From: Syntrophorhabdaceae bacterium
Lineage (GTDB): Bacteria > Desulfobacterota > Syntrophorhabdia > Syntrophorhabdales > Syntrophorhabdaceae
Length of the DNA: 64,000 bases
NCBI GenBank assembly: GCA_963665295.1
Contig: OY762209.1
Span: 512,001 to 576,000 of the forward strand
Direction: 5' to 3'
How positions within the stretch are numbered: position 1 is the stretch's first letter; every line of letters begins with the position of its first letter. Shown here one piece after another: positions 1 to 64,000 of this stretch. A program made the position numbers and the translations under genes. Below the pieces are notes generated by a model, which worked only from the letters and a program-made list of their open reading frames with translations, did no database searches and was not told the origin of the DNA.

Positions 1-3000
1 CCGCTTCCGTCAAAGAAATTTATTCCGCTATAACTGCCCTTCTTCCCCCAAACATCAATTCCTCCATATGTTTTTGTTGTACTACCTCCGTATCCACCAG
101 ATACGTATAACTTGCTAGTCGGCGTCGTTGTACCAATGCCCACGTAGCCGTCGCCTGTCCAAGAAAGAGCGGGTGTCATCGCGGAAGCGTTTCCGGGAGA
201 CGTCATTGTTCCGAGCCCCCATCCCCCTGTTCCTGTTTTTGTTGTAGCTCCGATGGCTCCGTATAGAGATCCTGCGGAGGTCATTCCATATGATGCATTT
301 CCGTTGGTGTTATGGCTGTAGATCATGCCGGTAGCAACATCGAGTGCTGATAATGGAGCAGTCGAGCCGATTCCAACGTTGCCACCGTTCGTAATTCGCA
401 TTCTTTCCGCTGAATTTGTTCTTATGTATATGTCAGGGTTGCTTCCGCTTGTTGTCCAGTTAATGTCTGCATCTCCGTAATTATTTACAATTCTGTTGCT
501 TCCACCAGCGATAACAAATTGCTCTTGACTGCTTATTGCTCCGACAACTGTTAGCATAAACCCCGGACTCGTCGTTCCGATTCCGACGTTGCCACCGTCT
601 TGGATCACGACGCTTGAGCTTGAAAAAGCAGAATTGCTGTCCATGAATCCCAAATCACCTGCCGAACTTATTCCCAATTGCCAGGATTCTCCTCCACTGT
701 TTTCTTCAAGATTGAGAGCTTTACTATTGGAATCAGAAAGTATTCCTACTTGTCCGTAATTCCCAGTAACTCCTCCGACATCCAATTTTCCTTGCGGCGT
801 CGTCGTTCCGATGCCGACGTTGCCGCCGTTGAAATAACTGTCCCCATTACTATTAAATTTAATCGCAGTCGTAGTATCAGCTTTAATGCTCATCCAGCCA
901 TAATTGGCAGTACCGGTTGTAAACATAAAAGTATTTTTACCGGCAGTATCAGGACTGAAATAAACAGAATTGCCAACTACATCTAATTTGACCTGCGGAC
1001 TTGTCGTCCCGATGCCGACGTTGCCACCGTTGAAATATGAATTTCCACCCGTGTGAATAAGAACCGTTTGTGCATTGTTGTTGTCGTACATATTAATGAG
1101 ACCTTTTGAAGCAGAGTAGGTCATATCAACCTTGTTATTTGATCCGTCCCAGATATACATGTGTGAGTCGGTTCTAATCGAACTTACAACATCTAATTTC
1201 TGCCCTGGACTCGTCGTTCCGATGCCGATATTGCCACCGCTGGGATTCAGCAAAATCTCATTGCCTGAAATATTTTCTAATATCGTTTTGCCCGAAATAC
1301 TGGCCAAGCCCGAACGGCCAGTATAAAGTTTACTCATAATGCCTAGATCGTTTGTAGAAATAATATGAGGGCTAAGCGAACTTGAATTTGAATATACTTC
1401 CAATTTTCCCGAAGGCGCCGTCGTCCCAATTCCGACGTTGCCGTTACCTTTAAGAACCAAAATATTCGTAACCGCAGTGGCGCCATTATAGTTGGCTGTC
1501 ATATATGACGCTTGATCTGTACTGCTCGGTATCAGTTGCCATTCCATATAGGGAGTGTTGGTATTGCCCGCTCCTTTTAAAGTAATCGCTGGAGCTCCAC
1601 CGGCTGTCGCAGTTGTTACGTACAGTTTTGGATTTCCAGTATCATAAACTTCCAATTTCCCGCCCGGGCTCGTCGTTCCGATTCCGACGGAGCCGCTTGG
1701 ATCAATCCTTACTCTTTCCCCTCCGCTAATTCCATTTCTAAGCGTTCCAAATGTAATCCACTCATCCGCGCCATCAGTAGCAAACGCTTGCCAGGCTGAA
1801 TTACCGCCAAATACATTACCAGCAGTATGACCAATATAATGAGTTACTACGTTTCTTTCTCCAAATGAAAGATTTCCATTCACAGTCAACTTCGCATTCG
1901 GATTCGTCGTCCCTATACCGACGTTACCAGCCGTTGGAACCATTACAATATTATTGCTGCTTCTATCGAAAGTCATGGCTGTCGTACCGCCAACCGTCAG
2001 GGTTAATCCCGGAGAAGCGTTAGCAATAAAATTATAAAAATCAGAATTTGTCGTGTTTGTGAGTTTCAATAAGGTGCCTGCCGTAGAAGATACTTCCAAC
2101 TTCGCGCCCGGACTCGTTGTTCCAATTCCGACGTTGCCGCCACTTAGGATAGTCATTGCTACTGCGTTATTAGTCGCTAACTGCAAAGGATAAGCACCGC
2201 CGTGTCCAAAAACAGCAGCATAGGGAGATGCCCCTGTAATTATTCCTCCGCCAGTACTACTTTCCTGTCCGAGATAGACCGTGCCACCGGTATTTGCAAA
2301 CTGTATATTGGACCTATTTGTTCCTGCTGTAGAAACTAGCCTGATATCAGCAGTGGCATTGCTTATTTGCAGAGAATAAAGCGGATTGGTGGTTCCTATC
2401 CCGACGTTGCCAGCGCTGGTGATTCTGATTCTTTCACTACTGTTTGTACCAAAAATAAGGGGCTGGGCTTCGTTCGTGTTTATAGCAAAGGGAATACCCG
2501 TTCCCTGTGTTTCCATAAACGCCACGGTCGTACTAAATCTGGAACCACTTGGAGACATATATATACCAGCCGATCCGGAAGAACCAAGCCAGAATGAACT
2601 ACGAACATCCAACTTCGTTACCGGATTCGTCGTTCCGATGCCGACGTTGCCGTCGTTTATAACCATCATGGTGTCTCCGCTTCCGCTTGGACGAGTGCTG
2701 CCAGTATGATTATTTTTAAAATATATAATTCCAGCACTTGAAGAAGTAGACAAATACAAATCATTGCCCAATTGTTCAATTGCTCCTGAATTTGCATCAG
2801 TATCATTCAATCTTATCCAGGGGCCAGCACTGTTAGCCACTTCCAAATATGCCTGAGGACTCGTCGTCCCGATGCCGACGTTGCCGTTCTTATCTATCCT
2901 CATTCGTTCTGTTGTTGTATCAACCGGCGAACCCGCGCCAGCGTTTACTTCAAATATTAATTGTCCACCATAACCAGATTGGTTAGCAGTTTTTATTCTA

Positions 3001-6000
3001 GCTAACGTCCAATTATCTGTTCCATTATTTATTCTATATTGTAACGATGCTCCATCTGCTGCCGCTCCCCAAGCAGATTGCAATCTCAAAACATCGGGGT
3101 TACCAGTGCTTAATGAATACACATTCAATAATGTTCCTGGACTTGTCGTTCCGATGCCTACGTTGCCACCTTGAGTAATTCTCATATATTCATTGCCGTT
3201 TGTAACACTACTGAAGATATGAGCAGGATCGGTCGTAGCTGAGTTTTGTCTTAGAATTTGATATCCGGCATATCCATCTTGATAGAATTTGAATCCGTTT
3301 CCACCAGCATCTGTAGAAGTAATATATTCATTAGATCCAACTCCGAAATAGATTGTTCCAACTGTGGAAGAAGAACCAAACTGCGCATCACCCCTCACAT
3401 CAAACAACTTCCCTGGCGCAATTGTTCCGATTCCAACATTACCGCTTCCCAGAATAGTCATCGCAGTAATTCCGTTACTGGCGCTTGAGGCTCGCATGTT
3501 AAAATACAAACGCGCTGACGCGCTGTCATAAACATTTCCAATCATCGTGTGTCCTTGATTGCTTGTCCAAAAACCTAACCCCTCCGTGGGAGAGGCTGTA
3601 TTTGTGGGTGAAATATACAAGCCATTTGCAAAACTGGTGTAAGTATAATTATTGTTATATCCATAAATTTCTTGAGCGCCATTAACAACAAGATTCATAG
3701 TCGGACTCACCGTCCCGATTCCGACGTTGCCAGATGAATTGATAAACATCCGGCTTGAACCATTGGTTCTAAGATACAGATCATATTGAGAATTTCCCAC
3801 AAACAATGCACCATGGGCATTATCATTTGAATAACTTATATCGCCTGTCTCTGTCACACCACCTCTCTTAAATGAAATAACTCCGGCATTTCCTGAATCA
3901 TAAATTGTTAATTTTGACCCCGGACTCGTCGTCCCGATGCCGACGTTGCCGCCGAATATTGTATTTGCCCCTGACGCATTTATGTATAGCGGCTTGGTAA
4001 CAGTATTGGCGGCATTCACAGAATCAATATGATTAGCAGTAAGTCCATTCACATCATTCCTCGCCATGATATACAATCCCAAATCCATACCGGTAGTCGC
4101 CGGGGAAATGAAACTGGCAATACGGATTCCACCCGTTCCGGTTTTTTCAACAGCAAGTGGTGCCCCCGGACTCGTCGTCCCGATACCGACGTTGCCGTTA
4201 TTTACATTTAGACCATTAACTCCTCCAGTAATTAACGAAAGAATATTGGCTCCGGCCGAGCTCATACCAGTGTCCTCATCTCCTACAAATGAAAAGACGG
4301 GATTAGTCGCCGAAGGTGCCTCACCTAAAAGGGTCGGGTAGGTAGCAATGGAACTGCCAAAGTAAGGATTACTGAATTTCCACATATCCGTTCCGGCAAT
4401 TGAAATACGGAAATTATCATCGCTAGCTTCAAATATTCCGCTATCACCATCGCCGAATGCTAAAGTGGGAGTTGTCTGCAACGCTCCTGGTGTTTGATTG
4501 AGATGTAATAATCCATTTGGACTGGTGGTCCCAATTCCGACTTTTCCGTAGGTATTTATGCGCATGGCTTCATGGAAACCCACGCCACCTTCATAGGTAC
4601 TGAAAGCTAGTTGACCACTGTTGGCATAAAGCTCTCTGTAAGATTCAATTTTTGCCAAGTTATAGTTGCTGGAGGTTATATTGGTAAATAGTAATGTACC
4701 AGTAACAGAACTGTTTGAAGTTTGGTTGGCATGAATTGTAAGTGTTGGTTGCGTATCAAAAATTTCCAATTTTGAGGTTGGTCCCGTCGTCCCGATTCCG
4801 ACGTTGTACGAAGTTGAATCCGGATAGAGATTTGATCCAGTGAGGGTCCAAGCTCCTCCACTACTTGAGATGTCTGACCATGATGCATTTCCGGAAGCAT
4901 CAGTGGTGAGATAATATCCAGCCGATGCTCCATTGGTCATTGTGAGAGTAGTGGTATATGTTCTTCCATTGACTTGCAAATTTCCGCTGGATGGGTTGGT
5001 TGTTCCGATTCCAACGTTGCCGTTGCCTAAAATAGTGACTGCATTCACATCTGTTCCGGTATCTCTCATTCTGAAAGTCATTTTTGCTGTAGCGCTGTCA
5101 TATCCATTCGAAAAGATAGCATTTGTTTGCCCGGAATTATCAAAGTAAGCATGGAGTCCGCTTGTTGCAGAGCTGCCCACAGTCAGGCCTTCTGTAATAG
5201 CATCATTAGTCGGAGTGCTTACCTGCAGAGTACTGACGGGCGCAGTTGTCCCGATGCCGACGTTGCCGCCGCTTTGCAAAAACATTGTTATCGTAGAATT
5301 TGCACCTAATTCCAAATCTCCAACAGAAGTTAATCTAATATCATTAGAATCAGTACCCACAATCATCGACCCGGCGCCAGTCACATAATAACCAGTCGTA
5401 TCACGAATGCTTCCTATGACATGTAGCGTATTGCTCGGACTCGTCGTCCCGATTCCGACGTTGCCAGCTGGTGATAAAAGAATATGACCGGTTCCTCCAG
5501 AAGTAGATAGAGTCATATTATTATCATCATGAGCCACTCTTCCGTAATAACCCGCCGTTAAACCCGCACCTCTCAAAGTTATATTTTGTGTAGCCGCAAT
5601 ATTGCCAGCTACGGATAATAAAGCTTGGGTCGGCGCAGTCGTCCCAATTCCGACGTTGCCGCTTGTAAAAATGGTACTGTACCCGCTACGCGGCGTTATG
5701 TCCAAATTAGCTGTTGTATCGTTATACCTCAAAGATGCAGCATAAGTTGTAGCGTTAGTATATGGACCAAGATATAGAACAGCATCGCCCGGACCCGTAC
5801 CGCCCGGCCGCCCAATCAATACTGAAGTGTCTACCGCCAACTTCGCCCCCGGCGCCGTTGTTCCAATCCCGACGTTGTACGAAGTTGAATCCGGATAAAG
5901 ATTTGATCCAGTGAGAGTCCAAGCTCCTCCACTACTTGAGATATCTGACCATGATGCATTTCCGGAAGCATCAGTGGTGAGATAATATCCAGCCGATGCT

Positions 6001-9000
6001 CCATTGGTCATTGTGAGAGTGGTGGTATATGTTCTTCCGTTGACTTGCAAATTTCCGCTGGATGGGTTGGTTGTTCCGATTCCGACGTTGCCATTAGTTG
6101 GAGCTAGCAGAACATTAGTCCCATTAACCTGCCATCTATAAACTAAGTTTGTCTGATCGTATAAACCAAAAGTTGAACCGCCTATTTGAAAATTATAAGT
6201 ATTAGCTGAGGATCTTTGGAACTGTAAGGCATTGGATGTGCTTGAATATATATCTAGCATCGATGCTGGATTCGTCGTTCCGATTCCGACGTTGCCGCCA
6301 CTGGGTTGCAGTAACATATTGTAGGCGGTCGCGGTGCCGTCGATGCGTTGCACTTGTTGGAAAACATCGCCGGTAGCCAAACCTCCAACTAACAAGCCAT
6401 GACCGGAACCGACGGTCACTCCAAGCGACCCTCCATAAACGCCCAGCGCCGGTATGGTGTCCGTGCCCGTTCGGCGGATGTCTAATTTACCGAGCGGGTT
6501 CGTTGTCCCAATCCCGACGTTGCCGTCTGTTTTTATAGTAACTTTTGCCTCTCCAATAACACTTCCGGTTCCAATCTCCAATCTGTCTCCATCTGAATTA
6601 TCCATTCCCAAATGCCAGTATTGAGTTGCATAAGCACCCAAGACATATAACGGATCTCCTGCGCTTGCGCCTCCCACAAAATTGATAATTCTGGAACCTG
6701 AACTAACATTGGTATTATCAGTATTCATCAAATATTCATCCAAGTTTCCACCAACACTTGCCTTGCGAACATCAAGTAATCCTACCGGTGCTGTCGTCCC
6801 GATGCCGACGTTACCGCCTTGAGTAATTCTCATTCTCTCATTAGCATCAGCGTAACCGCCAGTAAAGAGTCTCAATAAGCCTGCCGCATCCGAAGCGGCG
6901 ATGTTAATTCCTCCTGTTCCATTAGCACCAATTTGCATAGCGCCTGCTTGATAAGCCCCATTGGTTGTGTATCCTGAACCATAATTATCTATAAACGCCG
7001 AGCTTGCATTTGTCTGTAAAAGCATTCTGCTATACGCCGCATTGCCAGTGTTTGGATTTTCAATTCCTAGTTCTGCTACAGAATTGGCGTTTTTCCAAAG
7101 ATAAAACATTTGCGCTGGCGCTGTCGTCCCGATGCCGACATTGCCGCCACTGGTAATTCTCATCGCTTCAGCCAAACTTGAAGTTGAATGTGTAGAAAAT
7201 GTCAAAGCAAAAGGATAACTTCCCCAAGCCTCTCTTACCGCTTTTATCTCGGCCCCGCTTGCACCAGTTTCTTGATAAAATTGAAGTGCCTGCGCTTGAC
7301 TGTAGTCACCGCTTGTTTGATTGCCATTTTGAATAGCGATATTGCCGTTCGCAACTTGTAACTTCGCCCCCGGCGCCGTCGTTCCGATTCCGACGTTGCC
7401 GTTATTTACATTTAGACCATTAACCCCTCCAGTAATTAACGAAAGAATATTAGCTCCGGCAGAACTCATACCAGTGTCCTCATCTCCTACAAATGAAAAG
7501 ACGGGATTAGTCGCCGAAGGTGCCTCACCTAAAAGGGTCGGGTAGGTAGCAATGGAACTGCCAAAGTAAGGATTACTGAATTTCCACATATCCGTTCCGG
7601 CAATTGAAATACGGAAATTATCATCGCTAGCTTCAAATATTCCGCTATCACCATCGCCGAATGCTAAAGTGGGAGTTGTCTGCAACGCTCCTGGTGTTTG
7701 ATTGAGATGTAATAATCCATTTGGACTGGTGGTCCCAATTCCGACTTTTCCGTAGGTATTTATGCGCATGGCTTCATGGAAACCCACGCCACCTTCATAG
7801 GTACTGAAAGCTAGTTGACCACTGTTGGCATAAAGCTCTCTGTAAGATTCAATTTTTGCCAAGTTATAGTTGCTGGAGGTTATATTGGTAAATAGTAATG
7901 TACCAGTAACAGAACTGTTTGAAGTTTGGTTGGCATGAATTGTAAGTGTTGGTTGCGTATCAAAAATTTCCAATTTTGAGGTTGGTCCCGTCGTCCCGAT
8001 CCCGACGTTGTACGAAGTTGAATCCGGATAAAGATTTGATCCAGTGAGAGTCCAAGCTCCTCCACTACTTGAGATATCTGACCATGATGCATTTCCGGAA
8101 GCATCAGTGGTAAGATAATATCCAGCCGATGCTCCATTGGTCATTGTGAGAGTGGTGGTATATGTTCTTCCGTTGACTTGCAAATTTCCGCTGGATGGGT
8201 TGGTCGTCCCAATTCCGACGTTGCCACTTTGGTTAATAACCATCACATCATTTCCACTAGATGCTCTAAATTCGAGTGCGCTACCTGTGGAAAGTTGATT
8301 TGTTCCTATGCCCCATCGGTATAAAGAATTGTCATAGAATGTAAGAGCAGCAGAACCACCGTTTGTAGCGGTTTCAATTCTAAGTCCAGTATCTCCGGTA
8401 CTGTTATATAAATGAAGTTTGACAGCCGGACTTGTCGTCCCGATTCCAACGTTGCCGCCGGTTATTGTGGTATTACCACCATTGTTTTCGAGAGCGATGC
8501 CTTTCGCTGAAATTGCCAAGTTCTCCCAAGCCCCACCCGTCCGGTCATACGACTGAATCTGTGAGCGAGTATTGCTTGTGGCATACCACATTTCAAGCCC
8601 CTTGCCCGCGGGCCAAGTCACCACGTCTCCGCGAACAAATAAACTTGAAAGTGCGTTTACTTGTCCATTAACTTCCAGCTTCGCCCCTGGACTCGTCGTC
8701 CCGATGCCGACGTTGCCGGCACTATTTACAACCATTGCCGATGTACCTGACCAATTCCCCAACCTCACACCATTAGTATCAGTCCATAATCCATAACCAG
8801 TAGCTTGTCCTGTAAGTTTAATTTGATTAGCCCCCGTTGAATATACTTCCAGTTTCCCGCCCGGACTTGTCGTCCCAATGCCGACGTTTCCGATTTCTGT
8901 TGCCAAAACCACTTGTCCTGCAGCTGCCAATGATTTGTAATTTCCTGCTCCGCCTCTAGTTCCCAACGCTAAAACATATCCATCAAAGCCAGGCCTACCT

Positions 9001-10622
9001 GCTTGATAGTCAGCTGCACTATTTCCTGTATTCACAATCAAATATGGAGCAGCTGCCCCGATACTATTCCTTACTGCAAAAACATTTGCCGCATCATTTC
9101 CTGTTCCTTCCACAGTTAATTTATAAACCGGACTTGTCGTCCCAATTCCCACGTTGCCACTCCTTTGTAGATACAACACTGTGTCATTTATATCGGCGTT
9201 GCTACTATCGGCTGTATTATCTAACATGAAAGCCAGATTCCCACGATTATAAGACCCGCCAATATCGTCATACACTCCAACTCTCACCTTTGAATAATTT
9301 TGGCCTCGCACCGAATTAAAGTTTAGGGCCTGTCCCAATCCTACGGCACCAGTCGTATCAGTCGTAATAGCAATATTTCCACCCTGAACCTCTAATTTTT
9401 GATACGGCACCGTCGCCCCGATACCCACATTGCCATTCTTATCAATTACCATTTTAGCAGTTCCTAAAGAATCTCCACTATTTGTATAAAATTCTAACTG
9501 ACTTTGTAGTGCAGATGGATCGGCTTGAGTAATCTGCGACCTAATTAAACCTATCGCGGTTTGAGAACTCCAAATACCTGCTCCCGTCTTAAACTGCAAA
9601 TCAGCATAATTCGTAATAGCTTCCGTGGTGGTTTGCAATCTAATTGTTGAACCGGTAGTAGCGGTTACCTCAAGATTTACTCGTGGATCAATCGTTCCGA
9701 TACCAACGTTGCCTTCTATTATCATTCCATTATCAGGAGCGTTGTTTCCTACTGCAAAACCGCTACCAACAGCTATTGAACCGTCATCACCAAACAAAAC
9801 ATTTTTGTCCCCATTGCCATCTTTAAGATAAAGACCGCCGGAATCTACAATGTTGAAATCGTAAAATTTATTGGCATAAGCCGTATTGGTTATTCTTAAT
9901 GTTGGTGAACCGTTTTTTGTTATTTCCAATAAAGCTCCCGGAGCCGTCGTCCCAATTCCCACATTTCCTCCGTCAATCACACTCATCACCGAAGTTGTGC
10001 TATCGAAAAGTTCCAGAATCTTTCCGGTTCCCGATTGCTGAACGCGAAGAGCCGTTCCAGTCCCACCACCGGATCCGTAGACGATGCTCGAAGCACTGTA
10101 TGTTCCCGATGCCGGATTGTAATTTATGTTTGATGCATCATGAGTGGTATCAATGTTGTCAACGTCAAGATATCCGTTGCCGATGAGATTCAGTGAATTG
10201 AAAGAATAGGGAGTAGCACCGATTTTTTTTCTCGGACTCATTTCCGCATCAGACCCAACTGTCACCCCGAGCCAGTAGCTGGCAGAAAAATCAAGATTAA
10301 GCGTGTTGTCTCCGCTTTCACCAAGTAAAGTATTAAAAATTCCGCTGACAGTTGAGATTGATTTCGCCGTTGGAGTACCACAAGTTCCTCTCGCTGTCCA
10401 AACACAGTTTCCGCCACTCACCGCATCATACAAAGTGAGTTTGATGTTATAAGCCGCGTCCGGAACAACCACTCCGCTGCCATTGGTAAGCTTTCCTTGA
10501 TAACTGATTTCTTTCGTTATGGCAGCTTTAGAGTTTGAAACTGCACCAAAAACAAGACATACTGTGACTATCACAGATACAATGACTCTAAGCAATTTTT
10601 GTTTTTCTTTTAGCGTGATCAT
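1..10622 (-). CDS. Giant secreted/surface fibre-like repeat protein (>3,540 aa, 3' end outside the window) with ~41 GNVGIGTTxP modules
   Basis: ATG at 10622 gives MITLKENKKLLRVIVSVIVTVCLVFGAVSNSKA (signal peptide) then AITKEISYQGKLTNGSG...EMSPRKKIGATPYS. The same frame reads GYVGIGTTTP at ~120-149 and is open down to position 3. The ORF track lists no terminated ORF in this frame, consistent with no internal stop. Confidence 0.9.
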   Translation of the reverse strand, partial: MITLKEKQKLLRVIVSVIVTVCLVFGAVSNSKAAITKEISYQGKLTNGSGVVVPDAAYNIKLTLYDAVSGGNCVWTARGTCGTPTAKSISTVSGIFNTLLGESGDNTLNLDFSASYWLGVTVGSDAEMSPRKKIGATPYSFNSLNLIGNGYLDVDNIDTTHDASNINYNPASGTYSASSIVYGSGGGTGTALRVQQSGTGKILELFDSTTSVMSVIDGGNVGIGTTAPGALLEITKNGSPTLRITNTAYANKFYDFNIVDSGGLYLKDGNGDKNVLFGDDGSIAVGSGFAVGNNAPDNGMIIEGNVGIGTIDPRVNLEVTATTGSTIRLQTTTEAITNYADLQFKTGAGIWSSQTAIGLIRSQITQADPSALQSQLEFYTNSGDSLGTAKMVIDKNGNVGIGATVPYQKLEVQGGNIAITTDTTGAVGLGQALNFNSVRGQNYSKVRVGVYDDIGGSYNRGNLAFMLDNTADSSNADINDTVLYLQRSGNVGIGTTSPVYKLTVEGTGNDAANVFAVRNSIGAAAPYLIVNTGNSAADYQAGRPGFDGYVLALGTRGGAGNYKSLAAAGQVVLATEIGNVGIGTTSPGGKLEVYSTGANQIKLTGQATGYGLWTDTNGVRLGNWSGTSAMVVNSAGNVGIGTTSPGAKLEVNGQVNALSSLFVRGDVVTWPAGKGLEMWYATSNTRSQIQSYDRTGGAWENLAISAKGIALENNGGNTTITGGNVGIGTTSPAVKLHLYNSTGDTGLRIETATNGGSAALTFYDNSLYRWGIGTNQLSTGSALEFRASSGNDVMVINQSGNVGIGTTNPSSGNLQVNGRTYTTTLTMTNGASAGYYLTTDASGNASWSDISSSGGAWTLTGSNLYPDSTSYNVGIGTTGPTSKLEIFDTQPTLTIHANQTSNSSVTGTLLFTNITSSNYNLAKIESYRELYANSGQLAFSTYEGGVGFHEAMRINTYGKVGIGTTSPNGLLHLNQTPGALQTTPTLAFGDGDSGIFEASDDNFRISIAGTDMWKFSNPYFGSSIATYPTLLGEAPSATNPVFSFVGDEDTGMSSAGANILSLITGGVNGLNVNNGNVGIGTTAPGAKLQVANGNIAIQNGNQTSGDYSQAQALQFYQETGASGAEIKAVREAWGSYPFALTFSTHSTSSLAEAMRITSGGNVGIGTTAPAQMFYLWKNANSVAELGIENPNTGNAAYSRMLLQTNASSAFIDNYGSGYTTNGAYQAGAMQIGANGTGGINIAASDAAGLLRLFTGGYADANERMRITQGGNVGIGTTAPVGLLDVRKASVGGNLDEYLMNTDNTNVSSGSRIINFVGGASAGDPLYVLGAYATQYWHLGMDNSDGDRLEIGTGSVIGEAKVTIKTDGNVGIGTTNPLGKLDIRRTGTDTIPALGVYGGSLGVTVGSGHGLLVGGLATGDVFQQVQRIDGTATAYNMLLQPSGGNVGIGTTNPASMLDIYSSTSNALQFQRSSANTYNFQIGGSTFGLYDQTNLVYRWQVNGTNVLLAPTNGNVGIGTTNPSSGNLQVNGRTYTTTLTMTNGASAGYYLTTDASGNASWSDISSSGGAWTLTGSNLYPDSTSYNVGIGTTAPGAKLAVDTSVLIGRPGGTGPGDAVLYLGPYTNATTYAASLRYNDTTANLDITPRSGYSTIFTSGNVGIGTTAPTQALLSVAGNIAATQNITLRGAGLTAGYYGRVAHDDNNMTLSTSGGTGHILLSPAGNVGIGTTSPSNTLHVIGSIRDTTGYYVTGAGSMIVGTDSNDIRLTSVGDLELGANSTITMFLQSGGNVGIGTTAPVSTLQVSTPTNDAITEGLTVGSSATSGLHAYFDNSGQTNAIFSNGYDSATAKMTFRMRDTGTDVNAVTILGNGNVGIGTTNPSSGNLQVNGRTYTTTLTMTNGASAGYYLTTDASGNASWSDISSSGGAWTLTGSNLYPDSTSYNVGIGTTGPTSKLEIFDTQPTLTIHANQTSNSSVTGTLLFTNITSSNYNLAKIESYRELYANSGQLAFSTYEGGVGFHEAMRINTYGKVGIGTTSPNGLLHLNQTPGALQTTPTLAFGDGDSGIFEASDDNFRISIAGTDMWKFSNPYFGSSIATYPTLLGEAPSATNPVFSFVGDEDTGMSSAGANILSLITGGVNGLNVNNGNVGIGTTSPGAPLAVEKTGTGGIRIASFISPATTGMDLGLYIMARNDVNGLTANHIDSVNAANTVTKPLYINASGANTIFGGNVGIGTTSPGSKLTIYDSGNAGVISFKRGGVTETGDISYSNDNAHGALFVGNSQYDLYLRTNGSSRMFINSSGNVGIGTVSPTMNLVVNGAQEIYGYNNNYTYTSFANGLYISPTNTASPTEGLGFWTSNQGHTMIGNVYDSASARLYFNMRASSASNGITAMTILGSGNVGIGTIAPGKLFDVRGDAQFGSSSTVGTIYFGVGSNEYITSTDAGGNGFKFYQDGYAGYQILRQNSATTDPAHIFSSVTNGNEYMRITQGGNVGIGTTSPGTLLNVYSLSTGNPDVLRLQSAWGAAADGASLQYRINNGTDNWTLARIKTANQSGYGGQLIFEVNAGAGSPVDTTTERMRIDKNGNVGIGTTSPQAYLEVANSAGPWIRLNDTDANSGAIEQLGNDLYLSTSSSAGIIYFKNNHTGSTRPSGSGDTMMVINDGNVGIGTTNPVTKLDVRSSFWLGSSGSAGIYMSPSGSRFSTTVAFMETQGTGIPFAINTNEAQPLIFGTNSSERIRITSAGNVGIGTTNPLYSLQISNATADIRLVSTAGTNRSNIQFANTGGTVYLGQESSTGGGIITGASPYAAVFGHGGAYPLQLATNNAVAMTILSGGNVGIGTTSPGAKLEVSSTAGTLLKLTNTTNSDFYNFIANASPGLTLTVGGTTAMTFDRSSNNIVMVPTAGNVGIGTTNPNAKLTVNGNLSFGERNVVTHYIGHTAGNVFGGNSAWQAFATDGADEWITFGTLRNGISGGERVRIDPSGSVGIGTTSPGGKLEVYDTGNPKLYVTTATAGGAPAITLKGAGNTNTPYMEWQLIPSSTDQASYMTANYNGATAVTNILVLKGNGNVGIGTTAPSGKLEVYSNSSSLSPHIISTNDLGIMSKLYTGRSGLASISGKTILENISGNEILLNPSGGNIGIGTTSPGQKLDVVSSIRTDSHMYIWDGSNNKVDMTYSASKGLINMYDNNNAQTVLIHTGGNSYFNGGNVGIGTTSPQVKLDVVGNSVYFSPDTAGKNTFMFTTGTANYGWMSIKADTTTAIKFNSNGDSYFNGGNVGIGTTTPQGKLDVGGVTGNYGQVGILSDSNSKALNLEENSGGESWQLGISSAGDLGFMDSNSAFSSSSVVIQDGGNVGIGTTSPGFMLTVVGAISSQEQFVIAGGSNRIVNNYGDADINWTTSGSNPDIYIRTNSAERMRITNGGNVGIGSTAPLSALDVATGMIYSHNTNGNASYGMTSAGSLYGAIGATTKTGTGGWGLGTMTSPGNASAMTPALSWTGDGYVGIGTTTPTSKLYVSGGYGGSTTKTYGGIDVWGKKGSYSGINFFDGS
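4185..5021. repeat. ~835 bp internal duplication, copy 1 (partner 7389-8225)
   Basis: Near-identical sequence at offset 3204 (in frame). Mirrored by near-identical shadow ORFs 4676-4933 and 7880-8137. Confidence 0.95.
5866..6091. repeat. Third copy of one ~225 bp module (also ~4795-5020 and ~7999-8224)
   Basis: acgttgtacgaagttgaatccggata...tttccgctggatgggttgg at offset 1071 from copy 1. Encodes GASAGYYLTTDASGNASWS...GGAWTLTGSNLYPDSTSYNVGIGT. Confidence 0.95.
7389..8225. repeat. ~835 bp internal duplication, copy 2
   Basis: Matches 4185-5021 with only scattered substitutions. Confidence 0.95.
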
Positions 10623-10639
10623 TTACGGTGTGATTTATT

Positions 10640-11092
10640 TCAATTTTTCTTTTTGACCTCCACCGATTTCACTTTCTCCGGAAAATCGGCATAGAGGGTT
10701 ATGTGCCCGTCATTGTCCTCAGAGATGGTGTACTTATTTCTGATCGTCTCGGATCTTTGGTCGTCTCTGATCTTCCAGAAGATCACTCCCCCGACGAGAA
10801 CCAAAAGGAATGCTACCCCCAAGAGTGCGAGTCGCCATTTCAGGCTGAGTGGTTGCTTGGCCTCTTCGGGAGGAATCTCTACATTGAATCTTTGCTGGTA
10901 CTCCTGTTTGGCGATAGCCGCTTGCCGAATGTAATCTTTTAACGCACTCTCAGTGGTGTAGATTTTGCCCCCGACTTTTTCACCGTACATTTTTCCCTTG
11001 CGTACCAAGAGCCCGAGGTATTCTTGGCTATAGGGAGATAACTTTACCGCCTCACGTAGTGAGATCAATTTTGGTTGTTGCTCGTGTGACAT
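10640..11092 (-). CDS. Xis/MerR-like HTH domain protein with a transmembrane helix
   Basis: N-terminal LISLREAVKLSPYSQEYLGLLVRKGK...GGKIYTT and hydrophobic LALLGVAFLLVLVGGVIFW. Ends 17 bp before the giant gene start. Confidence 0.8.
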   Translation of the reverse strand: MSHEQQPKLISLREAVKLSPYSQEYLGLLVRKGKMYGEKVGGKIYTTESALKDYIRQAAIAKQEYQQRFNVEIPPEEAKQPLSLKWRLALLGVAFLLVLVGGVIFWKIRDDQRSETIRNKYTISEDNDGHITLYADFPEKVKSVEVKKKN

Positions 11093-11387
11093 ATTTGTTT
11101 TTGTTCAACGAGTTTAAAATGCAGCTATATCAAACAGATGGTAGATATGATATCGGACATGTATGGGATACGTATCGGGACGTACCCGACGACCATACAA
11201 AAAAGGACAACCATCTACTAAGATTGTCCAGTCGCCAAACTAGTCGCACTGTTCGAAATGGTTGCCCATCGCTGAGTACGACTAATCGCTAAGCTGCTAA
11301 GCTTGCTAATTTGGCGACTGGAATTTTTCTAATTTAATATTATTATTCTTTTGGATTCTCGTCAAACAGTGAGCCAAATGTCGACTC

Positions 11388-11396
11388 TGTGGATAA
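11388..11396 (-). promoter_or_regulatory. Consensus DnaA box (TTATCCACA)
   Basis: tgtggataa on + strand. Single intergenic copy. Confidence 0.4.
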
Positions 11397-11490
11397 CTTA
11401 AAAAGATCGCCGAAGGGTTCTGGCGGACTCCGATGGCGGCCTGGAACGGTTCGGCGCCAATGTCTCTACTGACGCTGTACAGGCAGATAC

Positions 11491-11530
11491 AAAAAGAGGC
11501 AGAGACTTGCGACATGCAAATCTCTGCCTT
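11491..11530 (-). terminator. Rho-independent terminator after 11541-12284
   Basis: Minus strand aggcagagatttgc-atgtc-gcaagtctctgcct followed by cttttt. Confidence 0.7.
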
Positions 11531-11540
11531 TCAGCCAGCT

Positions 11541-12284
11541 TCAATAGTAATGGATCTCTGCCGGCTGGCAATCAAGGTCCGGAAAACTTGTAGCCAACTT
11601 CCCGTTTCCCTTTTTTTCGTCTTCGACCAGCTTTGAATACTGCGATCCGGTCAAACTGACTTTGACGAGGTACTTACCGTAGAAATGAATCTCCCCGTTA
11701 AGGTTCATATTGCCGATCCTGACCTTCACCTTATCTCCTGAAACTCCAACAGGCGACGAAGTCTTGCTCCAATCGAGTTCAATGAAGCCGACATATTTTC
11801 CGCCAGTTTTCAAGAACTCAACCGAGGAACTATTTATGATAGCTGAATATACTGCCGGTATTGTCTCTATGAAGTCCATGTAATAGAGAACTCCCGTCGC
11901 GTTGTCCTCCCAATATATTCTCACTACCATTTCAGCTCCCGCTTGACTTTCCGGCAACCTAAGCGACTTGCTCAGAATACCGCCCCCTTGAAGATCGGTC
12001 ACTACATCCTCTTTAGAAACTGAGACATCTTGTCCTTGAGCAAACTCGCCATTGAAATACACCTCCCACCTTTTCAGGTTGAAGACTTTATCGATCGTAA
12101 AAGTCACCACTCTCCTATCCTCGTTATTGCCGTAAGGATAGAAGAAATACGTGGTATCCAATGAAGGGCATTCTCCTCCACGCAAACAATGCCCAGGCGC
12201 TGCACTTTCAGGAACCTCTTGGGCGCCCGCAAAATTAAACAACAGCGACATAAAGCAAAATGCAAAAACCGCCTTCTTCAGCAT
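11541..12284 (-). CDS. Hypothetical secreted protein
   Basis: Signal peptide MLKKAVFAFCFMSLLFNFAGA, AGGAGG RBS, 247 aa. Confidence 0.75.
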   Translation of the reverse strand: MLKKAVFAFCFMSLLFNFAGAQEVPESAAPGHCLRGGECPSLDTTYFFYPYGNNEDRRVVTFTIDKVFNLKRWEVYFNGEFAQGQDVSVSKEDVVTDLQGGGILSKSLRLPESQAGAEMVVRIYWEDNATGVLYYMDFIETIPAVYSAIINSSSVEFLKTGGKYVGFIELDWSKTSSPVGVSGDKVKVRIGNMNLNGEIHFYGKYLVKVSLTGSQYSKLVEDEKKGNGKLATSFPDLDCQPAEIHYY

Positions 12285-12480
12285 GACAAACCTCCTTGTA
12301 TAATCAATTTTGTTAGAGTGGCAACGTCACTCTTTTGTCATTCTATCTAATCAGCAGTTATCCCTGTAATATCGATTAGTTGTCAAATAGCTGACTGTCC
12401 AGTGTATAATACAATTGAAATCTGTCAAGTGGCTTGGAGAGAGAACTCCAATTTTGTTGGGGATTTGAATAGAATGATGT

Positions 12481-12783
12481 TTAAGCGTTGCGTTTGGCAA
12501 GGGTTCGAGGAAAAACTTTTTCTTCCAACCTCTCCACTCTATGCTCCAAATCCTTATGATCAAAGACGTGGACCCGGCGGTGTTCCACTTCTGCTTTAAG
12601 GTCCTCAAGCTTATCTTCAATTATGTCAAATCTCCTATCAACTGCGTCAAATCTTTCATTAACTGCCTCAAATCTCTTGTCTACTACCTGGAATTTTTTG
12701 TCCATCTTCTCGTTTATTTCATTAAAACCATTGGCCACCATTCCGGCCAAATCCTCCAAAGTTATTTCTTTGTTTTGTCCCAT
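12481..12783 (-). CDS. Small heptad-repeat coiled-coil protein
   Basis: ITLEDLAGMVANGF followed by (V)DKRF-type heptads. Confidence 0.75.
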   Translation of the reverse strand: MGQNKEITLEDLAGMVANGFNEINEKMDKKFQVVDKRFEAVNERFDAVDRRFDIIEDKLEDLKAEVEHRRVHVFDHKDLEHRVERLEEKVFPRTLAKRNA

Positions 12784-12996
12784 ATGAAGTGTTTTAAGTT
12801 ATGAATAACATTACTATTTTATCATAATCATACATCTCGTCAATTTTCCTATTCATCGCCACACTCATCGCTTCTTTTTCTAATGCCTTCTTCGGCAACA
12901 ATCCCCTTCTTTTGTAATTCTGTGAGTCCTCTAAACTGAAGAAATCCGAACGGAAGTTATTTTGAAAATTTATTGGGACTAAAAGGAGGTGTTCCC

Positions 12997-13143
12997 ATGG
13001 ATTACGAGAAGATGTCCAATGAAGAGCTTGACCAATTGATCTTACAAATGTTTTCCGGACGATATTTCAAGGAGGTGACGGACGACAACCGCGAAACAGC
13101 AATAGCCTTTCTGAAGTTCTTCGAAGAAGAGAAAGGAGGTTAA
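12997..13143 (+). CDS. Small hypothetical protein (48 aa)
   Basis: AGGAGGT RBS; MDYEKMSNEELDQLILQMF...EEKGG. Below the ORF-track cutoff. Confidence 0.65.
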   Translation: MDYEKMSNEELDQLILQMFSGRYFKEVTDDNRETAIAFLKFFEEEKGG

Positions 13144-13145
13144 AG

Positions 13146-13403
13146 ATGTACAGTCCGAAGATTAACGAAGACCTAATCCCCTATCTCTACCGGCTCAGCC
13201 GGCATCTCGGACAGCCAATGACCAGAACGGTGAACTCGATCCTCAAGGAGGCGTTACTCCATTTCAAGGACACCGGAATATTCTCGGAAATCGAAGCGGA
13301 AGAGAAAGCTCTCGAAGAGCTGACCGCCTACTTCAGAAAAGTCACGAGTGGCAGGAAGAAGAAGACCGCCCAGGTTATCGAGCTTCTCAGAAAAATCGCA
13401 TAG
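13146..13403 (+). CDS. Hypothetical protein, possibly ribbon-helix-helix-like N-terminus
   Basis: AGGAGGT RBS; MYSPKINEDLIPYLYRLS...MTRTVNSIL. Confidence 0.7.
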   Translation: MYSPKINEDLIPYLYRLSRHLGQPMTRTVNSILKEALLHFKDTGIFSEIEAEEKALEELTAYFRKVTSGRKKKTAQVIELLRKIA

Positions 13404-13409
13404 GAGGTG
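13352..13409 (+). repeat. 58 bp imperfect direct repeat, copy 1
   Basis: caggaagaagaagaccgcccaggtt...aaaatcgcataggaggtg; 51/58 identical to 13777-13834. Confidence 0.9.
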
Positions 13410-13413
13410 TGAG

Positions 13414-13776
13414 GTGATCACTATCACCAGGGAAGAAGTGGAAAGAATCTTTTCGATCTCCACTCATCAAGTGGAAGTGGTGGAGGCGCTTTACCGGCTC
13501 GCGTTCCCAGATTACGACGAGATCATGAAGCTTGACGGTTTCCCGGAAGCGGGAGAGAAACTCTCCAAGCTCATCTGGAACAAGTTTTTTGATTTCGATG
13601 AAAAGCATCACCCGAACGTGATGAAGGGCGGAAGATGGATGAACAACGGCTTCTCAACCAACAAGAAACTTGGCGATTGGGAAGTTGATGTTGCCGGAGT
13701 GAAGAAGATTATGAAGGAGAAAGAGAGTCCGCTTTTCCGGAATTTCTATCGCTGTGCGCAGGACGGTACGCGGTGA
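13414..13776 (+). CDS. Hypothetical phage/ICE protein
   Basis: GTG after GGAGG; 120 aa; lies exactly between the two 58 bp repeats. Confidence 0.7.
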   Translation: MITITREEVERIFSISTHQVEVVEALYRLAFPDYDEIMKLDGFPEAGEKLSKLIWNKFFDFDEKHHPNVMKGGRWMNNGFSTNKKLGDWEVDVAGVKKIMKEKESPLFRNFYRCAQDGTR

Positions 13777-13834
13777 CAGGAAGAAGAAGACCGCCCAGGT
13801 TGTCCAATCTCTCAACAAAATCGCATAGGAGGTG
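13777..13834 (+). repeat. 58 bp imperfect direct repeat, copy 2
   Basis: See copy 1. Supplies the RBS for 13839. Confidence 0.9.
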
Positions 13835-13838
13835 AATC

Positions 13839-14057
13839 ATGAAAAAGCGCCGCCGTCAGAAGCCCAAGAAACTCATATGGATATTGGGCGCAGTATCCTT
13901 ATTTCTTCTCGCCGTTATCGCGTTCGGTACGACGATGATATCGTACTCGCTACACGAGATTCTTGTAACCGCTCAGGAAAATATCGCTTCATACGAACCC
14001 GAACACAAGGAACCCACCAAATTCAAAAGCATAGGAGGAATGAAATGGAAGAAATGA
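13839..14057 (+). CDS. Small membrane protein
   Basis: Basic N-terminus plus hydrophobic helix; GGAGG RBS. Confidence 0.6.
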   Translation: MKKRRRQKPKKLIWILGAVSLFLLAVIAFGTTMISYSLHEILVTAQENIASYEPEHKEPTKFKSIGGMKWKK

Positions 14058-14782
14058 TTATTCATCGGGGAGGAGAGATCGTTACCCGAGAACAGCTTGA
14101 CCTTATCAAGGTGCCGGATGCCACCGATTCATACATCCCGGTATCGCACTACCATCTGGCCGACAAACTGGTCGGCATATCGAAGGATATTCTCCGCGAT
14201 TACGTTTTGGTCGGAGAAAACTACGCCGTGGCCCGGCAGGGGAACCAGATGTTCGCGGCGCTCAAGTTCCAGCGGGACGAGTCGGACATGGCGCTCTCTA
14301 TCGCCTTCCGGAATTCTTACGACCGCTCGATGAGTCTCGGGATCGCTATCGGCGCTTCGGTCTTCGTCTGCGATAACTTGGCCCTTCAGGGCGACATCGT
14401 CATCATGAGGAAGCACACCAAGAATGTCTGGAACGAACTCGAAGATTTGGCGATTGCGACGCTCTACAAATCCCAGAAGACCTTTGAGCAGATCGTGGCC
14501 GACGCGGCCCTGCTCAAGAAGCAGCGCCTCAAGAACGACGAGGCGTTCATGTTCATGGGGATGCTCTTCGGCTATCACATCGTGAGCCCGAGACAACTCT
14601 CGATCCTCAAGGAAGAATGGCTTAGGCCGTCGCATACCGAATTCGAGGAAAGGAACATGTGGTCACTCTTTAACGCGACAACCGAAAGTCTCAAGAGCTG
14701 TCCGCCCGTCACCATCATGGAAAAGCACGGTCAGGCGTACAACCTGCTCACGCAAGGCAAATACCCGGCGCTCACCGCGTAA
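14045..14782 (+). CDS. DUF932-like protein
   Basis: AGGAGG RBS before ATG 14045; FRNSYDRS...GASVFVCDNL and WSLFNATTE motifs. Confidence 0.8.
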   Translation: MEEMIIHRGGEIVTREQLDLIKVPDATDSYIPVSHYHLADKLVGISKDILRDYVLVGENYAVARQGNQMFAALKFQRDESDMALSIAFRNSYDRSMSLGIAIGASVFVCDNLALQGDIVIMRKHTKNVWNELEDLAIATLYKSQKTFEQIVADAALLKKQRLKNDEAFMFMGMLFGYHIVSPRQLSILKEEWLRPSHTEFEERNMWSLFNATTESLKSCPPVTIMEKHGQAYNLLTQGKYPALTA

Positions 14783-14812
14783 TCCGATTTCTCGAAATTT
14801 AAGGAGGCCGTC

Positions 14813-15220
14813 ATGATCGTATCACGGGAAAGGGCGGAACTTTCTTCGCCCGCAGCAGCGGCAGGCCTCCTTAGGAAACTTCTCCGAAAGGAAGACTGCC
14901 TATCGAAAGACAGAGAGCATTTCTGGGTCATCACGCTCAATACCAGAAACCGGGTAAGGTTTGTGGAACTCATAAGCCTTGGGACGATGAACACCAGCGT
15001 CGTAGCCCCGAGAGAGATCTTCCGAAGGGCCATAATCAGGGGAGCGTCCTCGATCATACTGGGACACAACCATCCTTCGGGAAACCCTGAGCCCAGCCAA
15101 GAGGATTTGGAGATTACCAGAAGGATTGTGGAAGCCGGAAAGATCGTCGGGATCGAGGTGGTCGACCATATCATCATCGGCAAAAGCGATTATTCCTTCA
15201 AAGAAAAGGGGCTCATTTAG
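14813..15220 (+). CDS. radC: RadC-like JAB domain protein
   Basis: DREHF...PREIF...HNHPSG.PEPS.ED...DHIII motifs. Confidence 0.92.
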   Translation: MIVSRERAELSSPAAAAGLLRKLLRKEDCLSKDREHFWVITLNTRNRVRFVELISLGTMNTSVVAPREIFRRAIIRGASSIILGHNHPSGNPEPSQEDLEITRRIVEAGKIVGIEVVDHIIIGKSDYSFKEKGLI

Positions 15221-15229
15221 GAAAACAAT

Positions 15230-15424
15230 ATGGAAAAGAAAACACCCGTTATCAAGAAGAAAATACTCACTACCAAAGACCTTGCGCTCCTCTTGGTGGG
15301 AACCACCATCAAGCTGGACTGCGGGCATGAGGCTACCATTGGACATAACTTCGCCAATACGGTAATTATCTTGTCCGAGGGCGGAGGAAAGATTAAGACC
15401 CTCTGCCATAATTGCGGATATTAG
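15230..15424 (+). CDS. Small Cys/His protein (putative Zn binding)
   Basis: LDCGH and CHNC motifs; co-oriented in the operon. Confidence 0.6.
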   Translation: MEKKTPVIKKKILTTKDLALLLVGTTIKLDCGHEATIGHNFANTVIILSEGGGKIKTLCHNCGY

Positions 15425-15433
15425 GAGGAAGAG

Positions 15434-15583
15434 ATGTTTGTCATTCTCAGTTGATTGGATCATTCAGACATCGGCCTTATCCTCCACCAGGACGGAAAGG
15501 TCCGGCTGTTTGAGACCCACGCCGAAGCGGAGAGCTTCGCGGAGTCGGAGCTTGCCGCGAATTGGCAAATCATTGAATTGTAA
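15434..15583 (+). pseudogene. Small gene with in-frame TGA at codon 7
   Basis: AGGAGG RBS; MFVILS*LDHSDIGLILHQDGKVRLFETHAEAESFAESELAANWQIIEL. Confidence 0.5.
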
Positions 15584-15751
15584 TTTTGGGGGAAGAACCG
15601 AAACCGGATCTTCCCCTCTCATTTTGCCCAAAGCATACCTGAATAAGCACCTGATCTGATGCATAGACATATTACCCATCCCTTTTGGCCCGATAGAATC
15701 AACTGCCAGTCGCCGAATTTCTTGAAATCGGCTTAAACAAGTAATTAATTT

Positions 15752-15882
15752 GGGGGAGAAGCATTTTCTGTGGTCCGTCGGCGAAGCACGACAGAACCCC
15801 AGCGCAGGGCTTTAACCGCAAAAGCAAAACAATGACGGTATAAACCCCTGCGCTGGGCTTCGCCACAGAAAAGCATCCCCCC
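15752..15882. other. ~130 bp nested inverted repeat (candidate oriT/origin or structured RNA)
   Basis: Arms ttttctgtgg/ccacagaaaa, ggcgaagc/gcttcgcc and cccagcgcaggg/ccctgcgctggg around an A-rich loop. Confidence 0.6.
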
Positions 15883-15895
15883 GTATTTTTGATTT

Positions 15896-16570
15896 ATGAT
15901 ACTCAGTAGAGCAACCATCCGGGAGTTCATTTCCAAAATGGAATGGGCCACCGCCGCCAACATCTGCTTTCTCCTTTCCGGAAAGAGGAAGCGGAGAGAC
16001 TACGCCATTGTCGCCGCCGAACTTAACAGCATGTGCCGGACCAAGCGCAAGGAAATCCGTCTTAAAAAACTCAACCACGAATTCTATACCTGCTATGCTC
16101 TGGCCACCAATCCGAGAACAACCCTCAACCACAACCATGTCGAACACGACATCAAGCTCCGGAGCTGTTTGGGAAGATACTTCTATCTTTGCGGCCATGG
16201 ACTCATGGAATACCTCTCCATCGAAACCTTTGCCGACGCGGTCCTCAAGCTCAGTACCGGAGACCTGTATTTCGAATTCGACAGCGGACATATGGGAAGG
16301 AAGCAACTCAAGACCAAGATTATGACGCATTACACAGGCAAAGGAGCCTTCAGAGTTGTCTTCTGGACAGGGACCGCCGAATACGCCCACTGGAAGAACG
16401 CGGCAACGATTAAATGCCTGGAACGGAACCGTCTCAACCTGTTATTTCAAATCACGAGAAAGGTACTCAGGGAGAAACCGAACCGGGTGTTGGGGGCTTC
16501 GTATCACGACTATCTGGAAACCGGGAGACTGCATACCCAGAAAGGGTCCTCCATTTGGACCAATGAGTGA
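15896..16570 (+). CDS. Divergent replication-relaxation (PF13814-like) protein
   Basis: wHTH-like N-terminus, HxxEHD, then ADAVL...YFEFDSGHM...KI..HY...RVVF (PD-(D/E)xK-like core). Confidence 0.65.
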   Translation: MILSRATIREFISKMEWATAANICFLLSGKRKRRDYAIVAAELNSMCRTKRKEIRLKKLNHEFYTCYALATNPRTTLNHNHVEHDIKLRSCLGRYFYLCGHGLMEYLSIETFADAVLKLSTGDLYFEFDSGHMGRKQLKTKIMTHYTGKGAFRVVFWTGTAEYAHWKNAATIKCLERNRLNLLFQITRKVLREKPNRVLGASYHDYLETGRLHTQKGSSIWTNE

Positions 16571-16827
16571 AATCGTCCTACTGCTCTCAACTGTGACTAC
16601 GAACCAGATGGAGTAGTCGTCGGTAACGGCTTTTGAATGAAAGCCGGAAACACCGCCTAACTCAATAGAGGGAGGCTATGCGAAATGCTGATGGTGACGT
16701 GACTAAGCTGGCGACGGGTCGGGCTCTCTCGGTTTCACGCGACGGGTCCGGTCTTAAAGGACGAAACGTTTCGTTCCCCTCTCGGCCATAATGGTCGGGA
16801 GGGGACAAACCCTTGCGAATAATGAAT

Positions 16828-17403
16828 TCAGTCAACCTTTGTGGTTACAAGTTTCCTGATGAATGACATGAGATCATCGTAGTCTTTCCTTCTCTTACCA
16901 TATAAATCCTCGTAAATCAAAATCTCGGAAAAAGCCGAAAACGCCGCACCAGCTCTCATAAATTCCTTCAGCTTTTCACTACTCAGATTATCAATGTATT
17001 CCTCGTAATCAGAAATTTCGGGGTAAGGCAGATCCTTGATAGCAGCGACGAAAGAGCCTCCAAAATACATATTGAAGGCCCATAGTTTCCAAGTGTTCCG
17101 GCATTCAATTTTGTATCTGTCGTATGCTTCGATTATTCCCAAAAACCAGTCAATAATGGGCGCATCGGCATCAATTTCCCTTTTGAGGCAATCGACGAGA
17201 TACACCATGCTCAGCCATTCAATGAATTCAATCACGGTTCCCCTGAAGTTGATTTTGTCTTTATCCTTGTATGCGCTCTGGACCAGTGATTTGTTGGCGA
17301 AGGCTTTATCAACTGTCGGGTCTTCTAAGATCGGGGTTGAGGCTACCGCTTGGATAACATTGTAATACCTGCCATACATCTCATGTATGAGTTTTCTCTC
17401 CAT
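16828..17403 (-). CDS. Hypothetical protein
   Basis: 191 aa, GGAGG RBS, own consensus promoter. Confidence 0.75.
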   Translation of the reverse strand: MERKLIHEMYGRYYNVIQAVASTPILEDPTVDKAFANKSLVQSAYKDKDKINFRGTVIEFIEWLSMVYLVDCLKREIDADAPIIDWFLGIIEAYDRYKIECRNTWKLWAFNMYFGGSFVAAIKDLPYPEISDYEEYIDNLSSEKLKEFMRAGAAFSAFSEILIYEDLYGKRRKDYDDLMSFIRKLVTTKVD

Positions 17404-17436
17404 TGTCCACCCTCCGGATCAATTTGCAAAAAGATA

Positions 17437-17464
17437 ATTATATACCGTACGTATTAAATGTCAA
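17437..17464 (-). promoter_or_regulatory. Sigma70-type promoter TTGACA-N16-TATAAT
   Basis: tgtcaa at 17459-17464 and attata at 17437-17442. Confidence 0.6.
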
Positions 17465-17528
17465 CCAGAAATTGTAGACAGCTAACTGCCGAAAAGAGAA
17501 CAATAAGCGCCTTTACTGAATTATTGTC

Positions 17529-17557
17529 TTGACAAAGATTCTTATTGTATAGATAAT
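17529..17557 (+). promoter_or_regulatory. Sigma70-type promoter TTGACA-N17-GATAAT (divergent)
   Basis: ttgaca at 17529-17534 and gataat at 17552-17557. Confidence 0.55.
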
Positions 17558-17649
17558 AGTGTATAGTATTATTTTAACATTATTAAGTGTAGGGGCCACA
17601 GCGGATTCGATTAGAGCGCCGATTCCATCGGCAAACGCAGGTGCAAAAG

Positions 17650-17880
17650 ATGAAGGCGGAGAAGAGAACAGAGATCATGAAGACTCTGGAATTTTTAAAA
17701 GTAGCAGAGCCGCTCACCATCGGAGCAGCCATCAAAAAACTCTACCAGGAGAATTTTGTCTACAGGAATGAAGCATCAATCATCAACAACGACCGAACCG
17801 GTAATGTTAACCCTCCTCTCAAACTACTGATAGCAGGCAGCCAAAATCTTCCGCCAACAGGCAAGACTTTGGCTGCGTAG
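17650..17880 (+). CDS. Hypothetical protein
   Basis: Short ORF downstream of the promoter; no recognisable motif. Confidence 0.4.
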   Translation: MKAEKRTEIMKTLEFLKVAEPLTIGAAIKKLYQENFVYRNEASIINNDRTGNVNPPLKLLIAGSQNLPPTGKTLAA

Positions 17881-18006
17881 GTCCCTATAAACCACTCCTT
17901 GCCTTTATTGCGGAAAAGCTCTCAGCAATTGCCGCTTTCACGCAGTATCGACCAGGAAACATTTAATATCCTCAACACCATAATAAAAAGATAGGAGGTG
18001 TCCCTT

Positions 18007-18222
18007 ATGTCGCGCTGGTGGCATGCTAACGAAATCGCAAAAGAATACAATCGTACTCGCCGCACCATCTACCGCTGGCTTGAAGAAGGATATATCAAAG
18101 GCAAAAAGATAAAGAGCAACTGGCTCGTCCCTGACGAAGAGGTCAAAAAGATAATAAGGGACCCCGATGATGACGGGAGCGATCCCAGCTTTAACAAGCC
18201 TTCACCAGATTCAACTACGTAG
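18007..18222 (+). CDS. Excisionase-like HTH protein
   Basis: AGGAGG RBS; ANEIAKEY...TIYRWLEEG.IKG.KI...WLVP. Confidence 0.85.
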   Translation: MSRWWHANEIAKEYNRTRRTIYRWLEEGYIKGKKIKSNWLVPDEEVKKIIRDPDDDGSDPSFNKPSPDSTT

Positions 18223-18236
18223 CAATACTCGCCGTT

Positions 18237-18278
18237 AGCCCCCCAGCCCCCATTTGCAAGGGACTGGGGGGCTTTTTT
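18237..18278 (+). terminator. Rho-independent terminator
   Basis: agccccccag...ctggggggct followed by a T run. Confidence 0.75.
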
Positions 18279-18325
18279 GTCGAACGTACCACCAAACCTT
18301 CGCAACGTTTAGAAAAACTTTTGTG

Positions 18326-18355
18326 CGACACCCTACGACACCCTACGACAACCTT
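18326..18355 (+). repeat. 10 bp tandem repeat x3
   Basis: cgacacccta cgacacccta cgacaacctt, upstream of speD. Confidence 0.8.
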
Positions 18356-18417
18356 CCTGGTAACCGCATTATCCTCGTGGGAAAATCTCACATAGAAACA
18401 CTCTCAAGGAGGACGAC

Positions 18418-18837
18418 ATGGACTCACTTGTACACGAAACAAATGGAAGACTGGTTATGCTCGACCTTTGGGGATGCGATTTTGAGACGCTCAATAATTT
18501 CGCATCTCTTTCGAGTGAGGCAAAAGTGGCAGCCGAAAAGGCGGGAATGAATGTTCTCGCAATTTCCGTTGTGCCTTTTGTGCCGCAGGGGTACAGCATA
18601 GTCTTGACTCTAAGTGAATCACACCTCACTATCCACACCTCTCCCGAACAGGGGTATGCGGCTATCGACGTCTTCACCTGCGGGCACGGAAAACCTCACG
18701 TTGCCGCGAACCATTTACTGGCAATTCTCAAACCCGGCCAGATTCTTGCGAAAGTAATCCAAAGAGGGGAGCAGGCTCCGGCAGGCGCAGAGGGCTTTAA
18801 TGGAAATTTTCAGTCCGGGAGCACCCGCCATGCTTAG
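18418..18837 (+). CDS. speD: S-adenosylmethionine decarboxylase proenzyme (pyruvoyl-dependent family)
   Basis: PQGYS...LSESHLTIHTSPEQGYAAIDVFTCG (ESH self-cleavage site); AGGAGG RBS. Confidence 0.9.
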   Translation: MDSLVHETNGRLVMLDLWGCDFETLNNFASLSSEAKVAAEKAGMNVLAISVVPFVPQGYSIVLTLSESHLTIHTSPEQGYAAIDVFTCGHGKPHVAANHLLAILKPGQILAKVIQRGEQAPAGAEGFNGNFQSGSTRHA

Positions 18838-19399
18838 TGGCCAACTCACTCGCTTGAGACCTCTGGAAGATAAGGACTTTGCCTACTACTACTCGTGCAT
18901 GGACAATCCCGACTTGGCCGGAGTTGTCTTGGGAGACGCAGTCCCCTCTCCAAGGGAACTGACCAAGAAGCTGCTTCAAAAACAGGACGACCTCCTCCTT
19001 ACGGTAGAAACCTTATCGGGTACGCCAGTAGGTTTTTGCTTTCTCCGCAACATGCACCCCATTCACCGCTTTGCCGAGCTTGAACAATTCTTTATCGGAA
19101 ATCCCAGAGACCGCCGTCGTGGACACGGAGAAGATGCCATCCGGACGCTCACTCGCTACTGCTTTAGCATCCTCGGACTCAATCGAGTCTGGCTCATAAC
19201 CTATGCTTACAACTTCTCTGCAATACGCTTCTATGAAAAATGCGGTTTCTCGAAAGAAGGCGTGCTCAGACAGATTCAATTCACAGGAAGGGAGTATCAT
19301 GACGGGGTCACCATGGCCATCTTGCAGCAGGACTGGATTGCTATGCATAAAAGACACCGGTCACCGCACGAACCATCACCGATTGGGGTATCCCGTTGA
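18830..19399 (+). CDS. GNAT N-acetyltransferase (RimJ/RimL/SpeG-like)
   Basis: LRPLE...RRRGHGEDAI...LGLNRV.L...N..AIRFYEKCGF.KEG.LR. Overlaps the speD stop. Confidence 0.9.
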   Translation: MLSGQLTRLRPLEDKDFAYYYSCMDNPDLAGVVLGDAVPSPRELTKKLLQKQDDLLLTVETLSGTPVGFCFLRNMHPIHRFAELEQFFIGNPRDRRRGHGEDAIRTLTRYCFSILGLNRVWLITYAYNFSAIRFYEKCGFSKEGVLRQIQFTGREYHDGVTMAILQQDWIAMHKRHRSPHEPSPIGVSR

Positions 19400-19812
19400 C
19401 GGATCAGCAAATCAACCTTTTTCGATCCAAGCAGTCGGACGATTGGGCCACCCCCAAGTGGCTCTACGACCAACTTGACGCGGAATTCCATTTTGACCTC
19501 GACCCTTGTCCCCTCAACCCTACCTTTGACGGGCTTAAAATCCCCTGGTGCGGAAACGTGTATGTAAACCCTCCGTACAGCAGGGTCCGCGAATTTCTCG
19601 CCAAAGCCCACGAGGAACTTAGGGCCGGACGAGCCCGGACGGTCGTGTTCCTGGTGTTCGCGAACACTGATACGGATTGGTTTCACACCTATGTCTACCA
19701 TCAGGCTGAGATTCGATTCCTTAGAGGCCGGATCAAATTTGTGGCCCCGGGCAAGAACAACTCCGCCATGCGGCCAAGCATGCTCGTTATCTTCAGAAAC
19801 AGAATCTCCTAA
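19396..19812 (+). CDS. Phage-type DNA N6-adenine methyltransferase (Dam, PF05869-like), short
   Basis: DDWATP...FDLDPC...DGL..PW..VYVNPPYS...TDTDWF...IRFLRGRIKF. TTGA overlap with the GNAT stop. Confidence 0.88.
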   Translation: MTDQQINLFRSKQSDDWATPKWLYDQLDAEFHFDLDPCPLNPTFDGLKIPWCGNVYVNPPYSRVREFLAKAHEELRAGRARTVVFLVFANTDTDWFHTYVYHQAEIRFLRGRIKFVAPGKNNSAMRPSMLVIFRNRIS

Positions 19813-19961
19813 TCACCGAAAAGAACATTCCCAAAACACGGCTGACGAAACATTTTTTGAAAGGTCGTATGACACCGAGGATCATTGTGTTCCATCGTGA
19901 TATTCACGCCCAGACCGTCCCTGTGGGACAATCTAATCATAAACAGACAGAGGAGGTGCCC

Positions 19962-20531
19962 ATGGAGATTTCAAGAAATGCTTATCCGTACCAGACACTG
20001 GCGATTTTCATCGACTACCACAACTTCGAGGCTTCTTTGAGGGACGAGGGCCTGCAGGTAGACCTCTTGCCCTTGAGGGAGTACCTGGCCGGAGGCAGGC
20101 AACTGCTGGAGACATTCGTGTTTGTCGGCTTCAACCCCAACAACGCTCACGAAGACGGACAGCTCCATCGGTTCTTGCGAGTGAACGGTTTTCTCGTACG
20201 GACTAAGCTGGCCAAGGTAAGGCCTGATGGTTCCTTGAAATGTGATCTCGATATCGAGATGGCTTTGTCTGTGGTCGATTACGTGACTCGGAACAGACTG
20301 GACACCGTGCTCCTCGTGACTGGCGACGGGGACTTCTCTCCCCTTGCCTCGTGGCTCCGGATGAGAGGCGTCCGGGTAGAAGTGGCTTCGCTAGAACGCA
20401 GTATGTCCCATGAGCTTAAGGAGTCGGCAAACGGCTACATTGACCTCCGTGAAGCCATCGAAGAAATCGAGGCAGGACGGGGAGAACTCATAAGAGAGGA
20501 GGTGAGAACCTATGGCAACGGCAATTATTAA
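19962..20531 (+). CDS. NYN (LabA/DUF88, PIN-like) domain protein
   Basis: IFIDYHN, KCDLDIEMA, LVTGDGDF.PL, GVRVEV, S.ELKESA..YIDL; AGGAGG RBS before ATG 19962. Confidence 0.9.
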   Translation: MEISRNAYPYQTLAIFIDYHNFEASLRDEGLQVDLLPLREYLAGGRQLLETFVFVGFNPNNAHEDGQLHRFLRVNGFLVRTKLAKVRPDGSLKCDLDIEMALSVVDYVTRNRLDTVLLVTGDGDFSPLASWLRMRGVRVEVASLERSMSHELKESANGYIDLREAIEEIEAGRGELIREEVRTYGNGNY

Positions 20532-20718
20532 TGGACGGCGGGTTGACATTCCCTCCACGGCAACGGATGACGATATTCGTCAGGCCGGAGGAATTCGTCC
20601 CGAGAGGACCCTCATCAAACGGGAGAGGCACGGGAACTTCGTGATCCAGCGCGGGTCAAGGACGAATGTCAAAGAAGGTGATGTGTTTGTTGATTCACCG
20701 AAAAGGATCAAGGGTTAA
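20512..20718 (+). CDS. Putative ubiquitin-like (beta-grasp) protein ending in Gly
   Basis: 68 aa; IINGRRVDI...VKEGDVFV pattern; C-terminus RIKG; GGAGG RBS; sits immediately before the E2 and E1 genes. Confidence 0.75.
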   Translation: MATAIINGRRVDIPSTATDDDIRQAGGIRPERTLIKRERHGNFVIQRGSRTNVKEGDVFVDSPKRIKG

Positions 20719-20770
20719 ATCACAACGGAGGGCCGGGCAACCCTGGCCCTCCCCTTAAAGGAGGAGACGT

Positions 20771-21298
20771 ATGGCAGAATTTTTGAATTCGTTGTTCAGA
20801 GGATTATTCGGCAGTCCGTCTGAAGCACCCCGGCAGGACACTGCGTTACCCGGAAGACATCCGGTCCGTTCCATCCGGAACGAAAGGCTTCTCAATGAGA
20901 TCATGATGATCGCCCCGAGATTCAGCCAGAACGGAGGGGTGTACTACGACGAGCACAACTTCGACTGGATCATGATTCCCAAGTACGCCCTGCCGGAACG
21001 GTGGGAGGAGAGATGGTGTAAGCTCCTTATTATACCCCCCGCAGGCTATCCGAGCATGCCTCCTATCGGCTTTTATCTCAACCAAAAATTTCACCTCAAA
21101 ACGGGTGGCCACGACCCTCACAACACCAGCACCGCTTACCATGGGGCACCCGACCTTCTGCATAGTGGCTGGCACTGGTACTGCGTTACCGTGGCAGACG
21201 GGCCGGGCGGCTGGCAGCCATCGGTCGATTACCGCGAAAAGGACAATCTCTGGACGTTTCTTAATATGGCCAGAGAAACCCTTACCAACGACTTTTGA
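20771..21298 (+). CDS. Prokaryotic E2/UBC-like protein
   Basis: YALPERW...LLIIPPAGYPSMPPIGFYL...GWHWYCV...W.P...DNLWTFL. Confidence 0.8.
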   Translation: MAEFLNSLFRGLFGSPSEAPRQDTALPGRHPVRSIRNERLLNEIMMIAPRFSQNGGVYYDEHNFDWIMIPKYALPERWEERWCKLLIIPPAGYPSMPPIGFYLNQKFHLKTGGHDPHNTSTAYHGAPDLLHSGWHWYCVTVADGPGGWQPSVDYREKDNLWTFLNMARETLTNDF

Positions 21299-21309
21299 AG
21301 GAGGCACAA

Positions 21310-22809
21310 ATGAAATACAGGATCATTCTCACCAAAGGCATGGCGGAGGAGTTGAAGAAGCACCTCCTTACAGACCGACGCAAGGAACAGATGGCTGTCA
21401 CCTTGTGCGGAGTGAACCGCCTCAAGAACGAAACCAGATTACTCGCCAGACACCTCATACTCTTTCCACCCGAGGCGTTCCAAACCCAGTCTTCGGCCTA
21501 CCTCGAACTGGACCAGGGGGTCCAGCGTCAGATTCTTGGATTGGCCGCAGCGGAAGGGCTGTCGCAGATTGATTGGCACAGTCACCCCGGCGACACATCG
21601 TGCATCGGCTTTTCCGGCGTTGACAACCACAATGAAAGTAAGCTCGCGGCCTACCTTCACGAAAAGATCCCCGGTACACTCTACGGGTCCGTGGTAGTGA
21701 ACCGGAACGTCTTCGACGCCAGGATTTGGCAGGTCGAAAAAGAAAGTATCCAGACAAGACCCGTAGAATCGGTTCGGTGGGGGGACTTCAACGATGCAAG
21801 CCCTGTCTCTTCCAGAGGCGCCAGGCCCGAGGCAATCGAGGAACAGTACTCCCGGCAGGTAGCCGCTTTCGGAAGCGTCTTGCAGACGAGGTTGAGGAAA
21901 TGCAAAATCGGGGTCATCGGGGTTGGCGGTTTGGGAGCGGTCGTTGTAGAAATGCTGTCAAGACTTGGCTCTGACACCTGGATGCTTGTGGACGACGATG
22001 TCGTCGAAATCAGCAACCTTAACCGCCTTCCCGGATCGTCCCGCAGAGACGCCTATTACCGGACTTTAAAGGTCAATGTCGCTCAAAGGAATATCACGAA
22101 AGCCAATCCTTACGCCGCCATTACGGTTTTGCCTTTAAGTGTCACAAATGAGAGGGTCGTCCAGTCCCTCAAGTCTTGCGACCTTTTGGTTGTAGCCACA
22201 GACAACAACAGCAGCCGTCTTATCGCCAATCGCCTCGCCGTGCAATATCTCATTCCCCTTATTCACATCGGCGTCAACATCGACGTGGACGATAACAGGA
22301 CCATAACCGACATGAGCGGAGAGTACGTGTTTCCGCCTCTAGGCGAGTGGTGCCTTCACTGCGCCGGGATCATTGATGGTCAGATGGCCGGATGGGAATT
22401 GGCGGATGAAGGGTTGAGGAGTGTGCTTCGGGAGCGGGGATATGTGAAAGACACACCGGCCCCGGCGGTCTATCATCTGAACACCGTGATGGCCGCCCTC
22501 GCGGTGGCGGAGATACACAACTTTGTCTCCTCTTACAAGCCCGTCCGGCGTTACCTTACCTACGATGAACTCAAAGGAGAGCTTCTGCCTCTTGAAGTCT
22601 CGAATGAACTTCGCTGCCCGGTGTGCGACAACGAAGAGGGATATCTCGGCCTTGGGGACCTAGAGCCCTTGCCGGATTATACGGGGAGGACAAGAACGAT
22701 GCCAAGTACCGATGCGTTTGACGGAGACGGAGAGATGCGCATTTTGCCGGTCAACAATCCCGACAATTCCAACGAAGTTGAGCTTGTGGTCAAAGAGGAG
22801 ACCTTGTGA
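21310..22809 (+). CDS. JAB/MPN peptidase - ThiF/E1 adenylyltransferase fusion
   Basis: N-terminal E...HSHP...FSGVD (JAMM). C-terminal GVGGLG, DDDVVEISNLNR, ATDN, and CLHC/CPVC Zn sites. Confidence 0.9.
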   Translation: MKYRIILTKGMAEELKKHLLTDRRKEQMAVTLCGVNRLKNETRLLARHLILFPPEAFQTQSSAYLELDQGVQRQILGLAAAEGLSQIDWHSHPGDTSCIGFSGVDNHNESKLAAYLHEKIPGTLYGSVVVNRNVFDARIWQVEKESIQTRPVESVRWGDFNDASPVSSRGARPEAIEEQYSRQVAAFGSVLQTRLRKCKIGVIGVGGLGAVVVEMLSRLGSDTWMLVDDDVVEISNLNRLPGSSRRDAYYRTLKVNVAQRNITKANPYAAITVLPLSVTNERVVQSLKSCDLLVVATDNNSSRLIANRLAVQYLIPLIHIGVNIDVDDNRTITDMSGEYVFPPLGEWCLHCAGIIDGQMAGWELADEGLRSVLRERGYVKDTPAPAVYHLNTVMAALAVAEIHNFVSSYKPVRRYLTYDELKGELLPLEVSNELRCPVCDNEEGYLGLGDLEPLPDYTGRTRTMPSTDAFDGDGEMRILPVNNPDNSNEVELVVKEETL

Positions 22810-24302
22810 TATTCGAGATGCTCGAAAACGCTGTCATCAGAGGTCTCAATTCTCTCACCTCGCCTAAGCGGGTGAAGAAATCGAGGGAGCCCTCCCGGAT
22901 ACTCATCGGGAGGGCCGCCCACCCTTATCATCCGGAACACTGGGAAGAAATATCGCTCGACGTCGAAAACCTTCTCCGTCACCTGTACTGCTTGGGCGGT
23001 ACGGGCATGGGTAAGACGAAACTGCTGGAGTTTATTATCCAACGTATAATCCTCGCCCACCACGGTTTTGCCCTTATCGATCCGCACGGCGATCTTACGG
23101 AGAACATCATCAATTTTCTCTGTCACAACAAGACTCAATTCGAGATAGACGAATTGGGAGAGCGGGTCATCCTCATTGAACCCTTCGACCGGGAATGGGC
23201 CATCGGATTCAACCCCTTGGACTCGGATGAACCATTCGCCGCGTCTCTCGGTCTCGTGGATATCTTCCGCCAATTTTGGGGCGACAGTTATCGGGGACCG
23301 AGGATGGACGAGCTTCTCAGGAACAGTCTCGCGACCCTCTCTGAGAACAAGCTGACCCTTCTTGAGACAAGACCTTTACTCACCCATCCAGAATTCAGAG
23401 CAAGGCTCGTTAAGAACGTGTCCTTCGGCGAAGTGCGGGATTACTGGAATCATCGGTATAATCCTCTTTCGGAAAAAATGCAGGCCATGTACCGGGAACC
23501 CGTGCTCAACAAAATCACCGCATTCATAACGGACCCGACCATTTACCGAATTCTATGCCAGACAGAAAGCACGGTGAATTTCCGTCGGGCCATGGATCAA
23601 GGGAAATGGATTCTCCTCAATCTCAGCAAAGGACATCTGGGCGAGAACGTGAGGCTTCTCGGTACCCTGTTTCTTTCCAAGCTCAAACAAGCCGCGTTCT
23701 CCAGAATCGATATACCGGAAGAGAGCAGACGTCCGTTCTTCGTCTTTGCCGACGAATTTCAGAGCTTCATGGGGGATGCGGGGACAATTGAAACAGTACT
23801 CTCAGAAAGCAGAAAATTCCGTTTGGCCATTTTTATGGCAAATCAGAATTTGGGGCAGATACCTGCGCAGCTGCGATCAGCCATTTTAGGGAATGTTGGA
23901 GTGGAAATTTTCTTCCGTCTCTCCAACCAGGACAGCGTTTTAGTCTCTTCGGAAATGAGCCACGGCGACAAGCATCTCATCGAAAAGCGGCTGATCGATT
24001 TCAAGGTTGGAGAAGCGTATCTCAAGGTCAAGGGCCAGAAAGCGCGGCTCTTTAAGACTATCCATGTGCCTTCGCTCAGAGTTCCGGAAAGAATGATTGA
24101 ACCACTGAGGGTAGCCTCTTTCCGGAACTGGGCCGCGCCGGTCAGCAAAGTGGAGGAAGAGATCGCGGAGCGGAGAGGAATGTGGGAAGAGAGCGGGATA
24201 GACAACGATTGCTCCCCAAGGGAAACGCAAGGGGCAATTGTAAGGACCGATGATGTTCTTCCTGTCCGCGACTCCTTCGAGGAAGGACAAAGTGAATGGT
24301 GA
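22806..24302 (+). CDS. VirD4/TraD/HerA-like coupling ATPase
   Basis: Walker A GGTGMGKT, IDPHGD, Walker B FFVFADEFQ, ESRKF...NQ...ILGNVG..IFFR. GTGA overlap with the E1 stop. Confidence 0.85.
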   Translation: MIFEMLENAVIRGLNSLTSPKRVKKSREPSRILIGRAAHPYHPEHWEEISLDVENLLRHLYCLGGTGMGKTKLLEFIIQRIILAHHGFALIDPHGDLTENIINFLCHNKTQFEIDELGERVILIEPFDREWAIGFNPLDSDEPFAASLGLVDIFRQFWGDSYRGPRMDELLRNSLATLSENKLTLLETRPLLTHPEFRARLVKNVSFGEVRDYWNHRYNPLSEKMQAMYREPVLNKITAFITDPTIYRILCQTESTVNFRRAMDQGKWILLNLSKGHLGENVRLLGTLFLSKLKQAAFSRIDIPEESRRPFFVFADEFQSFMGDAGTIETVLSESRKFRLAIFMANQNLGQIPAQLRSAILGNVGVEIFFRLSNQDSVLVSSEMSHGDKHLIEKRLIDFKVGEAYLKVKGQKARLFKTIHVPSLRVPERMIEPLRVASFRNWAAPVSKVEEEIAERRGMWEESGIDNDCSPRETQGAIVRTDDVLPVRDSFEEGQSEW

Positions 24303-25155
24303 GACCAGAACCAGTAAGTGGCAGAGGACCAAAAATCCGAAGCCCATCTTTCTTCAGGAAAGAGATCAGGAGATAGTCGCCAGGGTCTATGACTTTGGCT
24401 TCCTCACCAGGCAACAAATACAGCGCCTCATTGATTTCAACTGTACAACCAGGGCCAACATACGACTCCGGAAGCTTTTTGATCACGGTTACCTTTTAAG
24501 GCGATTTCTTCCGGTAGTAAAAGGATCATCTCAGGCTCTGTACTTCCTGGGTCCCAAGGGCATAGACCTTGTCTCGGAAAGAACGGGAATCGATGCGGCT
24601 TTAATCAAGAAAAGGCAGGGGAACCATTACGAGCGCAAGGAGTTGTTCCTTGACCATGATCTTCTTCTCAATGATGTGAGGATCGGCGTCTATGATGCTT
24701 TGAAGAAATCTCCCGGCACGGAACTTGACCATTGGGTGAATTACACCGATTGTCTTCAGGAGTGGAATGTCCTCAATCCGAAATCGGGCCGCCAAAACAA
24801 AGTGGCCCTCAGACCTGACGGATATTTCCGCTACTTCTCTGCAGACAAGCTCTTCGGATGTTTTGTGGAGGTGGACAGATCCACTATGAGCAACAGCCGG
24901 TTTCAGTCCAAGGTGAAGCTGTATCTTGAATATATCCGCTCGGGACTCTATCCGGCAAAATTCGGGCTCCAATTCTTCCGGGTTTTGGTAGTGACTGAAA
25001 CAAGGCAGCGCCTTCTTAATCTCAAGTCAGCCACTGAGCAACTCACCGACAAGGTATTCTGGTTCGCGCTGGCCAACAACCTCGTGGAGGGAAATGTCTT
25101 CGAGTCCATCTGGGCGAGACCGGGCAAACCGGGAACCTTCAGTCTGCTGGAGTGA
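24292..25155 (+). CDS. Replication-relaxation family protein
   Basis: LQERD...FLTRQQI...RLRKL...HDL...RPDG...FVEVDRST...KVKLY...FRVLVVT. Probable GTG start at 24292. Confidence 0.85.
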   Translation: MNGETRTSKWQRTKNPKPIFLQERDQEIVARVYDFGFLTRQQIQRLIDFNCTTRANIRLRKLFDHGYLLRRFLPVVKGSSQALYFLGPKGIDLVSERTGIDAALIKKRQGNHYERKELFLDHDLLLNDVRIGVYDALKKSPGTELDHWVNYTDCLQEWNVLNPKSGRQNKVALRPDGYFRYFSADKLFGCFVEVDRSTMSNSRFQSKVKLYLEYIRSGLYPAKFGLQFFRVLVVTETRQRLLNLKSATEQLTDKVFWFALANNLVEGNVFESIWARPGKPGTFSLLE

Positions 25156-25158
25156 GTC

Positions 25159-25617
25159 GTGAGATATTGCCCCCGCTGCCATCACTTCAATCCGGGCAAT
25201 CTCCCGATCTGCCATTTCTGCGGAGCCACCTGGTATGTAAGGCTCTGCCCGAGAGGTCATGAGAATCCCCCAAGCGCCCAATATTGCGGGACATGCGGAT
25301 CAACGGATTTGAGTGAGACGGCGGGCCGCCGACCATGGCTTTTGATTGCCTTTAAATTATTCCTGTGGCTCCTCGTCGGTCTCTTCGTTTACTCACTAGT
25401 CTTTGGCGCTGGCCCCATTTCAGGCAGTCAAATCTTTGCCTATATCTTCTCTCTCGCCTTTCCCCTCTGCCTCCTCCTTGTTGGCCTCTGGCTTCTGCTC
25501 TCGCTTCTGCCGAAGTCTGTAGGGCAGTCAGTTCGCAAGCTGATGAGGCATGTGCTGAGGCTGGCTGGCTTGGCAGCATGGGGTTTGTTGAAGCTGATAT
25601 GGAGGATATTGAAATGA
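25159..25617 (+). CDS. Double zinc-ribbon membrane protein
   Basis: CPRC, CHFC, CPRGH, CGTC followed by hydrophobic helices. Confidence 0.8.
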   Translation: MRYCPRCHHFNPGNLPICHFCGATWYVRLCPRGHENPPSAQYCGTCGSTDLSETAGRRPWLLIAFKLFLWLLVGLFVYSLVFGAGPISGSQIFAYIFSLAFPLCLLLVGLWLLLSLLPKSVGQSVRKLMRHVLRLAGLAAWGLLKLIWRILK

Positions 25618-25693
25618 CAATGAGTCGGGAGCGCGGCTCTGGTCCTTCGGGGTCCCAAGTCCTTGATTTGAATTATAAATCGGTCGAAACCCA

Positions 25694-25745
25694 TAGTGCA
25701 GTCGGAAAACCACCCGTTGCACTATCCGTTGCACTACCTGCACTA
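25694..25745. repeat. TGCACTA motif cluster (3 direct, 1 inverted)
   Basis: tagtgca at 25694; tgcacta at 25718, 25730 and 25739; upstream of the xis-int genes. Confidence 0.65.
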
Positions 25746-25842
25746 TCCCGCACAGGATGGCATTGCCGGGAACGGCAACAATGCCCGTCTTTGCGGGCGG
25801 GCTGCGCCCGGCTACTATGGAAGAAAGGAAAGGAGGAGGATC

Positions 25843-26196
25843 ATGGAATTCTTGACGGTTGACGAGATTGCACGGATGCTCAAAGCGAGTCGCGAGTTCG
25901 TTTACAAAAACAGGAGCCTCTTCGGAGGCATCAAAGTGGGAAGGCTCGTGAGATTTCCAAAAATAATTTTTGAGAAGATAATCGAGGAGGTGATAGGAAG
26001 TGGTGGAGAAACACGGCAACAAGTGGAGGTACGATTTTCTGAAGGACGGGACGAGGTACAGAGCGGGAGGATTCAGGAGCAAAGCCGAAGCTATCGAAGC
26101 CGAGGCAAGAGCAAGAGCAGGAGCAAAATCGATAAATACGGACTTGCTAAAGCTTATGAACTCAAGGCTGGAGGATATCCAGATTCGGAGGACTAA
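25843..26196 (+). CDS. Excisionase-like HTH protein
   Basis: AGGAGG RBS; MEFLTVDEIARMLK.S...VY...IKVGRLVRF. Overlaps the integrase start. Confidence 0.8.
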   Translation: MEFLTVDEIARMLKASREFVYKNRSLFGGIKVGRLVRFPKIIFEKIIEEVIGSGGETRQQVEVRFSEGRDEVQSGRIQEQSRSYRSRGKSKSRSKIDKYGLAKAYELKAGGYPDSED

Positions 26197-26344
26197 ACTC
26201 CATTTCTGGGAAAACAACAAACTATTCAAAGAACTGATGCAGCGTTGGGGGAACCTCCCCAAGATAACCACAGATGATGTGGAAAAATATCTTAACGAAA
26301 TAGCCAAGAAGTCTAAGCCTATGGCAAACAAATATCTTAGACTA

Positions 26345-28019
26345 GTCTCCATCCGGAAACCCCCATTTTCGAGCAAGCCCCCGGTCTATTGCCAGGGTGG
26401 GCGCTCAGCCGTCCGGTGATTCCGTCATCCCTTTTCGGATTTCACTCCATCGGGCCCGTTTTCCCCAGAGTCAGGGCGTAGCTCACCCTTGTCCCCTTGA
26501 GAAAATAGTCTTCTCTCATCATGAGGCCATCCTGATGCGGGCGATGACGAGAAGATTGTAGGAGACGATACTGGAGAGCACGTACCGGGCAAACCCTTCC
26601 CATCCTGTCCACGTCGCCCGGTCAAGGCCGAAGGACCGTTTCAATGTGGAGATGCCTGCTTCAATGCCCGCCCGGAAGTTCCTGAGCTTCTTGTAGACCC
26701 AGGTGCTCTTTGCCATGTCGAGGATGGAGAGCCCCCTCTTTCTGGCGAAGACGGCATCCTTGATATGGTTCTCCTTCGCATAGGCGAGGTTCTCTTTTGA
26801 GGCAAAGCCCCCGTCGGCCGTCACTTGGCGAGGCATCTTCCCGTACCACTCCTTATGCTGCTCAAGGAGGGATTGATACTGGTCGGTATCAGCGGGGTTG
26901 CCCGGGACGATGAGACACCCGATGATCATGGTGGAGCGTCCTCCTGTAAGGAACACCTTATGGCCGTACTCGGTATCCCTCCTCCCCTTCACGATGATGT
27001 CCGTGTGGTCCTCGAAGAAAGAGACGATCTTCTCGGAGGCGGGGACCTTCTCGTTCTTGAAGACTCTCCGGTCGGTCTGGTCGATGACCTTCCCGAGTAT
27101 GCCCACGGCGCGTTCAAGTCTCCGGGCAAGCTCGCGGGCAGCGAAGGTGTCCATGAGATTATCGCCCTCGTAGGGGATGAGTTCGGTGATCGCCTCTTCG
27201 GCATATCCCTTCACGAGATTCGCATAGTGGAGGAGGTCCTTGTAGGCGCTCTTCCGTGTTCTGTCGTTCTTTGCATTGAGGATCGTCATGAGCTTCTTCT
27301 TGGCTACTCTCCTATGGTCACTGTAGGCATACCGGGGCACGGGAGCAAGCTCCTTCCCTTCGGTGAGTAACCGGGTAATGACGCGGATGCCGTCCACGAT
27401 GAGCGATGAGTCGGTGGGGTGGTGGATGTTGGTCTCCACCGTGGTGGAGTCTACTCTTACCACGCGGCCGGATTCTATCTTCTCCTTTACCGCGTAGCGG
27501 TTTACTTCCTGAATGATCGCCTCCCAGGTTTCTTCCCGTATCGCCTTTATGTTCTCCTGAAGGACCGATTTGGAGGGGTACTGTCCCATCTCCAATCTCG
27601 CGAAACTGCGGAGTGCGTCGGAGTCTTCCATGTGGAAGGCAAGCTCTTCATACGTCAGTTGGCGGTACTGCTTGAGTATGGCGATCCGGAGCACCTGTTC
27701 CGCGGTGAGCCCCTCTCTTCCCGTGTCGGTGCGACAGAAGGAGGTCATATCCCCGAAGACCAGATCCAGAAGGCGGGGATTGGCGTCTATGACCTTTGAC
27801 ATCTCCTGAAGCTCCTTTACAATAGAATGGCGCATCATGGGGGAGAAGAGACCTGTCTGGGGGTTGAATTTCTGGCGCATTCCGGAATCCTTTCTGAAGG
27901 CGTTAGGTAATGATATTGCCTTGTTACAACCATATTGTACCTCAGATGAGGGGCGAAACTCCAGGGGAATGTGGGGATTTGGGCAAATATTTCATGGGGT
28001 TAGGTTTCCGGATGGAGAC
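26345..28019 (-). mobile_element. Insertion sequence (ISNCY/IS5-like DDE), 1,675 bp
   Basis: Perfect 17 bp TIR gtctccatccggaaacc. 7 bp duplication tagacta at 26338-26344 and 28020-28026. Confidence 0.92.
26519..27880 (-). CDS. DDE transposase
   Basis: VRVDSTTVETNIHHPTDS, VTADGGF, RAGIEAGISTLKR. Confidence 0.92.
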   Translation of the reverse strand: MRQKFNPQTGLFSPMMRHSIVKELQEMSKVIDANPRLLDLVFGDMTSFCRTDTGREGLTAEQVLRIAILKQYRQLTYEELAFHMEDSDALRSFARLEMGQYPSKSVLQENIKAIREETWEAIIQEVNRYAVKEKIESGRVVRVDSTTVETNIHHPTDSSLIVDGIRVITRLLTEGKELAPVPRYAYSDHRRVAKKKLMTILNAKNDRTRKSAYKDLLHYANLVKGYAEEAITELIPYEGDNLMDTFAARELARRLERAVGILGKVIDQTDRRVFKNEKVPASEKIVSFFEDHTDIIVKGRRDTEYGHKVFLTGGRSTMIIGCLIVPGNPADTDQYQSLLEQHKEWYGKMPRQVTADGGFASKENLAYAKENHIKDAVFARKRGLSILDMAKSTWVYKKLRNFRAGIEAGISTLKRSFGLDRATWTGWEGFARYVLSSIVSYNLLVIARIRMAS

Positions 28020-28218
28020 TAGACTAATCAAGGCACTCTTTAATCACGGGATAAAGAGAAACTGGTTCATATTTAACCCATGCCACGGCATAGCGCCTTT
28101 CGGTATCGAGAAAAGAAAGAAGTATATCCCAACTTTTGAGGACATCGAGAAAGTAATCTCTCTTGCCAAAGAGGAACAGAGGAACTATCTCCTGGTGGTG
28201 GCTCTTACAATGGCTAGA

Positions 28219-30139
28219 CCGAAGTTCCCCCTGTGAAATCCCCCCAATATCACTCTATCCCGTTGAAATGACGGGAATAGGGTGATAATCATATCTTCTA
28301 CTTGTTGCCATGTAATAGTGCATTATGTACTTGACATGTAGGTAAGCTATTTGCTATATATGTTCCATGTACATCGAAAGCATCCCCAACCGCAACTCCC
28401 GGCCCGCCATCCTCTTGAGGGAGGCATGGAGGGAAGGCAAAAAGATAAAGAAGAAGACAGTCGCAAACCTCACTGATTGGCCGGAAGAGAAGATCGAGCT
28501 CTTGAGGCGTGTATTGAAAGGGGAGTCTCTCGTCTCTCCGAAGGAAGCCTTTAAGGTTGAGCAGTCTCTCCCCCACGGCCATGTGGAGGCCATACTCGGG
28601 ACAATAAAGAAGCTTGGCCTTGATACGGTCATTGCCTCGAAGCCTGGAAGGGAGAGAGACCTCGTAATCGCCATGATCGTGGAACGCCTCATCCACCCCT
28701 CATCGAAATTAGCAACTACGAGGCTCTGGCATACTACTTCGGTGGCGGAGGAACTCTCGGTTGCAGATGCCGATGAGGACGAACTCTATGATGCCCTGGA
28801 CTGGCTTTTGGCAAGACAGGAGCGGATCGAGAAGAAGCTGGCGAATAAGCACCTTACCGAGGGCTCGCTCGTGCTCTACGATGTGACGAGCAGTTACTAC
28901 GAGGGCCACACCTGTCCCCTTGCGCAGTTCGGCCATGACCGGGATGAAAAGGGAAAGAGGATCATCGTCTATGGAGTACTCACCGATCACGAAGGCCGAC
29001 CTGTTGCAGTTACCGTCTATCCGGGGAATACGGGCGATCCCTCTACCATTCCCGACCAGACGGCAAAGCTCAAAGAAAGATTCGGTCTCGATCACCTCGT
29101 CCTCGTGGGCGACAGGGGCATGCTTACGGAGACACAGATTACAAAGATAAAGGAGATGCCCGGCATAGGGTGGATATCGGCCCTCAGGTCTTCCGCCATA
29201 CGCGAGCTTGTGGGACAGGGGAGCATCCAGATGTCCCTCTTCGATACCCAGGACTTTGCGGAAATCACCTCTCCCGAGTATCCGGGGGAAAGGCTCATCG
29301 CTTGCTTCAACCCCCTTCTTGCCGAAGAGAGAAAGAGGAAAAGAAACGCGCTCCTCGATGTGACGGAAAAGAAGTTGTCCTCCATTGTACGGGCGGTCGG
29401 GAGAAGGACAAGGACGCCTCTTTCCGCAGCGGAGATAGGGAAGAAAGTCGGCGCGGTAGTCAACGATCACAAGATGGCGAAGCACTTTATCCTTACCATC
29501 GGAGACGGGTCCTTCTCATTCGCCCGGAACGAGGAGTCAATCACCGAAGAAGAAGCCCTCGACGGGATCTATGTGATCCGTACGAGTGAACCAGCCCTTC
29601 CTCCCGCCGATGTGGTACGGAACTACAAGAACCTTGCCCGGGTAGAGCGGGCCTTCAGGACCTTGAAGGGCATCGATCTTCTCGTCCGTCCCATTCACCA
29701 CCGTACCGAGGATCACGTGCGAGCCCACATCTTTCTCTGCACCCTCGCCTATTACGTAGAGTGGCATATGAGGGAGGCCCTTACGCCGCTGCTCTTCGAC
29801 GATGAGGAGCTTCCCCTCTCACGAACGACGAGAGACCCGGTAAAGCCCGCGGAGTCATCTTCTTCCGCAAAGAAAAAGAAGACCACCAAGCTCACCCCTG
29901 ACGGCCTTCCCGTCCAGAGCTTCCGTACCCTCCTTGCCGCACTGGGGACCCGATGCAAAAACCGGTGCAGGATGGTTTTGGACTCCATGGCCCCGGCCTT
30001 CACCCTTCTTACTGATCCGACACCTCTCCAGGCCCGCGCCCTTGCCCTCCTCGGACTGTAGCCAGTAACGGGAAATCAATTTCTGCCATAATCATTGGAA
30101 TATCAAGGTGATGGGTTAATATTGGGCGGGGAACTTCAG
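28219..30139 (+). mobile_element. IS1634-family insertion sequence, ~1,921 bp
   Basis: TIR ccgaagttcccc / ggggaacttcag. 6 bp duplication gctaga at 28213-28218 and 30140-30145. Confidence 0.9.
28367..30061 (+). CDS. IS1634-family transposase
   Basis: LYDVTSSYYEG, VGDRGM, VERAFRTLK...RPIHH...VRAHIFLC. Confidence 0.93.
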   Translation: MYIESIPNRNSRPAILLREAWREGKKIKKKTVANLTDWPEEKIELLRRVLKGESLVSPKEAFKVEQSLPHGHVEAILGTIKKLGLDTVIASKPGRERDLVIAMIVERLIHPSSKLATTRLWHTTSVAEELSVADADEDELYDALDWLLARQERIEKKLANKHLTEGSLVLYDVTSSYYEGHTCPLAQFGHDRDEKGKRIIVYGVLTDHEGRPVAVTVYPGNTGDPSTIPDQTAKLKERFGLDHLVLVGDRGMLTETQITKIKEMPGIGWISALRSSAIRELVGQGSIQMSLFDTQDFAEITSPEYPGERLIACFNPLLAEERKRKRNALLDVTEKKLSSIVRAVGRRTRTPLSAAEIGKKVGAVVNDHKMAKHFILTIGDGSFSFARNEESITEEEALDGIYVIRTSEPALPPADVVRNYKNLARVERAFRTLKGIDLLVRPIHHRTEDHVRAHIFLCTLAYYVEWHMREALTPLLFDDEELPLSRTTRDPVKPAESSSSAKKKKTTKLTPDGLPVQSFRTLLAALGTRCKNRCRMVLDSMAPAFTLLTDPTPLQARALALLGL

Positions 30140-30562
30140 GCTAGAGTGAGAGAGATTAACAACCTCAAATGGGAAGATGTTAACCTGGATGAAGGATACC
30201 TTGTCCTCAAGACGCGAAAAGCCAAGAACTCTGACGTGGTTTCGAGGAAAATTCCTTTAGTGCCGACTATTAAGAAGATACTCGAATCAATGGATAAGGG
30301 AAACGAGTATGTCTTTGTTAACCCTGTTACCAAAACCAGATACGATTACAGGGACAAGTTTCTCCCGAACCTTTGCAGGAAAGCGGAGGTACGGCCTTTC
30401 ATGTATCACTCACTGAGGCACTACGGAGCATCAAAACTCGCTCACTCTGGCGTACCCTTGACAGACATTCAAGAGCTTCTTGGCCACCAGAGAGCCACTA
30501 CCACCGATATATACCTTCAGAGCTTGAAAAACAGTCTGAGGGAATCCATTAACAAACTCGAC

Positions 30563-30583
30563 TTCCCCCAAAATTTCCCCCAA
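30563..30583. repeat. TTCCCCCAA direct repeat x2, candidate integrase arm-type sites
   Basis: Copies at 30563 and 30575, just inside the tRNA-side junction. Confidence 0.45.
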
Positions 30584-30595
30584 GACTAAAAGAAA

Positions 30596-30669
30596 TGCGC
30601 CCAGCAGGAATCGAACCTGCAACCTTTGGATTCGAAGTCCAGCACTCTATCCAATTGAGCTATGGGCGC
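30596..30669 (-). tRNA. tRNA-Arg(TCG), CCA not encoded
   Basis: GCGCCCATAGCTCAATTGGATAGAGTGCTGGACTTCGAATCCAAAGGTTGCAGGTTCGATTCCTGCTGGGCGCA folds as a cloverleaf. Confidence 0.95.
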
Positions 30670-30762
30670 CAACAGGTTAAGAGAGCATACCACAAAACCG
30701 CAGAGCGTTGTAGCCCATTCGTGTTTGAAGGCAAGCGCCCGCCTCCCGGTCCTTTTTGAATT

Positions 30763-31695
30763 CTATCTCGTGAGATATCTTGTCATGAAGTGATTCACGA
30801 GGAAACGCACCACATTAAGCTCAAAAAAGGGCACCATCCGTCTCATGCCCCCGATAACCTGATTCGAAGGAATAAAACCCTTTCCGACAGCGCGGCAAAA
30901 ATGTTTCAGAATTTCATTGTGGATTCTCTTCATCGACGGAGGGGGCAGACTTTGCATAATAAAACGGTATATACGAAGCATTTCTTGAAGATAGAGGTCA
31001 TCGGCATAATAGCGATGGCACGATGATCCTCCATGGATACGGAGGAAATTGAGCGGTTTTGCCACGTAACCGATGTCCGTGGCGAGGAGCATGCGCAGGT
31101 AGAGAAACCAATCACCACAGTACCGCATGTCGGCGTCGGCAAGACCGGCATTGATATAGGCGGTTTTCCGGAATAACACGCTGCTTGCATTATTGATGGT
31201 GTTGCTTACGCAGAGATACTTTTCTATTTCGTCCCTGCCGCTGTTGAGATAATCCGAAGTTCTTCTTTTGTCGGCGGAGGAATAGTCGTTTGATATGGAT
31301 CCTGTAAATTGTCCCTTGTCATCGATGATCAGCGCATCGCAATAGGCAAGGCCGACATGAGGGTTATTTTCCAGAAGGGGGACCATTTTCTCCAGAAAAT
31401 CAGGAGCGGCCACGTCATCGGACTCCGCGATCCACACATATTCGCCTTCTGCCTGTATGACGCCGCAGTCCCACTGCTTAAACGGGCTGCCGCTGTTGCG
31501 CTCATTGATGGAGGCCCTGATGCGGGGGTACTTTGACTTGTAATGACGGATTATGTCCTGACTCCCGTCGGTTGAACAATCGTCTAAGAGGATCATTTCG
31601 AAATCCTGCAAAGTCTGGCTGAGAATGCTCTCCAGACGTTGCGGCAGAAAGGGTGCATGGTTGTAACTGGGGACGATAACGGAAACCTTAGGCAT
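30763..31695 (-). CDS. Glycosyltransferase family 2
   Basis: VSVIVPSYN...DDCSTD...ESDD. Confidence 0.92.
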   Translation of the reverse strand: MPKVSVIVPSYNHAPFLPQRLESILSQTLQDFEMILLDDCSTDGSQDIIRHYKSKYPRIRASINERNSGSPFKQWDCGVIQAEGEYVWIAESDDVAAPDFLEKMVPLLENNPHVGLAYCDALIIDDKGQFTGSISNDYSSADKRRTSDYLNSGRDEIEKYLCVSNTINNASSVLFRKTAYINAGLADADMRYCGDWFLYLRMLLATDIGYVAKPLNFLRIHGGSSCHRYYADDLYLQEMLRIYRFIMQSLPPPSMKRIHNEILKHFCRAVGKGFIPSNQVIGGMRRMVPFFELNVVRFLVNHFMTRYLTR

Positions 31696-32797
31696 GCCGC
31701 TCGGAATGTAACCTCCTCCTTATCCTGCCCGAGAGAGATTTCAACAGTTTATAAACCAAAACCGGGTAATCTTTCAGAGGTCGCCGGCGCAACTCCTTCA
31801 ATGCCTCCCGCCCGTGGTAAAGCATTTGGGCGCCATGATATCTCAATCCTTCCCGGTTCGAGACCAGGGCCTGGTTGAAGATATGAAAGTATTGCGTTTG
31901 CGTGCCTCCGAAACTTCTTAAATGTTTTTCTATGGGCTGAATATCGGAACCGCCGAAGTTGAGAATACGGACTTTGTCACTGAAGTACTTGATTACATGC
32001 CATATGATCAGCGTGTGTCCTCCTTGCGATCTCAAGAGAGGGTCTCCCCCGCTCAACAAACAATATGCTGATTTTTCATCATACACGACGTAGAATACCG
32101 CATGAACGTTCTGCTGCGCGTCTACGGACTTGAAGATCGCCCTTCTCCCTTTCGCCTTGACGGCCTCATCGAGTCTCTCCACATCACTTAAGGGATAGGG
32201 AAATTTCTTGTTCTGGCGGCGAAAAGACAGGCAACTGTATGCATACGCCAAGGCAAGGTCATCAGTTTCCTCGACACGTATGTTGTTGCGAACAGCTCTC
32301 CTGATGACCTCTCTCTGGTCTTTGGCTATGTTGCGGAAAATATCATCGATGCGGCTTTTTTCGTAATCGAGGATATATGTATAACGGGTCGTCTGAGAAT
32401 ATCCCCGCCACCGGAAAGGAAGCCAGTCCTTGAAATTGTGATGCATGCACATCTGTACCACACGGCCGGCGTCAACCTGATCCAGCAAGGCATTCAGCCA
32501 CCCTCTCTCCATGGATAACCGTTTTCGCGGCGACTCGTTGCCCGGTTTCCCGTAGAGGACCCCGCCTGTGCGCGTGAGATAAGGCTCATTGATCCTGCCG
32601 GCGCCAAAAAAGGGCAAAATGATGCCGGAGGCAATCCGATTATTCTCCGTGACGACGATGATTTTGAAATCACCCCTTGTGACGGCTTCAAGCCACCAGG
32701 AATAACAGAACAGATCTCCCTGCGGCGAGTCATTGACGAACTCATCCCAGAGACCGTATTCCGCCTGTGTCAAAAAGGTTGTTTTCACGTGCCGCAT
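31688..32797 (-). CDS. FemAB-like/GNAT acyltransferase
   Basis: WDEFV.DSPQG.LF..SWWL...NFGGS...FGG. Probable start ATG 32797. Confidence 0.75.
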   Translation of the reverse strand: MRHVKTTFLTQAEYGLWDEFVNDSPQGDLFCYSWWLEAVTRGDFKIIVVTENNRIASGIILPFFGAGRINEPYLTRTGGVLYGKPGNESPRKRLSMERGWLNALLDQVDAGRVVQMCMHHNFKDWLPFRWRGYSQTTRYTYILDYEKSRIDDIFRNIAKDQREVIRRAVRNNIRVEETDDLALAYAYSCLSFRRQNKKFPYPLSDVERLDEAVKAKGRRAIFKSVDAQQNVHAVFYVVYDEKSAYCLLSGGDPLLRSQGGHTLIIWHVIKYFSDKVRILNFGGSDIQPIEKHLRSFGGTQTQYFHIFNQALVSNREGLRYHGAQMLYHGREALKELRRRPLKDYPVLVYKLLKSLSGRIRRRLHSERHA

Positions 32798-33837
32798 CTC
32801 CCGTTGCAGCTTCCCTTCTCCCCGCCCGTCCCTTGAGCCGGGCAAGAAGGGCGAACAAAGGCCGCTATCCTTTGAGAAAGAAACTTTCTCCCACGGGATA
32901 AGAGTCTTCTGATTCCGCTTTGACGCCAAATAGTCTCCGCATCGATTGCGAACCATTCGCAGCAGACGAAGTCGAGGGGCCAACAAACGTTGAAGGGTCT
33001 ATTTTTCGCGAGTTTGAACAACATTTTCCGGCCTTTCTTCTTCATTCCCATGGAAAAGCTGCTCTGAGCCATCCGCCGGTAATGAGCGTCATACAGTTTA
33101 GGGTAATGCGCAACAAAACCGGCATTCTCCGTCAGAATCCTTTCGTGCAGTTCCAATCTGAGTACATCGAGGCTCCGGTCGGTCAACTGACCGCCTTCGT
33201 GGGTGTGAAGCTTAACCAGTACTTCCGGAATGGTCGCAAATTCGAACCTCCGGGCCAGCCTGAACAAGTGCTCCGTATCTTCACAGACCCGAAAACTCTC
33301 GTTGTATAAACCAACAGCATGGAGACACTCTTTCCTGATCGTCAAACCAAAACCGTTGCCAATGGTTGTGACCGCAATATATGCTGTTTCTTTGTCCTGA
33401 AACTCGGCAGGCCAGATCCTTTCGTTCCACAAAGTTTCCCCGCCCGGGGTATCCTTTACCCGCCGGATTCCGGTCCATGCGAAACCGATGCGGGAATGGG
33501 CGGTTTGAAAAAAACCATGCATTTTTTCGAGAAAGGTGGGGAAGTACTCATCATCGTCGTCGAGTATGGAGATCAGGGAGCCCCGGGAAGCCCTGATTCC
33601 CGAATTATATGCTGCGGATACCCCTTTGCGGGATGTATGCCGAATAAGAACAATCCGTTGGTCGTGAAATTGCCGCACGACTTCCGCAGTGCCCGTATTG
33701 CACGCATCGCCCGAGTCGTCCACTACGACGCACTCGTAGTCCCCGTATGTCTGATCGAGAACGCTGCGGATGGCCCTCTCGAGAAGATGAGGCCTCTTAT
33801 ATGTCGCTATGATGATAGAAAAGGTGGGATGTTTCAT
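32785..33837 (-). CDS. Glycosyltransferase family 2
   Basis: SIIIATYKR...VVDD...LDDDDE. Confidence 0.92.
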   Translation of the reverse strand: MKHPTFSIIIATYKRPHLLERAIRSVLDQTYGDYECVVVDDSGDACNTGTAEVVRQFHDQRIVLIRHTSRKGVSAAYNSGIRASRGSLISILDDDDEYFPTFLEKMHGFFQTAHSRIGFAWTGIRRVKDTPGGETLWNERIWPAEFQDKETAYIAVTTIGNGFGLTIRKECLHAVGLYNESFRVCEDTEHLFRLARRFEFATIPEVLVKLHTHEGGQLTDRSLDVLRLELHERILTENAGFVAHYPKLYDAHYRRMAQSSFSMGMKKKGRKMLFKLAKNRPFNVCWPLDFVCCEWFAIDAETIWRQSGIRRLLSRGRKFLSQRIAAFVRPSCPAQGTGGEKGSCNGRCGT

Positions 33838-34815
33838 TCAGATACCATGGCTCTCCCTGGAACGGAGAGTCCTGTTCATACGAGAAAAAATGGTTCTAAC
33901 CCCTCTTTGCCCCCAGACCGTTGCCGCATCGACGCCGAACCATTCATAACAGACAAGATCAAGCAAAAAGGAAGGCGAGGGCCTGTTCTTAAACAGTTTC
34001 AACAGGATCTTCCGGCCTTTCCTCTTCATCCCCAGCGAGTAGCTATTGAGGGCCAATTGCCGGTAATGGACGTCGTACAGCATAGGGTAGTGCGCGATAA
34101 AGTCGGCGTTTTCCATCAGTATCCTTTCATGGAGCTCCAATCTGAGCTCGTCCAAGCCCCGGCCGGTCAGCTGATCGCCTTTATGGCGGTGAAGTTTGAC
34201 CAGTACTTCCGGAATGGTCGCAAATTCGTACTTTCCGACCAACCTGAACAGATAGTCCGTGTCCTCGCGCACCCGGAAAGCCTCACGATACGGACCGACG
34301 GCATCGAGGCATTCCCTTCTCATCATTAAGCCGTAGCCCTTGCCGATGGTAGTCGCGGCGACATATGCCGCCTCATGGGGCCGAATCTTCGCGGGCCATA
34401 CCTTTTCATACCATAAAACCTCCCCTTCCGGGGTATCGAATACTTTCCGGATCCCGGTCCACGCAAAACCGATGCGGGAATGGGCTGCCTGGAAAAATTG
34501 ATACATCCTCTCAAGAAAGGCGGGGTAGTATTCATCGTCGTCATCCAACATGGCAATCAGGGAACCCCGGGCGGCATTGATCCCGGTGTTGGATGCGGCG
34601 GCCACGCCTTTGTTCCGCTCATGTTCTATCAGACGAATGCGCTCATCGTGAAATTGCTGCACAATTTGTGCTGAACCCCCATGGCCCGCATCGTCTACGA
34701 CAATACACTCGAAGTCTCTGAAAGTCTGGCCGACGACACTGCAAATCGCCCTCGAAAGAAGATGAGGTCGCTTGTAGGTAGCGATAATTATTGTAAAAAG
34801 AGGGTCTTTCACCAT
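33838..34815 (-). CDS. Glycosyltransferase family 2 (paralog of 32785-33837)
   Basis: Same motifs and collinear similarity; probable start MVKDPLF. Confidence 0.92.
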   Translation of the reverse strand: MVKDPLFTIIIATYKRPHLLSRAICSVVGQTFRDFECIVVDDAGHGGSAQIVQQFHDERIRLIEHERNKGVAAASNTGINAARGSLIAMLDDDDEYYPAFLERMYQFFQAAHSRIGFAWTGIRKVFDTPEGEVLWYEKVWPAKIRPHEAAYVAATTIGKGYGLMMRRECLDAVGPYREAFRVREDTDYLFRLVGKYEFATIPEVLVKLHRHKGDQLTGRGLDELRLELHERILMENADFIAHYPMLYDVHYRQLALNSYSLGMKRKGRKILLKLFKNRPSPSFLLDLVCYEWFGVDAATVWGQRGVRTIFSRMNRTLRSRESHGI

Positions 34816-35642
34816 GGTCTCGGATTGGTAATAAGGCGCAACGAGAGATAAGCCTGCTTCATCCATTGAAGCACGAGCGGCTCATTTCCCCATGCCCTTC
34901 TCAACTTCGTCACGCGTCTGTACGCCTCAGGACAGGTCTTGAACAATTCTTCATGCCGCCGAAAGATGGTCAGGAGCGCGTCTATCCGGTTCCTTCTATT
35001 CTTCTTTCTTCTTCCCGAGCGGCAGTCTCCCGGTTTGTCATATGTTCTGTAAAATACCAGATCTTCGGGAATCCTGTAAACTCTTCTTCCCTTCTCCAGT
35101 ATGGAAAGCCAGAAGTCATAATCTTCCAACCCATGGATGAACTCTTCGGAATAACCGCCCACTGCCTCCCAGTCCGTTTTCCTGAAGAAGGACGTTGAAT
35201 GAATGACGTTATCTTGAAGCATGGCGGCAAGAGAATAAGGCGGCAGCTCAAATCTTCCCGAACGGGCGCCGAAAAATTGGACCTCGCTGTATATGATGCC
35301 GAGATCGGGATCGGCACCGAAGACAGCAAATGCCCTTTCAAGGAAAGAAGGTGCGATCTTATCATCCGCATCGAGATTGAGTATGAGAGGCGCCCTGGCT
35401 GCCGCGATTGCGGTGTTGCGGGCCGCAGACGGTCCGCGGTTCGACGTGTGGATAAGGGTAACTCTTTCATGACGCAGATGGTCCAGTCTTTGCCTGGTAT
35501 CGTCCGTCGATCCATCGTTGACGATGATGACTTCATAATCCGGGAAAGTCTGGGCAAAGACCGACGACAACATCTCCCCTATATAGCGGCCATGGTTGAA
35601 GCAGGGGCAAATAATGGATATGGCGGGATTCGTCGGCATCAT
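34809..35642 (-). CDS. Glycosyltransferase family 2
   Basis: SIICPCFN...VNDGSTD...LDADD...EDYDFW. Confidence 0.92.
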   Translation of the reverse strand: MMPTNPAISIICPCFNHGRYIGEMLSSVFAQTFPDYEVIIVNDGSTDDTRQRLDHLRHERVTLIHTSNRGPSAARNTAIAAARAPLILNLDADDKIAPSFLERAFAVFGADPDLGIIYSEVQFFGARSGRFELPPYSLAAMLQDNVIHSTSFFRKTDWEAVGGYSEEFIHGLEDYDFWLSILEKGRRVYRIPEDLVFYRTYDKPGDCRSGRRKKNRRNRIDALLTIFRRHEELFKTCPEAYRRVTKLRRAWGNEPLVLQWMKQAYLSLRLITNPRPW

Positions 35643-36889
35643 TTCTGCTGTTCTCGTTCGTGGATGGTCCATGTCGGGGTAAGATACAAGAGGCCCCCAT
35701 ATCGCTGGAGGCTCCGGGTGATCGCGCTGTTGTTGACCATTTTGAATAGGATGCACGGCTCTATGACATCATACGCGTCGTATCGGTAATGGAATATTTC
35801 ACTCAGCAGCTCCACGTTGATGCGGTATTCTCCGGGATAAAGCCTCAGATCGGCGATATGAAGGGACACGTGGCACGGACGGGAAAGATCGCGCAGGGAA
35901 AAACCCGAATCGTTGTCATACATGGTACAGACGCAGTCCCCATTGGATTCGAAAATACTGACGACTATTTTCACTTTCTTGAGGTTTGCGGCGGGTGCGA
36001 CGAACAGGTGGATGTTGAGGTCGTCGCCAATGGCATAGACCCCTGTCACCTCTCCATGCCGGTTTCTCAGCTCAATTCTTTGAAGGCAAACCTCCTGCGA
36101 CCCCCTGCGATGTCCGAAATTCGCGGATTCGGCGAACCCTCGTTCGTTTGATGTATTTGATGACCGGTAGGCATCGATTACCTCGTCCGGAGCGCCGATC
36201 ATCCGCATCCTGCCTTTGTTGATCCATATGCACCGGGAACAAAACTGCCTGACGGCTGCCATATTATGGCTGACAAAGAGGATGGTCCGCCCCTGTCTCG
36301 ATACCTCATTCATTCTCCCGAGGGATTTGTTTTGAAATTCGGCGTCTCCCACGGACAATACCTCATCGATTAACAAAATCTCCGGGTCAAGGTGAGCCGC
36401 CACAGAAAAGGCCAGCCTCGCCCACATCCCGGTAGAATAATGTTTGACCGGCATGTCAAGAAAAGTCCCGACTCCGGAAAACTCGGTGATTTCCTCGAAT
36501 CTATTCAGAATCTCCCGTCTGGATAAACCCAGGATGGCGCCATTGAGGAAAATATTTTCCCGGCCCGTCAATTCCGGATGAAATCCTGTTCCCACTTCGA
36601 GCAGGCTGGCCACCCTGCCCCGCACCAGAATACTCCCTTTAGTCGGCGGTGTGATTTTGGCGATTATTTTCAGAAGCGTTGTTTTCCCCGCTCCGTTTTC
36701 TCCGATGATCCCCCACTTGTCGCCCGGGAATATGTCAAACGAAAGGTCGTCGAGAGCCCAGAATTCCTGCATATCGTGACCTCTCCTGAAGCAGGCGGTA
36801 AGGCTCTCCCGTAGCGTTCGATAGGGAGAACGATTCTTCTGGACGCTATATTTCTTGGAGACGGACTTTATTTCAAGGATCGGCTTCAC
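35639..36889 (-). CDS. wzt: Polysaccharide ABC transporter ATPase with C-terminal Wzt_C domain
   Basis: GENGAGKT, GTGFHPELTGREN, YSTGM.ARLAF, LIDEVL.VGD. Confidence 0.92.
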   Translation of the reverse strand: MKPILEIKSVSKKYSVQKNRSPYRTLRESLTACFRRGHDMQEFWALDDLSFDIFPGDKWGIIGENGAGKTTLLKIIAKITPPTKGSILVRGRVASLLEVGTGFHPELTGRENIFLNGAILGLSRREILNRFEEITEFSGVGTFLDMPVKHYSTGMWARLAFSVAAHLDPEILLIDEVLSVGDAEFQNKSLGRMNEVSRQGRTILFVSHNMAAVRQFCSRCIWINKGRMRMIGAPDEVIDAYRSSNTSNERGFAESANFGHRRGSQEVCLQRIELRNRHGEVTGVYAIGDDLNIHLFVAPAANLKKVKIVVSIFESNGDCVCTMYDNDSGFSLRDLSRPCHVSLHIADLRLYPGEYRINVELLSEIFHYRYDAYDVIEPCILFKMVNNSAITRSLQRYGGLLYLTPTWTIHEREQQK

Positions 36890-37704
36890 AGAATATCCGC
36901 ACAATCGATCTCGTTCCTATTGAACGCGACCAGGCCGACCAGAAGTATCAAAAAGGATGACGCCAGCCCCATTGTGCTGAATTGCCAGTTGACCGCTTCA
37001 ATGGAAATGGCGGCCCTTCCCAGGTGAACGGCTGCCGCGACCGGGTTCAGCGAGAGAAGAAAGGCGAGTGTCCCGGATTTGACGACGGACAGGGGAAATA
37101 TGACCGGCGTGGCGAAAAAAAGAAATTGCAGCAGAAAGGGAATGACATGTCTCACATCCCGATAGCGGATGTTCAACGCCGCGAGGATGAGCCCGCATCC
37201 CAGCGTCGAAAAAAGGACGACAGCCAGGCAGAGAGGGGAAAGCAAAAGAAATGTCGGGATGTTTACCCTGATGTCATAAAAAACCAGCAGCGCCAGACAG
37301 AAAAAGAGGGCGATAAAGAAATCGACCAGGGACACCAGAATGGCCGCCGTAGGAACGATGATGCGCGGGAAATAGACCTTTTTGATCGTATTAGCCTGGT
37401 TGACCATGCTGTTGCCTGCATTACTTACCCCGGAGGCGAAAAAACCCCAGAGGATGAGCCCGGAATAGACAAAGACCGGATAGGGAGTACCCGTGTCTAT
37501 GTGAATGACCCGCTTCCAGAAGAGGGTAAACAGCATCATCAATGCCAGAGGTTGCAGGAGCGCCCAGCCTGCGCCGATCAGGGTCTGCTTGTATTTCACT
37601 TTCACGTCGCGCCAGGCGAGAAACCAGAAAAGCTCCCTGTAGTGCCACAACTCGCGGACCTTGAAGCGCCACCAGTCGGGATAAGTTATCTCATATTCAG
37701 TCAT
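36886..37704 (-). CDS. wzm: Polysaccharide ABC transporter permease
   Basis: RDVKVKYKQT.IG..W...KKVYFPR...RYRD...LNP. Confidence 0.92.
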   Translation of the reverse strand: MTEYEITYPDWWRFKVRELWHYRELFWFLAWRDVKVKYKQTLIGAGWALLQPLALMMLFTLFWKRVIHIDTGTPYPVFVYSGLILWGFFASGVSNAGNSMVNQANTIKKVYFPRIIVPTAAILVSLVDFFIALFFCLALLVFYDIRVNIPTFLLLSPLCLAVVLFSTLGCGLILAALNIRYRDVRHVIPFLLQFLFFATPVIFPLSVVKSGTLAFLLSLNPVAAAVHLGRAAISIEAVNWQFSTMGLASSFLILLVGLVAFNRNEIDCADIL

Positions 37705-38614
37705 ATTCAAAGCGCGATTCCATTTCACAATTTGGTGCGCGAGGGGGAGAGAACACAGCTTTCTTTTGAAAATACCTTTTATCCGCATGTGTATCCCAAT
37801 CGAAGTGTCCCGCCTTTCTAAGCTTCAGTGAAAGGGTTGCAAGGAGAATGAGGCATCTTTCTTGTATTGTCCTCAACACGGGATATTTATTCTTCAGAGA
37901 TGTTTTTAATCTTCGTGCCTTTTGGAAATGATGATAATAGCTGCTCGTAGCGTCCTCACGAATAGTGCTCTTGAAAAGAGCTTCGTCGATGGTGACTATG
38001 GAGGGAGTGACTACGCGCAGCTTTACGCCCATCGCCGGTGAATGACCCGTGAGCATATCCATGGGCATCCTCAATGGGTAAGCATGTCGAAGCAGTTTGA
38101 TCGCAGCGGGTTTCTTGATGATATACCCGAATGTTCCATAGGGACACTCAATAGGTTTCGCAATATGGTAGCGGGAAAATACATTCTCTCTATCTGATGA
38201 GCATTCGACTCCGCGGGAAAAATCGTGACATTGACCGGAGTGTCCGAGCAGCAACAGCTCATAGTCCGGTCTTTCAAAGAACCACCTGTTTTTCAACAAC
38301 ATCCCCAGGTCTTCCTCAAGAATGACGTCATCCTCGAAAACGCACGCCCCTTCGATATCTTCGTCGATCATCTTTTTGTATACTGTGAGATGGCTCAGAA
38401 GACATCCTATTTCTCCTCTCATAAGCCGCCTGGCATTGAGAGAAGACCAGGGAGGAAAGCTGTCTCCACCGCAGGCTTCTATTTCTTGATCGGACATCTC
38501 CTGCCCGTCAATTGCATCAATGAATTCGTGGGCGACATTAAGCCTGTCGAGTTGCCTCACAATATGCTTCTTTCTGTCTTGAGACCTTTTCATATTTATG
38601 ACAAATACTTTGAT
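37697..38614 (-). CDS. Glycosyltransferase family 25
   Basis: KVFVINMKRSQDRK...GEIGC.LSH...VFEDD. Start uncertain (ATC 38614 or ATG 38593). Confidence 0.88.
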   Translation of the reverse strand: MKVFVINMKRSQDRKKHIVRQLDRLNVAHEFIDAIDGQEMSDQEIEACGGDSFPPWSSLNARRLMRGEIGCLLSHLTVYKKMIDEDIEGACVFEDDVILEEDLGMLLKNRWFFERPDYELLLLGHSGQCHDFSRGVECSSDRENVFSRYHIAKPIECPYGTFGYIIKKPAAIKLLRHAYPLRMPMDMLTGHSPAMGVKLRVVTPSIVTIDEALFKSTIREDATSSYYHHFQKARRLKTSLKNKYPVLRTIQERCLILLATLSLKLRKAGHFDWDTHADKRYFQKKAVFSPPRAPNCEMESRFEYD

Positions 38615-38809
38615 GATAAGACCTCCGCAAGACGCATATCTATTTTGCTTTTCCCCCCGGGTGTCGAATCACATTAGAAAGAGTTATGACGGAAGGTTTG
38701 CAGTCTTTGAAACGCTTATGATACCGGTTCGTGACATGAATATTATAGTAGCAGTATGTCCGAGATATTGTCAATAGCTGTGGATAGGGCTTTTCAAAGC
38801 AATTCCGGG

Positions 38810-38895
38810 CCTCACCGTCGCAAAGGTTGATTCCATGGGATTGGTGGTCCCTATGTGCACCCGGTGTTGGGCCGGGAAGTCATAGAAGGCGAAGC
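38810..38895 (-). pseudogene. IS256-family transposase remnant
   Basis: FAFYDFPAQHRVHIGTTNPMESTFATVR matches the conserved IS256 TTN.IES segment. Confidence 0.75.
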
Positions 38896-38997
38896 GCACG
38901 ACCTCCGGTCCGGCGAAGATAGGGAGGGTGGCGTTGCCGCCGACCGGGCAACAGCTACGTTCTTCGGTCGGCGGCAACGCCGGGGGGGAAGGTACTC

Positions 38998-40302
38998 TCA
39001 GTTCGACATAAACACTCCCGGCAGATAAAGTATCAGCTGCGGGAATATGAAGAAGAGTATGATGCAGATGATAAGGGAGATGAGGAACGGGTAGACGCCC
39101 GAGTAGATGATACTCATAGGCACCTTCGTGATGTTCTTCACCACGAATACGCACATGGCGACGGGAGGGATCACGGAGCCCACGCAGACGGTGAGGGAGA
39201 CCATGATGCATGCCCATATGGGGTCGTACCCCATGGAGAGTATGGCGGGGAAGAATATGGGTGTGGCGAGAATCATGAACGCGAGGTCGTCGATGAACGA
39301 CCCTCCTACGAGGTAGACGATAAAGATGATGCTCATGATGATGTGGCGGTTAAGGGGAAGAGTCACTACCCACTGGGCCACGATGTCCGGTATGTTCGTC
39401 ACTGCCACGAAGTGACCGAGCACGCTGGAGGATGCCACGATGAGGAGCACCATGCAGGAAGTCCGTAACGCCTCCAGGATGGAGCGCTTGAGGCCCTGGA
39501 AGTTGATGTCCTTTTTGACGAGGCAGAGGAGAAGGACTGCGAAGGTCCCCACGCTGCCTGCTTCGGTAGGGGTGAAGAAGCCTTTCATAAGGCCCCCGAT
39601 CATGACGCAGAAGATCACGATGGGCCAGATGACGGCGGGCAGGGTCGCCACTCTCTCCTTCCATGAAAAAGGTTCGCATGCGGGCCCTATGGTGGGGTTT
39701 ATCCGCGCCCACCCGAAGATGACCACGAGAAAGAAGAAGGCGAGCATGAGACCGGGGATCACGCCTGCCATGAAGAGCTTCCCTATGGACTGCTGGGTGA
39801 TGATCCCGAGTATGATGAGGATGACGCTCGGGGGGATGAGCACGCCTAAGGTACCCACGGTGGCCACGATGCCTGTTGAGAGTTTCTTGCTGTAGTTGAA
39901 GCGGTCCATCTCGGGGACCGCGACGCTTGCGAAGGTGGCGCAGGTGGCGACCTGGGAGCCGCATATGGCTTTAAAGACCGTGGCCCCTGCCACGGTGGCC
40001 ATGGCAAGGCCTCCGGGGATGTGACCCAGGAACCTGTGGGCACTGTCATAGAGTCTCTTCGCGATACCCGCGTTGAATGCGATCTGTCCCATAAGGACAA
40101 AGAGGGGCACCACGGTGAGGCTGTATGATTCGAGGGCATCGTAGAAGTCATTTGCCAGTATGTTCATGGCAGGGCCGGGGCCGACCACGATCGCATAGCC
40201 CGCAACCCCGATGATCGCCATGGCAAAGGCGAGTTCGATACCCGTCAGGAACAATCCCAACAGGACAACTATTCCGACTATTCCGACAGTTATTTCATCC
40301 AT
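38998..40302 (-). CDS. dctM: TRAP transporter large permease
   Basis: VPLFVLMG, GTLGVLIPPS, GFFTPTEAG; polytopic membrane protein. Confidence 0.93.
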   Translation of the reverse strand: MDEITVGIVGIVVLLGLFLTGIELAFAMAIIGVAGYAIVVGPGPAMNILANDFYDALESYSLTVVPLFVLMGQIAFNAGIAKRLYDSAHRFLGHIPGGLAMATVAGATVFKAICGSQVATCATFASVAVPEMDRFNYSKKLSTGIVATVGTLGVLIPPSVILIILGIITQQSIGKLFMAGVIPGLMLAFFFLVVIFGWARINPTIGPACEPFSWKERVATLPAVIWPIVIFCVMIGGLMKGFFTPTEAGSVGTFAVLLLCLVKKDINFQGLKRSILEALRTSCMVLLIVASSSVLGHFVAVTNIPDIVAQWVVTLPLNRHIIMSIIFIVYLVGGSFIDDLAFMILATPIFFPAILSMGYDPIWACIMVSLTVCVGSVIPPVAMCVFVVKNITKVPMSIIYSGVYPFLISLIICIILFFIFPQLILYLPGVFMSN

Positions 40303-40783
40303 TTTCTTTCTCCACGATGAATATCTTGAAAATATCGCTTATAAGTGCGAAGCATTCGATAAAGAAGCAGAATGCCAGACCAAATGAAGCAGGGAAATAG
40401 GGTATGTGGAGAGTCAGGGAGACCTCGCCGGTTTTGTACAGGTGGATCCCTTTCCGGTAAAGGAAGAAGGAGAGAAGGGCAAAAAGGATTATCCCCATGA
40501 GTCTCGTGACGATGAAGAATGTGTTCTTCACTGCAGGGGAACGGTTCTCGATAAGGAAGTCAACCGCCACGTGCCCTTTTCCCCATGTGGTCTGGGGCAC
40601 GGCGAACCCGACGACTATGGCGCCCGAGACGGCAACCAGTTCGTAGGTCCCGAGTATAGCGGTGCCGAACATGCGGAGCACCACGTCCGCCACGGTGAGC
40701 ATCAGCATAAAGAAAAGCACGACCCCCGCAAGTCCGTTCATCCAACTGCATATCCTCTTGAACACCGCAACAAATGCGCTCAT
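40295..40783 (-). CDS. dctQ: TRAP transporter small permease
   Basis: 4 TM helices; ADVVLR...GHVAVD. Confidence 0.9.
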   Translation of the reverse strand: MSAFVAVFKRICSWMNGLAGVVLFFMLMLTVADVVLRMFGTAILGTYELVAVSGAIVVGFAVPQTTWGKGHVAVDFLIENRSPAVKNTFFIVTRLMGIILFALLSFFLYRKGIHLYKTGEVSLTLHIPYFPASFGLAFCFFIECFALISDIFKIFIVEKENG

Positions 40784-40832
40784 TAAACCTCCTGGAAGAG
40801 GCGCCGGGGAATACTCCCCGGCGCTCTTGTTT

Positions 40833-41858
40833 TTACTTGCTGTTCTTCTTTATGAATTCGCGGGCGAACTTGAGCACCTCGTCGCCGGGAAGGTTCTTCG
40901 CCTTCATGTTCTTTACGTACTCCTCGAAGAGAGGCTGCGCCTTTGCGGCCCAGCGGGCGTCTTCTTCCTTGGAGAGTTTGATGATTTTGTTGCCCCTCTT
41001 GAGGGAGAAGGCTTTGCCCGACTCATCGATGGCCTCCCACACGCGTGCTTCCTTCTCTATCCACTCCTGGTTGATCTGTTCGATGATCTTCTGGTTCTCC
41101 GGAGAGATGCTGTTCCATTTGTCCTTGTTCATGGCAACGATAAAGGTAGCCGTGTACGCGCTGCCGTGGTTCTCGGTCGTATACTTGATTACCTCGCCGA
41201 GCTTCCAGCCTTCGAGGGCCTCGTACGGGCAGAGGAGACCGTCGGCGACACCCTTTGAAAGGGCGTCATAGGCATCGCCCATGGGCATGGCCACAGGGGT
41301 GCCGCCCAGGAGGGACATGAATTTCGCGTTTGAGCCGAAGGTCCTCATCTTCATGCCCTTCAGGTCTTCGAGTTTGTTGACGGGCTTTCTCGAATGGAGG
41401 ATGCCCGGGGTCTGGGCGTGGAAGAACATGACCTTTACGTCATTGAACTCTTTCGGTTTGAACTTCTGGTAGTATGCGTTCACCAGGTGGGTCGATACGT
41501 TGCCGTTCGGATATCCGAGAGGATAGTCGAGGACCTCGGTGAGGGGAAATTTACCCATGGTGTAGCCAAGAACGATATTACCCAGGTCTACCACGCCCTG
41601 GACCACACTGTCATAAGTCTGGGCAGGAGGGGTAAGGGTCGCGCCCGCATACTGGCGGACCTTTATCTTTCCGTTCGTCCTCTTTTCCACTTCCTTACAC
41701 CAGTCCGCAGTGACTACCGCGAGCTTGTGGGTGGGAGGAAAGAAGGTGGAGAACCTTAAGGAAATGGCCTTCTCCTGGGCATAGCCCGATGAAGCCGCCA
41801 TAACCATTACCGCGAAACAGAAGACTGCGAATACACTGATGGTGCTGGAACGTCTCAT
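40833..41858 (-). CDS. dctP: TRAP substrate-binding protein
   Basis: Signal peptide; DLKGMKMR...MPMGDAYDALSKGVADG. Confidence 0.92.
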   Translation of the reverse strand: MRRSSTISVFAVFCFAVMVMAASSGYAQEKAISLRFSTFFPPTHKLAVVTADWCKEVEKRTNGKIKVRQYAGATLTPPAQTYDSVVQGVVDLGNIVLGYTMGKFPLTEVLDYPLGYPNGNVSTHLVNAYYQKFKPKEFNDVKVMFFHAQTPGILHSRKPVNKLEDLKGMKMRTFGSNAKFMSLLGGTPVAMPMGDAYDALSKGVADGLLCPYEALEGWKLGEVIKYTTENHGSAYTATFIVAMNKDKWNSISPENQKIIEQINQEWIEKEARVWEAIDESGKAFSLKRGNKIIKLSKEEDARWAAKAQPLFEEYVKNMKAKNLPGDEVLKFAREFIKKNSK

Positions 41859-41927
41859 AATACCCCCTTTGTTTAGTTGGATTGGTTTTTGCTTCTTACG
41901 CAGGATTACAAGATGGAGCTCTCCTTA

Positions 41928-43277
41928 TTACCATTCATAGAGTCTCCGGTAAAGCCTTCCCCGGCTTATGCCGAGAAGTTTCGCCGCAAGACTTTTGTTT
42001 CCTTCTGTAACTCCCAGAATGTCCCTTATGTACTGCCTTTCGGCGTCTTCGAGGAGGACATTCCCTCCGTGGGTTGCCCGTTCCTGTTCCACACGTTTAC
42101 ACGGCCTGGTCTCAAGGACGTGGAAAGGCAGCTTGTCAACGCCTATTTCCCATTCTCCTTCGGAAAGGAGGACCGCCCTTTCGAGGACGTGTACAAGCTC
42201 TCTCACATTGCCCGGCCACGGATAGTCCGTCAATCGGTCGAGGGCCCGGGACGAAAGGCTCTTTATCGGACCTCCCCTCGAAATCTCCGACAGGAAGTAG
42301 TCCGCGAGGAGGGGAATGTCCTTTTTCCTTTCCCGAAGCGGAGGGATGCGGATGATAAAGGCGCTCAGCCTGTAAAACAAGTCCGCCCTGAAGGTTTTCC
42401 TCCCTGATTCCTCCTCCAGGTCCTTGTTGGTGGCCGACACTATCCGTACATCGACCCTTATCTCCCGCGTATCCCCGAGCTTCCTGAAGGTCCCTGTCTC
42501 TATGACCCTAAGCAGCTTGGCCTGCACCGACGGGTGCATGTCTCCCACTTCGTCTATAAAGAATGTGCCATGGTGCGCAGTCTCGAGAAGACCCGTCTTG
42601 TCGGATTCAGCCCCGGTGAAAGCCCCTTTCTTGTGGCCGAAGAGCTCGCTTTCCAGGATGTTTTCCGGCAGGGTGCTTGCGTTGACGGTGACGAATGGCC
42701 CCCCGCACCGGTCGCTCGCCCGGTGGACGGCCCGAGCCGCCAACTCTTTCCCCGATCCTGTTTCTCCGAGGATGAGCACGGGCGTATCCGAGGGAGCGAC
42801 CAGGGATATCTGTTTCCTGAGGTCCCGGATCTGCCTCGACTTGCCGACAAACCGGTCGTCCACGGCTGAAGCCGCCCTTCCCTCCCCTGCGGCGCGCCTC
42901 ACGTTCCTGCCCCTGTATTTCGTTTCGCAGACTTTGAATACCGTATTCAAGAGGAGGGATACATGGACCGGTTTTACGAGGCAGTCGTAAGCCCCTAGTT
43001 TCATGGAGCTTACCGCAGCGTCCACGGAGGCGCCGCCGATAATCATGATCACTTCCACGAGAGGATGGGAGGCCTTCACCCTATGAAGAAGGTCCACGCC
43101 ATCCATATCGGGAAGGGCAAGGTCAAGGATAGCTATGTCCACCTTTTCCCGCCGGAGGAACTGAAGGGCGTCGGAACCCGTACTCGCGGTAAAAAGACGG
43201 TACCGGTCCCCGGCGAGGTCGGTCCGCACCCTTTCGGCCAACCCGGTTTCATTATCGACTATGAGGATGGAAATCAC
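41928..43277 (-). CDS. Sigma54-dependent response regulator (REC-AAA-Fis HTH)
   Basis: GETGSGKE, ESELFGH, GAFTGA, WPGNVREL. Confidence 0.93.
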   Translation of the reverse strand: MISILIVDNETGLAERVRTDLAGDRYRLFTASTGSDALQFLRREKVDIAILDLALPDMDGVDLLHRVKASHPLVEVIMIIGGASVDAAVSSMKLGAYDCLVKPVHVSLLLNTVFKVCETKYRGRNVRRAAGEGRAASAVDDRFVGKSRQIRDLRKQISLVAPSDTPVLILGETGSGKELAARAVHRASDRCGGPFVTVNASTLPENILESELFGHKKGAFTGAESDKTGLLETAHHGTFFIDEVGDMHPSVQAKLLRVIETGTFRKLGDTREIRVDVRIVSATNKDLEEESGRKTFRADLFYRLSAFIIRIPPLRERKKDIPLLADYFLSEISRGGPIKSLSSRALDRLTDYPWPGNVRELVHVLERAVLLSEGEWEIGVDKLPFHVLETRPCKRVEQERATHGGNVLLEDAERQYIRDILGVTEGNKSLAAKLLGISRGRLYRRLYEW

Positions 43278-43326
43278 TCTTTCTCCACCTGTCCCCTGTT
43301 TCTAAGGTTGCAAAGACTGCGAAAAA

Positions 43327-43938
43327 CTAGCCCCCGTGCGCCTGTTTCAGCTCTATCGAGGGATACCGTTGGTCCGCTCTCACCATTCCGGCGAGGAGCG
43401 TCACCACCGGTCCTATGACAGGGTCGTCTTCGAATGACCTCGTGAAGGAGTCGAGCTTCCGTTCCTTTTCGGACATGTCCATCGTCCGGTCCAGGAGAAA
43501 AAATCTCTCCGCTTCTTTTGTGGTCACCTTTTTGGAAAGGCCCTGCACGATCTTTTTGTATGCGGGGTGTGCCTGAATTCTCTTCGTCTGCCACGGGCGG
43601 AAGCGCCTCTCTTCATCGCTCAAGCGGGTAAGCAATGGTCCGGGGCCGGGAAGTTCAGCCTCATAGTTCTCCACGAACTCCGCGCCGCACTCTGTGAGCA
43701 TCCATCCCGTTTCCAAGGACCCCGTGACGAGTTTCCTGTGGTCTTCGTTTGCGGTCAGGCATTTCAAGACCATGGGCATGTCGATCTGGTCGGGATGCCT
43801 CTGCCAACTGAATCTGCCGGGGGCAAGGCCCCGCGCCGCAACCGCTATGTCCTCCCCATGTGCAAACCGCCCTTCGCCGCCGGCAAAATAGACGGCAAAC
43901 ACCACCACGTCGGTATCAGAAAGATCTTTCCATTCCAT
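43327..43938 (-). CDS. Hypothetical (possible winged-helix) protein
   Basis: AGGAGG RBS before MEWKDL. Confidence 0.65.
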   Translation of the reverse strand: MEWKDLSDTDVVVFAVYFAGGEGRFAHGEDIAVAARGLAPGRFSWQRHPDQIDMPMVLKCLTANEDHRKLVTGSLETGWMLTECGAEFVENYEAELPGPGPLLTRLSDEERRFRPWQTKRIQAHPAYKKIVQGLSKKVTTKEAERFFLLDRTMDMSEKERKLDSFTRSFEDDPVIGPVVTLLAGMVRADQRYPSIELKQAHGG

Positions 43939-44022
43939 TGCGCCCTCCTGTAAGATAATCCTTGCCCGCCTGAGCCGGGCAAGGGAATTCCCCATCCGGA
44001 CTTCTCTACAAACTTCTCACAC

Positions 44023-45171
44023 CTATACGTTGATGCCGAGACTGCGCGCGATAATGAGCTTCATGATCTCCGTAGTGCCCGCAAAGATCGAAAGGGCCCT
44101 GGAGTCACGATATAAACGGCAAATCCTATACTCCTCCATATAACCGTAGCCTCCGTGCAACTGGAGGGCCTGGTAGGCGACCCTGTTGACCATTTCCCCT
44201 GCGTATGCCTTGGCCATGGACACCTTTGTGTTGATATTTTCTCCCTTCATGAACTCTTCCACCAGGGTGCTGAGGAAATTCCGGCCCATCTCCACGTCGA
44301 TAGCCATTTCCGCGAGCTTGAAGGCATTGTGCTGATGGCAGGCCACGGGCTTTCCGAAAACCTCCCGGACCTGGGAATACTTGAGCCCTTCTTTGAAGCA
44401 TTCCTCCGCAAGGGTCTGGCATTTCACCACCACCTCGAGCCTCTCCCGGGCGAGTTTTTCCATCATGTACTTGAATCCCATCCCCTTTTCGCCGAGGAGG
44501 TTCCCCACGGGCACCCTCACATCCTCGAAGCTAAGCTCCGCCGTATCCTGCATGTGGTATCCCATCTTTTCGAGTCTGCGGCCCCTGATGAGGCCGGGTG
44601 TATCCCCTTCCACCACGATAAGACTGATGCTCTTGCCCGGCATGGCGTCCGGGGTCTTGCAGGCGACGATTATGATGTCCGCCACCATGCCGTTGGTAAT
44701 GAAGGTCTTGGCCCCGTTGATGACAAAATGGTCTCCATCCCTTATGGCCTTGGTCCGTAAAGACCCGAGGTCCGAACCCGCGTCCGGCTCCGTAAGGGCA
44801 ATGGCGCATATGGCCTCGCCCGTGGTGGTTTTCGGCAGCAGCCTACGCTTGAGGTCTTCCGTACCGTAGGAGTAAAGGTAGGGGGTTGCCACATCACTGT
44901 GAAGGGGCACGCCCACGCCGAAACCGTCGCCCCGGATCAGTTCCTCGTTGATCATGACGAGGGAGTAGGTAATGTCCACCCCCAGTCCGCCGTACTCTTC
45001 CGGAAGCCAGGGACACAAGAAACCCTGGGACCCCATCTTCTTCCATATTTCCCGGGGGACTGCCCGGTCATGTTCCCACTCCTCGAGATGGGGGGTAATC
45101 TCACGGGCCACAAATTTTCTGAATACCTGCCTAAAATCTTTAAGCTCCTGGCTGTCCTCAAATAAAGGCAT
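44023..45171 (-). CDS. Acyl-CoA dehydrogenase
   Basis: ALTEPDAGSD, NGAKTFITNG, QLHGGYGY, IFAGTTEIM. Confidence 0.95.
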   Translation of the reverse strand: MPLFEDSQELKDFRQVFRKFVAREITPHLEEWEHDRAVPREIWKKMGSQGFLCPWLPEEYGGLGVDITYSLVMINEELIRGDGFGVGVPLHSDVATPYLYSYGTEDLKRRLLPKTTTGEAICAIALTEPDAGSDLGSLRTKAIRDGDHFVINGAKTFITNGMVADIIIVACKTPDAMPGKSISLIVVEGDTPGLIRGRRLEKMGYHMQDTAELSFEDVRVPVGNLLGEKGMGFKYMMEKLARERLEVVVKCQTLAEECFKEGLKYSQVREVFGKPVACHQHNAFKLAEMAIDVEMGRNFLSTLVEEFMKGENINTKVSMAKAYAGEMVNRVAYQALQLHGGYGYMEEYRICRLYRDSRALSIFAGTTEIMKLIIARSLGINV

Positions 45172-45222
45172 GCTCTTTTCCTCCCTTGAGCGAAATATGG
45201 TGTTTCTCCTTCGTTATTTGAC

Positions 45223-45236
45223 TGACCGGCCGGTCA
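45223..45236. promoter_or_regulatory. Operator palindrome TGACCGGCCGGTCA (site 1)
   Basis: Perfect 14 bp palindrome upstream of the acyl-CoA dehydrogenase. Confidence 0.8.
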
Positions 45237-45300
45237 TACCCATGCTCACCTGCGTTATCGACAACCCACCCGAACCGACGGGCCAACCCTCATTAATGAC

Positions 45301-45314
45301 TGACCGGCCGGTCA
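45301..45314. promoter_or_regulatory. Operator palindrome TGACCGGCCGGTCA (site 2)
   Basis: Identical copy. Confidence 0.8.
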
Positions 45315-45344
45315 ATGCAGAAGTGGGAAAAGCGTTTTTCCGCC

Positions 45345-46019
45345 TTATCCTCTTACCTCTCTTTCGGGACCGGCTTGTGCCTGCTTCCTCGCCGACCCTT
45401 TGGGAAGGCGCTCATCCGCTACTTCCATGCCTCTCAAAATGGCGTCGCGGAAAGCCCTCGTGTACGTCTTGTTGGCTTCCGGGGGCGGGCACTCCACATA
45501 CCACTGGAGGAGCATCCCGGTCAGAGTGGCCAGGATGATGCCGGCGTGGATGCGGGTGTCGATATTCTCTCCAATGAGTCCCTCCTTCTTACCCTCTTCG
45601 AGGAAGGTTTCCACGTAAGCGCTGTACCTGCGCTGGATGTCTTTCATCTTTCTTTCCGTATCGGAGCAATTCCCTATGATCTCTCCGAGCAGGGTATGCC
45701 ATACCAGCATAAGCTCCCGGTGGTCCCGCCCGAACTCGGTGGTGTATCTGTAGAAAACCCTGAACCTTTCAAGAAAATCTCCCTTGCACTTGCCCACTTC
45801 TTCGATAACGCCGTCGAGAAACTCGACCGAATATTTGTCCAGGATGCTCCCCAGTATCTCGTCTTTGCTTTTGAAGTGACAGTATACGGTACCCTTGGCT
45901 ATGCCCACGGCCCGCGCGAGGTCTATCACGGATGTTCCCACGAAGCCTTTCGCGAGAAATTGCCTTATGCTCGTATCTATGATGGCGTCCCTTACGGTAT
46001 CGTCTTTCTTCTTGCTCAT
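45345..46019 (-). CDS. TetR/AcrR family regulator
   Basis: F..KGF.GTSV.DLA.AVGIAKGTVY.HFKSKDEI. Confidence 0.93.
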   Translation of the reverse strand: MSKKKDDTVRDAIIDTSIRQFLAKGFVGTSVIDLARAVGIAKGTVYCHFKSKDEILGSILDKYSVEFLDGVIEEVGKCKGDFLERFRVFYRYTTEFGRDHRELMLVWHTLLGEIIGNCSDTERKMKDIQRRYSAYVETFLEEGKKEGLIGENIDTRIHAGIILATLTGMLLQWYVECPPPEANKTYTRAFRDAILRGMEVADERLPKGSARKQAQAGPEREVRG

Positions 46020-46050
46020 AGCTTTCCTCTTCACTTTGACCACCAACCTA

Positions 46051-46064
46051 TGACCGGCCGGTCA
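46051..46064. promoter_or_regulatory. Operator palindrome TGACCGGCCGGTCA (site 3)
   Basis: Identical copy upstream of tetR, adjacent to a minus-strand TTGACT. Confidence 0.8.
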
Positions 46065-46223
46065 GTCAAATAAAAGTGATGATACTACACCCCAATTTCG
46101 CATGTCAACAAAAAAATGAGTCTCCCCTTCTCTTTCTTCCACCCGCCAGCCGGCCGGGGGCTTGCGTCCCGGCCCGGAGGGGAACTATATTTCATGTGTA
46201 GAGCCCAAACAAGGAGGCGGAAG

Positions 46224-46604
46224 ATGATGAAAACCCTCGTGTGCGCATTAATTGTTGTTTTCACCTTCGCCGGAATCTCATGTACCACGTCGAATTACAA
46301 CACCCAGTCGGGGGCTGCCATAGGGGCAGGCCTGGGCGCGATCGCGGGGCAGGCTATAGGCCGCAATACCGCGGGCACCTTGATAGGTCTCGCCGGGGGC
46401 GCCCTCGTGGGGGCCATCGTGGGAAATGCGGTGGACCAGAACGAGATGAACAGGAGGCTGGAGTGGGAAAGGCAGAGGCGGGCCTACGCCTACCCGAGCG
46501 GCCGGCAGGAAGCGCCTCCCGGACAGTGGGTAGAGGTGCCGGGCCAATGGGTGGGAGGAAGATGGGTGCCTGCCCACAGGGCATGGGTTCCCGTGAACCC
46601 TTGA
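46224..46604 (+). CDS. Glycine-zipper lipoprotein
   Basis: Lipobox-like GISC; GAAIGAGLGAIAG...GGALVGAIVG; WVxVPGxW tail. Confidence 0.85.
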   Translation: MMKTLVCALIVVFTFAGISCTTSNYNTQSGAAIGAGLGAIAGQAIGRNTAGTLIGLAGGALVGAIVGNAVDQNEMNRRLEWERQRRAYAYPSGRQEAPPGQWVEVPGQWVGGRWVPAHRAWVPVNP

Positions 46605-46691
46605 CGGGTTTGCCGGGATGCGACCCGGCGCGGGTCACCCGCCGCCCCGTCGCGACACGGGCGCAAGCGCCGCGATAACTCAGGAGGTAGG

Positions 46692-47258
46692 ATGATGAAG
46701 AAGACAATTGCCTTATCACTCTCAATGGTTCTCGTACTGTGCGGCGTGTCGGCGGTCATGGTGTGGGCCGATGACGCCCCCATGGGCACCAAAGTGTTCG
46801 ACGAGAAGGGGTTCGGGTATGCCATACAATACCCCGACAATTGGCTTTATTACACCCAGCAGGCCCATACCGCGGTCTTTATCGGAAAGGGGCCGGGAGA
46901 CAGGAGCCTGCCCACGGTAATGATAAAGAGCCTCTTCTCGGACAAGGCGGGCGGCACTTTCAAGGACGTGGACAGCGTGATCGCGGACCTGGAGAAACAG
47001 TTACGAGCCGCGGAGCAAGCCATAGTCTTTAACCCCGAGCCTTTCGTCTACGCAAGGGACGGCCTCAACCTGAAAGGAAAGCAGGTCGTGACGGAATACA
47101 CCCTCAAGGACGAGAAATTCAAGGAATGGGCGTTGGTCCTGCCCCGCCTCAACGGGGAGGCCTTCTTTGTGTGGGCCTATACGGCCCCCCGGAAGGCCTA
47201 TGACGAGTACCTCCCCGTGGCGAAAGCCATGTTCCACTCATGGGTCATCAAGGATTAG
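46692..47258 (+). CDS. Exported protein, PsbP-like
   Basis: Signal peptide; GYAIQYPDNW...MFHSW. Confidence 0.7.
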   Translation: MMKKTIALSLSMVLVLCGVSAVMVWADDAPMGTKVFDEKGFGYAIQYPDNWLYYTQQAHTAVFIGKGPGDRSLPTVMIKSLFSDKAGGTFKDVDSVIADLEKQLRAAEQAIVFNPEPFVYARDGLNLKGKQVVTEYTLKDEKFKEWALVLPRLNGEAFFVWAYTAPRKAYDEYLPVAKAMFHSWVIKD

Positions 47259-47324
47259 ACCCCTCCTGCCTCTCACGAGGCGTTCTCTGTATCAGGGCGC
47301 CCGCGGGCCCGTGTCCGCGGGCGT

Positions 47325-48320
47325 TCATTTTTGTCCCCCCTGCCGGGCATCCTGAAACCGCCGGAGCAGCGCCTTTACGTCCTCTGTCTTGAAGATATCG
47401 AGGTCGGCGAGGGTTGCCGCCTTTGCGCGGAAGGACGCTTTGTCGGGAGACTCGTCTACTGCCAGTCCTGCTTCTTTCAGCTTATGAAGGAAATCTGCCT
47501 CGCTCGCGCGGCTCCACCTCCGCTCATAACGCGCCGCTTCCTTCATGGACACTTCGATAAGGGCCCGGTCCCATGCGGGAAGATTCCGGAACCATCGCAG
47601 GTTCGCCACCGCGATGTGGGAAGAATAGACGTGGCCCGTAAGGCTCAGGTACTTCTGCCCTTTATAAAACCGGTTCGACCATATGGCGGAAAAGGGGTTC
47701 TCCTGGCCGTCTATCGCCCCCGCCTCCAGCCCCTTCTCCACCGCTTCCAGGGACCCTATGGGCAAGACCCTCGCACCGAAAACCTGCCATAGTGCCTCGT
47801 GAAGAGACGATTCCATGACACGTATCCGAAGCCCTTTCACGTCCTCCACGGTATGGACCGGTCTCCTGCTGTTGGTCAGGTGACGGAAACCGTTTTCCGA
47901 GAAGGCGAGACCTTTGAACCCCGCCTTTTCGAGCCGCCCGAGCATCTCCGCACCCAGGGGGCCTTCGAGCGCCGCGTCCGCCTGCTGGTACGTGTCAAAA
48001 AGATAGGGATAGTCGATCACCTTGATCTCCGGCACAAACTCGTCAAAGGGGCCCGACGTGACAATGCCCATCTCGATGCCGCCCCTCTGGATAAGCTTCA
48101 ATATGTCGGTTTCCGTTCCCAGGGAACCGCTGTCACGGATCGTTACACGAAGGGAGGACTTGCTTTCCAGAAGACGTTTGAAATATTCCGCCGCCACGTT
48201 CTGGGCCGCCCCCGGTCTCGTGACCACGCCGAGTCTGATCGTTTCCTCAGCCGGCGCGGCGGATACCCCGAAAAACGACGCAACCACGGCCAGCGCGATA
48301 ACCAGTTTACCGACTCGCAT
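47325..48320 (-). CDS. dctP: Orphan TRAP substrate-binding protein
   Basis: ENGFRHLTNS..PV...DVKGLRIRV, IDGQENP; start MRVGKL. Confidence 0.9.
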   Translation of the reverse strand: MRVGKLVIALAVVASFFGVSAAPAEETIRLGVVTRPGAAQNVAAEYFKRLLESKSSLRVTIRDSGSLGTETDILKLIQRGGIEMGIVTSGPFDEFVPEIKVIDYPYLFDTYQQADAALEGPLGAEMLGRLEKAGFKGLAFSENGFRHLTNSRRPVHTVEDVKGLRIRVMESSLHEALWQVFGARVLPIGSLEAVEKGLEAGAIDGQENPFSAIWSNRFYKGQKYLSLTGHVYSSHIAVANLRWFRNLPAWDRALIEVSMKEAARYERRWSRASEADFLHKLKEAGLAVDESPDKASFRAKAATLADLDIFKTEDVKALLRRFQDARQGGQK

Positions 48321-48526
48321 GGAATACCTCCTCACAAAGTGATATAAATAGGAAAGAATAACAAGAGGGCTCGGAATAGTCCACCGAAAAACCCGGAGAC
48401 AGGGTACATAGCAGGGGAAGCGCGGTGGTGGTACATCAATTGCAGGTATTCTGTTGAACGCGGCAGGCGATTCCCGCGACAAGGCGGGATTTCGCGCCCA
48501 TACCCGACACGACTGAAGGCGAGGAA

Positions 48527-49657
48527 TTGGGTCTTTCATTACAGGAATCTTTTCAGATACTCGGGGTCCCGGAAGACGCCTCCCCCGAAGAGGTGAGGCA
48601 GGCATACAGGGACCTGGCCGTGGTCTGGCATCCCGACCGTTTTTCCGGCAACCCCCGCCTGGAGGCCAGGGCAACGGAGATGCTGAAGCAAATCAACGCG
48701 GCCTACGGAATGGTGAAGGCCTTCCATGAGTCCCGACGGGAAACGGGAACTGTGGAAGCACACCCCGACCCTCCCCGGACCGGGCCCGAAGATGCCGGCG
48801 CCGATACCTCCTGTAATGAGCCTGTGAGGGAGCGCCGAAGGTCCGTGTCCCCATTCCTTGCCATTGCCCTCGGGCTGGCCCTCGCCCTTTCTCTCGGCGC
48901 TTTCCTTTACGCGGGATTCAAGGAGAGACGGCCCCAGGCCCCGGTGACCGTCTCTTTACCCCGGGAGCCCGCCGTAACGGCTGAATCGCCCCCACGGGAG
49001 ACAGGGTCACCTAAACCTTCGGCCCGTACAAAGCAGGCCGTGGTGAAACCGCGCCCTTCCGACAAAAAGCCCCTGTCCCCGGAAAGGTCCTTCACCCTGG
49101 GGTCGTCAAAGGACGAGGTGCTCGCCGTGGAAGGGGCCCCTGCCCACGTATCCGAGAACAGGTGGGGCTATGGTTCCTCCTATGTAGACTTCGTGAAGGG
49201 ACGGGTAAGCGGATGGTACAGCAGTTCCCTGGACCCGCTCCGGGTGAAGATGACCGCTTCCGGAGAGGCGGGGGGAACGCACTTTACCGCGGGTTCGACA
49301 AAAGACATGGTCCTTGCAATTGAAGGCACCCCTATGCGCATTTCGGGAAACAGGTGGAGCTACGGTTTTTCATATGTAGACTTCGTGAAGGGACGGGTAA
49401 GCGGATGGTACAGCAGTTCCCTGGACCCGCTCCGGGTGAAGATGACCGCTTCGAAGGATACAGGGGCAAAATCCTTCACCCTGGGGTCATCAAAGGACGA
49501 GGTGCTCGCCGCGCAAGGCACGCCCACCAGGCTCTCCGAGGAGCGGTGGAGCTACGGCTACTCTTACGTCGATTTCGAAAAGAACAGGGTGGTCCGCTGG
49601 TACAACAGCGAACGAGATCCCCTCTTCGTCGGCCCCGAGCCGGGTCAGGACCGGTAA
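48527..49657 (+). CDS. J-domain membrane protein with three C-terminal SmpA/BamE-like repeats
   Basis: WHPDRF J-domain, TM helix, 3x FTLGSSKDEVLA.EG.P...WSYG.SYVDF. Confidence 0.85.
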   Translation: MGLSLQESFQILGVPEDASPEEVRQAYRDLAVVWHPDRFSGNPRLEARATEMLKQINAAYGMVKAFHESRRETGTVEAHPDPPRTGPEDAGADTSCNEPVRERRRSVSPFLAIALGLALALSLGAFLYAGFKERRPQAPVTVSLPREPAVTAESPPRETGSPKPSARTKQAVVKPRPSDKKPLSPERSFTLGSSKDEVLAVEGAPAHVSENRWGYGSSYVDFVKGRVSGWYSSSLDPLRVKMTASGEAGGTHFTAGSTKDMVLAIEGTPMRISGNRWSYGFSYVDFVKGRVSGWYSSSLDPLRVKMTASKDTGAKSFTLGSSKDEVLAAQGTPTRLSEERWSYGYSYVDFEKNRVVRWYNSERDPLFVGPEPGQDR

Positions 49658-49760
49658 CGGACGCGGCGGACCCGTGTTCGCCGCCCCCCTGTCAATCTCA
49701 CGAAGCCCGCCTTATATTTCAGGTAACGATCATACCGATTACCAAAAACAGGAGGCAGCC

Positions 49761-50297
49761 ATGATATCGGATAACGTGAGAGACGCCATGAACGAACAAA
49801 TCAAATTCGAACTTGAATCCTATTACATCTACCTCTCCATGACGGCCTATTTCCATGCCCGGAACCTGGACGGCATGGCCCACTGGATGCGATGCCAGGC
49901 ACACGAGGAGATGATTCACGCCATGAAGTTCTTCGACCATATCCTGGACCGCGCCGGAACGGTCCGACTCCTCGACCTCAGACAGTTGAAGACGGAATGG
50001 GACTCCCCCCTGGAGGCATGGAAGGACGCCTACGAACACGAGAAATTCATCACCGCGAAGATCCATGGGATCATCAAGATAGCCCGGGAAGAAGACGACT
50101 TCGCCTCCGATACGATCCTCAACTGGTTCTCCAAAGAGCAGATCGAGGAGGAGCAGAACACGGATAAAGTGGCGAGACAGCTCGAAATGGTGGGGGACGA
50201 CAAGCACGCCCTCCTCATGCTCGACCGCGAACTCGGCACGAGGGTTTTCACCGCGGGCTCACCCCTCGACCCCCTCGCGTACAACCTGATAAATTAG
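49761..50297 (+). CDS. ftnA: Non-heme ferritin
   Basis: NEQI..EL.S.YIYLSM...QAHEEM.HAMK...HE..IT...EQIEEE. Confidence 0.92.
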   Translation: MISDNVRDAMNEQIKFELESYYIYLSMTAYFHARNLDGMAHWMRCQAHEEMIHAMKFFDHILDRAGTVRLLDLRQLKTEWDSPLEAWKDAYEHEKFITAKIHGIIKIAREEDDFASDTILNWFSKEQIEEEQNTDKVARQLEMVGDDKHALLMLDRELGTRVFTAGSPLDPLAYNLIN

Positions 50298-50306
50298 GCG
50301 GGAAAC

Positions 50307-50768
50307 ATGTTGCCTGTGAAGAGGGTCCTGGTCGCGTACTTCAGCGCGGACGGTAATACGGAGACCATGGCGGAGTATATCGCCGAGGGAGTGCGGATCG
50401 GCGGGGCCGACGCGGACGTGAGAAAGATGACAGACATCGAAGGACCGGTCGACCTCCTGGGCTACGACGGTTATGTCTTCGGCTGCCCCACGTACCACCT
50501 CAGTGTGCCCGAGGAGATGAGAAGGCTGCTCCTCATTGCCCTCGACACGGGTCTCGCCGGGAAGGCGGGAGGGGCGTTCAGTTCGAGCGCCCACCCGGGT
50601 GGCCGTGAGTCCGGGGCCGCGGGGCTCGTCTTCGACGAGATGGAGTCCGGCCTCGCCCTGAAGATGACGGACCTCGGCCCTTTCAACCTGAAGGAGGACC
50701 TCTTCGACCATCCCGATGGGATGAGCGCCTGCCACGATTACGGCAAGGCCATAGCGGAGATGCTCTGA
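50307..50768 (+). CDS. Flavodoxin-like protein
   Basis: YFSADGNTETMA, FGCPTY, GGAFSS. Confidence 0.85.
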   Translation: MLPVKRVLVAYFSADGNTETMAEYIAEGVRIGGADADVRKMTDIEGPVDLLGYDGYVFGCPTYHLSVPEEMRRLLLIALDTGLAGKAGGAFSSSAHPGGRESGAAGLVFDEMESGLALKMTDLGPFNLKEDLFDHPDGMSACHDYGKAIAEML

Positions 50769-50786
50769 GGACGGACGGCCCCCTTC

Positions 50787-52148
50787 CTAGCCGATATTAT
50801 ACTTCCTGATCTTGGAGATCAGGTTGACCCGTGATATCCCGAGGATCTGGGCGGCCTTCGTCCTGTTGCCCTTCGTATATCCCATGATCCGGGCGATGTG
50901 GTCTTTCTCCATATCCTCGAGGGACTTGAGGGGCGCGTCCATAAGCCCTCCCTCTAAGGAGGGGGTGCTTTCGAGAAAGTAATTGGGCAGGGATTTCTTC
51001 CGCACCTCGTTCGTCGACTCGATGATCACGGCGCTGTTGATGATGTTCATAAGCTCCCGTACATTCCCCGGGTAGTCATAGCGGGTCAGAAGTTTCATGG
51101 CGGCATCGGAAATCTTTTCGATCTTCTTGTTGTTCAGTTCACAGAATTTCCTCAGGAAGTGGTGGGAAAGGAGAGGGATATCCCCTTTTCTGTCCCTGAG
51201 AGGGGGGAGGAAGACGGAGTTCATGTTGAGACGGTAAAACAGGTCCTTCCGAAAATTTCCCTTCTTTATCTCCTCGTGGAGGTTCTTGTTGGTGGCGGCG
51301 ATGATCCTCACGTCGACCTTCAGGTTCTTGGTGGACCCCAGACGGAAAAACTCCCCTTCCTGGAGGACCCTCAGGAGCTTGACCTGTATGGGAAGGGCCA
51401 GTTCCCCTATTTCATCGAGAAAGAGGGTGCCCTTGTTCGCCTCTTCAACAAAGCCCCTCTTGTTCGACGTGGCCCCGGTAAAAGCCCCCTGACTGTGACC
51501 GAAAAACTCCGACGCGAAAAGTTCGTTTGCAAAGGCCCCCGCGTTCACGGCCACGAAGTTTTCCCTGTTTCTCAGGCTGATACGGTGAATAGCCCTCGCG
51601 ATAAGCTCCTTGCCTGTCCCGCTTTCACCCCACACGAGGATAGAGCTGTCCGTACGGGCCATCTTCTCCACCACGGAAAAGATCTGGAGCATCTGGTCGT
51701 TCTGGGTGATGATGTTCTTGAATGCTTCTTTAAACTGAAGTTCTTCCGCGAATTCCGCCTGTCCCGTGGTTCCCTTGCGGTTTTCCCGGTTTTCAAGCAC
51801 GCTGTTGATGAGGCTGAGAAGGCGGTCGTTGTCAACGGGCTTGGTCAGGTATTCGACGGCTCCCAGCTTCATTGCCGATACGGCAAGTTCCACGTCCTCC
51901 ACGCCGGTAAGGACGATTGTCTCCACGTCGATGTTATTCTCGTTGATATTCTTCAGGATATCGAGCCCCGTCACGTCCGGCATGTCCATATCGAGGAGCA
52001 GGAGATCGTACTGGTTGCTCTTCAGTTCGTGGTAAGCCCTGCGGCTGTCGCTCAGGGTGGTAACGTCGAGGTCGCCCGCCTGGAGCAGAAATATATTGAG
52101 ATAGTTGAGGACTGCCTGATCGTCGTCGATAACGATGACTTTTCTCAT
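50787..52148 (-). CDS. Sigma54-dependent response regulator (NtrC family)
   Basis: REC domain, GESGTGKE, GAFTGA, YPGNVREL, Fis HTH. Confidence 0.93.
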   Translation of the reverse strand: MRKVIVIDDDQAVLNYLNIFLLQAGDLDVTTLSDSRRAYHELKSNQYDLLLLDMDMPDVTGLDILKNINENNIDVETIVLTGVEDVELAVSAMKLGAVEYLTKPVDNDRLLSLINSVLENRENRKGTTGQAEFAEELQFKEAFKNIITQNDQMLQIFSVVEKMARTDSSILVWGESGTGKELIARAIHRISLRNRENFVAVNAGAFANELFASEFFGHSQGAFTGATSNKRGFVEEANKGTLFLDEIGELALPIQVKLLRVLQEGEFFRLGSTKNLKVDVRIIAATNKNLHEEIKKGNFRKDLFYRLNMNSVFLPPLRDRKGDIPLLSHHFLRKFCELNNKKIEKISDAAMKLLTRYDYPGNVRELMNIINSAVIIESTNEVRKKSLPNYFLESTPSLEGGLMDAPLKSLEDMEKDHIARIMGYTKGNRTKAAQILGISRVNLISKIRKYNIG

Positions 52149-54202
52149 CTGCTTTCCCCGGAGGCCCTGGGAATATAGATATGGAACGTGGTTTCCAGCC
52201 CCACTTTGCTGTCCACCTCTATTCTCCCCTGATGCTCCTTTATGATGCCGTAGGCTATGGAAAGGCCGAGGCCGGTCCCTCCGTGGTGCCTTTTCGTGGT
52301 AAAGAAGGGGTCGAATATCTGCTGTACCGTCCGTTCGTCCATGCCCTTTCCGTTGTCGCTCACCCTGAGTATCACTTCCTTTTCATTGTAACTCGTGGTG
52401 ACGCTGATGGTACCCCGCGCCTTGTCTATGGCCTGTGAGGCGTTGATAAGGATATTCACCACAACCTGTTGCAGCTTCTGAAGGTTTCCCACCACGGGGG
52501 GCAGGTCCGGCACGAGATCAACCTTTACGTCGGCGATTCTTCTCACCTGGTTATCGACGAGCCTGAGACAGCTCTCCACCACCGCGTTGACGCTGACCCT
52601 CTCGTTGAGCAGACCCTCGTCACGTTTCGCGAACTTCCTCAAGCCATCCACGATGCCTTTGATCCTGTTTGCCCCTTCCGCCATATCGTCAATGAGGATG
52701 GGTACGTTCTTTCTGAAGACCTCGTAGTTGAGCCTCGCGATCTTGAGGTCCGGGTGGGACTGGCCGTGGCGGTCGAGGATGGGGAATATGTCGTTCATCG
52801 CCTCCTGAATAATGTAGAGGTTTCCCCGTATGAAGGTATTCGGGTTGTTGATCTCGTGGGCTATACCGGAAACGAGTTGCCCCAGGGACGCAAGCTTGTC
52901 CGCCTGCAAAAGCTGCCGTTCCATGTTCTTCTCTTTTGTAATGACCCTGGATATTTCGAGTATCCCGTCCACCTCGCACAGGGAGTTGAAGATGGGGTAC
53001 GCCTGGAGCAGATAATAGTCATCCCCCACCACCTTCTCCTGGGTTACGGGGGCCTTTTCCGCAAGGACCTTCGCGGCAAGGCAGTCATCGCATCGGGCGC
53101 TCTGGCCGAACACCTTCTTGTAGCATTTTCCTTTGCCGCCTACGGTTTTCTGGTTCGACATGACGATGTTCAGGCCGGGGTCGATAACCACCACCGTATC
53201 CGTGATCGCCTTGAAAAGGGCCTGAAACCTCGTGCTGCTCTCTCTCAGCTTCTCCGTGAGGTTGACAAGTTCCAGGTTCTTCTTCACGAGGAGGTCTTTC
53301 TGGCGCTCAAGGTCCACGGTCCGCTCCAGGACCTTCCGTTCCAGGGTCTCGTTCTGATCGATAAGTCTCATCTCCAGTTCCTTGCGCAACCGGATGTCTT
53401 TGTATACAGCCTCCACGCACCTCCTGCCATCGTATTCGATAAAGATGTACGAACCCATCACAGGGATGCGCACTCCGTTCCTGTTTTTCAGGGTAAGTTC
53501 GAAATCCACGGCCTGGCCTTCCGCCAGCTTCTGATGGATGAGGGCCCTTATTTCGTCGAGGTTCTCAAATATATGGTCCTTGACAAAATTGAGCTGTGCC
53601 TCCTTGCCTTCCGGGTAATCGAGGAGCTGGTAGAACGCCCGGTTGGCCTTGATGATATCCCCGTTCGTCCTGGAAAGGGTGAGGGGGATAGGGGCCATCT
53701 CGAAGAGGTCCTCATAACGTTCCCTGGAACTCTCCGCTTCCTCCGCCCTCCTTCTCGCCAGCACTTCGAGTCTGCCCACGTGCTTCTCCAATTCGGCCTG
53801 GGTCTCCCGTTGCCTGATGGCACGCGAGAGGCCCCGGCTTATATGGTCAAGCATTTTTTCTTCTTCTTCGAGAAAATCCGCTGCCTTGAGATAGTAAATC
53901 TCCACGGAGCCCCTCTTCTTCCCGTCCACCGTAATGTCCGAGGTAAGGGACCGGGTGATCTTATCCTTCGCTACAGGCGTCGATGTATACTCGCTGCCGT
54001 CGAACCATATCGACGAAGCGGCTATTTCAGGGAACCGGACGCCCCGCGCCAGGTGAACCGTGCAGCGGGCGAGGACCACGGAAATATCCTCGTTCGAGGT
54101 AATTTCCGGCCCGATGTCGTACAAGCATTCCAACTCCTGCATGCGTTTCTTCAGCTCTTGTTCAACGTGCTCCATAGTGCGTGAAGACCCCATGCCTTTC
54201 AT
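52145..54202 (-). CDS. Cytoplasmic PAS sensor histidine kinase
   Basis: AHEINNP H-box, DNGKG, FDPFFTTK, GTGLGL; no TM helix. Confidence 0.93.
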   Translation of the reverse strand: MKGMGSSRTMEHVEQELKKRMQELECLYDIGPEITSNEDISVVLARCTVHLARGVRFPEIAASSIWFDGSEYTSTPVAKDKITRSLTSDITVDGKKRGSVEIYYLKAADFLEEEEKMLDHISRGLSRAIRQRETQAELEKHVGRLEVLARRRAEEAESSRERYEDLFEMAPIPLTLSRTNGDIIKANRAFYQLLDYPEGKEAQLNFVKDHIFENLDEIRALIHQKLAEGQAVDFELTLKNRNGVRIPVMGSYIFIEYDGRRCVEAVYKDIRLRKELEMRLIDQNETLERKVLERTVDLERQKDLLVKKNLELVNLTEKLRESSTRFQALFKAITDTVVVIDPGLNIVMSNQKTVGGKGKCYKKVFGQSARCDDCLAAKVLAEKAPVTQEKVVGDDYYLLQAYPIFNSLCEVDGILEISRVITKEKNMERQLLQADKLASLGQLVSGIAHEINNPNTFIRGNLYIIQEAMNDIFPILDRHGQSHPDLKIARLNYEVFRKNVPILIDDMAEGANRIKGIVDGLRKFAKRDEGLLNERVSVNAVVESCLRLVDNQVRRIADVKVDLVPDLPPVVGNLQKLQQVVVNILINASQAIDKARGTISVTTSYNEKEVILRVSDNGKGMDERTVQQIFDPFFTTKRHHGGTGLGLSIAYGIIKEHQGRIEVDSKVGLETTFHIYIPRASGESR

Positions 54203-54299
54203 ATGTAATTAACCCCCGCTTATCTGTTAAATATACCACACAATGGGGCTGAAATGCATCGTACCATCGGGCCCGGTCATACCGTGGTCTATTTTCGGA

Positions 54300-57200
54300 T
54301 CATTGCCTCAACCTGCCTCTCACCTTCATCTCGAAGTAGCTTTCCGAGTAAAGGTAGGGTTTCTTTTCAATGCTCTGGGGTGAAACGTTCACGGGTACCG
54401 CAATGAACCTGCCTTTCCCGTCAGCGGTAGCGAATCCTTTCGCAAAAAGGTCCTTGCCGCGGAACGCGCCCTTCGCGAGTCCCTTGTATGCGGGGTTGGC
54501 TTCTTCTATCTCGGCGTGAATCCCGGCAGTGGACTTGTATCCAAAAGACATGCCCATCAGCTCCGCGAGCTTATTGATGATCTGCCAGGTTTCGAGTCCT
54601 GTGGCGGGCTCGAACACCTTGTTTACCGCCTGGACCCTTCCGTCGCAGCTCGTCTGGGTGCCGCTCGTTTCAACGGGCAGGGAAGCCGGTAATACGACTT
54701 CCGCCTCCATGGCCGTCGCCGTCATGACACTGTCGACTACGAGCATGAACTCCGAACCGCCCGTCAGCCCGAGGTTCGCCGTCTCCCTGAGCGGATCTTC
54801 ACCAAAAATGAGGAGGGCCTTGATCCGGTCTTTCTCCATCTCGCCCTTCAGGTCCGTTATCCCGGACGCATCCCGGAAGGGGACGTTCCCCGGAAGGTAC
54901 CGCGGGTCCGCGCCCATGTCGAAAAGGCCCTGGGAGTTGGAGAAATCTCTCAGTATGATGATCCCGTTGCCTGCTTTTCCGATCCGGCCCGTGAGCATCA
55001 TGAGGTTCCCGATCGCTTTGAGGTCGTTTTCCGACTTTTCCCACAGGGAGTCGATATTGTAAAGGACGATCACATTGAGACCCGGCTCCCCCAGGAGGTC
55101 GGCCAGGGCGCTCACTTTCTCCTTGTCCACCCCTGTGGTGGCGGACACGGCGTTCACATCCAGATTGGCTACCGATTTCTTGAAGGCCTCGAAACCTTCA
55201 GTCCGTTTCGCGATATAATCCTTGTCCACGGCCCCTTTTTCGATCAGAGCCTGACAGAGCCCGTTTATGAGGGCCGTATTGGTCCCGCGCTTCGAGTCGA
55301 TCCACAGGTCGGAGAACTTATTGAGGGGGATTTCCGACGAATTGACGGTGACGAGGCGGGTCCCTGACTTCTGGGCAGCCTTCACCTTCAGCTCGGCGAT
55401 CAGGTTTTCCTCCGACAGGTCGGCGTTTATCACGAGGACCACGTCCGCCGCCGCCAGTTCGTCCATGGTGGTGGTCGAAGTGGTGACCCCGAACATGCCG
55501 TCCAGGGCATCCTGGTCAACACCGTTCAAAAGGTTGCTGAAACTTCCGATATTGTTGGTCCCAAGCCCTGCCCTCACGAACTTCTGGAGCAGGAAAAGTT
55601 CTTCGTTCGTCATGCGGGGCGATCCGAAGACGGCCACCGACCCGGGCCCGTGGGTAGCCACGATCGATTTCAGCCGTTTCGCCGCGTGATCGAAGGCCTG
55701 GTCCCATGTCGCCTCGACGTGGGCCCCTTTCTTCTTTATCTGCGGCTTCGTCAGCCTCCCCTCATCCAGCATGTAGCGGAAACCCCACCGCCCCTTGGAG
55801 CAGAGGTAACCCTTGTTGTGGGATTCCCCGTTCACGTTGAGGACGGTAAAGGCGTGGTCGCCGAAGACCTTGTAACTCAGGTTGCAGCCTATGGAACAGA
55901 AACCGCACACCGATTCGACGGTATCGTAGGCCCAGGGTCCCGGCTTCGGGAAGGGCAGCTTCTCGGTTATGGCGCCGGTGGGACAGGCGGCGATGCAGTT
56001 TCCACAGGAGATGCACGTGGTTTCAAGGAGCTCCTTCTCCATGGAGGGCTTTACCACCGATCTGAAACCCCTGTACACGAAGCCGAGGGCCGAGACCTTC
56101 AGTATTTCGGAGCACGTCCTCACGCACCGGCCGCAGTTGATGCACTTGTTCGGGTCGAGAGCGATGAAGGGGTGGTTCTTGTCAATCTTATACTGCCGGA
56201 CATCACCCACGAAACGGGAAATGTCCACGCCGAAATCGGACGCGTACTTCCGGAGGGCGCAGTCGAAATAGGCGGAACAGCCGCACTCCAGGCAGCGGGC
56301 GGCTTCATTGGCCATCTGCTCTTCCGTGAAGCCGAGCTCCACCTCGGTGAAGGTCCTTATTCTCTCCTCTACGGGGAGTTCGGGCATCTTCTCCTTGGTT
56401 ATCTTCGCCCATGAGGCAAACTCGCTCTCCGGTATCTCTCCGAAGTCCTCTTTCCTGCTTATGAATCCCTTGGACTCCTCTTTTACGCTTCCGGCCGTCA
56501 CGTACTCGTCGATCGACTCCGCGGCAATCTTGCCGTGGGCTATGGCGTCGATGGCGACGGCGGGACCGGTAATCACGTCCCCACCGGCGAAAACGCCGGG
56601 TATGGACGTTTCAAAGGTGGCTTTGGAGGCGACAATCACATTCTGGCGCGTCGTCTTGAGCGTGCCGTCGGCATTGATTTTACCCAGATCGATGTCCTGA
56701 CCGATGGCCGATATGGCGAAGTCGCACTTGAGGTCATATTCGGAGCCCTTGATGGTCACGGGGCTTCTTCTGCCGCTTGCGTCCGGCTCACCCAGTTCCA
56801 TGCGGATGCAGGTGAGGGCCTCGAGACGGCCGTCTTTCGTGACGATACCGGTGGGGGCTGAAAGCTGGATCAGCTCCACCCCTTCTTCGAGGGCCGCGTC
56901 TATTTCCATGTCATGGGCGGGCATCTCTTTCTTTGTACGCCTGTAGAGGAGGGTAACCTTATCGGCGCCCATGCGAAGGGCCGAGCGGGCCGCATCGATG
57001 GCTGTGTTGCCTCCGCCCACCACAACGACCCTGCCGTATATCTCAGGCATCTTGTCCGCCTGGAGCTGTCTTAAAAAGTCCGCACCCCGGAGCACGCCGG
57101 GCGTCGCGTCTTCGCCCTCTATGCCCATGGCCTTGCCCTTCTGGGCTCCCAGAGCGAGGAAGATCGCATCGCACCCCTCCTTCTTCAGGGATTCGATGGT

Positions 57201-58010
57201 GAAATCCTCACCGAGCACGGAGTTCGTCTTCACCTCGACCCCGAGGTCCGTAATCCACTTGATCTCCCTGTCGAGGGTCTTTTTGGGAAGGCGGTATTCG
57301 GGTATGCCGTACCTGAGCATGCCTCCCAGGTGAGGTGAGCCTTCGTAAAGGGTAATGTTATAGCCTTTCAGGGCGAGGAAATAGGCGCAGGTGAGACCGG
57401 CGGGTCCGCCGCCCACGATGGCAACCTTCTTCCCGTTCTTTGCGGGGACTTGCGGGGTCCACGGGTCCTCTATGTCGATATCCGAGGCATAGCGCTTCAG
57501 ATAGTCGATGCCCACGCGGTCGTCCACCCTGTTTCTCCGGCAGGCTGTCTCGCATTCCCTCACGCAGACCCTGCCGCACACGATGGGCAGCGGGTTGGTC
57601 TGTTTTATGAGCTTTACCGCCTCTTTGAACTTGCCCATCGCCATGAGGGCGATGTATCCCTGGACATCGACGCCGGCGGGGCACGTCTGGGTGCAGGGAC
57701 CGAGGCAGTCCGCATAGTGGTTCGAGAGGAGCAACTCCAGGGCCGTCCTTCTCGAATTCCTGATCCTGTCATTGTTGGTCTCCACCACCATACCGTCCGC
57801 CACGGGACTTGAACATGAGGGAACCAGTTTTTCGAGACCCTTGACCTCAACCACGCAGAGATAACAGGAACCGTATGGCGGAAGCTTCGGGTCCCAGCAC
57901 AGGGTTGGTATGTCATCGACTTGATTTGCCCGGACCACATCGAGGATCGTCTGTCCGGGGCTTGCCGCGTATTCTTTGCCGTTGATCGTTATTTTCAGGT
58001 TTGTCGTCAT
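54300..58010 (-). CDS. StnC-like fusion: 2Fe-2S + GltD/NfnB-like FAD domain + NuoG/FdhA-like Fe-S/Mo-fold domain
   Basis: CYLC 2Fe-2S; CGRVC...C; GGGPAG; GGGNTA.D; CINCGRC, CISCGNC, CGFCSIGC; start MTTNLK. Confidence 0.85.
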   Translation of the reverse strand: MTTNLKITINGKEYAASPGQTILDVVRANQVDDIPTLCWDPKLPPYGSCYLCVVEVKGLEKLVPSCSSPVADGMVVETNNDRIRNSRRTALELLLSNHYADCLGPCTQTCPAGVDVQGYIALMAMGKFKEAVKLIKQTNPLPIVCGRVCVRECETACRRNRVDDRVGIDYLKRYASDIDIEDPWTPQVPAKNGKKVAIVGGGPAGLTCAYFLALKGYNITLYEGSPHLGGMLRYGIPEYRLPKKTLDREIKWITDLGVEVKTNSVLGEDFTIESLKKEGCDAIFLALGAQKGKAMGIEGEDATPGVLRGADFLRQLQADKMPEIYGRVVVVGGGNTAIDAARSALRMGADKVTLLYRRTKKEMPAHDMEIDAALEEGVELIQLSAPTGIVTKDGRLEALTCIRMELGEPDASGRRSPVTIKGSEYDLKCDFAISAIGQDIDLGKINADGTLKTTRQNVIVASKATFETSIPGVFAGGDVITGPAVAIDAIAHGKIAAESIDEYVTAGSVKEESKGFISRKEDFGEIPESEFASWAKITKEKMPELPVEERIRTFTEVELGFTEEQMANEAARCLECGCSAYFDCALRKYASDFGVDISRFVGDVRQYKIDKNHPFIALDPNKCINCGRCVRTCSEILKVSALGFVYRGFRSVVKPSMEKELLETTCISCGNCIAACPTGAITEKLPFPKPGPWAYDTVESVCGFCSIGCNLSYKVFGDHAFTVLNVNGESHNKGYLCSKGRWGFRYMLDEGRLTKPQIKKKGAHVEATWDQAFDHAAKRLKSIVATHGPGSVAVFGSPRMTNEELFLLQKFVRAGLGTNNIGSFSNLLNGVDQDALDGMFGVTTSTTTMDELAAADVVLVINADLSEENLIAELKVKAAQKSGTRLVTVNSSEIPLNKFSDLWIDSKRGTNTALINGLCQALIEKGAVDKDYIAKRTEGFEAFKKSVANLDVNAVSATTGVDKEKVSALADLLGEPGLNVIVLYNIDSLWEKSENDLKAIGNLMMLTGRIGKAGNGIIILRDFSNSQGLFDMGADPRYLPGNVPFRDASGITDLKGEMEKDRIKALLIFGEDPLRETANLGLTGGSEFMLVVDSVMTATAMEAEVVLPASLPVETSGTQTSCDGRVQAVNKVFEPATGLETWQIINKLAELMGMSFGYKSTAGIHAEIEEANPAYKGLAKGAFRGKDLFAKGFATADGKGRFIAVPVNVSPQSIEKKPYLYSESYFEMKVRGRLRQ

Positions 58011-58026
58011 TCTTGGTTCTCCATAG

Positions 58027-59793
58027 TTAGTTTTTTGCCACCGCATCGAACTTGCAGGTTTCAAAACACTTGCCGCACTTTACGCAGAGGGCAGTATTGA
58101 TCTCATGAACCTTCTTCTTCTCGCCGGTTATTGCCTCCACGGGACATGCCTTGGCGCAGGCCATGCAACCCTTGCATTTATCCGCCAGTATCCCGTAGGT
58201 CAGGAGCGCCGAACAACTGTGGGCCGGACATTTCTTGTCGTGGATGTGGGCCTCGTATTCTTCAGGGAAATATTTGAGGGTGGTGAGAACGGGGTTGGGC
58301 GCGGTCTGGCCGAGGCCGCAGATCGTGTTGTTCTTGATCTCGTAAGCGAGGTTCCTGAGGAGATCCACGTCGCCCGCCTGTCCGTTGCCTTCCGTGATCC
58401 TCTCCAGGATCTCCAGCATGCGTTTCGTTCCGATGCGGCAGAAGGTGCACTTCCCGCACGATTCTTCCTGGGTGAAGGTGAGGAAGAACTTGGCCATTTC
58501 GACCATGCAGGTAGTCTCGTCCATAACCACGAGACCGCCGGAGCCCATGATGGCGCCTGTCTTGTTGATCTGCTGGTAGTCGATCTGCAGGTCACCCATG
58601 GATGCGGGGATACACCCGCCGGAAGGACCTCCCATCTGCACTGCCTTGAATTTCTTGTTGTCTTTTATGCCGCCGCCTATGTCGTAGACGATCTCGTTGA
58701 TCGTAATACCCATGGGGACTTCGGCAAGGCCTCCCCTTGCAATCTTACCCGCCAGGGCAAAGACTTTTGTCCCTTTGCTGTCGTTGGTTCCCATGGATGA
58801 GAAGGCTTCCGCCCCGTTAAGTATGATCCACGCCAGATTGGCGAAGGTTTCCACGTTGTTGATGTTGGTGGGCTTTCCCCATAGACCGCTGTTCGCAGGG
58901 AAAGGCGGCCTGAACCGGGGCATCCCTCTTTTGCCTTCGATGGATGCAATAAGGGCCGTCTCTTCACCGCACACGAAGGCGCCCGCCCCTTCCTTGATCT
59001 TGATGGAGAAGTTGAAGTTTGAGCCGAAGATGTTCTTGCCGAGGAACCCCCTCGACAGGGCGGTTCTGATGGAGTCCTTGAGGCGCTTCACCGCTTTCGG
59101 GTACTCCGCCCTCACGTATATGTAGCCTTCGTCCGCGCCGATGGCGTAGGCGCAGATCATCATGCCTTCCAGCACGGAGTGGGGATCGCTCTCCAGGGTG
59201 CTGCGGTCCATGAACGCGCCGGGATCGCCTTCATCGGCATTACAGATGATGTACTTCTTGTCTCCCGCGGCCTGCCTGCAGAACTTCCACTTGAGGCCTG
59301 TAAGGAACCCGCCGCCGCCCCTGCCTCTCAGTCCCGAATTCGAAATGATCTCTATGACCTTTTCCGGTGTATATTCTGTGAGGACCTTTTGGATCGCTTT
59401 GTAGCCATCCACCGCCATATATTCATCGATAGAATTGGGGTCGATAATCCCGCAATTCCTGAGCACGATCTTATGCTGTTTACTGAGGAAGGAGTCGTCT
59501 TCCGAAGGGCCGGAATTCTTTACGACCCATTCCCTGACCGGGGTGTTACCCACTACATGCTCGGTCATTATCCTTTTCGCCTTTTCAGGCGTTACATCGC
59601 CATAGAGGAAGGAATGGCTCTCTTCGTCGATCACCTCTATAAGGGGCTCGCGGTAACACATCCCGCAGCATCCGGTCTCCTTGAGAAGAACCTGGATATT
59701 CTGTTTCTCGATTTCGTCCTTTATGGCCTCATAAGTCTTATCTCCACCCGCAGATACGCCGCACGTCCCAAGTCCGACTTTTATTGTCTTCAT
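58027..59793 (-). CDS. NuoF/HydB/StnB-like NADH-binding flavoprotein
   Basis: SGLRGRGGGGF, CNADEGDPGAFMDR, GAFVCGEETAL, SCGKCTFC, C-terminal 2x[4Fe-4S]. Confidence 0.92.
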   Translation of the reverse strand: MKTIKVGLGTCGVSAGGDKTYEAIKDEIEKQNIQVLLKETGCCGMCYREPLIEVIDEESHSFLYGDVTPEKAKRIMTEHVVGNTPVREWVVKNSGPSEDDSFLSKQHKIVLRNCGIIDPNSIDEYMAVDGYKAIQKVLTEYTPEKVIEIISNSGLRGRGGGGFLTGLKWKFCRQAAGDKKYIICNADEGDPGAFMDRSTLESDPHSVLEGMMICAYAIGADEGYIYVRAEYPKAVKRLKDSIRTALSRGFLGKNIFGSNFNFSIKIKEGAGAFVCGEETALIASIEGKRGMPRFRPPFPANSGLWGKPTNINNVETFANLAWIILNGAEAFSSMGTNDSKGTKVFALAGKIARGGLAEVPMGITINEIVYDIGGGIKDNKKFKAVQMGGPSGGCIPASMGDLQIDYQQINKTGAIMGSGGLVVMDETTCMVEMAKFFLTFTQEESCGKCTFCRIGTKRMLEILERITEGNGQAGDVDLLRNLAYEIKNNTICGLGQTAPNPVLTTLKYFPEEYEAHIHDKKCPAHSCSALLTYGILADKCKGCMACAKACPVEAITGEKKKVHEINTALCVKCGKCFETCKFDAVAKN

Positions 59794-59799
59794 CCTTCA

Positions 59800-60306
59800 T
59801 CACTCTCCCTTTGAGTTCTCTTTATATTCCTTGAGCAGTTGCTGAACCTTCTTCGTGGTGAGCCGCCCGTAGGTCTCATCGTTGATCATGAGCACCGGTG
59901 AAAGAGAGCAGCACCCGAGGCACGCAACCTTTTGCACGGTAAAGAGTCCGTCGTCCGTTGTCTCATTATTGCCCAGCTGCAACTCGCTCTCGAGGGTCCT
60001 GATGATGCCCGTGGAAGCGTTCACATGACAGGCCGTGCCGTCGCAGACCTTGATAATGTTCTTCCCCATCGGTTTCAGGCGGAACTGGGAGTAAAACGTG
60101 ATGACTCCGTAGATGTCGGCGGAGGGAATGCCCACGACCTCGCTGATGTGGTCGATCGCCGATTCCGGGATGTAGCCGTACGTCTCCTGAGCAGACTGAA
60201 GAAGAGGTATGAGGGCCCCCTTCTCGCCCTGGTATTTCCAGAGCTCGATCTTGAAATTGGAAAAACCGTTGCTGACTTGATCTTTCTTCGCGTTTTCGAT
60301 AGCCAT
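59800..60306 (-). CDS. NuoE/HydC/StnA-like 2Fe-2S subunit
   Basis: VCDGTACH...CLGCC. Confidence 0.92.
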   Translation of the reverse strand: MAIENAKKDQVSNGFSNFKIELWKYQGEKGALIPLLQSAQETYGYIPESAIDHISEVVGIPSADIYGVITFYSQFRLKPMGKNIIKVCDGTACHVNASTGIIRTLESELQLGNNETTDDGLFTVQKVACLGCCSLSPVLMINDETYGRLTTKKVQQLLKEYKENSKGE

Positions 60307-60458
60307 TTCTACTCTCCCCTAATGAAATGTAATCGCATGGCGCCAGGGTGGATGCACACCAGCCTTGTTACGGCAAAACTCCGCCCTGGAAGCCTGCCTG
60401 AACAGGGCCCCCGGGGCGAAGTAGTAATTGGATTAACGTTAAAGCAGCTCTCTCCGTA

Positions 60459-61457
60459 TCACGCCTCAAACAGCGTGATGATGGGCCATTCCTTGATGCG
60501 CAGCACGCCGTCAAGGGGTTTAAACTTGTTGCGGATGGTGTTCTCAATCTCGCTGAAGCTGGTGCCCTTCATCAACGCAACGATATCATATTTTCCTCGC
60601 GTGAAATCACAATACACGACTTGGTCATTAAAGTAAAGTACTGGATATATGGATTCAAGTTTTTCCTTTTCAATCTCGAACATTACGTAAGACGATGCCC
60701 GGTTTCCGGCGGCCTGCACCTCGCCTCCCTCCTTGTCGCGCCCGAGGGCTTTATCGACGGAGCCCATAATGTTGACCACGTTTTCTCCGAACAACGGGGT
60801 CTCCACAGTAAGAAGTTGTGCGTCCGCGACACCGGGAACGCTCTTTATCTGTTTCTCCACTATTTCCTGAATCTTTTCGTTCGATTCCGCCTGCAGGAGG
60901 AGGACCAGGTCATGGTCGCCCCGCACCGCGTCACAGTATAACACATTTTCCTGAAAATAGAGCTTTCTGTATACATCCATCAGGTTAGCGTCTTCGGCCA
61001 CGGTCACGAGGGCGTAGTTTGTCACGGACTCGGGGGCCACCGCGGATTTCCTCAGCGTCTCCTCTTGATCGGTCTTTGCGCCGGCCGGCGGTATGGCGGC
61101 GAGCACCTTCTCGAGGTCATCCATGGTGAAGGGTTTTTCCAGGTAGCCGTCGGCCTTCTGGAACCGCACTTCCTCCGCCGTGCCTTCGCTGCCGTATCCC
61201 GTAATGACGATAACGGGAAGGTCAGGATAGTTGAACTTGATCACCTTCAAAAGTTTGAGCCCGTCGATGTCGGGGAGCCTCACATCCACTATGGCGTAGT
61301 CGAGGGGCACCTGTTTCTTCTTGAGGGTTTCCAGGGTCTGCAACGCCTTCATGCCGTTTTCGCAGGGCTCGGTATGGTAGCCTTTCTGCATGAGACCCAT
61401 AGTGACGCTTCTCCTCAAAGACGCTTCGTCATCGATAAGCAGTACATTCTTTTCCAT
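60459..61457 (-). CDS. Response regulator with two C-terminal Lrp/AsnC-like ligand-binding domains
   Basis: REC (LIDD, D.RLPD, KPF), then duplicated LYF...V.YCD..RG..D.V. Confidence 0.8.
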   Translation of the reverse strand: MEKNVLLIDDEASLRRSVTMGLMQKGYHTEPCENGMKALQTLETLKKKQVPLDYAIVDVRLPDIDGLKLLKVIKFNYPDLPVIVITGYGSEGTAEEVRFQKADGYLEKPFTMDDLEKVLAAIPPAGAKTDQEETLRKSAVAPESVTNYALVTVAEDANLMDVYRKLYFQENVLYCDAVRGDHDLVLLLQAESNEKIQEIVEKQIKSVPGVADAQLLTVETPLFGENVVNIMGSVDKALGRDKEGGEVQAAGNRASSYVMFEIEKEKLESIYPVLYFNDQVVYCDFTRGKYDIVALMKGTSFSEIENTIRNKFKPLDGVLRIKEWPIITLFEA

Positions 61458-61513
61458 GTCAGTTACTCCTTTGTTCCTTTATTGTGAAACTCTTTGCACA
61501 CGCCATACAATAT

Positions 61514-61529
61514 AGCAATAGTCGTGCCA
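61514..61529 (-). promoter_or_regulatory. Sigma54 -24/-12 promoter
   Basis: Minus strand TGGCACGACTATTGCT matches TGGCAC-N5-TTGC. Confidence 0.85.
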
Positions 61530-61594
61530 TAGGGTCAACAGTCGTAATTTCAATGTATTACAATGCCCTGTCTTTTTGTGAACACCGTGGCGAG

Positions 61595-61740
61595 TGATAA
61601 AATATTTAACGCATTATGCCTCAAAGCCAATACAGACAATATTATACGCAGGTGTTAAAAATACTTACATACGCCATAAATGGACGTTTCACTCTAACAC
61701 ACCGATATCATGAAACTTTACACTGTTAATATATTTAACA
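61595..61740. promoter_or_regulatory. Three 17 bp TGT-N11-ACA-like palindromes (candidate enhancer sites)
   Basis: tgataaaatatttaacg at 61595, tgttaaaaatacttaca at 61653, tgttaatatatttaaca at 61724. Confidence 0.6.
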
Positions 61741-61969
61741 TATCAAAATGTTACGGATACCCGGGAAGAGGGTCGGCGGCCGCTACCGCCTCCTCGACCC
61801 GATCCTTCCCGGCGTTATGGTCCGTCCTTTTTCGACCTTGCGCCCCATAACGTCTCCTTACGTCCGTCAACCGGCTGAGGCTCATCTTCCTTACCGGGGC
61901 CTCTTTATAAGGGTATGGGTTTGGGACCCGCAAAAAAAGCAACACGAGCCGGACTTCTTCTCCCGGTCC

Positions 61970-62752
61970 TTAAGGGGCCTTCTGTTCGGGCTTGAGGGTC
62001 GAGACGATCCTGTGCCTCACCTTTGCCCAGGAGCCGGTGGTAAGAAAACTCTCCTCCATGTCCGCCGTCATGGCGGCGAATTTCTTCATGGGGACGGCAA
62101 AGGTCATGAGGTCTTTGGGCACGCAGGGCCGGGCTGAAACGTCGAGCATGCCGATTACCCCTCTCGGATGGTCCGACATGCCCTCCACATATGGGTACTG
62201 GACGATGGTGGAGCATCCGGCTCCGAAGGGGCAGATCACGCCGTTCACATCCGGCTCGTCGTAATTGCACAGGGTAAAAAGGCCCGAAAGGACATCGGGG
62301 CGGGCAAAAAAGATCACCACGAGGGGTTCGTCGGCCTCCGTGAGGGCGCTCCAGGGCTTGAATACGATGAATTGCCCGGGGGCCGTGAAGGCAGGCTGCA
62401 TTTCCATGACTTCCGTAACGAGTTCCGGCGTCTTCTTGTAGCGCTCCCCTTCGAGTTCCCCCGGTATGCCGTGGGAAAGGAAGTATTCGAAGTTCGGCCT
62501 CAGTTGGGACGAAAAGCCGAGGTATCTCTTTCCGCCCTCACAACCGAGGGCGGCGGCGTTGAACTTGGCCGCCCTGCCCTTCCGCACTCCGGCGACATCG
62601 GCAAGAAAGCAGCGATGGGAGTCCGAGGATGCGGGCTTTGCGGTGCGCACTCCCGCCTCCTCGCCCGTGTACCAGAAGACGATGGGCTCCTCCGCCCCGT
62701 CGAAATACTTCTTCCACAGCGTTTCGAAACGGTCCTTCAAGATCATGTCCAT
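61970..62752 (-). CDS. DUF169-like protein
   Basis: C.GG..YLGF...GERYKKTPE...PFGAGC...D.SAR. Confidence 0.8.
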   Translation of the reverse strand: MDMILKDRFETLWKKYFDGAEEPIVFWYTGEEAGVRTAKPASSDSHRCFLADVAGVRKGRAAKFNAAALGCEGGKRYLGFSSQLRPNFEYFLSHGIPGELEGERYKKTPELVTEVMEMQPAFTAPGQFIVFKPWSALTEADEPLVVIFFARPDVLSGLFTLCNYDEPDVNGVICPFGAGCSTIVQYPYVEGMSDHPRGVIGMLDVSARPCVPKDLMTFAVPMKKFAAMTADMEESFLTTGSWAKVRHRIVSTLKPEQKAP

Positions 62753-62954
62753 AATACTGCCTCCCTTTCTCAAACGTTATTTCCCATATTAGTACGGAAG
62801 ACAGTCATTGCACAAGGGCCGTGACGGTTTTCTTTCATGATCGACGTGCATATATCACCTCCATGGGCGGGATAGGTTTGAGGGCGATAGAGCACGGGCG
62901 GATGACCTGAGCCCTCCCATAGAGAGACTGATTATTTTGGAATTTGGAGGACTC

Positions 62955-64000
62955 ATGAAAAGGACAGGCCTTTTTGGTGGAAGCATTCATATTTTGGACC
63001 CCCGTCAATGCAAACTCCTGCTCACCGGTCCTGTTCTGCTTTTCTTTCTCATTATCCTTTACGCCCTGCCCCTGTTCGCGGGCGGGTCCCTGACCGACCT
63101 GGGCGTTCTCACGGGAGGAGCCGCCTCGGAGGCTGCCGGCGTTTCAGCGGACGGCTCGGTCGTCGTCGGCTGGTCTACCGACGGCTCGGGTAACCCACGG
63201 GCCTTTTACTGGACTCAGGCGGGAGGGATGGTCGACCTCGCAGGGTCGGGCGCCATCTATTCGAAGGCCTTCGGCGTTTCGTCCGACGGCAACACCGTCG
63301 TGGGGACATGGACCGACAGCAGCAAGCAGCAGTGGCGGGCATTCCTCTGGACCAAGACGACGGGTATGCGTGACCTGGACATATTGTCCGGGACTTCTTC
63401 CTCCTCCGCGTACGGGGCATCCGGCCCTGCGGTCGTAGGCAGCCCGGCCGCGTGGCGATGGACAGAGGCGGGAGGCATGACGGACCTGAAGTCGGATAAC
63501 GCCTATGCCGTCTCCGCCGACGGAACCGTGGTGGCGGGCGGGGTGCTCCATGGGTGGCGATGGACAGAGGCGGGAGGCACGGTGAGCCTCGGCAGCCTGC
63601 CGGGAAAGACCTACTCGGCGGCCTACGCGATCTCGGCCGACGGCTCGTCCGTGGTGGGCGAATCGGGCACCGCGTTCCGGTGGACCGAGGCGGGAGGCAC
63701 GGTGAGCCTCGGGACATTGACGGGCGGAACGACCTCCACGGCCCTCGGGGCGTCTACGGACGGCTCCGTCGTAGTAGGGACGGCAACGGACTCCACGAGC
63801 GCCCGGCAGGCGTTCAGATGGACCGCCGCAGGTATGCAGACTGTTAAGGACTGGCTTACCGCCCATGGGGTCACCGTCGCCAATACCCTTGCATCAGCCG
63901 TCGCAACATCTTCCGACGGATACGCGATTGCCGGTCAAAACTCTAATAATCACGCCTACCTGGCCAAGGTAAACACCAAAGGAACCCTTACCCTCTCCAG
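62955..64000 (+). CDS. Secreted HAF-repeat protein (partial, runs off the window)
   Basis: GGAGG RBS, hydrophobic leader, repeated DLG.L.G...A.GVSADGSVVVG...RAF.WT. Absent from the ORF track because it has no stop. Confidence 0.85.
   Translation, partial: MKRTGLFGGSIHILDPRQCKLLLTGPVLLFFLIILYALPLFAGGSLTDLGVLTGGAASEAAGVSADGSVVVGWSTDGSGNPRAFYWTQAGGMVDLAGSGAIYSKAFGVSSDGNTVVGTWTDSSKQQWRAFLWTKTTGMRDLDILSGTSSSSAYGASGPAVVGSPAAWRWTEAGGMTDLKSDNAYAVSADGTVVAGGVLHGWRWTEAGGTVSLGSLPGKTYSAAYAISADGSSVVGESGTAFRWTEAGGTVSLGTLTGGTTSTALGASTDGSVVVGTATDSTSARQAFRWTAAGMQTVKDWLTAHGVTVANTLASAVATSSDGYAIAGQNSNNHAYLAKVNTKGTLTLS

Follow-up and report, generated by a model that had tools for sequence, protein, structure and literature searches.

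The product of a pyruvoyl decarboxylase has a free primary amine, and such amines are capped by SpeG-like acetyltransferases of the GNAT superfamily. Phages encode working S-adenosylmethionine (SAM) decarboxylases (AdoMetDC or SpeD) as well as spermidine acetyltransferases (PMC9992855). One confirmed spermidine acetyltransferase is a 177-aa protein of SPBc2, which may or may not be YokL (PMC9992855). In Klebsiella, SpeD that is unopposed by the spermidine synthase SpeE raised the entry of plasmids past SAM-dependent restriction-modification (R-M). The effect was gone if speD was deleted or metK was overexpressed (SAM levels were inferred in that study), and a SAM-depleted donor protects plasmids less well (PMC12456054). 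Orphan SpeDs in genomes that lack SpeE often proved to be arginine or ornithine decarboxylases, and the arginine decarboxylases are hard to distinguish from AdoMetDC by sequence (PMC10407285). Finally, the orphan methylase M.Phi93DAM, from Lactococcus phage phi93, makes Gm6ATC by itself and protects against DpnII (PMC4190342).

We analysed a stretch of 64,000 nucleotides (the window) from a Syntrophorhabdaceae bacterium (GCA_963665295.1, OY762209.1:512001-576000). In this window, genes for a SpeD, a GNAT, and an N6-adenine methyltransferase (MTase) follow each other on one strand (Table 1). A sequence-only reading had taken the three for a coupled module, in which the MTase might use decarboxylated SAM (dcSAM) to aminopropylate adenine and the GNAT might acetylate the product. 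We find that it is SpeD and the GNAT, as a pair, that are conserved together, a point which that reading missed. The pair is real, is borne by mobile elements, and is uncharacterised: we found no earlier description of it in the literature searched, whose reach did not extend to key papers from the Aravind and Ealick groups.

Table 1. Features of the window around the SpeD-GNAT pair, numbered from the first nucleotide of the window.
Feature	Position	Strand	Description
Terminator-like hairpin	18237-18279	+	GC-rich inverted repeat and T-run, 3' of the upstream HTH gene
SpeD	18418-18837	+	139 aa; class 1b SpeD/AdoMetDC-fold pyruvoyl decarboxylase, distinct element-borne clade
GNAT	18830-19399	+	189 aa from ATG; RimJ/RimL/SpeG-like, distinct clade
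MTase	19396-19812	+	138 aa, TTG start; probable phage-type orphan N6-adenine methyltransferase, full length
Cargo 3' of the MTase	19962-22809	+	NYN nuclease, small ubiquitin-like ORF, Prok-E2_E, JAB-E1
Element backbone	22806-25617	+	VirD4/TrwB-like ATPase, Replic_Relax relaxase, double zinc ribbon protein
Tyrosine integrase region	26000-30669		split by two transposase-like ORFs; tRNA-Arg follows

The three open reading frames do overlap at their stop/start junctions, as had been stated, by 8 nt (SpeD/GNAT) and by 4 nt (GNAT/MTase, TTGA). Read-derived contigs from two runs cover positions 12000-26370 of the window with zero differences, and these runs may be the source samples themselves. We considered gene overlap as a sign of coupling and rejected it. 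From speD through the zinc-ribbon gene, 5 of 9 junctions overlap, the unrelated JAB-E1/VirD4 junction among them, and a crude ORF call for the whole genome gave overlaps of 1-8 nt for 326 of 2437 same-strand neighbours.

Upstream of these genes, the hairpin is likely a terminator that sets the HTH gene apart from the speD operon. We found no promoter-like site immediately 5' of speD. About 70-90 nt 5' of speD there is a direct repeat (CGACACCCTA twice, plus a partial third copy, at 18326-18352), which was not seen in the related loci that we aligned. We saw no conserved DNA element 5' of speD or 3' of GNAT in the aligned loci either. Farther away, divergent near-consensus promoter sites of the sigma-70 type (17437-17557; 12/12 and 11/12) precede a 191-aa minus-strand ORF and the HTH region.

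Several pieces of evidence show that SpeD and the GNAT are found together. First, a profile of the GNAT identified five metagenome loci (L092-L096; L094 and L095 are near copies). A clade SpeD lies directly 5' of the GNAT in four of the five, and the fifth is truncated on that side. The speD/GNAT overlap is present in every locus that shows both genes. A search of genome contigs with the SpeD alignment gave only general, housekeeping SpeDs (38-49% identity), which then served as a control. None of 80 such loci has a GNAT or a PF05869-type methylase within 500 nt, and 8 of them have a GNAT elsewhere in the locus. Near distant GNATs, we found SpeD in 0 of 53 loci (1 of 54 without the anchor).

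Second, the distances among the SpeDs and among the GNATs co-vary (Mantel rho 0.65, p 0.0002). This comparison used 10 pairs, 4 of them seen in DNA and 6 inferred from equal contig sizes. The SpeD clade has 11 relatives at 53-76% identity and is a single branch (SH-aLRT 95), and the GNAT clade has 19 relatives at 45-60%.

Third, source contigs of the same size recur in the SpeD and GNAT lists: 8 sizes are common to both (15 x 25 values), as compared to 1 match with 114 control values. For one pair, the accessions are consecutive (MCX5909678/MCX5909677). A predicted complex of a SpeD dimer with the GNAT had a score of 0.24 (mark 0.32), which we do not count as evidence.

The pair is carried by elements with VirD4, relaxase, and integrase genes, and the window, L092, and L093 have this backbone in common. 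In L092, the GNAT is followed directly by NYN-Ubl-E2-JAB/E1-VirD4-relaxase, which is the order in the window minus the methylase. L093 combines the pair with VirD4, relaxase, and integrase genes, and its cargo is different: an NYN gene is present and Ubl/E2/JAB genes are absent. (Behind the pair in L093, at 10627-13709, are a 555-aa membrane protein with no family match, a 142-aa ORF, and a radical SAM protein.) In L094-L096, a different small run of Ubl-like, E2-like, and JAB-like genes, as judged by eye, lies 3' of the GNAT (L094:2501-2661, L095:796-1187, and L096:511-1262). Two ORFs of the run in L096 have no match in Pfam or NCBIfam. Searches of phage and plasmid collections found distant homologs only, and single-protein scans of viral contigs with SpeD, GNAT, or relaxase gave no matches.

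The MTase is a later addition in one sub-lineage, by the simplest account. It follows the GNAT in none of the five related loci, and in L093 there is no PF05869-type gene within 10 kb on either side of the pair. The coupled triplet of the sequence-only reading is confined to one sub-branch of the GNATs. The three genes do recur together in other genomes, as that reading would require, but the pair does not depend on the methylase. In Syntrophorhabdus sp. PtaU1.Bin002, a single 35,067-nt contig encodes SpeD (OPY73638.1) and Dam (OPY73636.1); the intervening accession was not seen. Further members of the triplet are tied together by equal contig sizes (2798 and 4768). Six GNATs that we labelled as methylase-linked form one branch (96/94) inside the GNAT clade, with labels that come from DNA (1), equal contig size (2), cluster membership (1), or a similar C-terminal tail (2). 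In a tree of 50 MTases, the 15 closest sequences and one further sequence also form one branch (97/95), nested among phage-type enzymes. These trees are most simply explained if a phage methylase was acquired once and placed between GNAT and NYN.

As a protein, the MTase resembles ordinary phage orphans. It matches PF05869 over its full length (81.1, cut-off 28.1), belongs to phrog_111, and matches PADLOC's orphan methylase model PDLC03726 over positions 5-139 of 140; its score for TIGR01712 is below the cut-off (61.7 vs. 97.05). The sequence-only reading had called 138 aa short, but the median length of its homologs (the best 120 of 340) is 139 aa, and the PADLOC model has 140 positions, so we rejected length as a sign of an altered methylase. 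NPPY at motif IV is intact, as in 119 of these 120 homologs. At the columns where at least 70% of 114 distant homologs agree, the sole change is Y56 for F. The MTase is 44% identical over its whole length to M.Phi93DAM (Phi93_04; 140 aa), which also has NPPY, although the M.Phi93DAM gene is in a phage packaging region and the MTase gene is on an integrative element. Neither SpeD nor GNAT is near close homologs of the MTase in any of seven viral loci. We conclude that the MTase is likely an orphan m6A DNA methylase that is independent of the pair.

Could the MTase nevertheless place the aminopropyl group of dcSAM on the N6 of adenine, with the GNAT acetylating it to give a DNA mark? The triplet does recur in the sub-lineage, it has been retained over a divergence of the GNATs to about 52-60% identity, and a different phage family pairs SpeD with an amino-methylase (see below). 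We nevertheless consider this relay very improbable. The pair occurs without an adjacent methylase in all five related loci. The MTase keeps NPPY and FDLDPC, as do phage orphans with no SpeD nearby, and its SAM loop has no acidic change, in contrast to the SpeD-associated FAGD methylases. M.Phi93DAM makes m6A alone (PMC4190342). The aminopropylation of adenine that the sequence-only reading had proposed for this full-length enzyme, with its one changed column, therefore finds no backing at this locus, and we did not find an acetylated N6-aminopropyl-adenine mark in the literature searched.

DNA aminopropylation is far more plausible for the phage family just mentioned, which lies outside the window. 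In Croceibacter phage P2559S, a ParB-amino-methylase fusion (phrog_498) overlaps a short SpeD on its 5' side (P2559S_66/67; L157:3167-4808), and this SpeD is a confirmed AdoMetDC (PMC9992855). Such a fusion lies within 500 nt of SpeD in 71 of 80 viral loci (L158-L237, the best 80 of 99). Motif IV reads CPPY in every one of the 63 unique full-length methylases, and their SAM loops carry FAGD with at least 90% conservation. Conversely, SpeD is present in the locus for 67 of 72 copies with FAGD (from the best 80 of at least 523 loci, 76 unique; L263-L341). There is no SpeD near the FSGG pair L302/L303 or near the FAGG homologs of phages B054 and phiFL3A; this control is small, consists of related sequences, and covers 900-nt flanks for B054 and phiFL3A. 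Because CPPY is common to SpeD-less homologs, only the Asp of FAGD tracks SpeD. In aminopropyltransferases, an acidic residue at this spot allows dcSAM to be preferred.

These sequence patterns make dcSAM-dependent DNA aminopropylation by the ParB-methylase and SpeD a serious possibility, if somewhat short of an even chance. We found no prior report of this module in the literature searched, which did not reach Iyer 2013, and the excerpt of PMC4738411 does not mention a decarboxylase. The phage family is widespread, and in it SpeD is tied to an amino-methylase whose SAM-binding loop is altered. It may be the more important lead: natural DNA aminopropylation could be tested directly with it.

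To return to the pair, the substrate of its SpeD is most likely SAM, with real doubt. The protein scores 104.7 bits against TIGR03330 (cut-off 75.65), also matches PF02675, and shares the fold of the class 1b enzyme from Thermotoga (1vr7/1tlu; Foldseek match to 1vr7 with E = 1.9e-11 and an rmsd of 1.5). It also shares the ES cleavage site and the His and Cys processing residues: Ser68, His73, and Cys88 correspond to Thermotoga S63, H68, and C83 (PMC10407285). The Gln/Thr/Phe/Tyr pattern of the ornithine decarboxylases known as SpeDC (QLIETS...GHF; PMC10407285, supplement) is absent, and the sequence there is LTLSESHLTIHT. Pro56 and Pro76 are both kept; these are candidates for the AdoMetDC-conserved proline that is lost in the SpeDA arginine decarboxylases (PMC10407285).

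Unlike other class 1b SpeDs, the members of this clade mostly have Ser, Ala, or Thr at the position of Thermotoga Trp70. The window SpeD has Ser75 there in place of the family's typical aromatic residue, which presumably stacks on the adenine of SAM. The position is Ser in all 12 rows of our alignment A1, and Tyr in one clade member (P0185). It is W or Y in 79 of the 80 general speD loci and W, Y, or F in 135 of 150 library representatives (7 were unmatched by the pattern). Three confirmed phage AdoMetDCs have W, F, and W (PMC9992855), and three SpeDs outside the clade have Ser. The clade also has Pro at the Arg48 position. In two members the Glu before the cleavage serine is altered (Gln in P0181 and Thr in P0182), which suggests further drift of the active site. 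SAM is uncertain as the substrate because the conserved aromatic residue is mostly Ser in the clade and because orphan SpeDs have so often proved to be arginine or ornithine decarboxylases.

The pair could instead be a two-step module for another substrate (arginine, lysine, a signal derived from SAM such as SAM-AMP, or a 3-amino-3-carboxypropyl group), with the GNAT acetylating the amine and the methylase independent. We regard this as doubtful but worth taking seriously. It would account for the clade-wide loss of the aromatic residue and for the Pro at the Arg48 position. Like the SpeDA and SpeDC offshoots, the window SpeD is an orphan whose genome has no SpeE, and an orphan SpeD in a host with carboxynorspermidine decarboxylase (CASDC) is just what was screened for when SpeD-derived arginine and ornithine decarboxylases were found (PMC10407285); the difficulty of separating arginine decarboxylases by sequence also applies. 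On the other hand, the ornithine decarboxylase pattern is absent and the two prolines close to the active site are retained. Also, P0185 keeps Tyr, Ser occurs in three SpeDs outside the clade, and none of the loci has polyamine pathway genes beside the pair.

The genome is 98% complete, and the window SpeD is its sole SpeD. The sequence-only reading had noted that the window has no spermidine synthase. This was correct, and there is no canonical one in the whole genome: two PF01564 proteins score 112 and 47 against TIGR00417 (cut-off 249.55). Both are membrane-fused, and their glycine loops read GGGAGG and GGGGYT. (Canonical SpeE has an acidic residue at the glycine loop.) A carboxynorspermidine decarboxylase does score above its cut-off, so the CASDC route is present.

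The GNAT is, by sequence, a member of the RimJ/RimL/SpeG group. It matches PF13302 and PF00583, and its score for the SpeG model NF011709 is 64.9, as compared to a cut-off of 218. Among solved structures, its best profile matches are 6erd and SpeG proteins (E about 1e-22). Its structural neighbours are a mixture of small-molecule and protein acetyltransferases (6erd, Z = 21.9; PseH, Z = 20.6; S. aureus 5ix3, Z = 19.0), and the ESM Atlas gave generic GNAT clusters only. It is in the same subfamily as SpeG and the phage spermidine N-acetyltransferases (PMC9992855). Unlike SpeG, it is always paired with a decarboxylase and it lacks the acidic WFEEPYE segment. Because this segment is missing, its substrate need not be spermidine.

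These observations bear on another explanation, which is that the pair tunes polyamines: SpeD would feed dcSAM to a membrane-fused, SpeE-like host protein, and the GNAT would be a spermidine acetyltransferase as on phages. The phage enzymes (PMC9992855), the two host PF01564 proteins, and a weak match of the GNAT to SPBc2 YokL (34% identity over 42% of the query) are in keeping with this. But the host proteins are far under the SpeE cut-offs and have the glycine loops given above, the GNAT is without SpeG's acidic segment, and making spermidine while inactivating it would be contradictory. Polyamine tuning seems distinctly unlikely.

Our preferred reading, which we hold tentatively, is that the pair is a sink for SAM that works against SAM-dependent restriction, beside a separate orphan m6A methylase. 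SpeD would remove the carboxyl group of SAM, or of a close SAM-like molecule, and the GNAT would cap the freed aminopropyl amine to give N-acetyl-dcSAM. We infer that this would be a one-way sink, and that acetylation of dcSAM would prevent it from inhibiting methyltransferases. On entry into a new cell, the sink may blunt type I and type III R-M and BREX, with the orphan methylase acting independently of the pair. The substrate, product, timing, and anti-defence role of the pair are all conjectural in this scheme. SAM to dcSAM to N-acetyl-dcSAM seems the most economical path because an amine is freed, the GNAT is of an amine-capping type, and there is no aminopropyltransferase. In a host that lacks a canonical spermidine synthase, dcSAM would have nowhere to go.

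In support of the sink, the two genes are adjacent on a shared backbone, no SpeE scores above the cut-off while the CASDC route is present, the ornithine decarboxylase pattern is absent, and both prolines are kept. The plasmid entry seen with unopposed SpeD in Klebsiella (PMC12456054) points the same way. The solved sequence relatives nearest to the GNAT include SpeG proteins, which acetylate the amines of polyamines. The loss of the Trp70 aromatic argues against it, as do the Glu changes in P0181 and P0182, the frequent arginine or ornithine specificity of orphan SpeDs (PMC10407285), and the GNAT's low score for SpeG and mixed structural neighbours. Also, the sub-lineage that gained the methylase would compete with its own SAM sink, plasmids from a SAM-depleted donor are less well protected (PMC12456054), and the island described below itself encodes methylase/restriction-like genes, which are SAM users. 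A similar idea in the sequence-only reading, with SpeD as a SAM drain and the MTase as separate protection, is plausible and has a genetic precedent (PMC12456054), but is weakened by the Trp-to-Ser change in the clade.

The proposed outcome, less SAM and weaker SAM-dependent restriction or BREX, is like that for the SAM lyase of phage T3, but the pair's fold and chemistry differ. SAM depletion and weaker restriction were also proposed for Klebsiella SpeD, although that effect came from host mutants and not from a module encoded by an element (PMC12456054). If the pair is a SAM sink, then mobile DNA could disarm SAM-dependent immunity by a second enzymatic means that has no relation to the phage SAM lyases, and N-acetyl-dcSAM would be a new end product. 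If the substrate is not SAM, then SpeD would be another neofunctionalised pyruvoyl decarboxylase, with a dedicated partner.

The pair's surroundings raise a further alternative, which is that it serves the host, or the maintenance of the element, and not anti-defence. It might be an anti-phage effector that depletes a metabolite, together with the NYN/ubiquitin cassette, or a metabolic toxin-antitoxin system in which the decarboxylase would make a toxic amine and the GNAT would detoxify it. The pair adjoins Ubl-E2-JAB genes in the window, L092, L094/L095, and L096; the island is rich in defence-like genes; and speD and GNAT overlap wherever both are seen. However, the L093 pair has NYN without Ubl/E2/JAB genes, and neither SpeD nor GNAT matches anything in PADLOC. 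We consider such a role unlikely.

The element ends at a tRNA gene. After the zinc-ribbon protein come an HTH protein and then the interrupted tyrosine integrase, up to tRNA-Arg. A 43-nt copy of the tRNA-Arg end, at genome positions 474681-474723, marks the boundary of an island of about 68 kb. Its GC content is lower and, by eye, it has many defence-like ORFs. The transposase-like ORFs within the integrase are at 26519-27880 and 28367-30061, and because they split it, the element may be immobilised. (Contig depth is several-fold higher at the split integrase, which is consistent with multi-copy insertion sequences.) We looked for the GNAT clade in 95 further genomes of the class and in 400 sampled from the phylum (E <= 1e-40) and found it in none of them, and we therefore view these genes as sporadic mobile cargo. 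The DNA of the window was not found in 60 relatives, nor was the relaxase in 95 genomes. The island is modestly depleted of GATC (0.73-0.76, as compared to 0.93 for the whole genome), which says nothing about the methylase's target.

The part of the island to the left of the window (genome 474681-512000) has integrases, a RuvC-like gene, and several ORFs that look defence-like by eye: a helicase/methylase/restriction-like set, a HerA-like pair, a short Argonaute pair, and an AbiE-like pair. Also inside the island is a 4646-aa ORF with a repetitive body (genome 508682-522622, reaching window position 10622, minus strand). It is preceded by small genes at window positions 10640-12783, which we take to resemble genes of CPR bacteria. 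Elsewhere in the genome, a 39-nt match to the tRNA-Arg end (3233514-3233552), about 90 kb from a tRNA-Arg at 3323880, suggests a second integrated element.

Follow-up and report, generated by a model that had tools for sequence, protein, structure and literature searches.

A conserved operon related to Type I Bub joins a predicted NYN ribonuclease to a ubiquitin-like conjugation cascade with a putative cysteine E2

The 64,000-nucleotide stretch of Syntrophorhabdaceae DNA analysed here (the window) holds an NYN-Ubl-E2-JAB/E1 operon that is real and conserved, and that is related to Type I Bub without belonging to it. The four genes form a unit of 2.8 kb in a single orientation, each preceded by a strong Shine-Dalgarno sequence; the 3' end of NYN overlaps the 5' end of Ubl by 20 nt, and no gene lies between the two in the window copy. 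Chance is excluded as the source of this gene order, because the same order is repeated across many phyla. The initial annotation had described four co-oriented genes, NYN overlapping a 68-aa protein that ends in RIKG, and had read them as a Bub-type Ubl/E2/JAB-E1 architecture; all are present on the + strand, and the structures closest to Ubl, E2 and JAB/E1 are those of Bub proteins. The initial annotation made no mention of the Cys that replaces Ser in the E2, of the relatives in CRISPR loci or of the existing catalogue entry for such a gene set. There is about an even chance that the operon encodes a form of the 6E.1, or Type I Bub, conjugation pathway that has a Cys E2, no BubE and a dedicated NYN as its regulated output, a defence-type module found on mobile elements and in type III CRISPR loci. 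The features of the operon are as follows.

19962..20531, + strand: NYN, predicted ribonuclease (LabA/DUF88-type PIN fold), 189 aa (Pfam NYN, alignment columns)
20512..20718, + strand: Ubl, single beta-grasp, 68 aa, C-terminal RIKG with free Gly68 (AlphaFold2 model, structural matches)
20727..20752, + strand: GC-rich RNA hairpin of 11 bp lacking a U-tail, in the gap from the Ubl stop to the ribosome-binding site of E2 (folding energy)
20771..21298, + strand: E2 of the Prok-E2_E/BubB family, 175 aa, predicted catalytic Cys138 in WHWYC (Pfam, fold, hhalign)
21310..22809, + strand: BubCD-like JAB peptidase-E1 fusion, 499 aa (Pfam, alignment to BubCD)

A scan for sigma-70 promoters and terminators came out at chance level (6 against 3.6 expected; 5 against 6.5). 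Five sequencing runs from two studies are listed as containing the sequence, none of them an RNA run.

Ubl has no notable match in Pfam, NCBIfam or PADLOC, and its sequence finds nothing in the PDB below E 0.06. Its AlphaFold2 model (pLDDT 92) folds as the beta-grasp that had been proposed; it superposes best on the Bub multi-ubiquitin protein 9d59 (Z 10.4, with an rmsd of 1.6 over 67 residues), and BubA 9eav_C also aligns (Z 8.1, rmsd 3.2 over 68). R65, K67 and G68 are invariant in all 28 aligned sequences. Past the RxKG motif, 1-14 extra residues are found in 21 of 46 related Ubls, and at locus L017 Ubl is fused to E2, so that in a large part of the clade Ubl has to be matured. Two earlier suggestions lose ground here. 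A minimal single-domain Ubl is hardly a special trait, since one-domain Ubls make up 40% of Bub Ubls in the accessible text of Ye, Gong, Chambers and Corbett (10.1101/2024.11.21.623953). The idea that JAB acts as a deconjugase rather than a maturase is likewise weakened by the tails, by the L017 fusion and by BubCD, whose JAB the same text suggests to work mainly or solely as a maturase and did not remove conjugates in the assays published there.

E2 matches Prok-E2_E in Pfam (E 1e-5) and has no PADLOC profile match. The UBC fold expected of it is borne out by its model, to which Citrobacter BubB is the closest structure (Foldseek E 9.9e-5; Z 12.9 with an rmsd of 3.4 over 126). By hhalign against five BubB proteins (probability 97.7-99.2), as well as by HMM alignment to 9eae_C, Cys138 occupies the column of BubB Ser333. 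A Cys is found there in 64 of 65 clade members and in 137 of 149 wider E2 representatives, Ser taking its place in four of these 149. The BubB helpers Asp299 and His335 correspond to Ile99 and, mostly, Thr140 (across the clade, Ile/Leu/Val at position 99 and Thr/Arg/Gln/His at position 140); the loss of these helpers is expected if the nucleophile of the E2 is a Cys. On this alignment evidence Cys138 is the putative catalytic nucleophile.

The JAB/E1 protein matches ThiF strongly (E 3.5e-35) and Prok-JAB weakly in Pfam, and in the PDB it is closest to BubCD (E 5.9e-32, residues 4-415). Its JAB motif reads E26...H90-S-H92-P...S102-x-x-D105, where E26, H90, H92 and D105 align with BubCD E28, H91, H93 and D104. 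These four residues, the adenylation residue R239, Tyr378 and two CxxC motifs (348-351 and 436-439), which probably form a Zn site, are kept in 32/32 full-length copies. The crossover Tyr378 aligns with BubCD Y370 and with the F of the Y370F mutant chain 9eav, and the crossover loop (352-396) contains no Cys in any of the 32 full-length relatives. The E1s of Anaerolineae have long C-terminal tails of low-complexity appearance, in which no domain was seen.

As the E1 keeps the Bub Tyr and has no loop Cys, while the E2 has Cys in place of Ser, a mixed relay is predicted, from a Tyr oxyester on the E1 to a Cys thioester on the E2. The E1 domain is also of the ThiF family, the catalogue label under which the gene set has been listed is ThiF + ThiS, and an RNase is its sole partner outside the cascade; a ThiF/ThiS-like sulfur carrier or nucleic-acid modifier, placing for instance activated Ubl or sulfur onto RNA ends made by NYN, would account for all three. 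Yet such a function is very improbable, for the closest structures (BubA, BubB and BubCD) are those of proven protein ligases and no rhodanese or cofactor genes occur among the neighbours scanned. Sulfur relays are not known to include an E2 that is conserved and has an invariant-like Cys.

Within the Bub-type conjugation pathway the steps can be proposed from analogy with characterised enzymes. Given the biochemistry of BubCD and BilC and the intact active-site residues, JAB would trim tailed Ubl precursors to the C-terminal Gly, a step that is not needed here. As suggested by BubCD Y370, the E1 very probably adenylates Gly68 via R239 and takes up Ubl in an aryl oxyester with Tyr378; from there Ubl would probably move to E2 Cys138 as a thioester, in place of the Ser oxyester of BubB. 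The E2 would then modify a target Lys without an E3, as Bil and Bub would have it, and with BubE missing it is slightly favoured that JAB doubles as the eraser. NYN activity would be tied to the Ubl cycle. The most favoured form of this tie, to which somewhat less than even weight is given, is that Ubl restrains NYN as a non-specific ssRNase (Lys82 and Lys93 being the candidate sites) until infection or stress shifts the balance towards RNA cleavage and growth arrest. Both the switching of NYN by Ubl and a role of the system in defence are inferred. The activities of all four proteins are predictions, anatomy, folds, conserved residues, linkage and contexts being the basis here.

NYN matches Pfam NYN (PF01936) at E 2.4e-24, with 87 bits against a cut-off of 24.2, and from this family membership a metal-dependent ssRNase is predicted. 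The acidic residues D18, D97, D122 and D124 are kept, as they are in 23-24 of 25 aligned clade members; one usually conserved Asp is lost in the present subclade, position 103 being Ser here against Asp in 24/25 of the clade alignment, and close homologs likewise have G, S or A. In the PADLOC scan, which used profiles and not system rules, NYN matches PDLC01154 and, weakly, HEC-09. As to the candidate tagging sites, Lys93 is four residues from the active-site Asp97. It sits within a KxD motif widespread among NYN domains, so that its conservation need not signal a conjugation site. Complex prediction with NYN as a partner of JAB-E1, E2 and Ubl scored 0.00 in two runs without folded controls, and is taken neither for nor against binding.

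NYN is a recurrent member of such operons: it is found in 34 of 52 loci and, after dereplication, lies upstream in 26 of the 34 informative ones. Its absence from the other 8/34 means that it cannot be the sole purpose of the cascade. Three more distant Cys-E2/Tyr-E1 operons (L093-L095) have no NYN adjoining, and no nuclease family that might substitute as effector was found among the scanned upstream genes of NYN-less loci. NYN distances correlate with E1 distances (Spearman 0.85, against 0.87 for E2 and E1, over 105 non-independent pairs). Among 401 Anaerolineae genomes, all four strong matches to the NYN clade adjoin the E2 and none was found without it, in a reciprocal test that is partly circular, three of the four hits having been in the NYN profile. 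Among plasmids, the top three of 81 NYN matches are the only three plasmids that have the E2. Viral contigs gave 10 NYN matches at 24-37% identity and no E2 or JAB-E1 relative, and annotated phages a single partial ThiF match and nothing else. The dependence looks one-sided: the cascade is found without NYN, and strong NYN-clade matches in those Anaerolineae genomes only beside the E2.

The operon lies on an island of about 68 kb integrated at tRNA-Arg, whose ends are marked by the 3' 43 bp of the tRNA (30596-30638), repeated 68 kb leftward at G000 474681-474723 (blastn). An IS-interrupted integrase stands just inside the island end (Phage_integrase at 30095-30589), and AbiEii, type III RM-like, HerA and SIR2 genes are also aboard, which upholds the mobile island with defence-type genes of the initial annotation. 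The features downstream of the operon are the following.

from 22806, + strand: VirD4/TrwB-like coupling ATPase, its start overlapping the E1 stop by 4 nt (Pfam)
24250-25155, + strand: Replic_Relax protein (Pfam)
25159-25617, + strand: double-zinc-ribbon membrane protein (Pfam)
30596..30669, - strand: tRNA-Arg(TCG) (aragorn)

Coupling-protein or Replic_Relax genes adjoin the operon at 13 of 54 loci, the window included, in two clades of the E1 tree (a quick tree without bootstrap and with its base unresolved, which shows clades and not the order of events), and a Replic_Relax gene lies near the distant L095. Together with the overlap of the coupling-protein start with the E1 stop, this would suit a role in maintenance or transfer of the element instead of phage defence, either as addiction, NYN being a toxin silenced by continual tagging, or through modification of the coupling or Replic_Relax protein. 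Such a role is nevertheless improbable, for CRISPR genes flank the operon at 22 of 54 loci, plus three cyanobacterial plasmids, and none of the 22 has coupling-protein or Replic_Relax genes in the locus.

The CRISPR loci are of type III-D in Anaerolineae and III-B on the cyanobacterial plasmids. In Anaerolineae, NYN adjoins cas6, and the operon lies on the strand opposite the cas genes and in one clade, for which reason the CRISPR link there may represent one insertion event. A z<-2 hairpin 3' of Ubl is found at 16 of 25 NYN-bearing loci and at 0 of 7 NYN-less ones; in the window the region 20719-20770 folds at -27.3 kcal/mol (z -3.6), and the hairpin is a possible stabiliser or attenuator. 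As a specific sign of NYN-Ubl stoichiometry it was discarded, for hairpins also occur 3' of NYN (13/26 loci) and 3' of E2 (5/25), and none is present at three cyanobacterial loci that do keep NYN. The cas6 neighbour, the commoner hairpins of NYN-bearing loci and the cascades kept without NYN would all fit a Bil-like cascade that tags invader proteins directly, NYN being a co-inherited, independent processor of crRNA or of the operon's hairpin-rich mRNA. Along the same line, Bil works without an E3 when it tags phage tail proteins, as described in the accessible part of PMC10557695, and the NYN of Bacteroides fragilis is a self-sufficient ssRNase proposed to act in crRNA maturation (PMC11346440). 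Such an arrangement is rather unlikely, however, as the genome under study has no RAMP gene and its arrays are more than 600 kb from the operon, yet NYN is kept and overlaps Ubl; 7 of the 13 mobile-element loci have NYN but lack cas genes; and the three cyanobacterial loci retain NYN with no hairpin.

The Bub-type pathway with NYN as its output can be extended, at a level of confidence that makes the extension doubtful, to a hybrid Tyr-oxyester/Cys-thioester cascade that gates NYN by reversible tagging, that stands alone on integrative elements, and that was recruited separately into type III-D and III-B CRISPR as a protein-tagging arm of immunity; as an evolutionary intermediate it would link thioester ubiquitination, as in Bil and eukaryotes, with the all-oxyester form of Bub. 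In the accessible text of 10.1101/2024.11.21.623953, Bub pathways are described as running on oxyesters throughout, with BubE as a constant component, and their biological targets as not known. A clade with E1 Tyr and E2 Cys offers a direct test case for the thioester/oxyester switch in ubiquitin transfer, and one that has lost BubE and gained a co-inherited ribonuclease supplies a specific protein that could be the substrate or effector of a Bub-type ligase. Occurring in type III CRISPR loci in two phyla far apart, and at a site without CRISPR here, it is also a compact unit in which to probe tagging in CRISPR or abortive immunity.

Type I Bub, or 6E.1, comprises BubAB, BubCD and BubE (10.1101/2024.11.21.623953 and Iyer et al. 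2006, PMC1779556 row 6e, in their accessible parts). The operon resembles it in the N-terminal fusion of JAB to E1, the E-HxH-D active site, the crossover Tyr without catalytic Cys, the beta-grasp Ubl with a conserved C-terminal Gly, the Prok-E2_E/UBC-fold E2, the lack of an E3 and the order Ubl-E2-JAB/E1. It differs in the E2, with Cys138 against the invariant Ser333 and His/Asp helpers of Bub, in the dedicated NYN upstream, and in that no CapH/CapP or WYL regulator adjoins it in the window. It also lacks BubE, the DUF6527 serine protease that all Bub operons are said to have. That Ubl and E2 are separate genes here and fused as BubAB in Bub is a weak distinction, for they are separate in some BubE-bearing plasmid operons. 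BubE (PF20137) was not found in the genome under study (98% complete) or in five others, the control genome being positive; with a local profile, only the five canonical Bub plasmid loci match among 102 sequences, the other 97 being negative, and the search took in 29 clade loci with at least 600 bp 3' of E1. A Pfam scan of the neighbours recognised no E3, so that neither is recognisable, as first reported. Filing the operon as canonical Bub was rejected on the E2 residues and on BubE. With Bil (BilABCD), as portrayed in the accessible part of PMC10557695, it shares a stand-alone Ubl, a Cys-type E2 (presumptive here), a JAB peptidase and the lack of an E3; Bil, by contrast, has a separate JAB gene, an IAD-AAD-CYS E1 with catalytic Cys and no NYN in that description. 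Filing as Bil was rejected given the JAB-E1 fusion, the best PDB match to BubCD and the Cys-free crossover loop. Type II CBASS/Pycsar (Cap2-Cap3) was rejected as well, for there is no E2-E1 fusion and no cyclase among the scanned neighbours; the PADLOC E1-E2 profiles cover only the adenylation domain (residues ~183-322 of JAB/E1).

The literature searched, which did not include Shmakov 2018 PNAS and Makarova 2019 FEMS, describes no NYN-Ubl-E2-JAB/E1 mechanism, no Cys-E2 Bub variant and no hybrid relay from an E1 Tyr oxyester to an E2 Cys thioester, and PMC6546367, PMC11855584, PMC12409355 and PMC5499597 hold no relevant passage for the terms looked up. The type III-B NYN of B. fragilis (PMC11346440) is likewise an NYN-family RNase in type III CRISPR loci, the clades being likened by description only, but goes with CorA/NrN SAM-AMP signalling and not with a Ubl cascade; it is dispensable for interference in E. 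coli, crRNA trimming being its proposed role. Closest in content is a CRISPR-linked set of NYN, a small beta-grasp protein, a prokaryotic E2 and a ThiF-like E1, which the accessible part of Altae-Tran 2023 (PMC10910872, Table S3 row 162; Fig. 6D legend) lists as uncharacterised, in a catalogue entry without mechanism. The CRISPR linkage of that set is shared by the cyanobacterial and Anaerolineae relatives, and its CRISPR location and fifth membrane gene are found together in relatives L073-L075; the window copy, unlike it, lies on an integrative element without the fifth gene or a CRISPR locus. Judged by gene content and by the 161-codon seed gene, the listed set would belong to the same family.

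The initial annotation described a compact operon in which an NYN nuclease gene precedes genes for a ubiquitin-like protein (Ubl), an E2 and a JAB/E1 fusion. The operon is real, conserved and uncharacterised; its four ORFs are all present and co-oriented, each behind a GGAGG-type ribosome-binding site.

19962-20531, + strand: NYN (Pfam NYN, E 2.4e-24, above cut-off)
20512-20718, + strand: Ubl, 68 aa (no family match; beta-grasp in model)
20771-21298, + strand: E2 (Prok-E2_E, E 1e-5)
21310-22809, + strand: JAB/E1 (ThiF, E 3.5e-35; Prok-JAB match weak)

The Ubl, without a match in the domain-family scan, is predicted to adopt the anticipated beta-grasp (pLDDT 92, alignment of 28), and a comparison of this model with 48,161 chains ranks Bub multi-ubiquitin proteins first (9d59: Z 10.4, rmsd 1.6, 67 aligned). 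Likewise, the E2 model (pLDDT 82) has the E2 of Citrobacter Bub, BubB, as its top structural match (Foldseek E 9.9e-5; Z 12.9, rmsd 3.4, 126 aligned), and the JAB-E1 protein BubCD matches residues 4-415 of the JAB/E1 (E 5.9e-32).

The available account of Type I Bub (10.1101/2024.11.21.623953) lists E28/H91/H93/D104 for the JAB, R227 (adenylation) and the tyrosine Y370 for the E1, and the serine S333 with helpers H335 and D299 for the E2. All 32 full-length E1s of the clade keep E26, H90, H92, D105, R239, Y378 and two CxxC motifs, and residues 352-396 are free of Cys in every one; Y378 of the window E1 aligns with the position changed in the Y370F crystal chain. In a profile alignment with five BubB proteins encoded in plasmid Bub operons, WHWYC138 of the E2 falls on WQRWS (probability 97.7 and 99.2). 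Column 138 is Cys in 64/65 clade members and Ser in one; the helper columns of BubB hold Ile/Leu/Val (99) and Thr/Arg/Gln/His (140), D115 (63/65) and H117 (64/65) being conserved instead. In 149 wider representatives, drawn from a search of 1.8 billion proteins, the same column is Cys in 137, Ser in 4, a gap in 4 and another residue in 4, so that a broad Cys-type branch exists within this E2 family; its members often show C-x-H. Cys E2 and Tyr E1 are also paired in three distant Chloroflexi operons and in a haloarchaeal plasmid operon. The latter (Natribaculum luteum, L059:1474-4761), which lacks BubE, has a Tyr-type JAB/E1 together with two Ubl-like and two E2-like genes; a Cys-x-His motif is present in only one of the two E2-like proteins. 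In six proteins of 551-1138 aa (P0091, P0096, P0099, P0102, P0103, P0144) a Cys-type E2 domain lies at or near the C-terminus.

These alignments point to a mixed Tyr-oxyester/Cys-thioester relay from E1 to E2. Rather than handing the activated product to something other than protein, which seems very improbable, such a Bub-type ligase with a Cys E2 would conjugate the Ubl.

The absence of a recognisable Bub accessory peptidase gene was borne out: a search for PF20137 (BubE) gave no match in the single-contig, 98% complete genome of the window (a control genome was positive) and none in five further carriers. When 102 sequences were scanned with a local BubE profile, the only matches were the five canonical plasmid-borne Bub loci, four of them seeds of the profile itself; in 29 clade loci the scanned sequence reached at least 600 bp past E1. 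Because BubE was found neither in these genomes nor in the clade loci, the proposed deconjugase role of the JAB is plausible, but not as an exclusive one: 1-14 residues follow RxKG in 21/46 Ubls, Ubl and E2 are fused in the related locus L017, and the Bub authors suggest, in the text available, that the BubCD JAB is mainly a maturase (10.1101/2024.11.21.623953). The JAB would act as trimmer and probably as eraser.

Does the NYN belong to the operon? E2 homology yielded 17 genome and 36 metagenome loci, 52 after L053, its E2 cut by a contig end, was left out. Of these, 34 have NYN upstream, 8 lack it over at least 1 kb of preceding sequence, and 10 are uninformative. Merging at 90% E2 identity gives 42 groups, window included, of which 26 have NYN upstream, 8 lack it and 8 are uninformative. 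The NYN-less loci whose E1 is complete fall mostly into a single clade, where an NYN-bearing locus is found too; in L017 NYN and the Ubl-E2 fusion have one gene between them. Pairwise identities of NYN and E1 correlate (Spearman 0.85; E2 and E1, 0.87) over 105 non-independent pairs from 15 loci. Of 72,556 plasmids, 81 match NYN and 3 match E2, the latter being the top three NYN rows, with NYN about 1 kb from E2. Across 401 genomes belonging to the class of comparison genome G061, presumably Anaerolineae, the E2 profile has 10 matches (5 strong) and the NYN profile 7; all 4 strong NYN matches adjoin an E2, the genomes with the 3 weak ones have no E2 match, and the remaining strong E2 lies where its contig ends. 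Since three of the four NYNs were in the profile, this says only that no orphan clade NYN turned up.

The dependence is one-sided, the cascade being found without NYN and no clade NYN without the cascade; this favours a dependence of NYN on the cascade. The window NYN keeps D18, D97, D122 and D124, and has Ser at 103, vs Asp in 24/25 aligned sequences; close homologs also have Gly, Ser or Ala there. As a CRISPR NYN is on its own an active, non-specific Mn-dependent ssRNase, according to the accessible text of PMC11346440, restraint of NYN by tagging seems likelier than activation. The best reading, with about an even chance, is that of a Bub-type ligase with a Cys E2, a JAB trimming and probably erasing, and a Ubl cycle that would control NYN as its output in anti-invader defence. 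A Bil-like system that tags invader proteins and employs NYN as an accessory in RNA processing is appreciably less probable, roughly one chance in four, and service in element maintenance or transfer control is distinctly unlikely.

CRISPR genes occur in 22 of the 54 rows of a context survey (53 loci and the window, redundancy kept), 19 with NYN. In an Anaerolineae clade the operon lies between cas6 and TM-CARF, SAVED, Csx15 and type III-D Cas7 genes, on the strand opposite to them; being confined to a single clade, this link may represent one insertion. On three cyanobacterial plasmids NYN - coiled-coil/TM protein - Ubl - Cys E2 - Tyr JAB/E1 is co-oriented with cas1/cas2, with type III-B cas10 next in two and, in the other, genes whose annotation says only CRISPR-associated. 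The genome of the window lacks RAMP genes (control positive in 5/14) and its CRISPR arrays lie >600 kb away; it thus keeps the module without type III CRISPR. At L016:2670-5596, Ubl and Cys E2 directly precede cas2 and a CARF-HEPN gene, with a sigma-54 activator upstream and no JAB/E1 within the locus.

In the window, a VirD4-like coupling ATPase gene overlaps the stop codon of E1, with Replic_Relax next; transfer genes occur in 13/54 rows (7 with NYN), together with CRISPR genes in 0/54, and 19/54, mostly short contigs, have neither. The tRNA-Arg(TCG) 3' end (30596-30638) has a 43-bp copy at 474681-474723 of the window's genome (G000), and these repeats bound an island of ~68 kb with AbiEii, type III RM-like, SNF2, HerA and SIR2 genes. 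The E2 was not found among 60 relatives, nor in 400 same-phylum genomes. The island integrase, assigned by reading, appears in three pieces (26000-26419, 27910-28236, 30095-30589), split by two DDE transposase insertions (26519-27880, 28367-30061); the element may therefore have lost its mobility.

In the left part of the island (G000:C1:480000-494000; L054, L055) lie AbiEii and an AbiEi-like gene, ResIII with an N6/N4 methylase, an SNF2 helicase, and HerA adjoining SIR2. Elsewhere on the island, a low-GC ORF of 4,646 aa (1-10622, - strand, extending left to about G000 508682) has an N-terminal signal-like segment and Peptidase_S74 (endosialidase chaperone) near its C-terminal part. DUF932 and RadC-like JAB genes, such as mobile elements typically carry, lie at 13832-15220. 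A divergent, near-consensus sigma-70 promoter pair (17437-17557; 12/12 and 11/12) precedes an HTH-SAMDC-GNAT-Dam-NYN run, in which SAM decarboxylase, spermidine-acetyltransferase-like GNAT and phage-type Dam methylase genes (18418-19812) are directly upstream of NYN; SAMDC and GNAT precede NYN in locus L020 too. The gene directly after JAB/E1 in L001 (8972-9646) encodes a cold-shock domain and weakly matches bacterial HORMA (E 1e-3).

The gene set is already catalogued, and the Ubl switch of NYN is a hypothesis; notable are the hybrid chemistry predicted for it and its occurrence in both CRISPR and mobile-element settings. The literature searched held no description of the module's mechanism or of a Cys-E2 Bub variant. 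The portion of Iyer 2006 available (PMC1779556) does not mention NYN outside its reference list; the E2s of its row 6e operons are Cys-less. Two defining features separate the operon from Type I Bub: BubE, present in all Bub operons in the available account (10.1101/2024.11.21.623953), was not found in the window's genome, and Cys138 stands where BubB has Ser; yet it would work like Type I Bub, its E1 retaining the Bub-type Tyr, JAB and adenylation residues.
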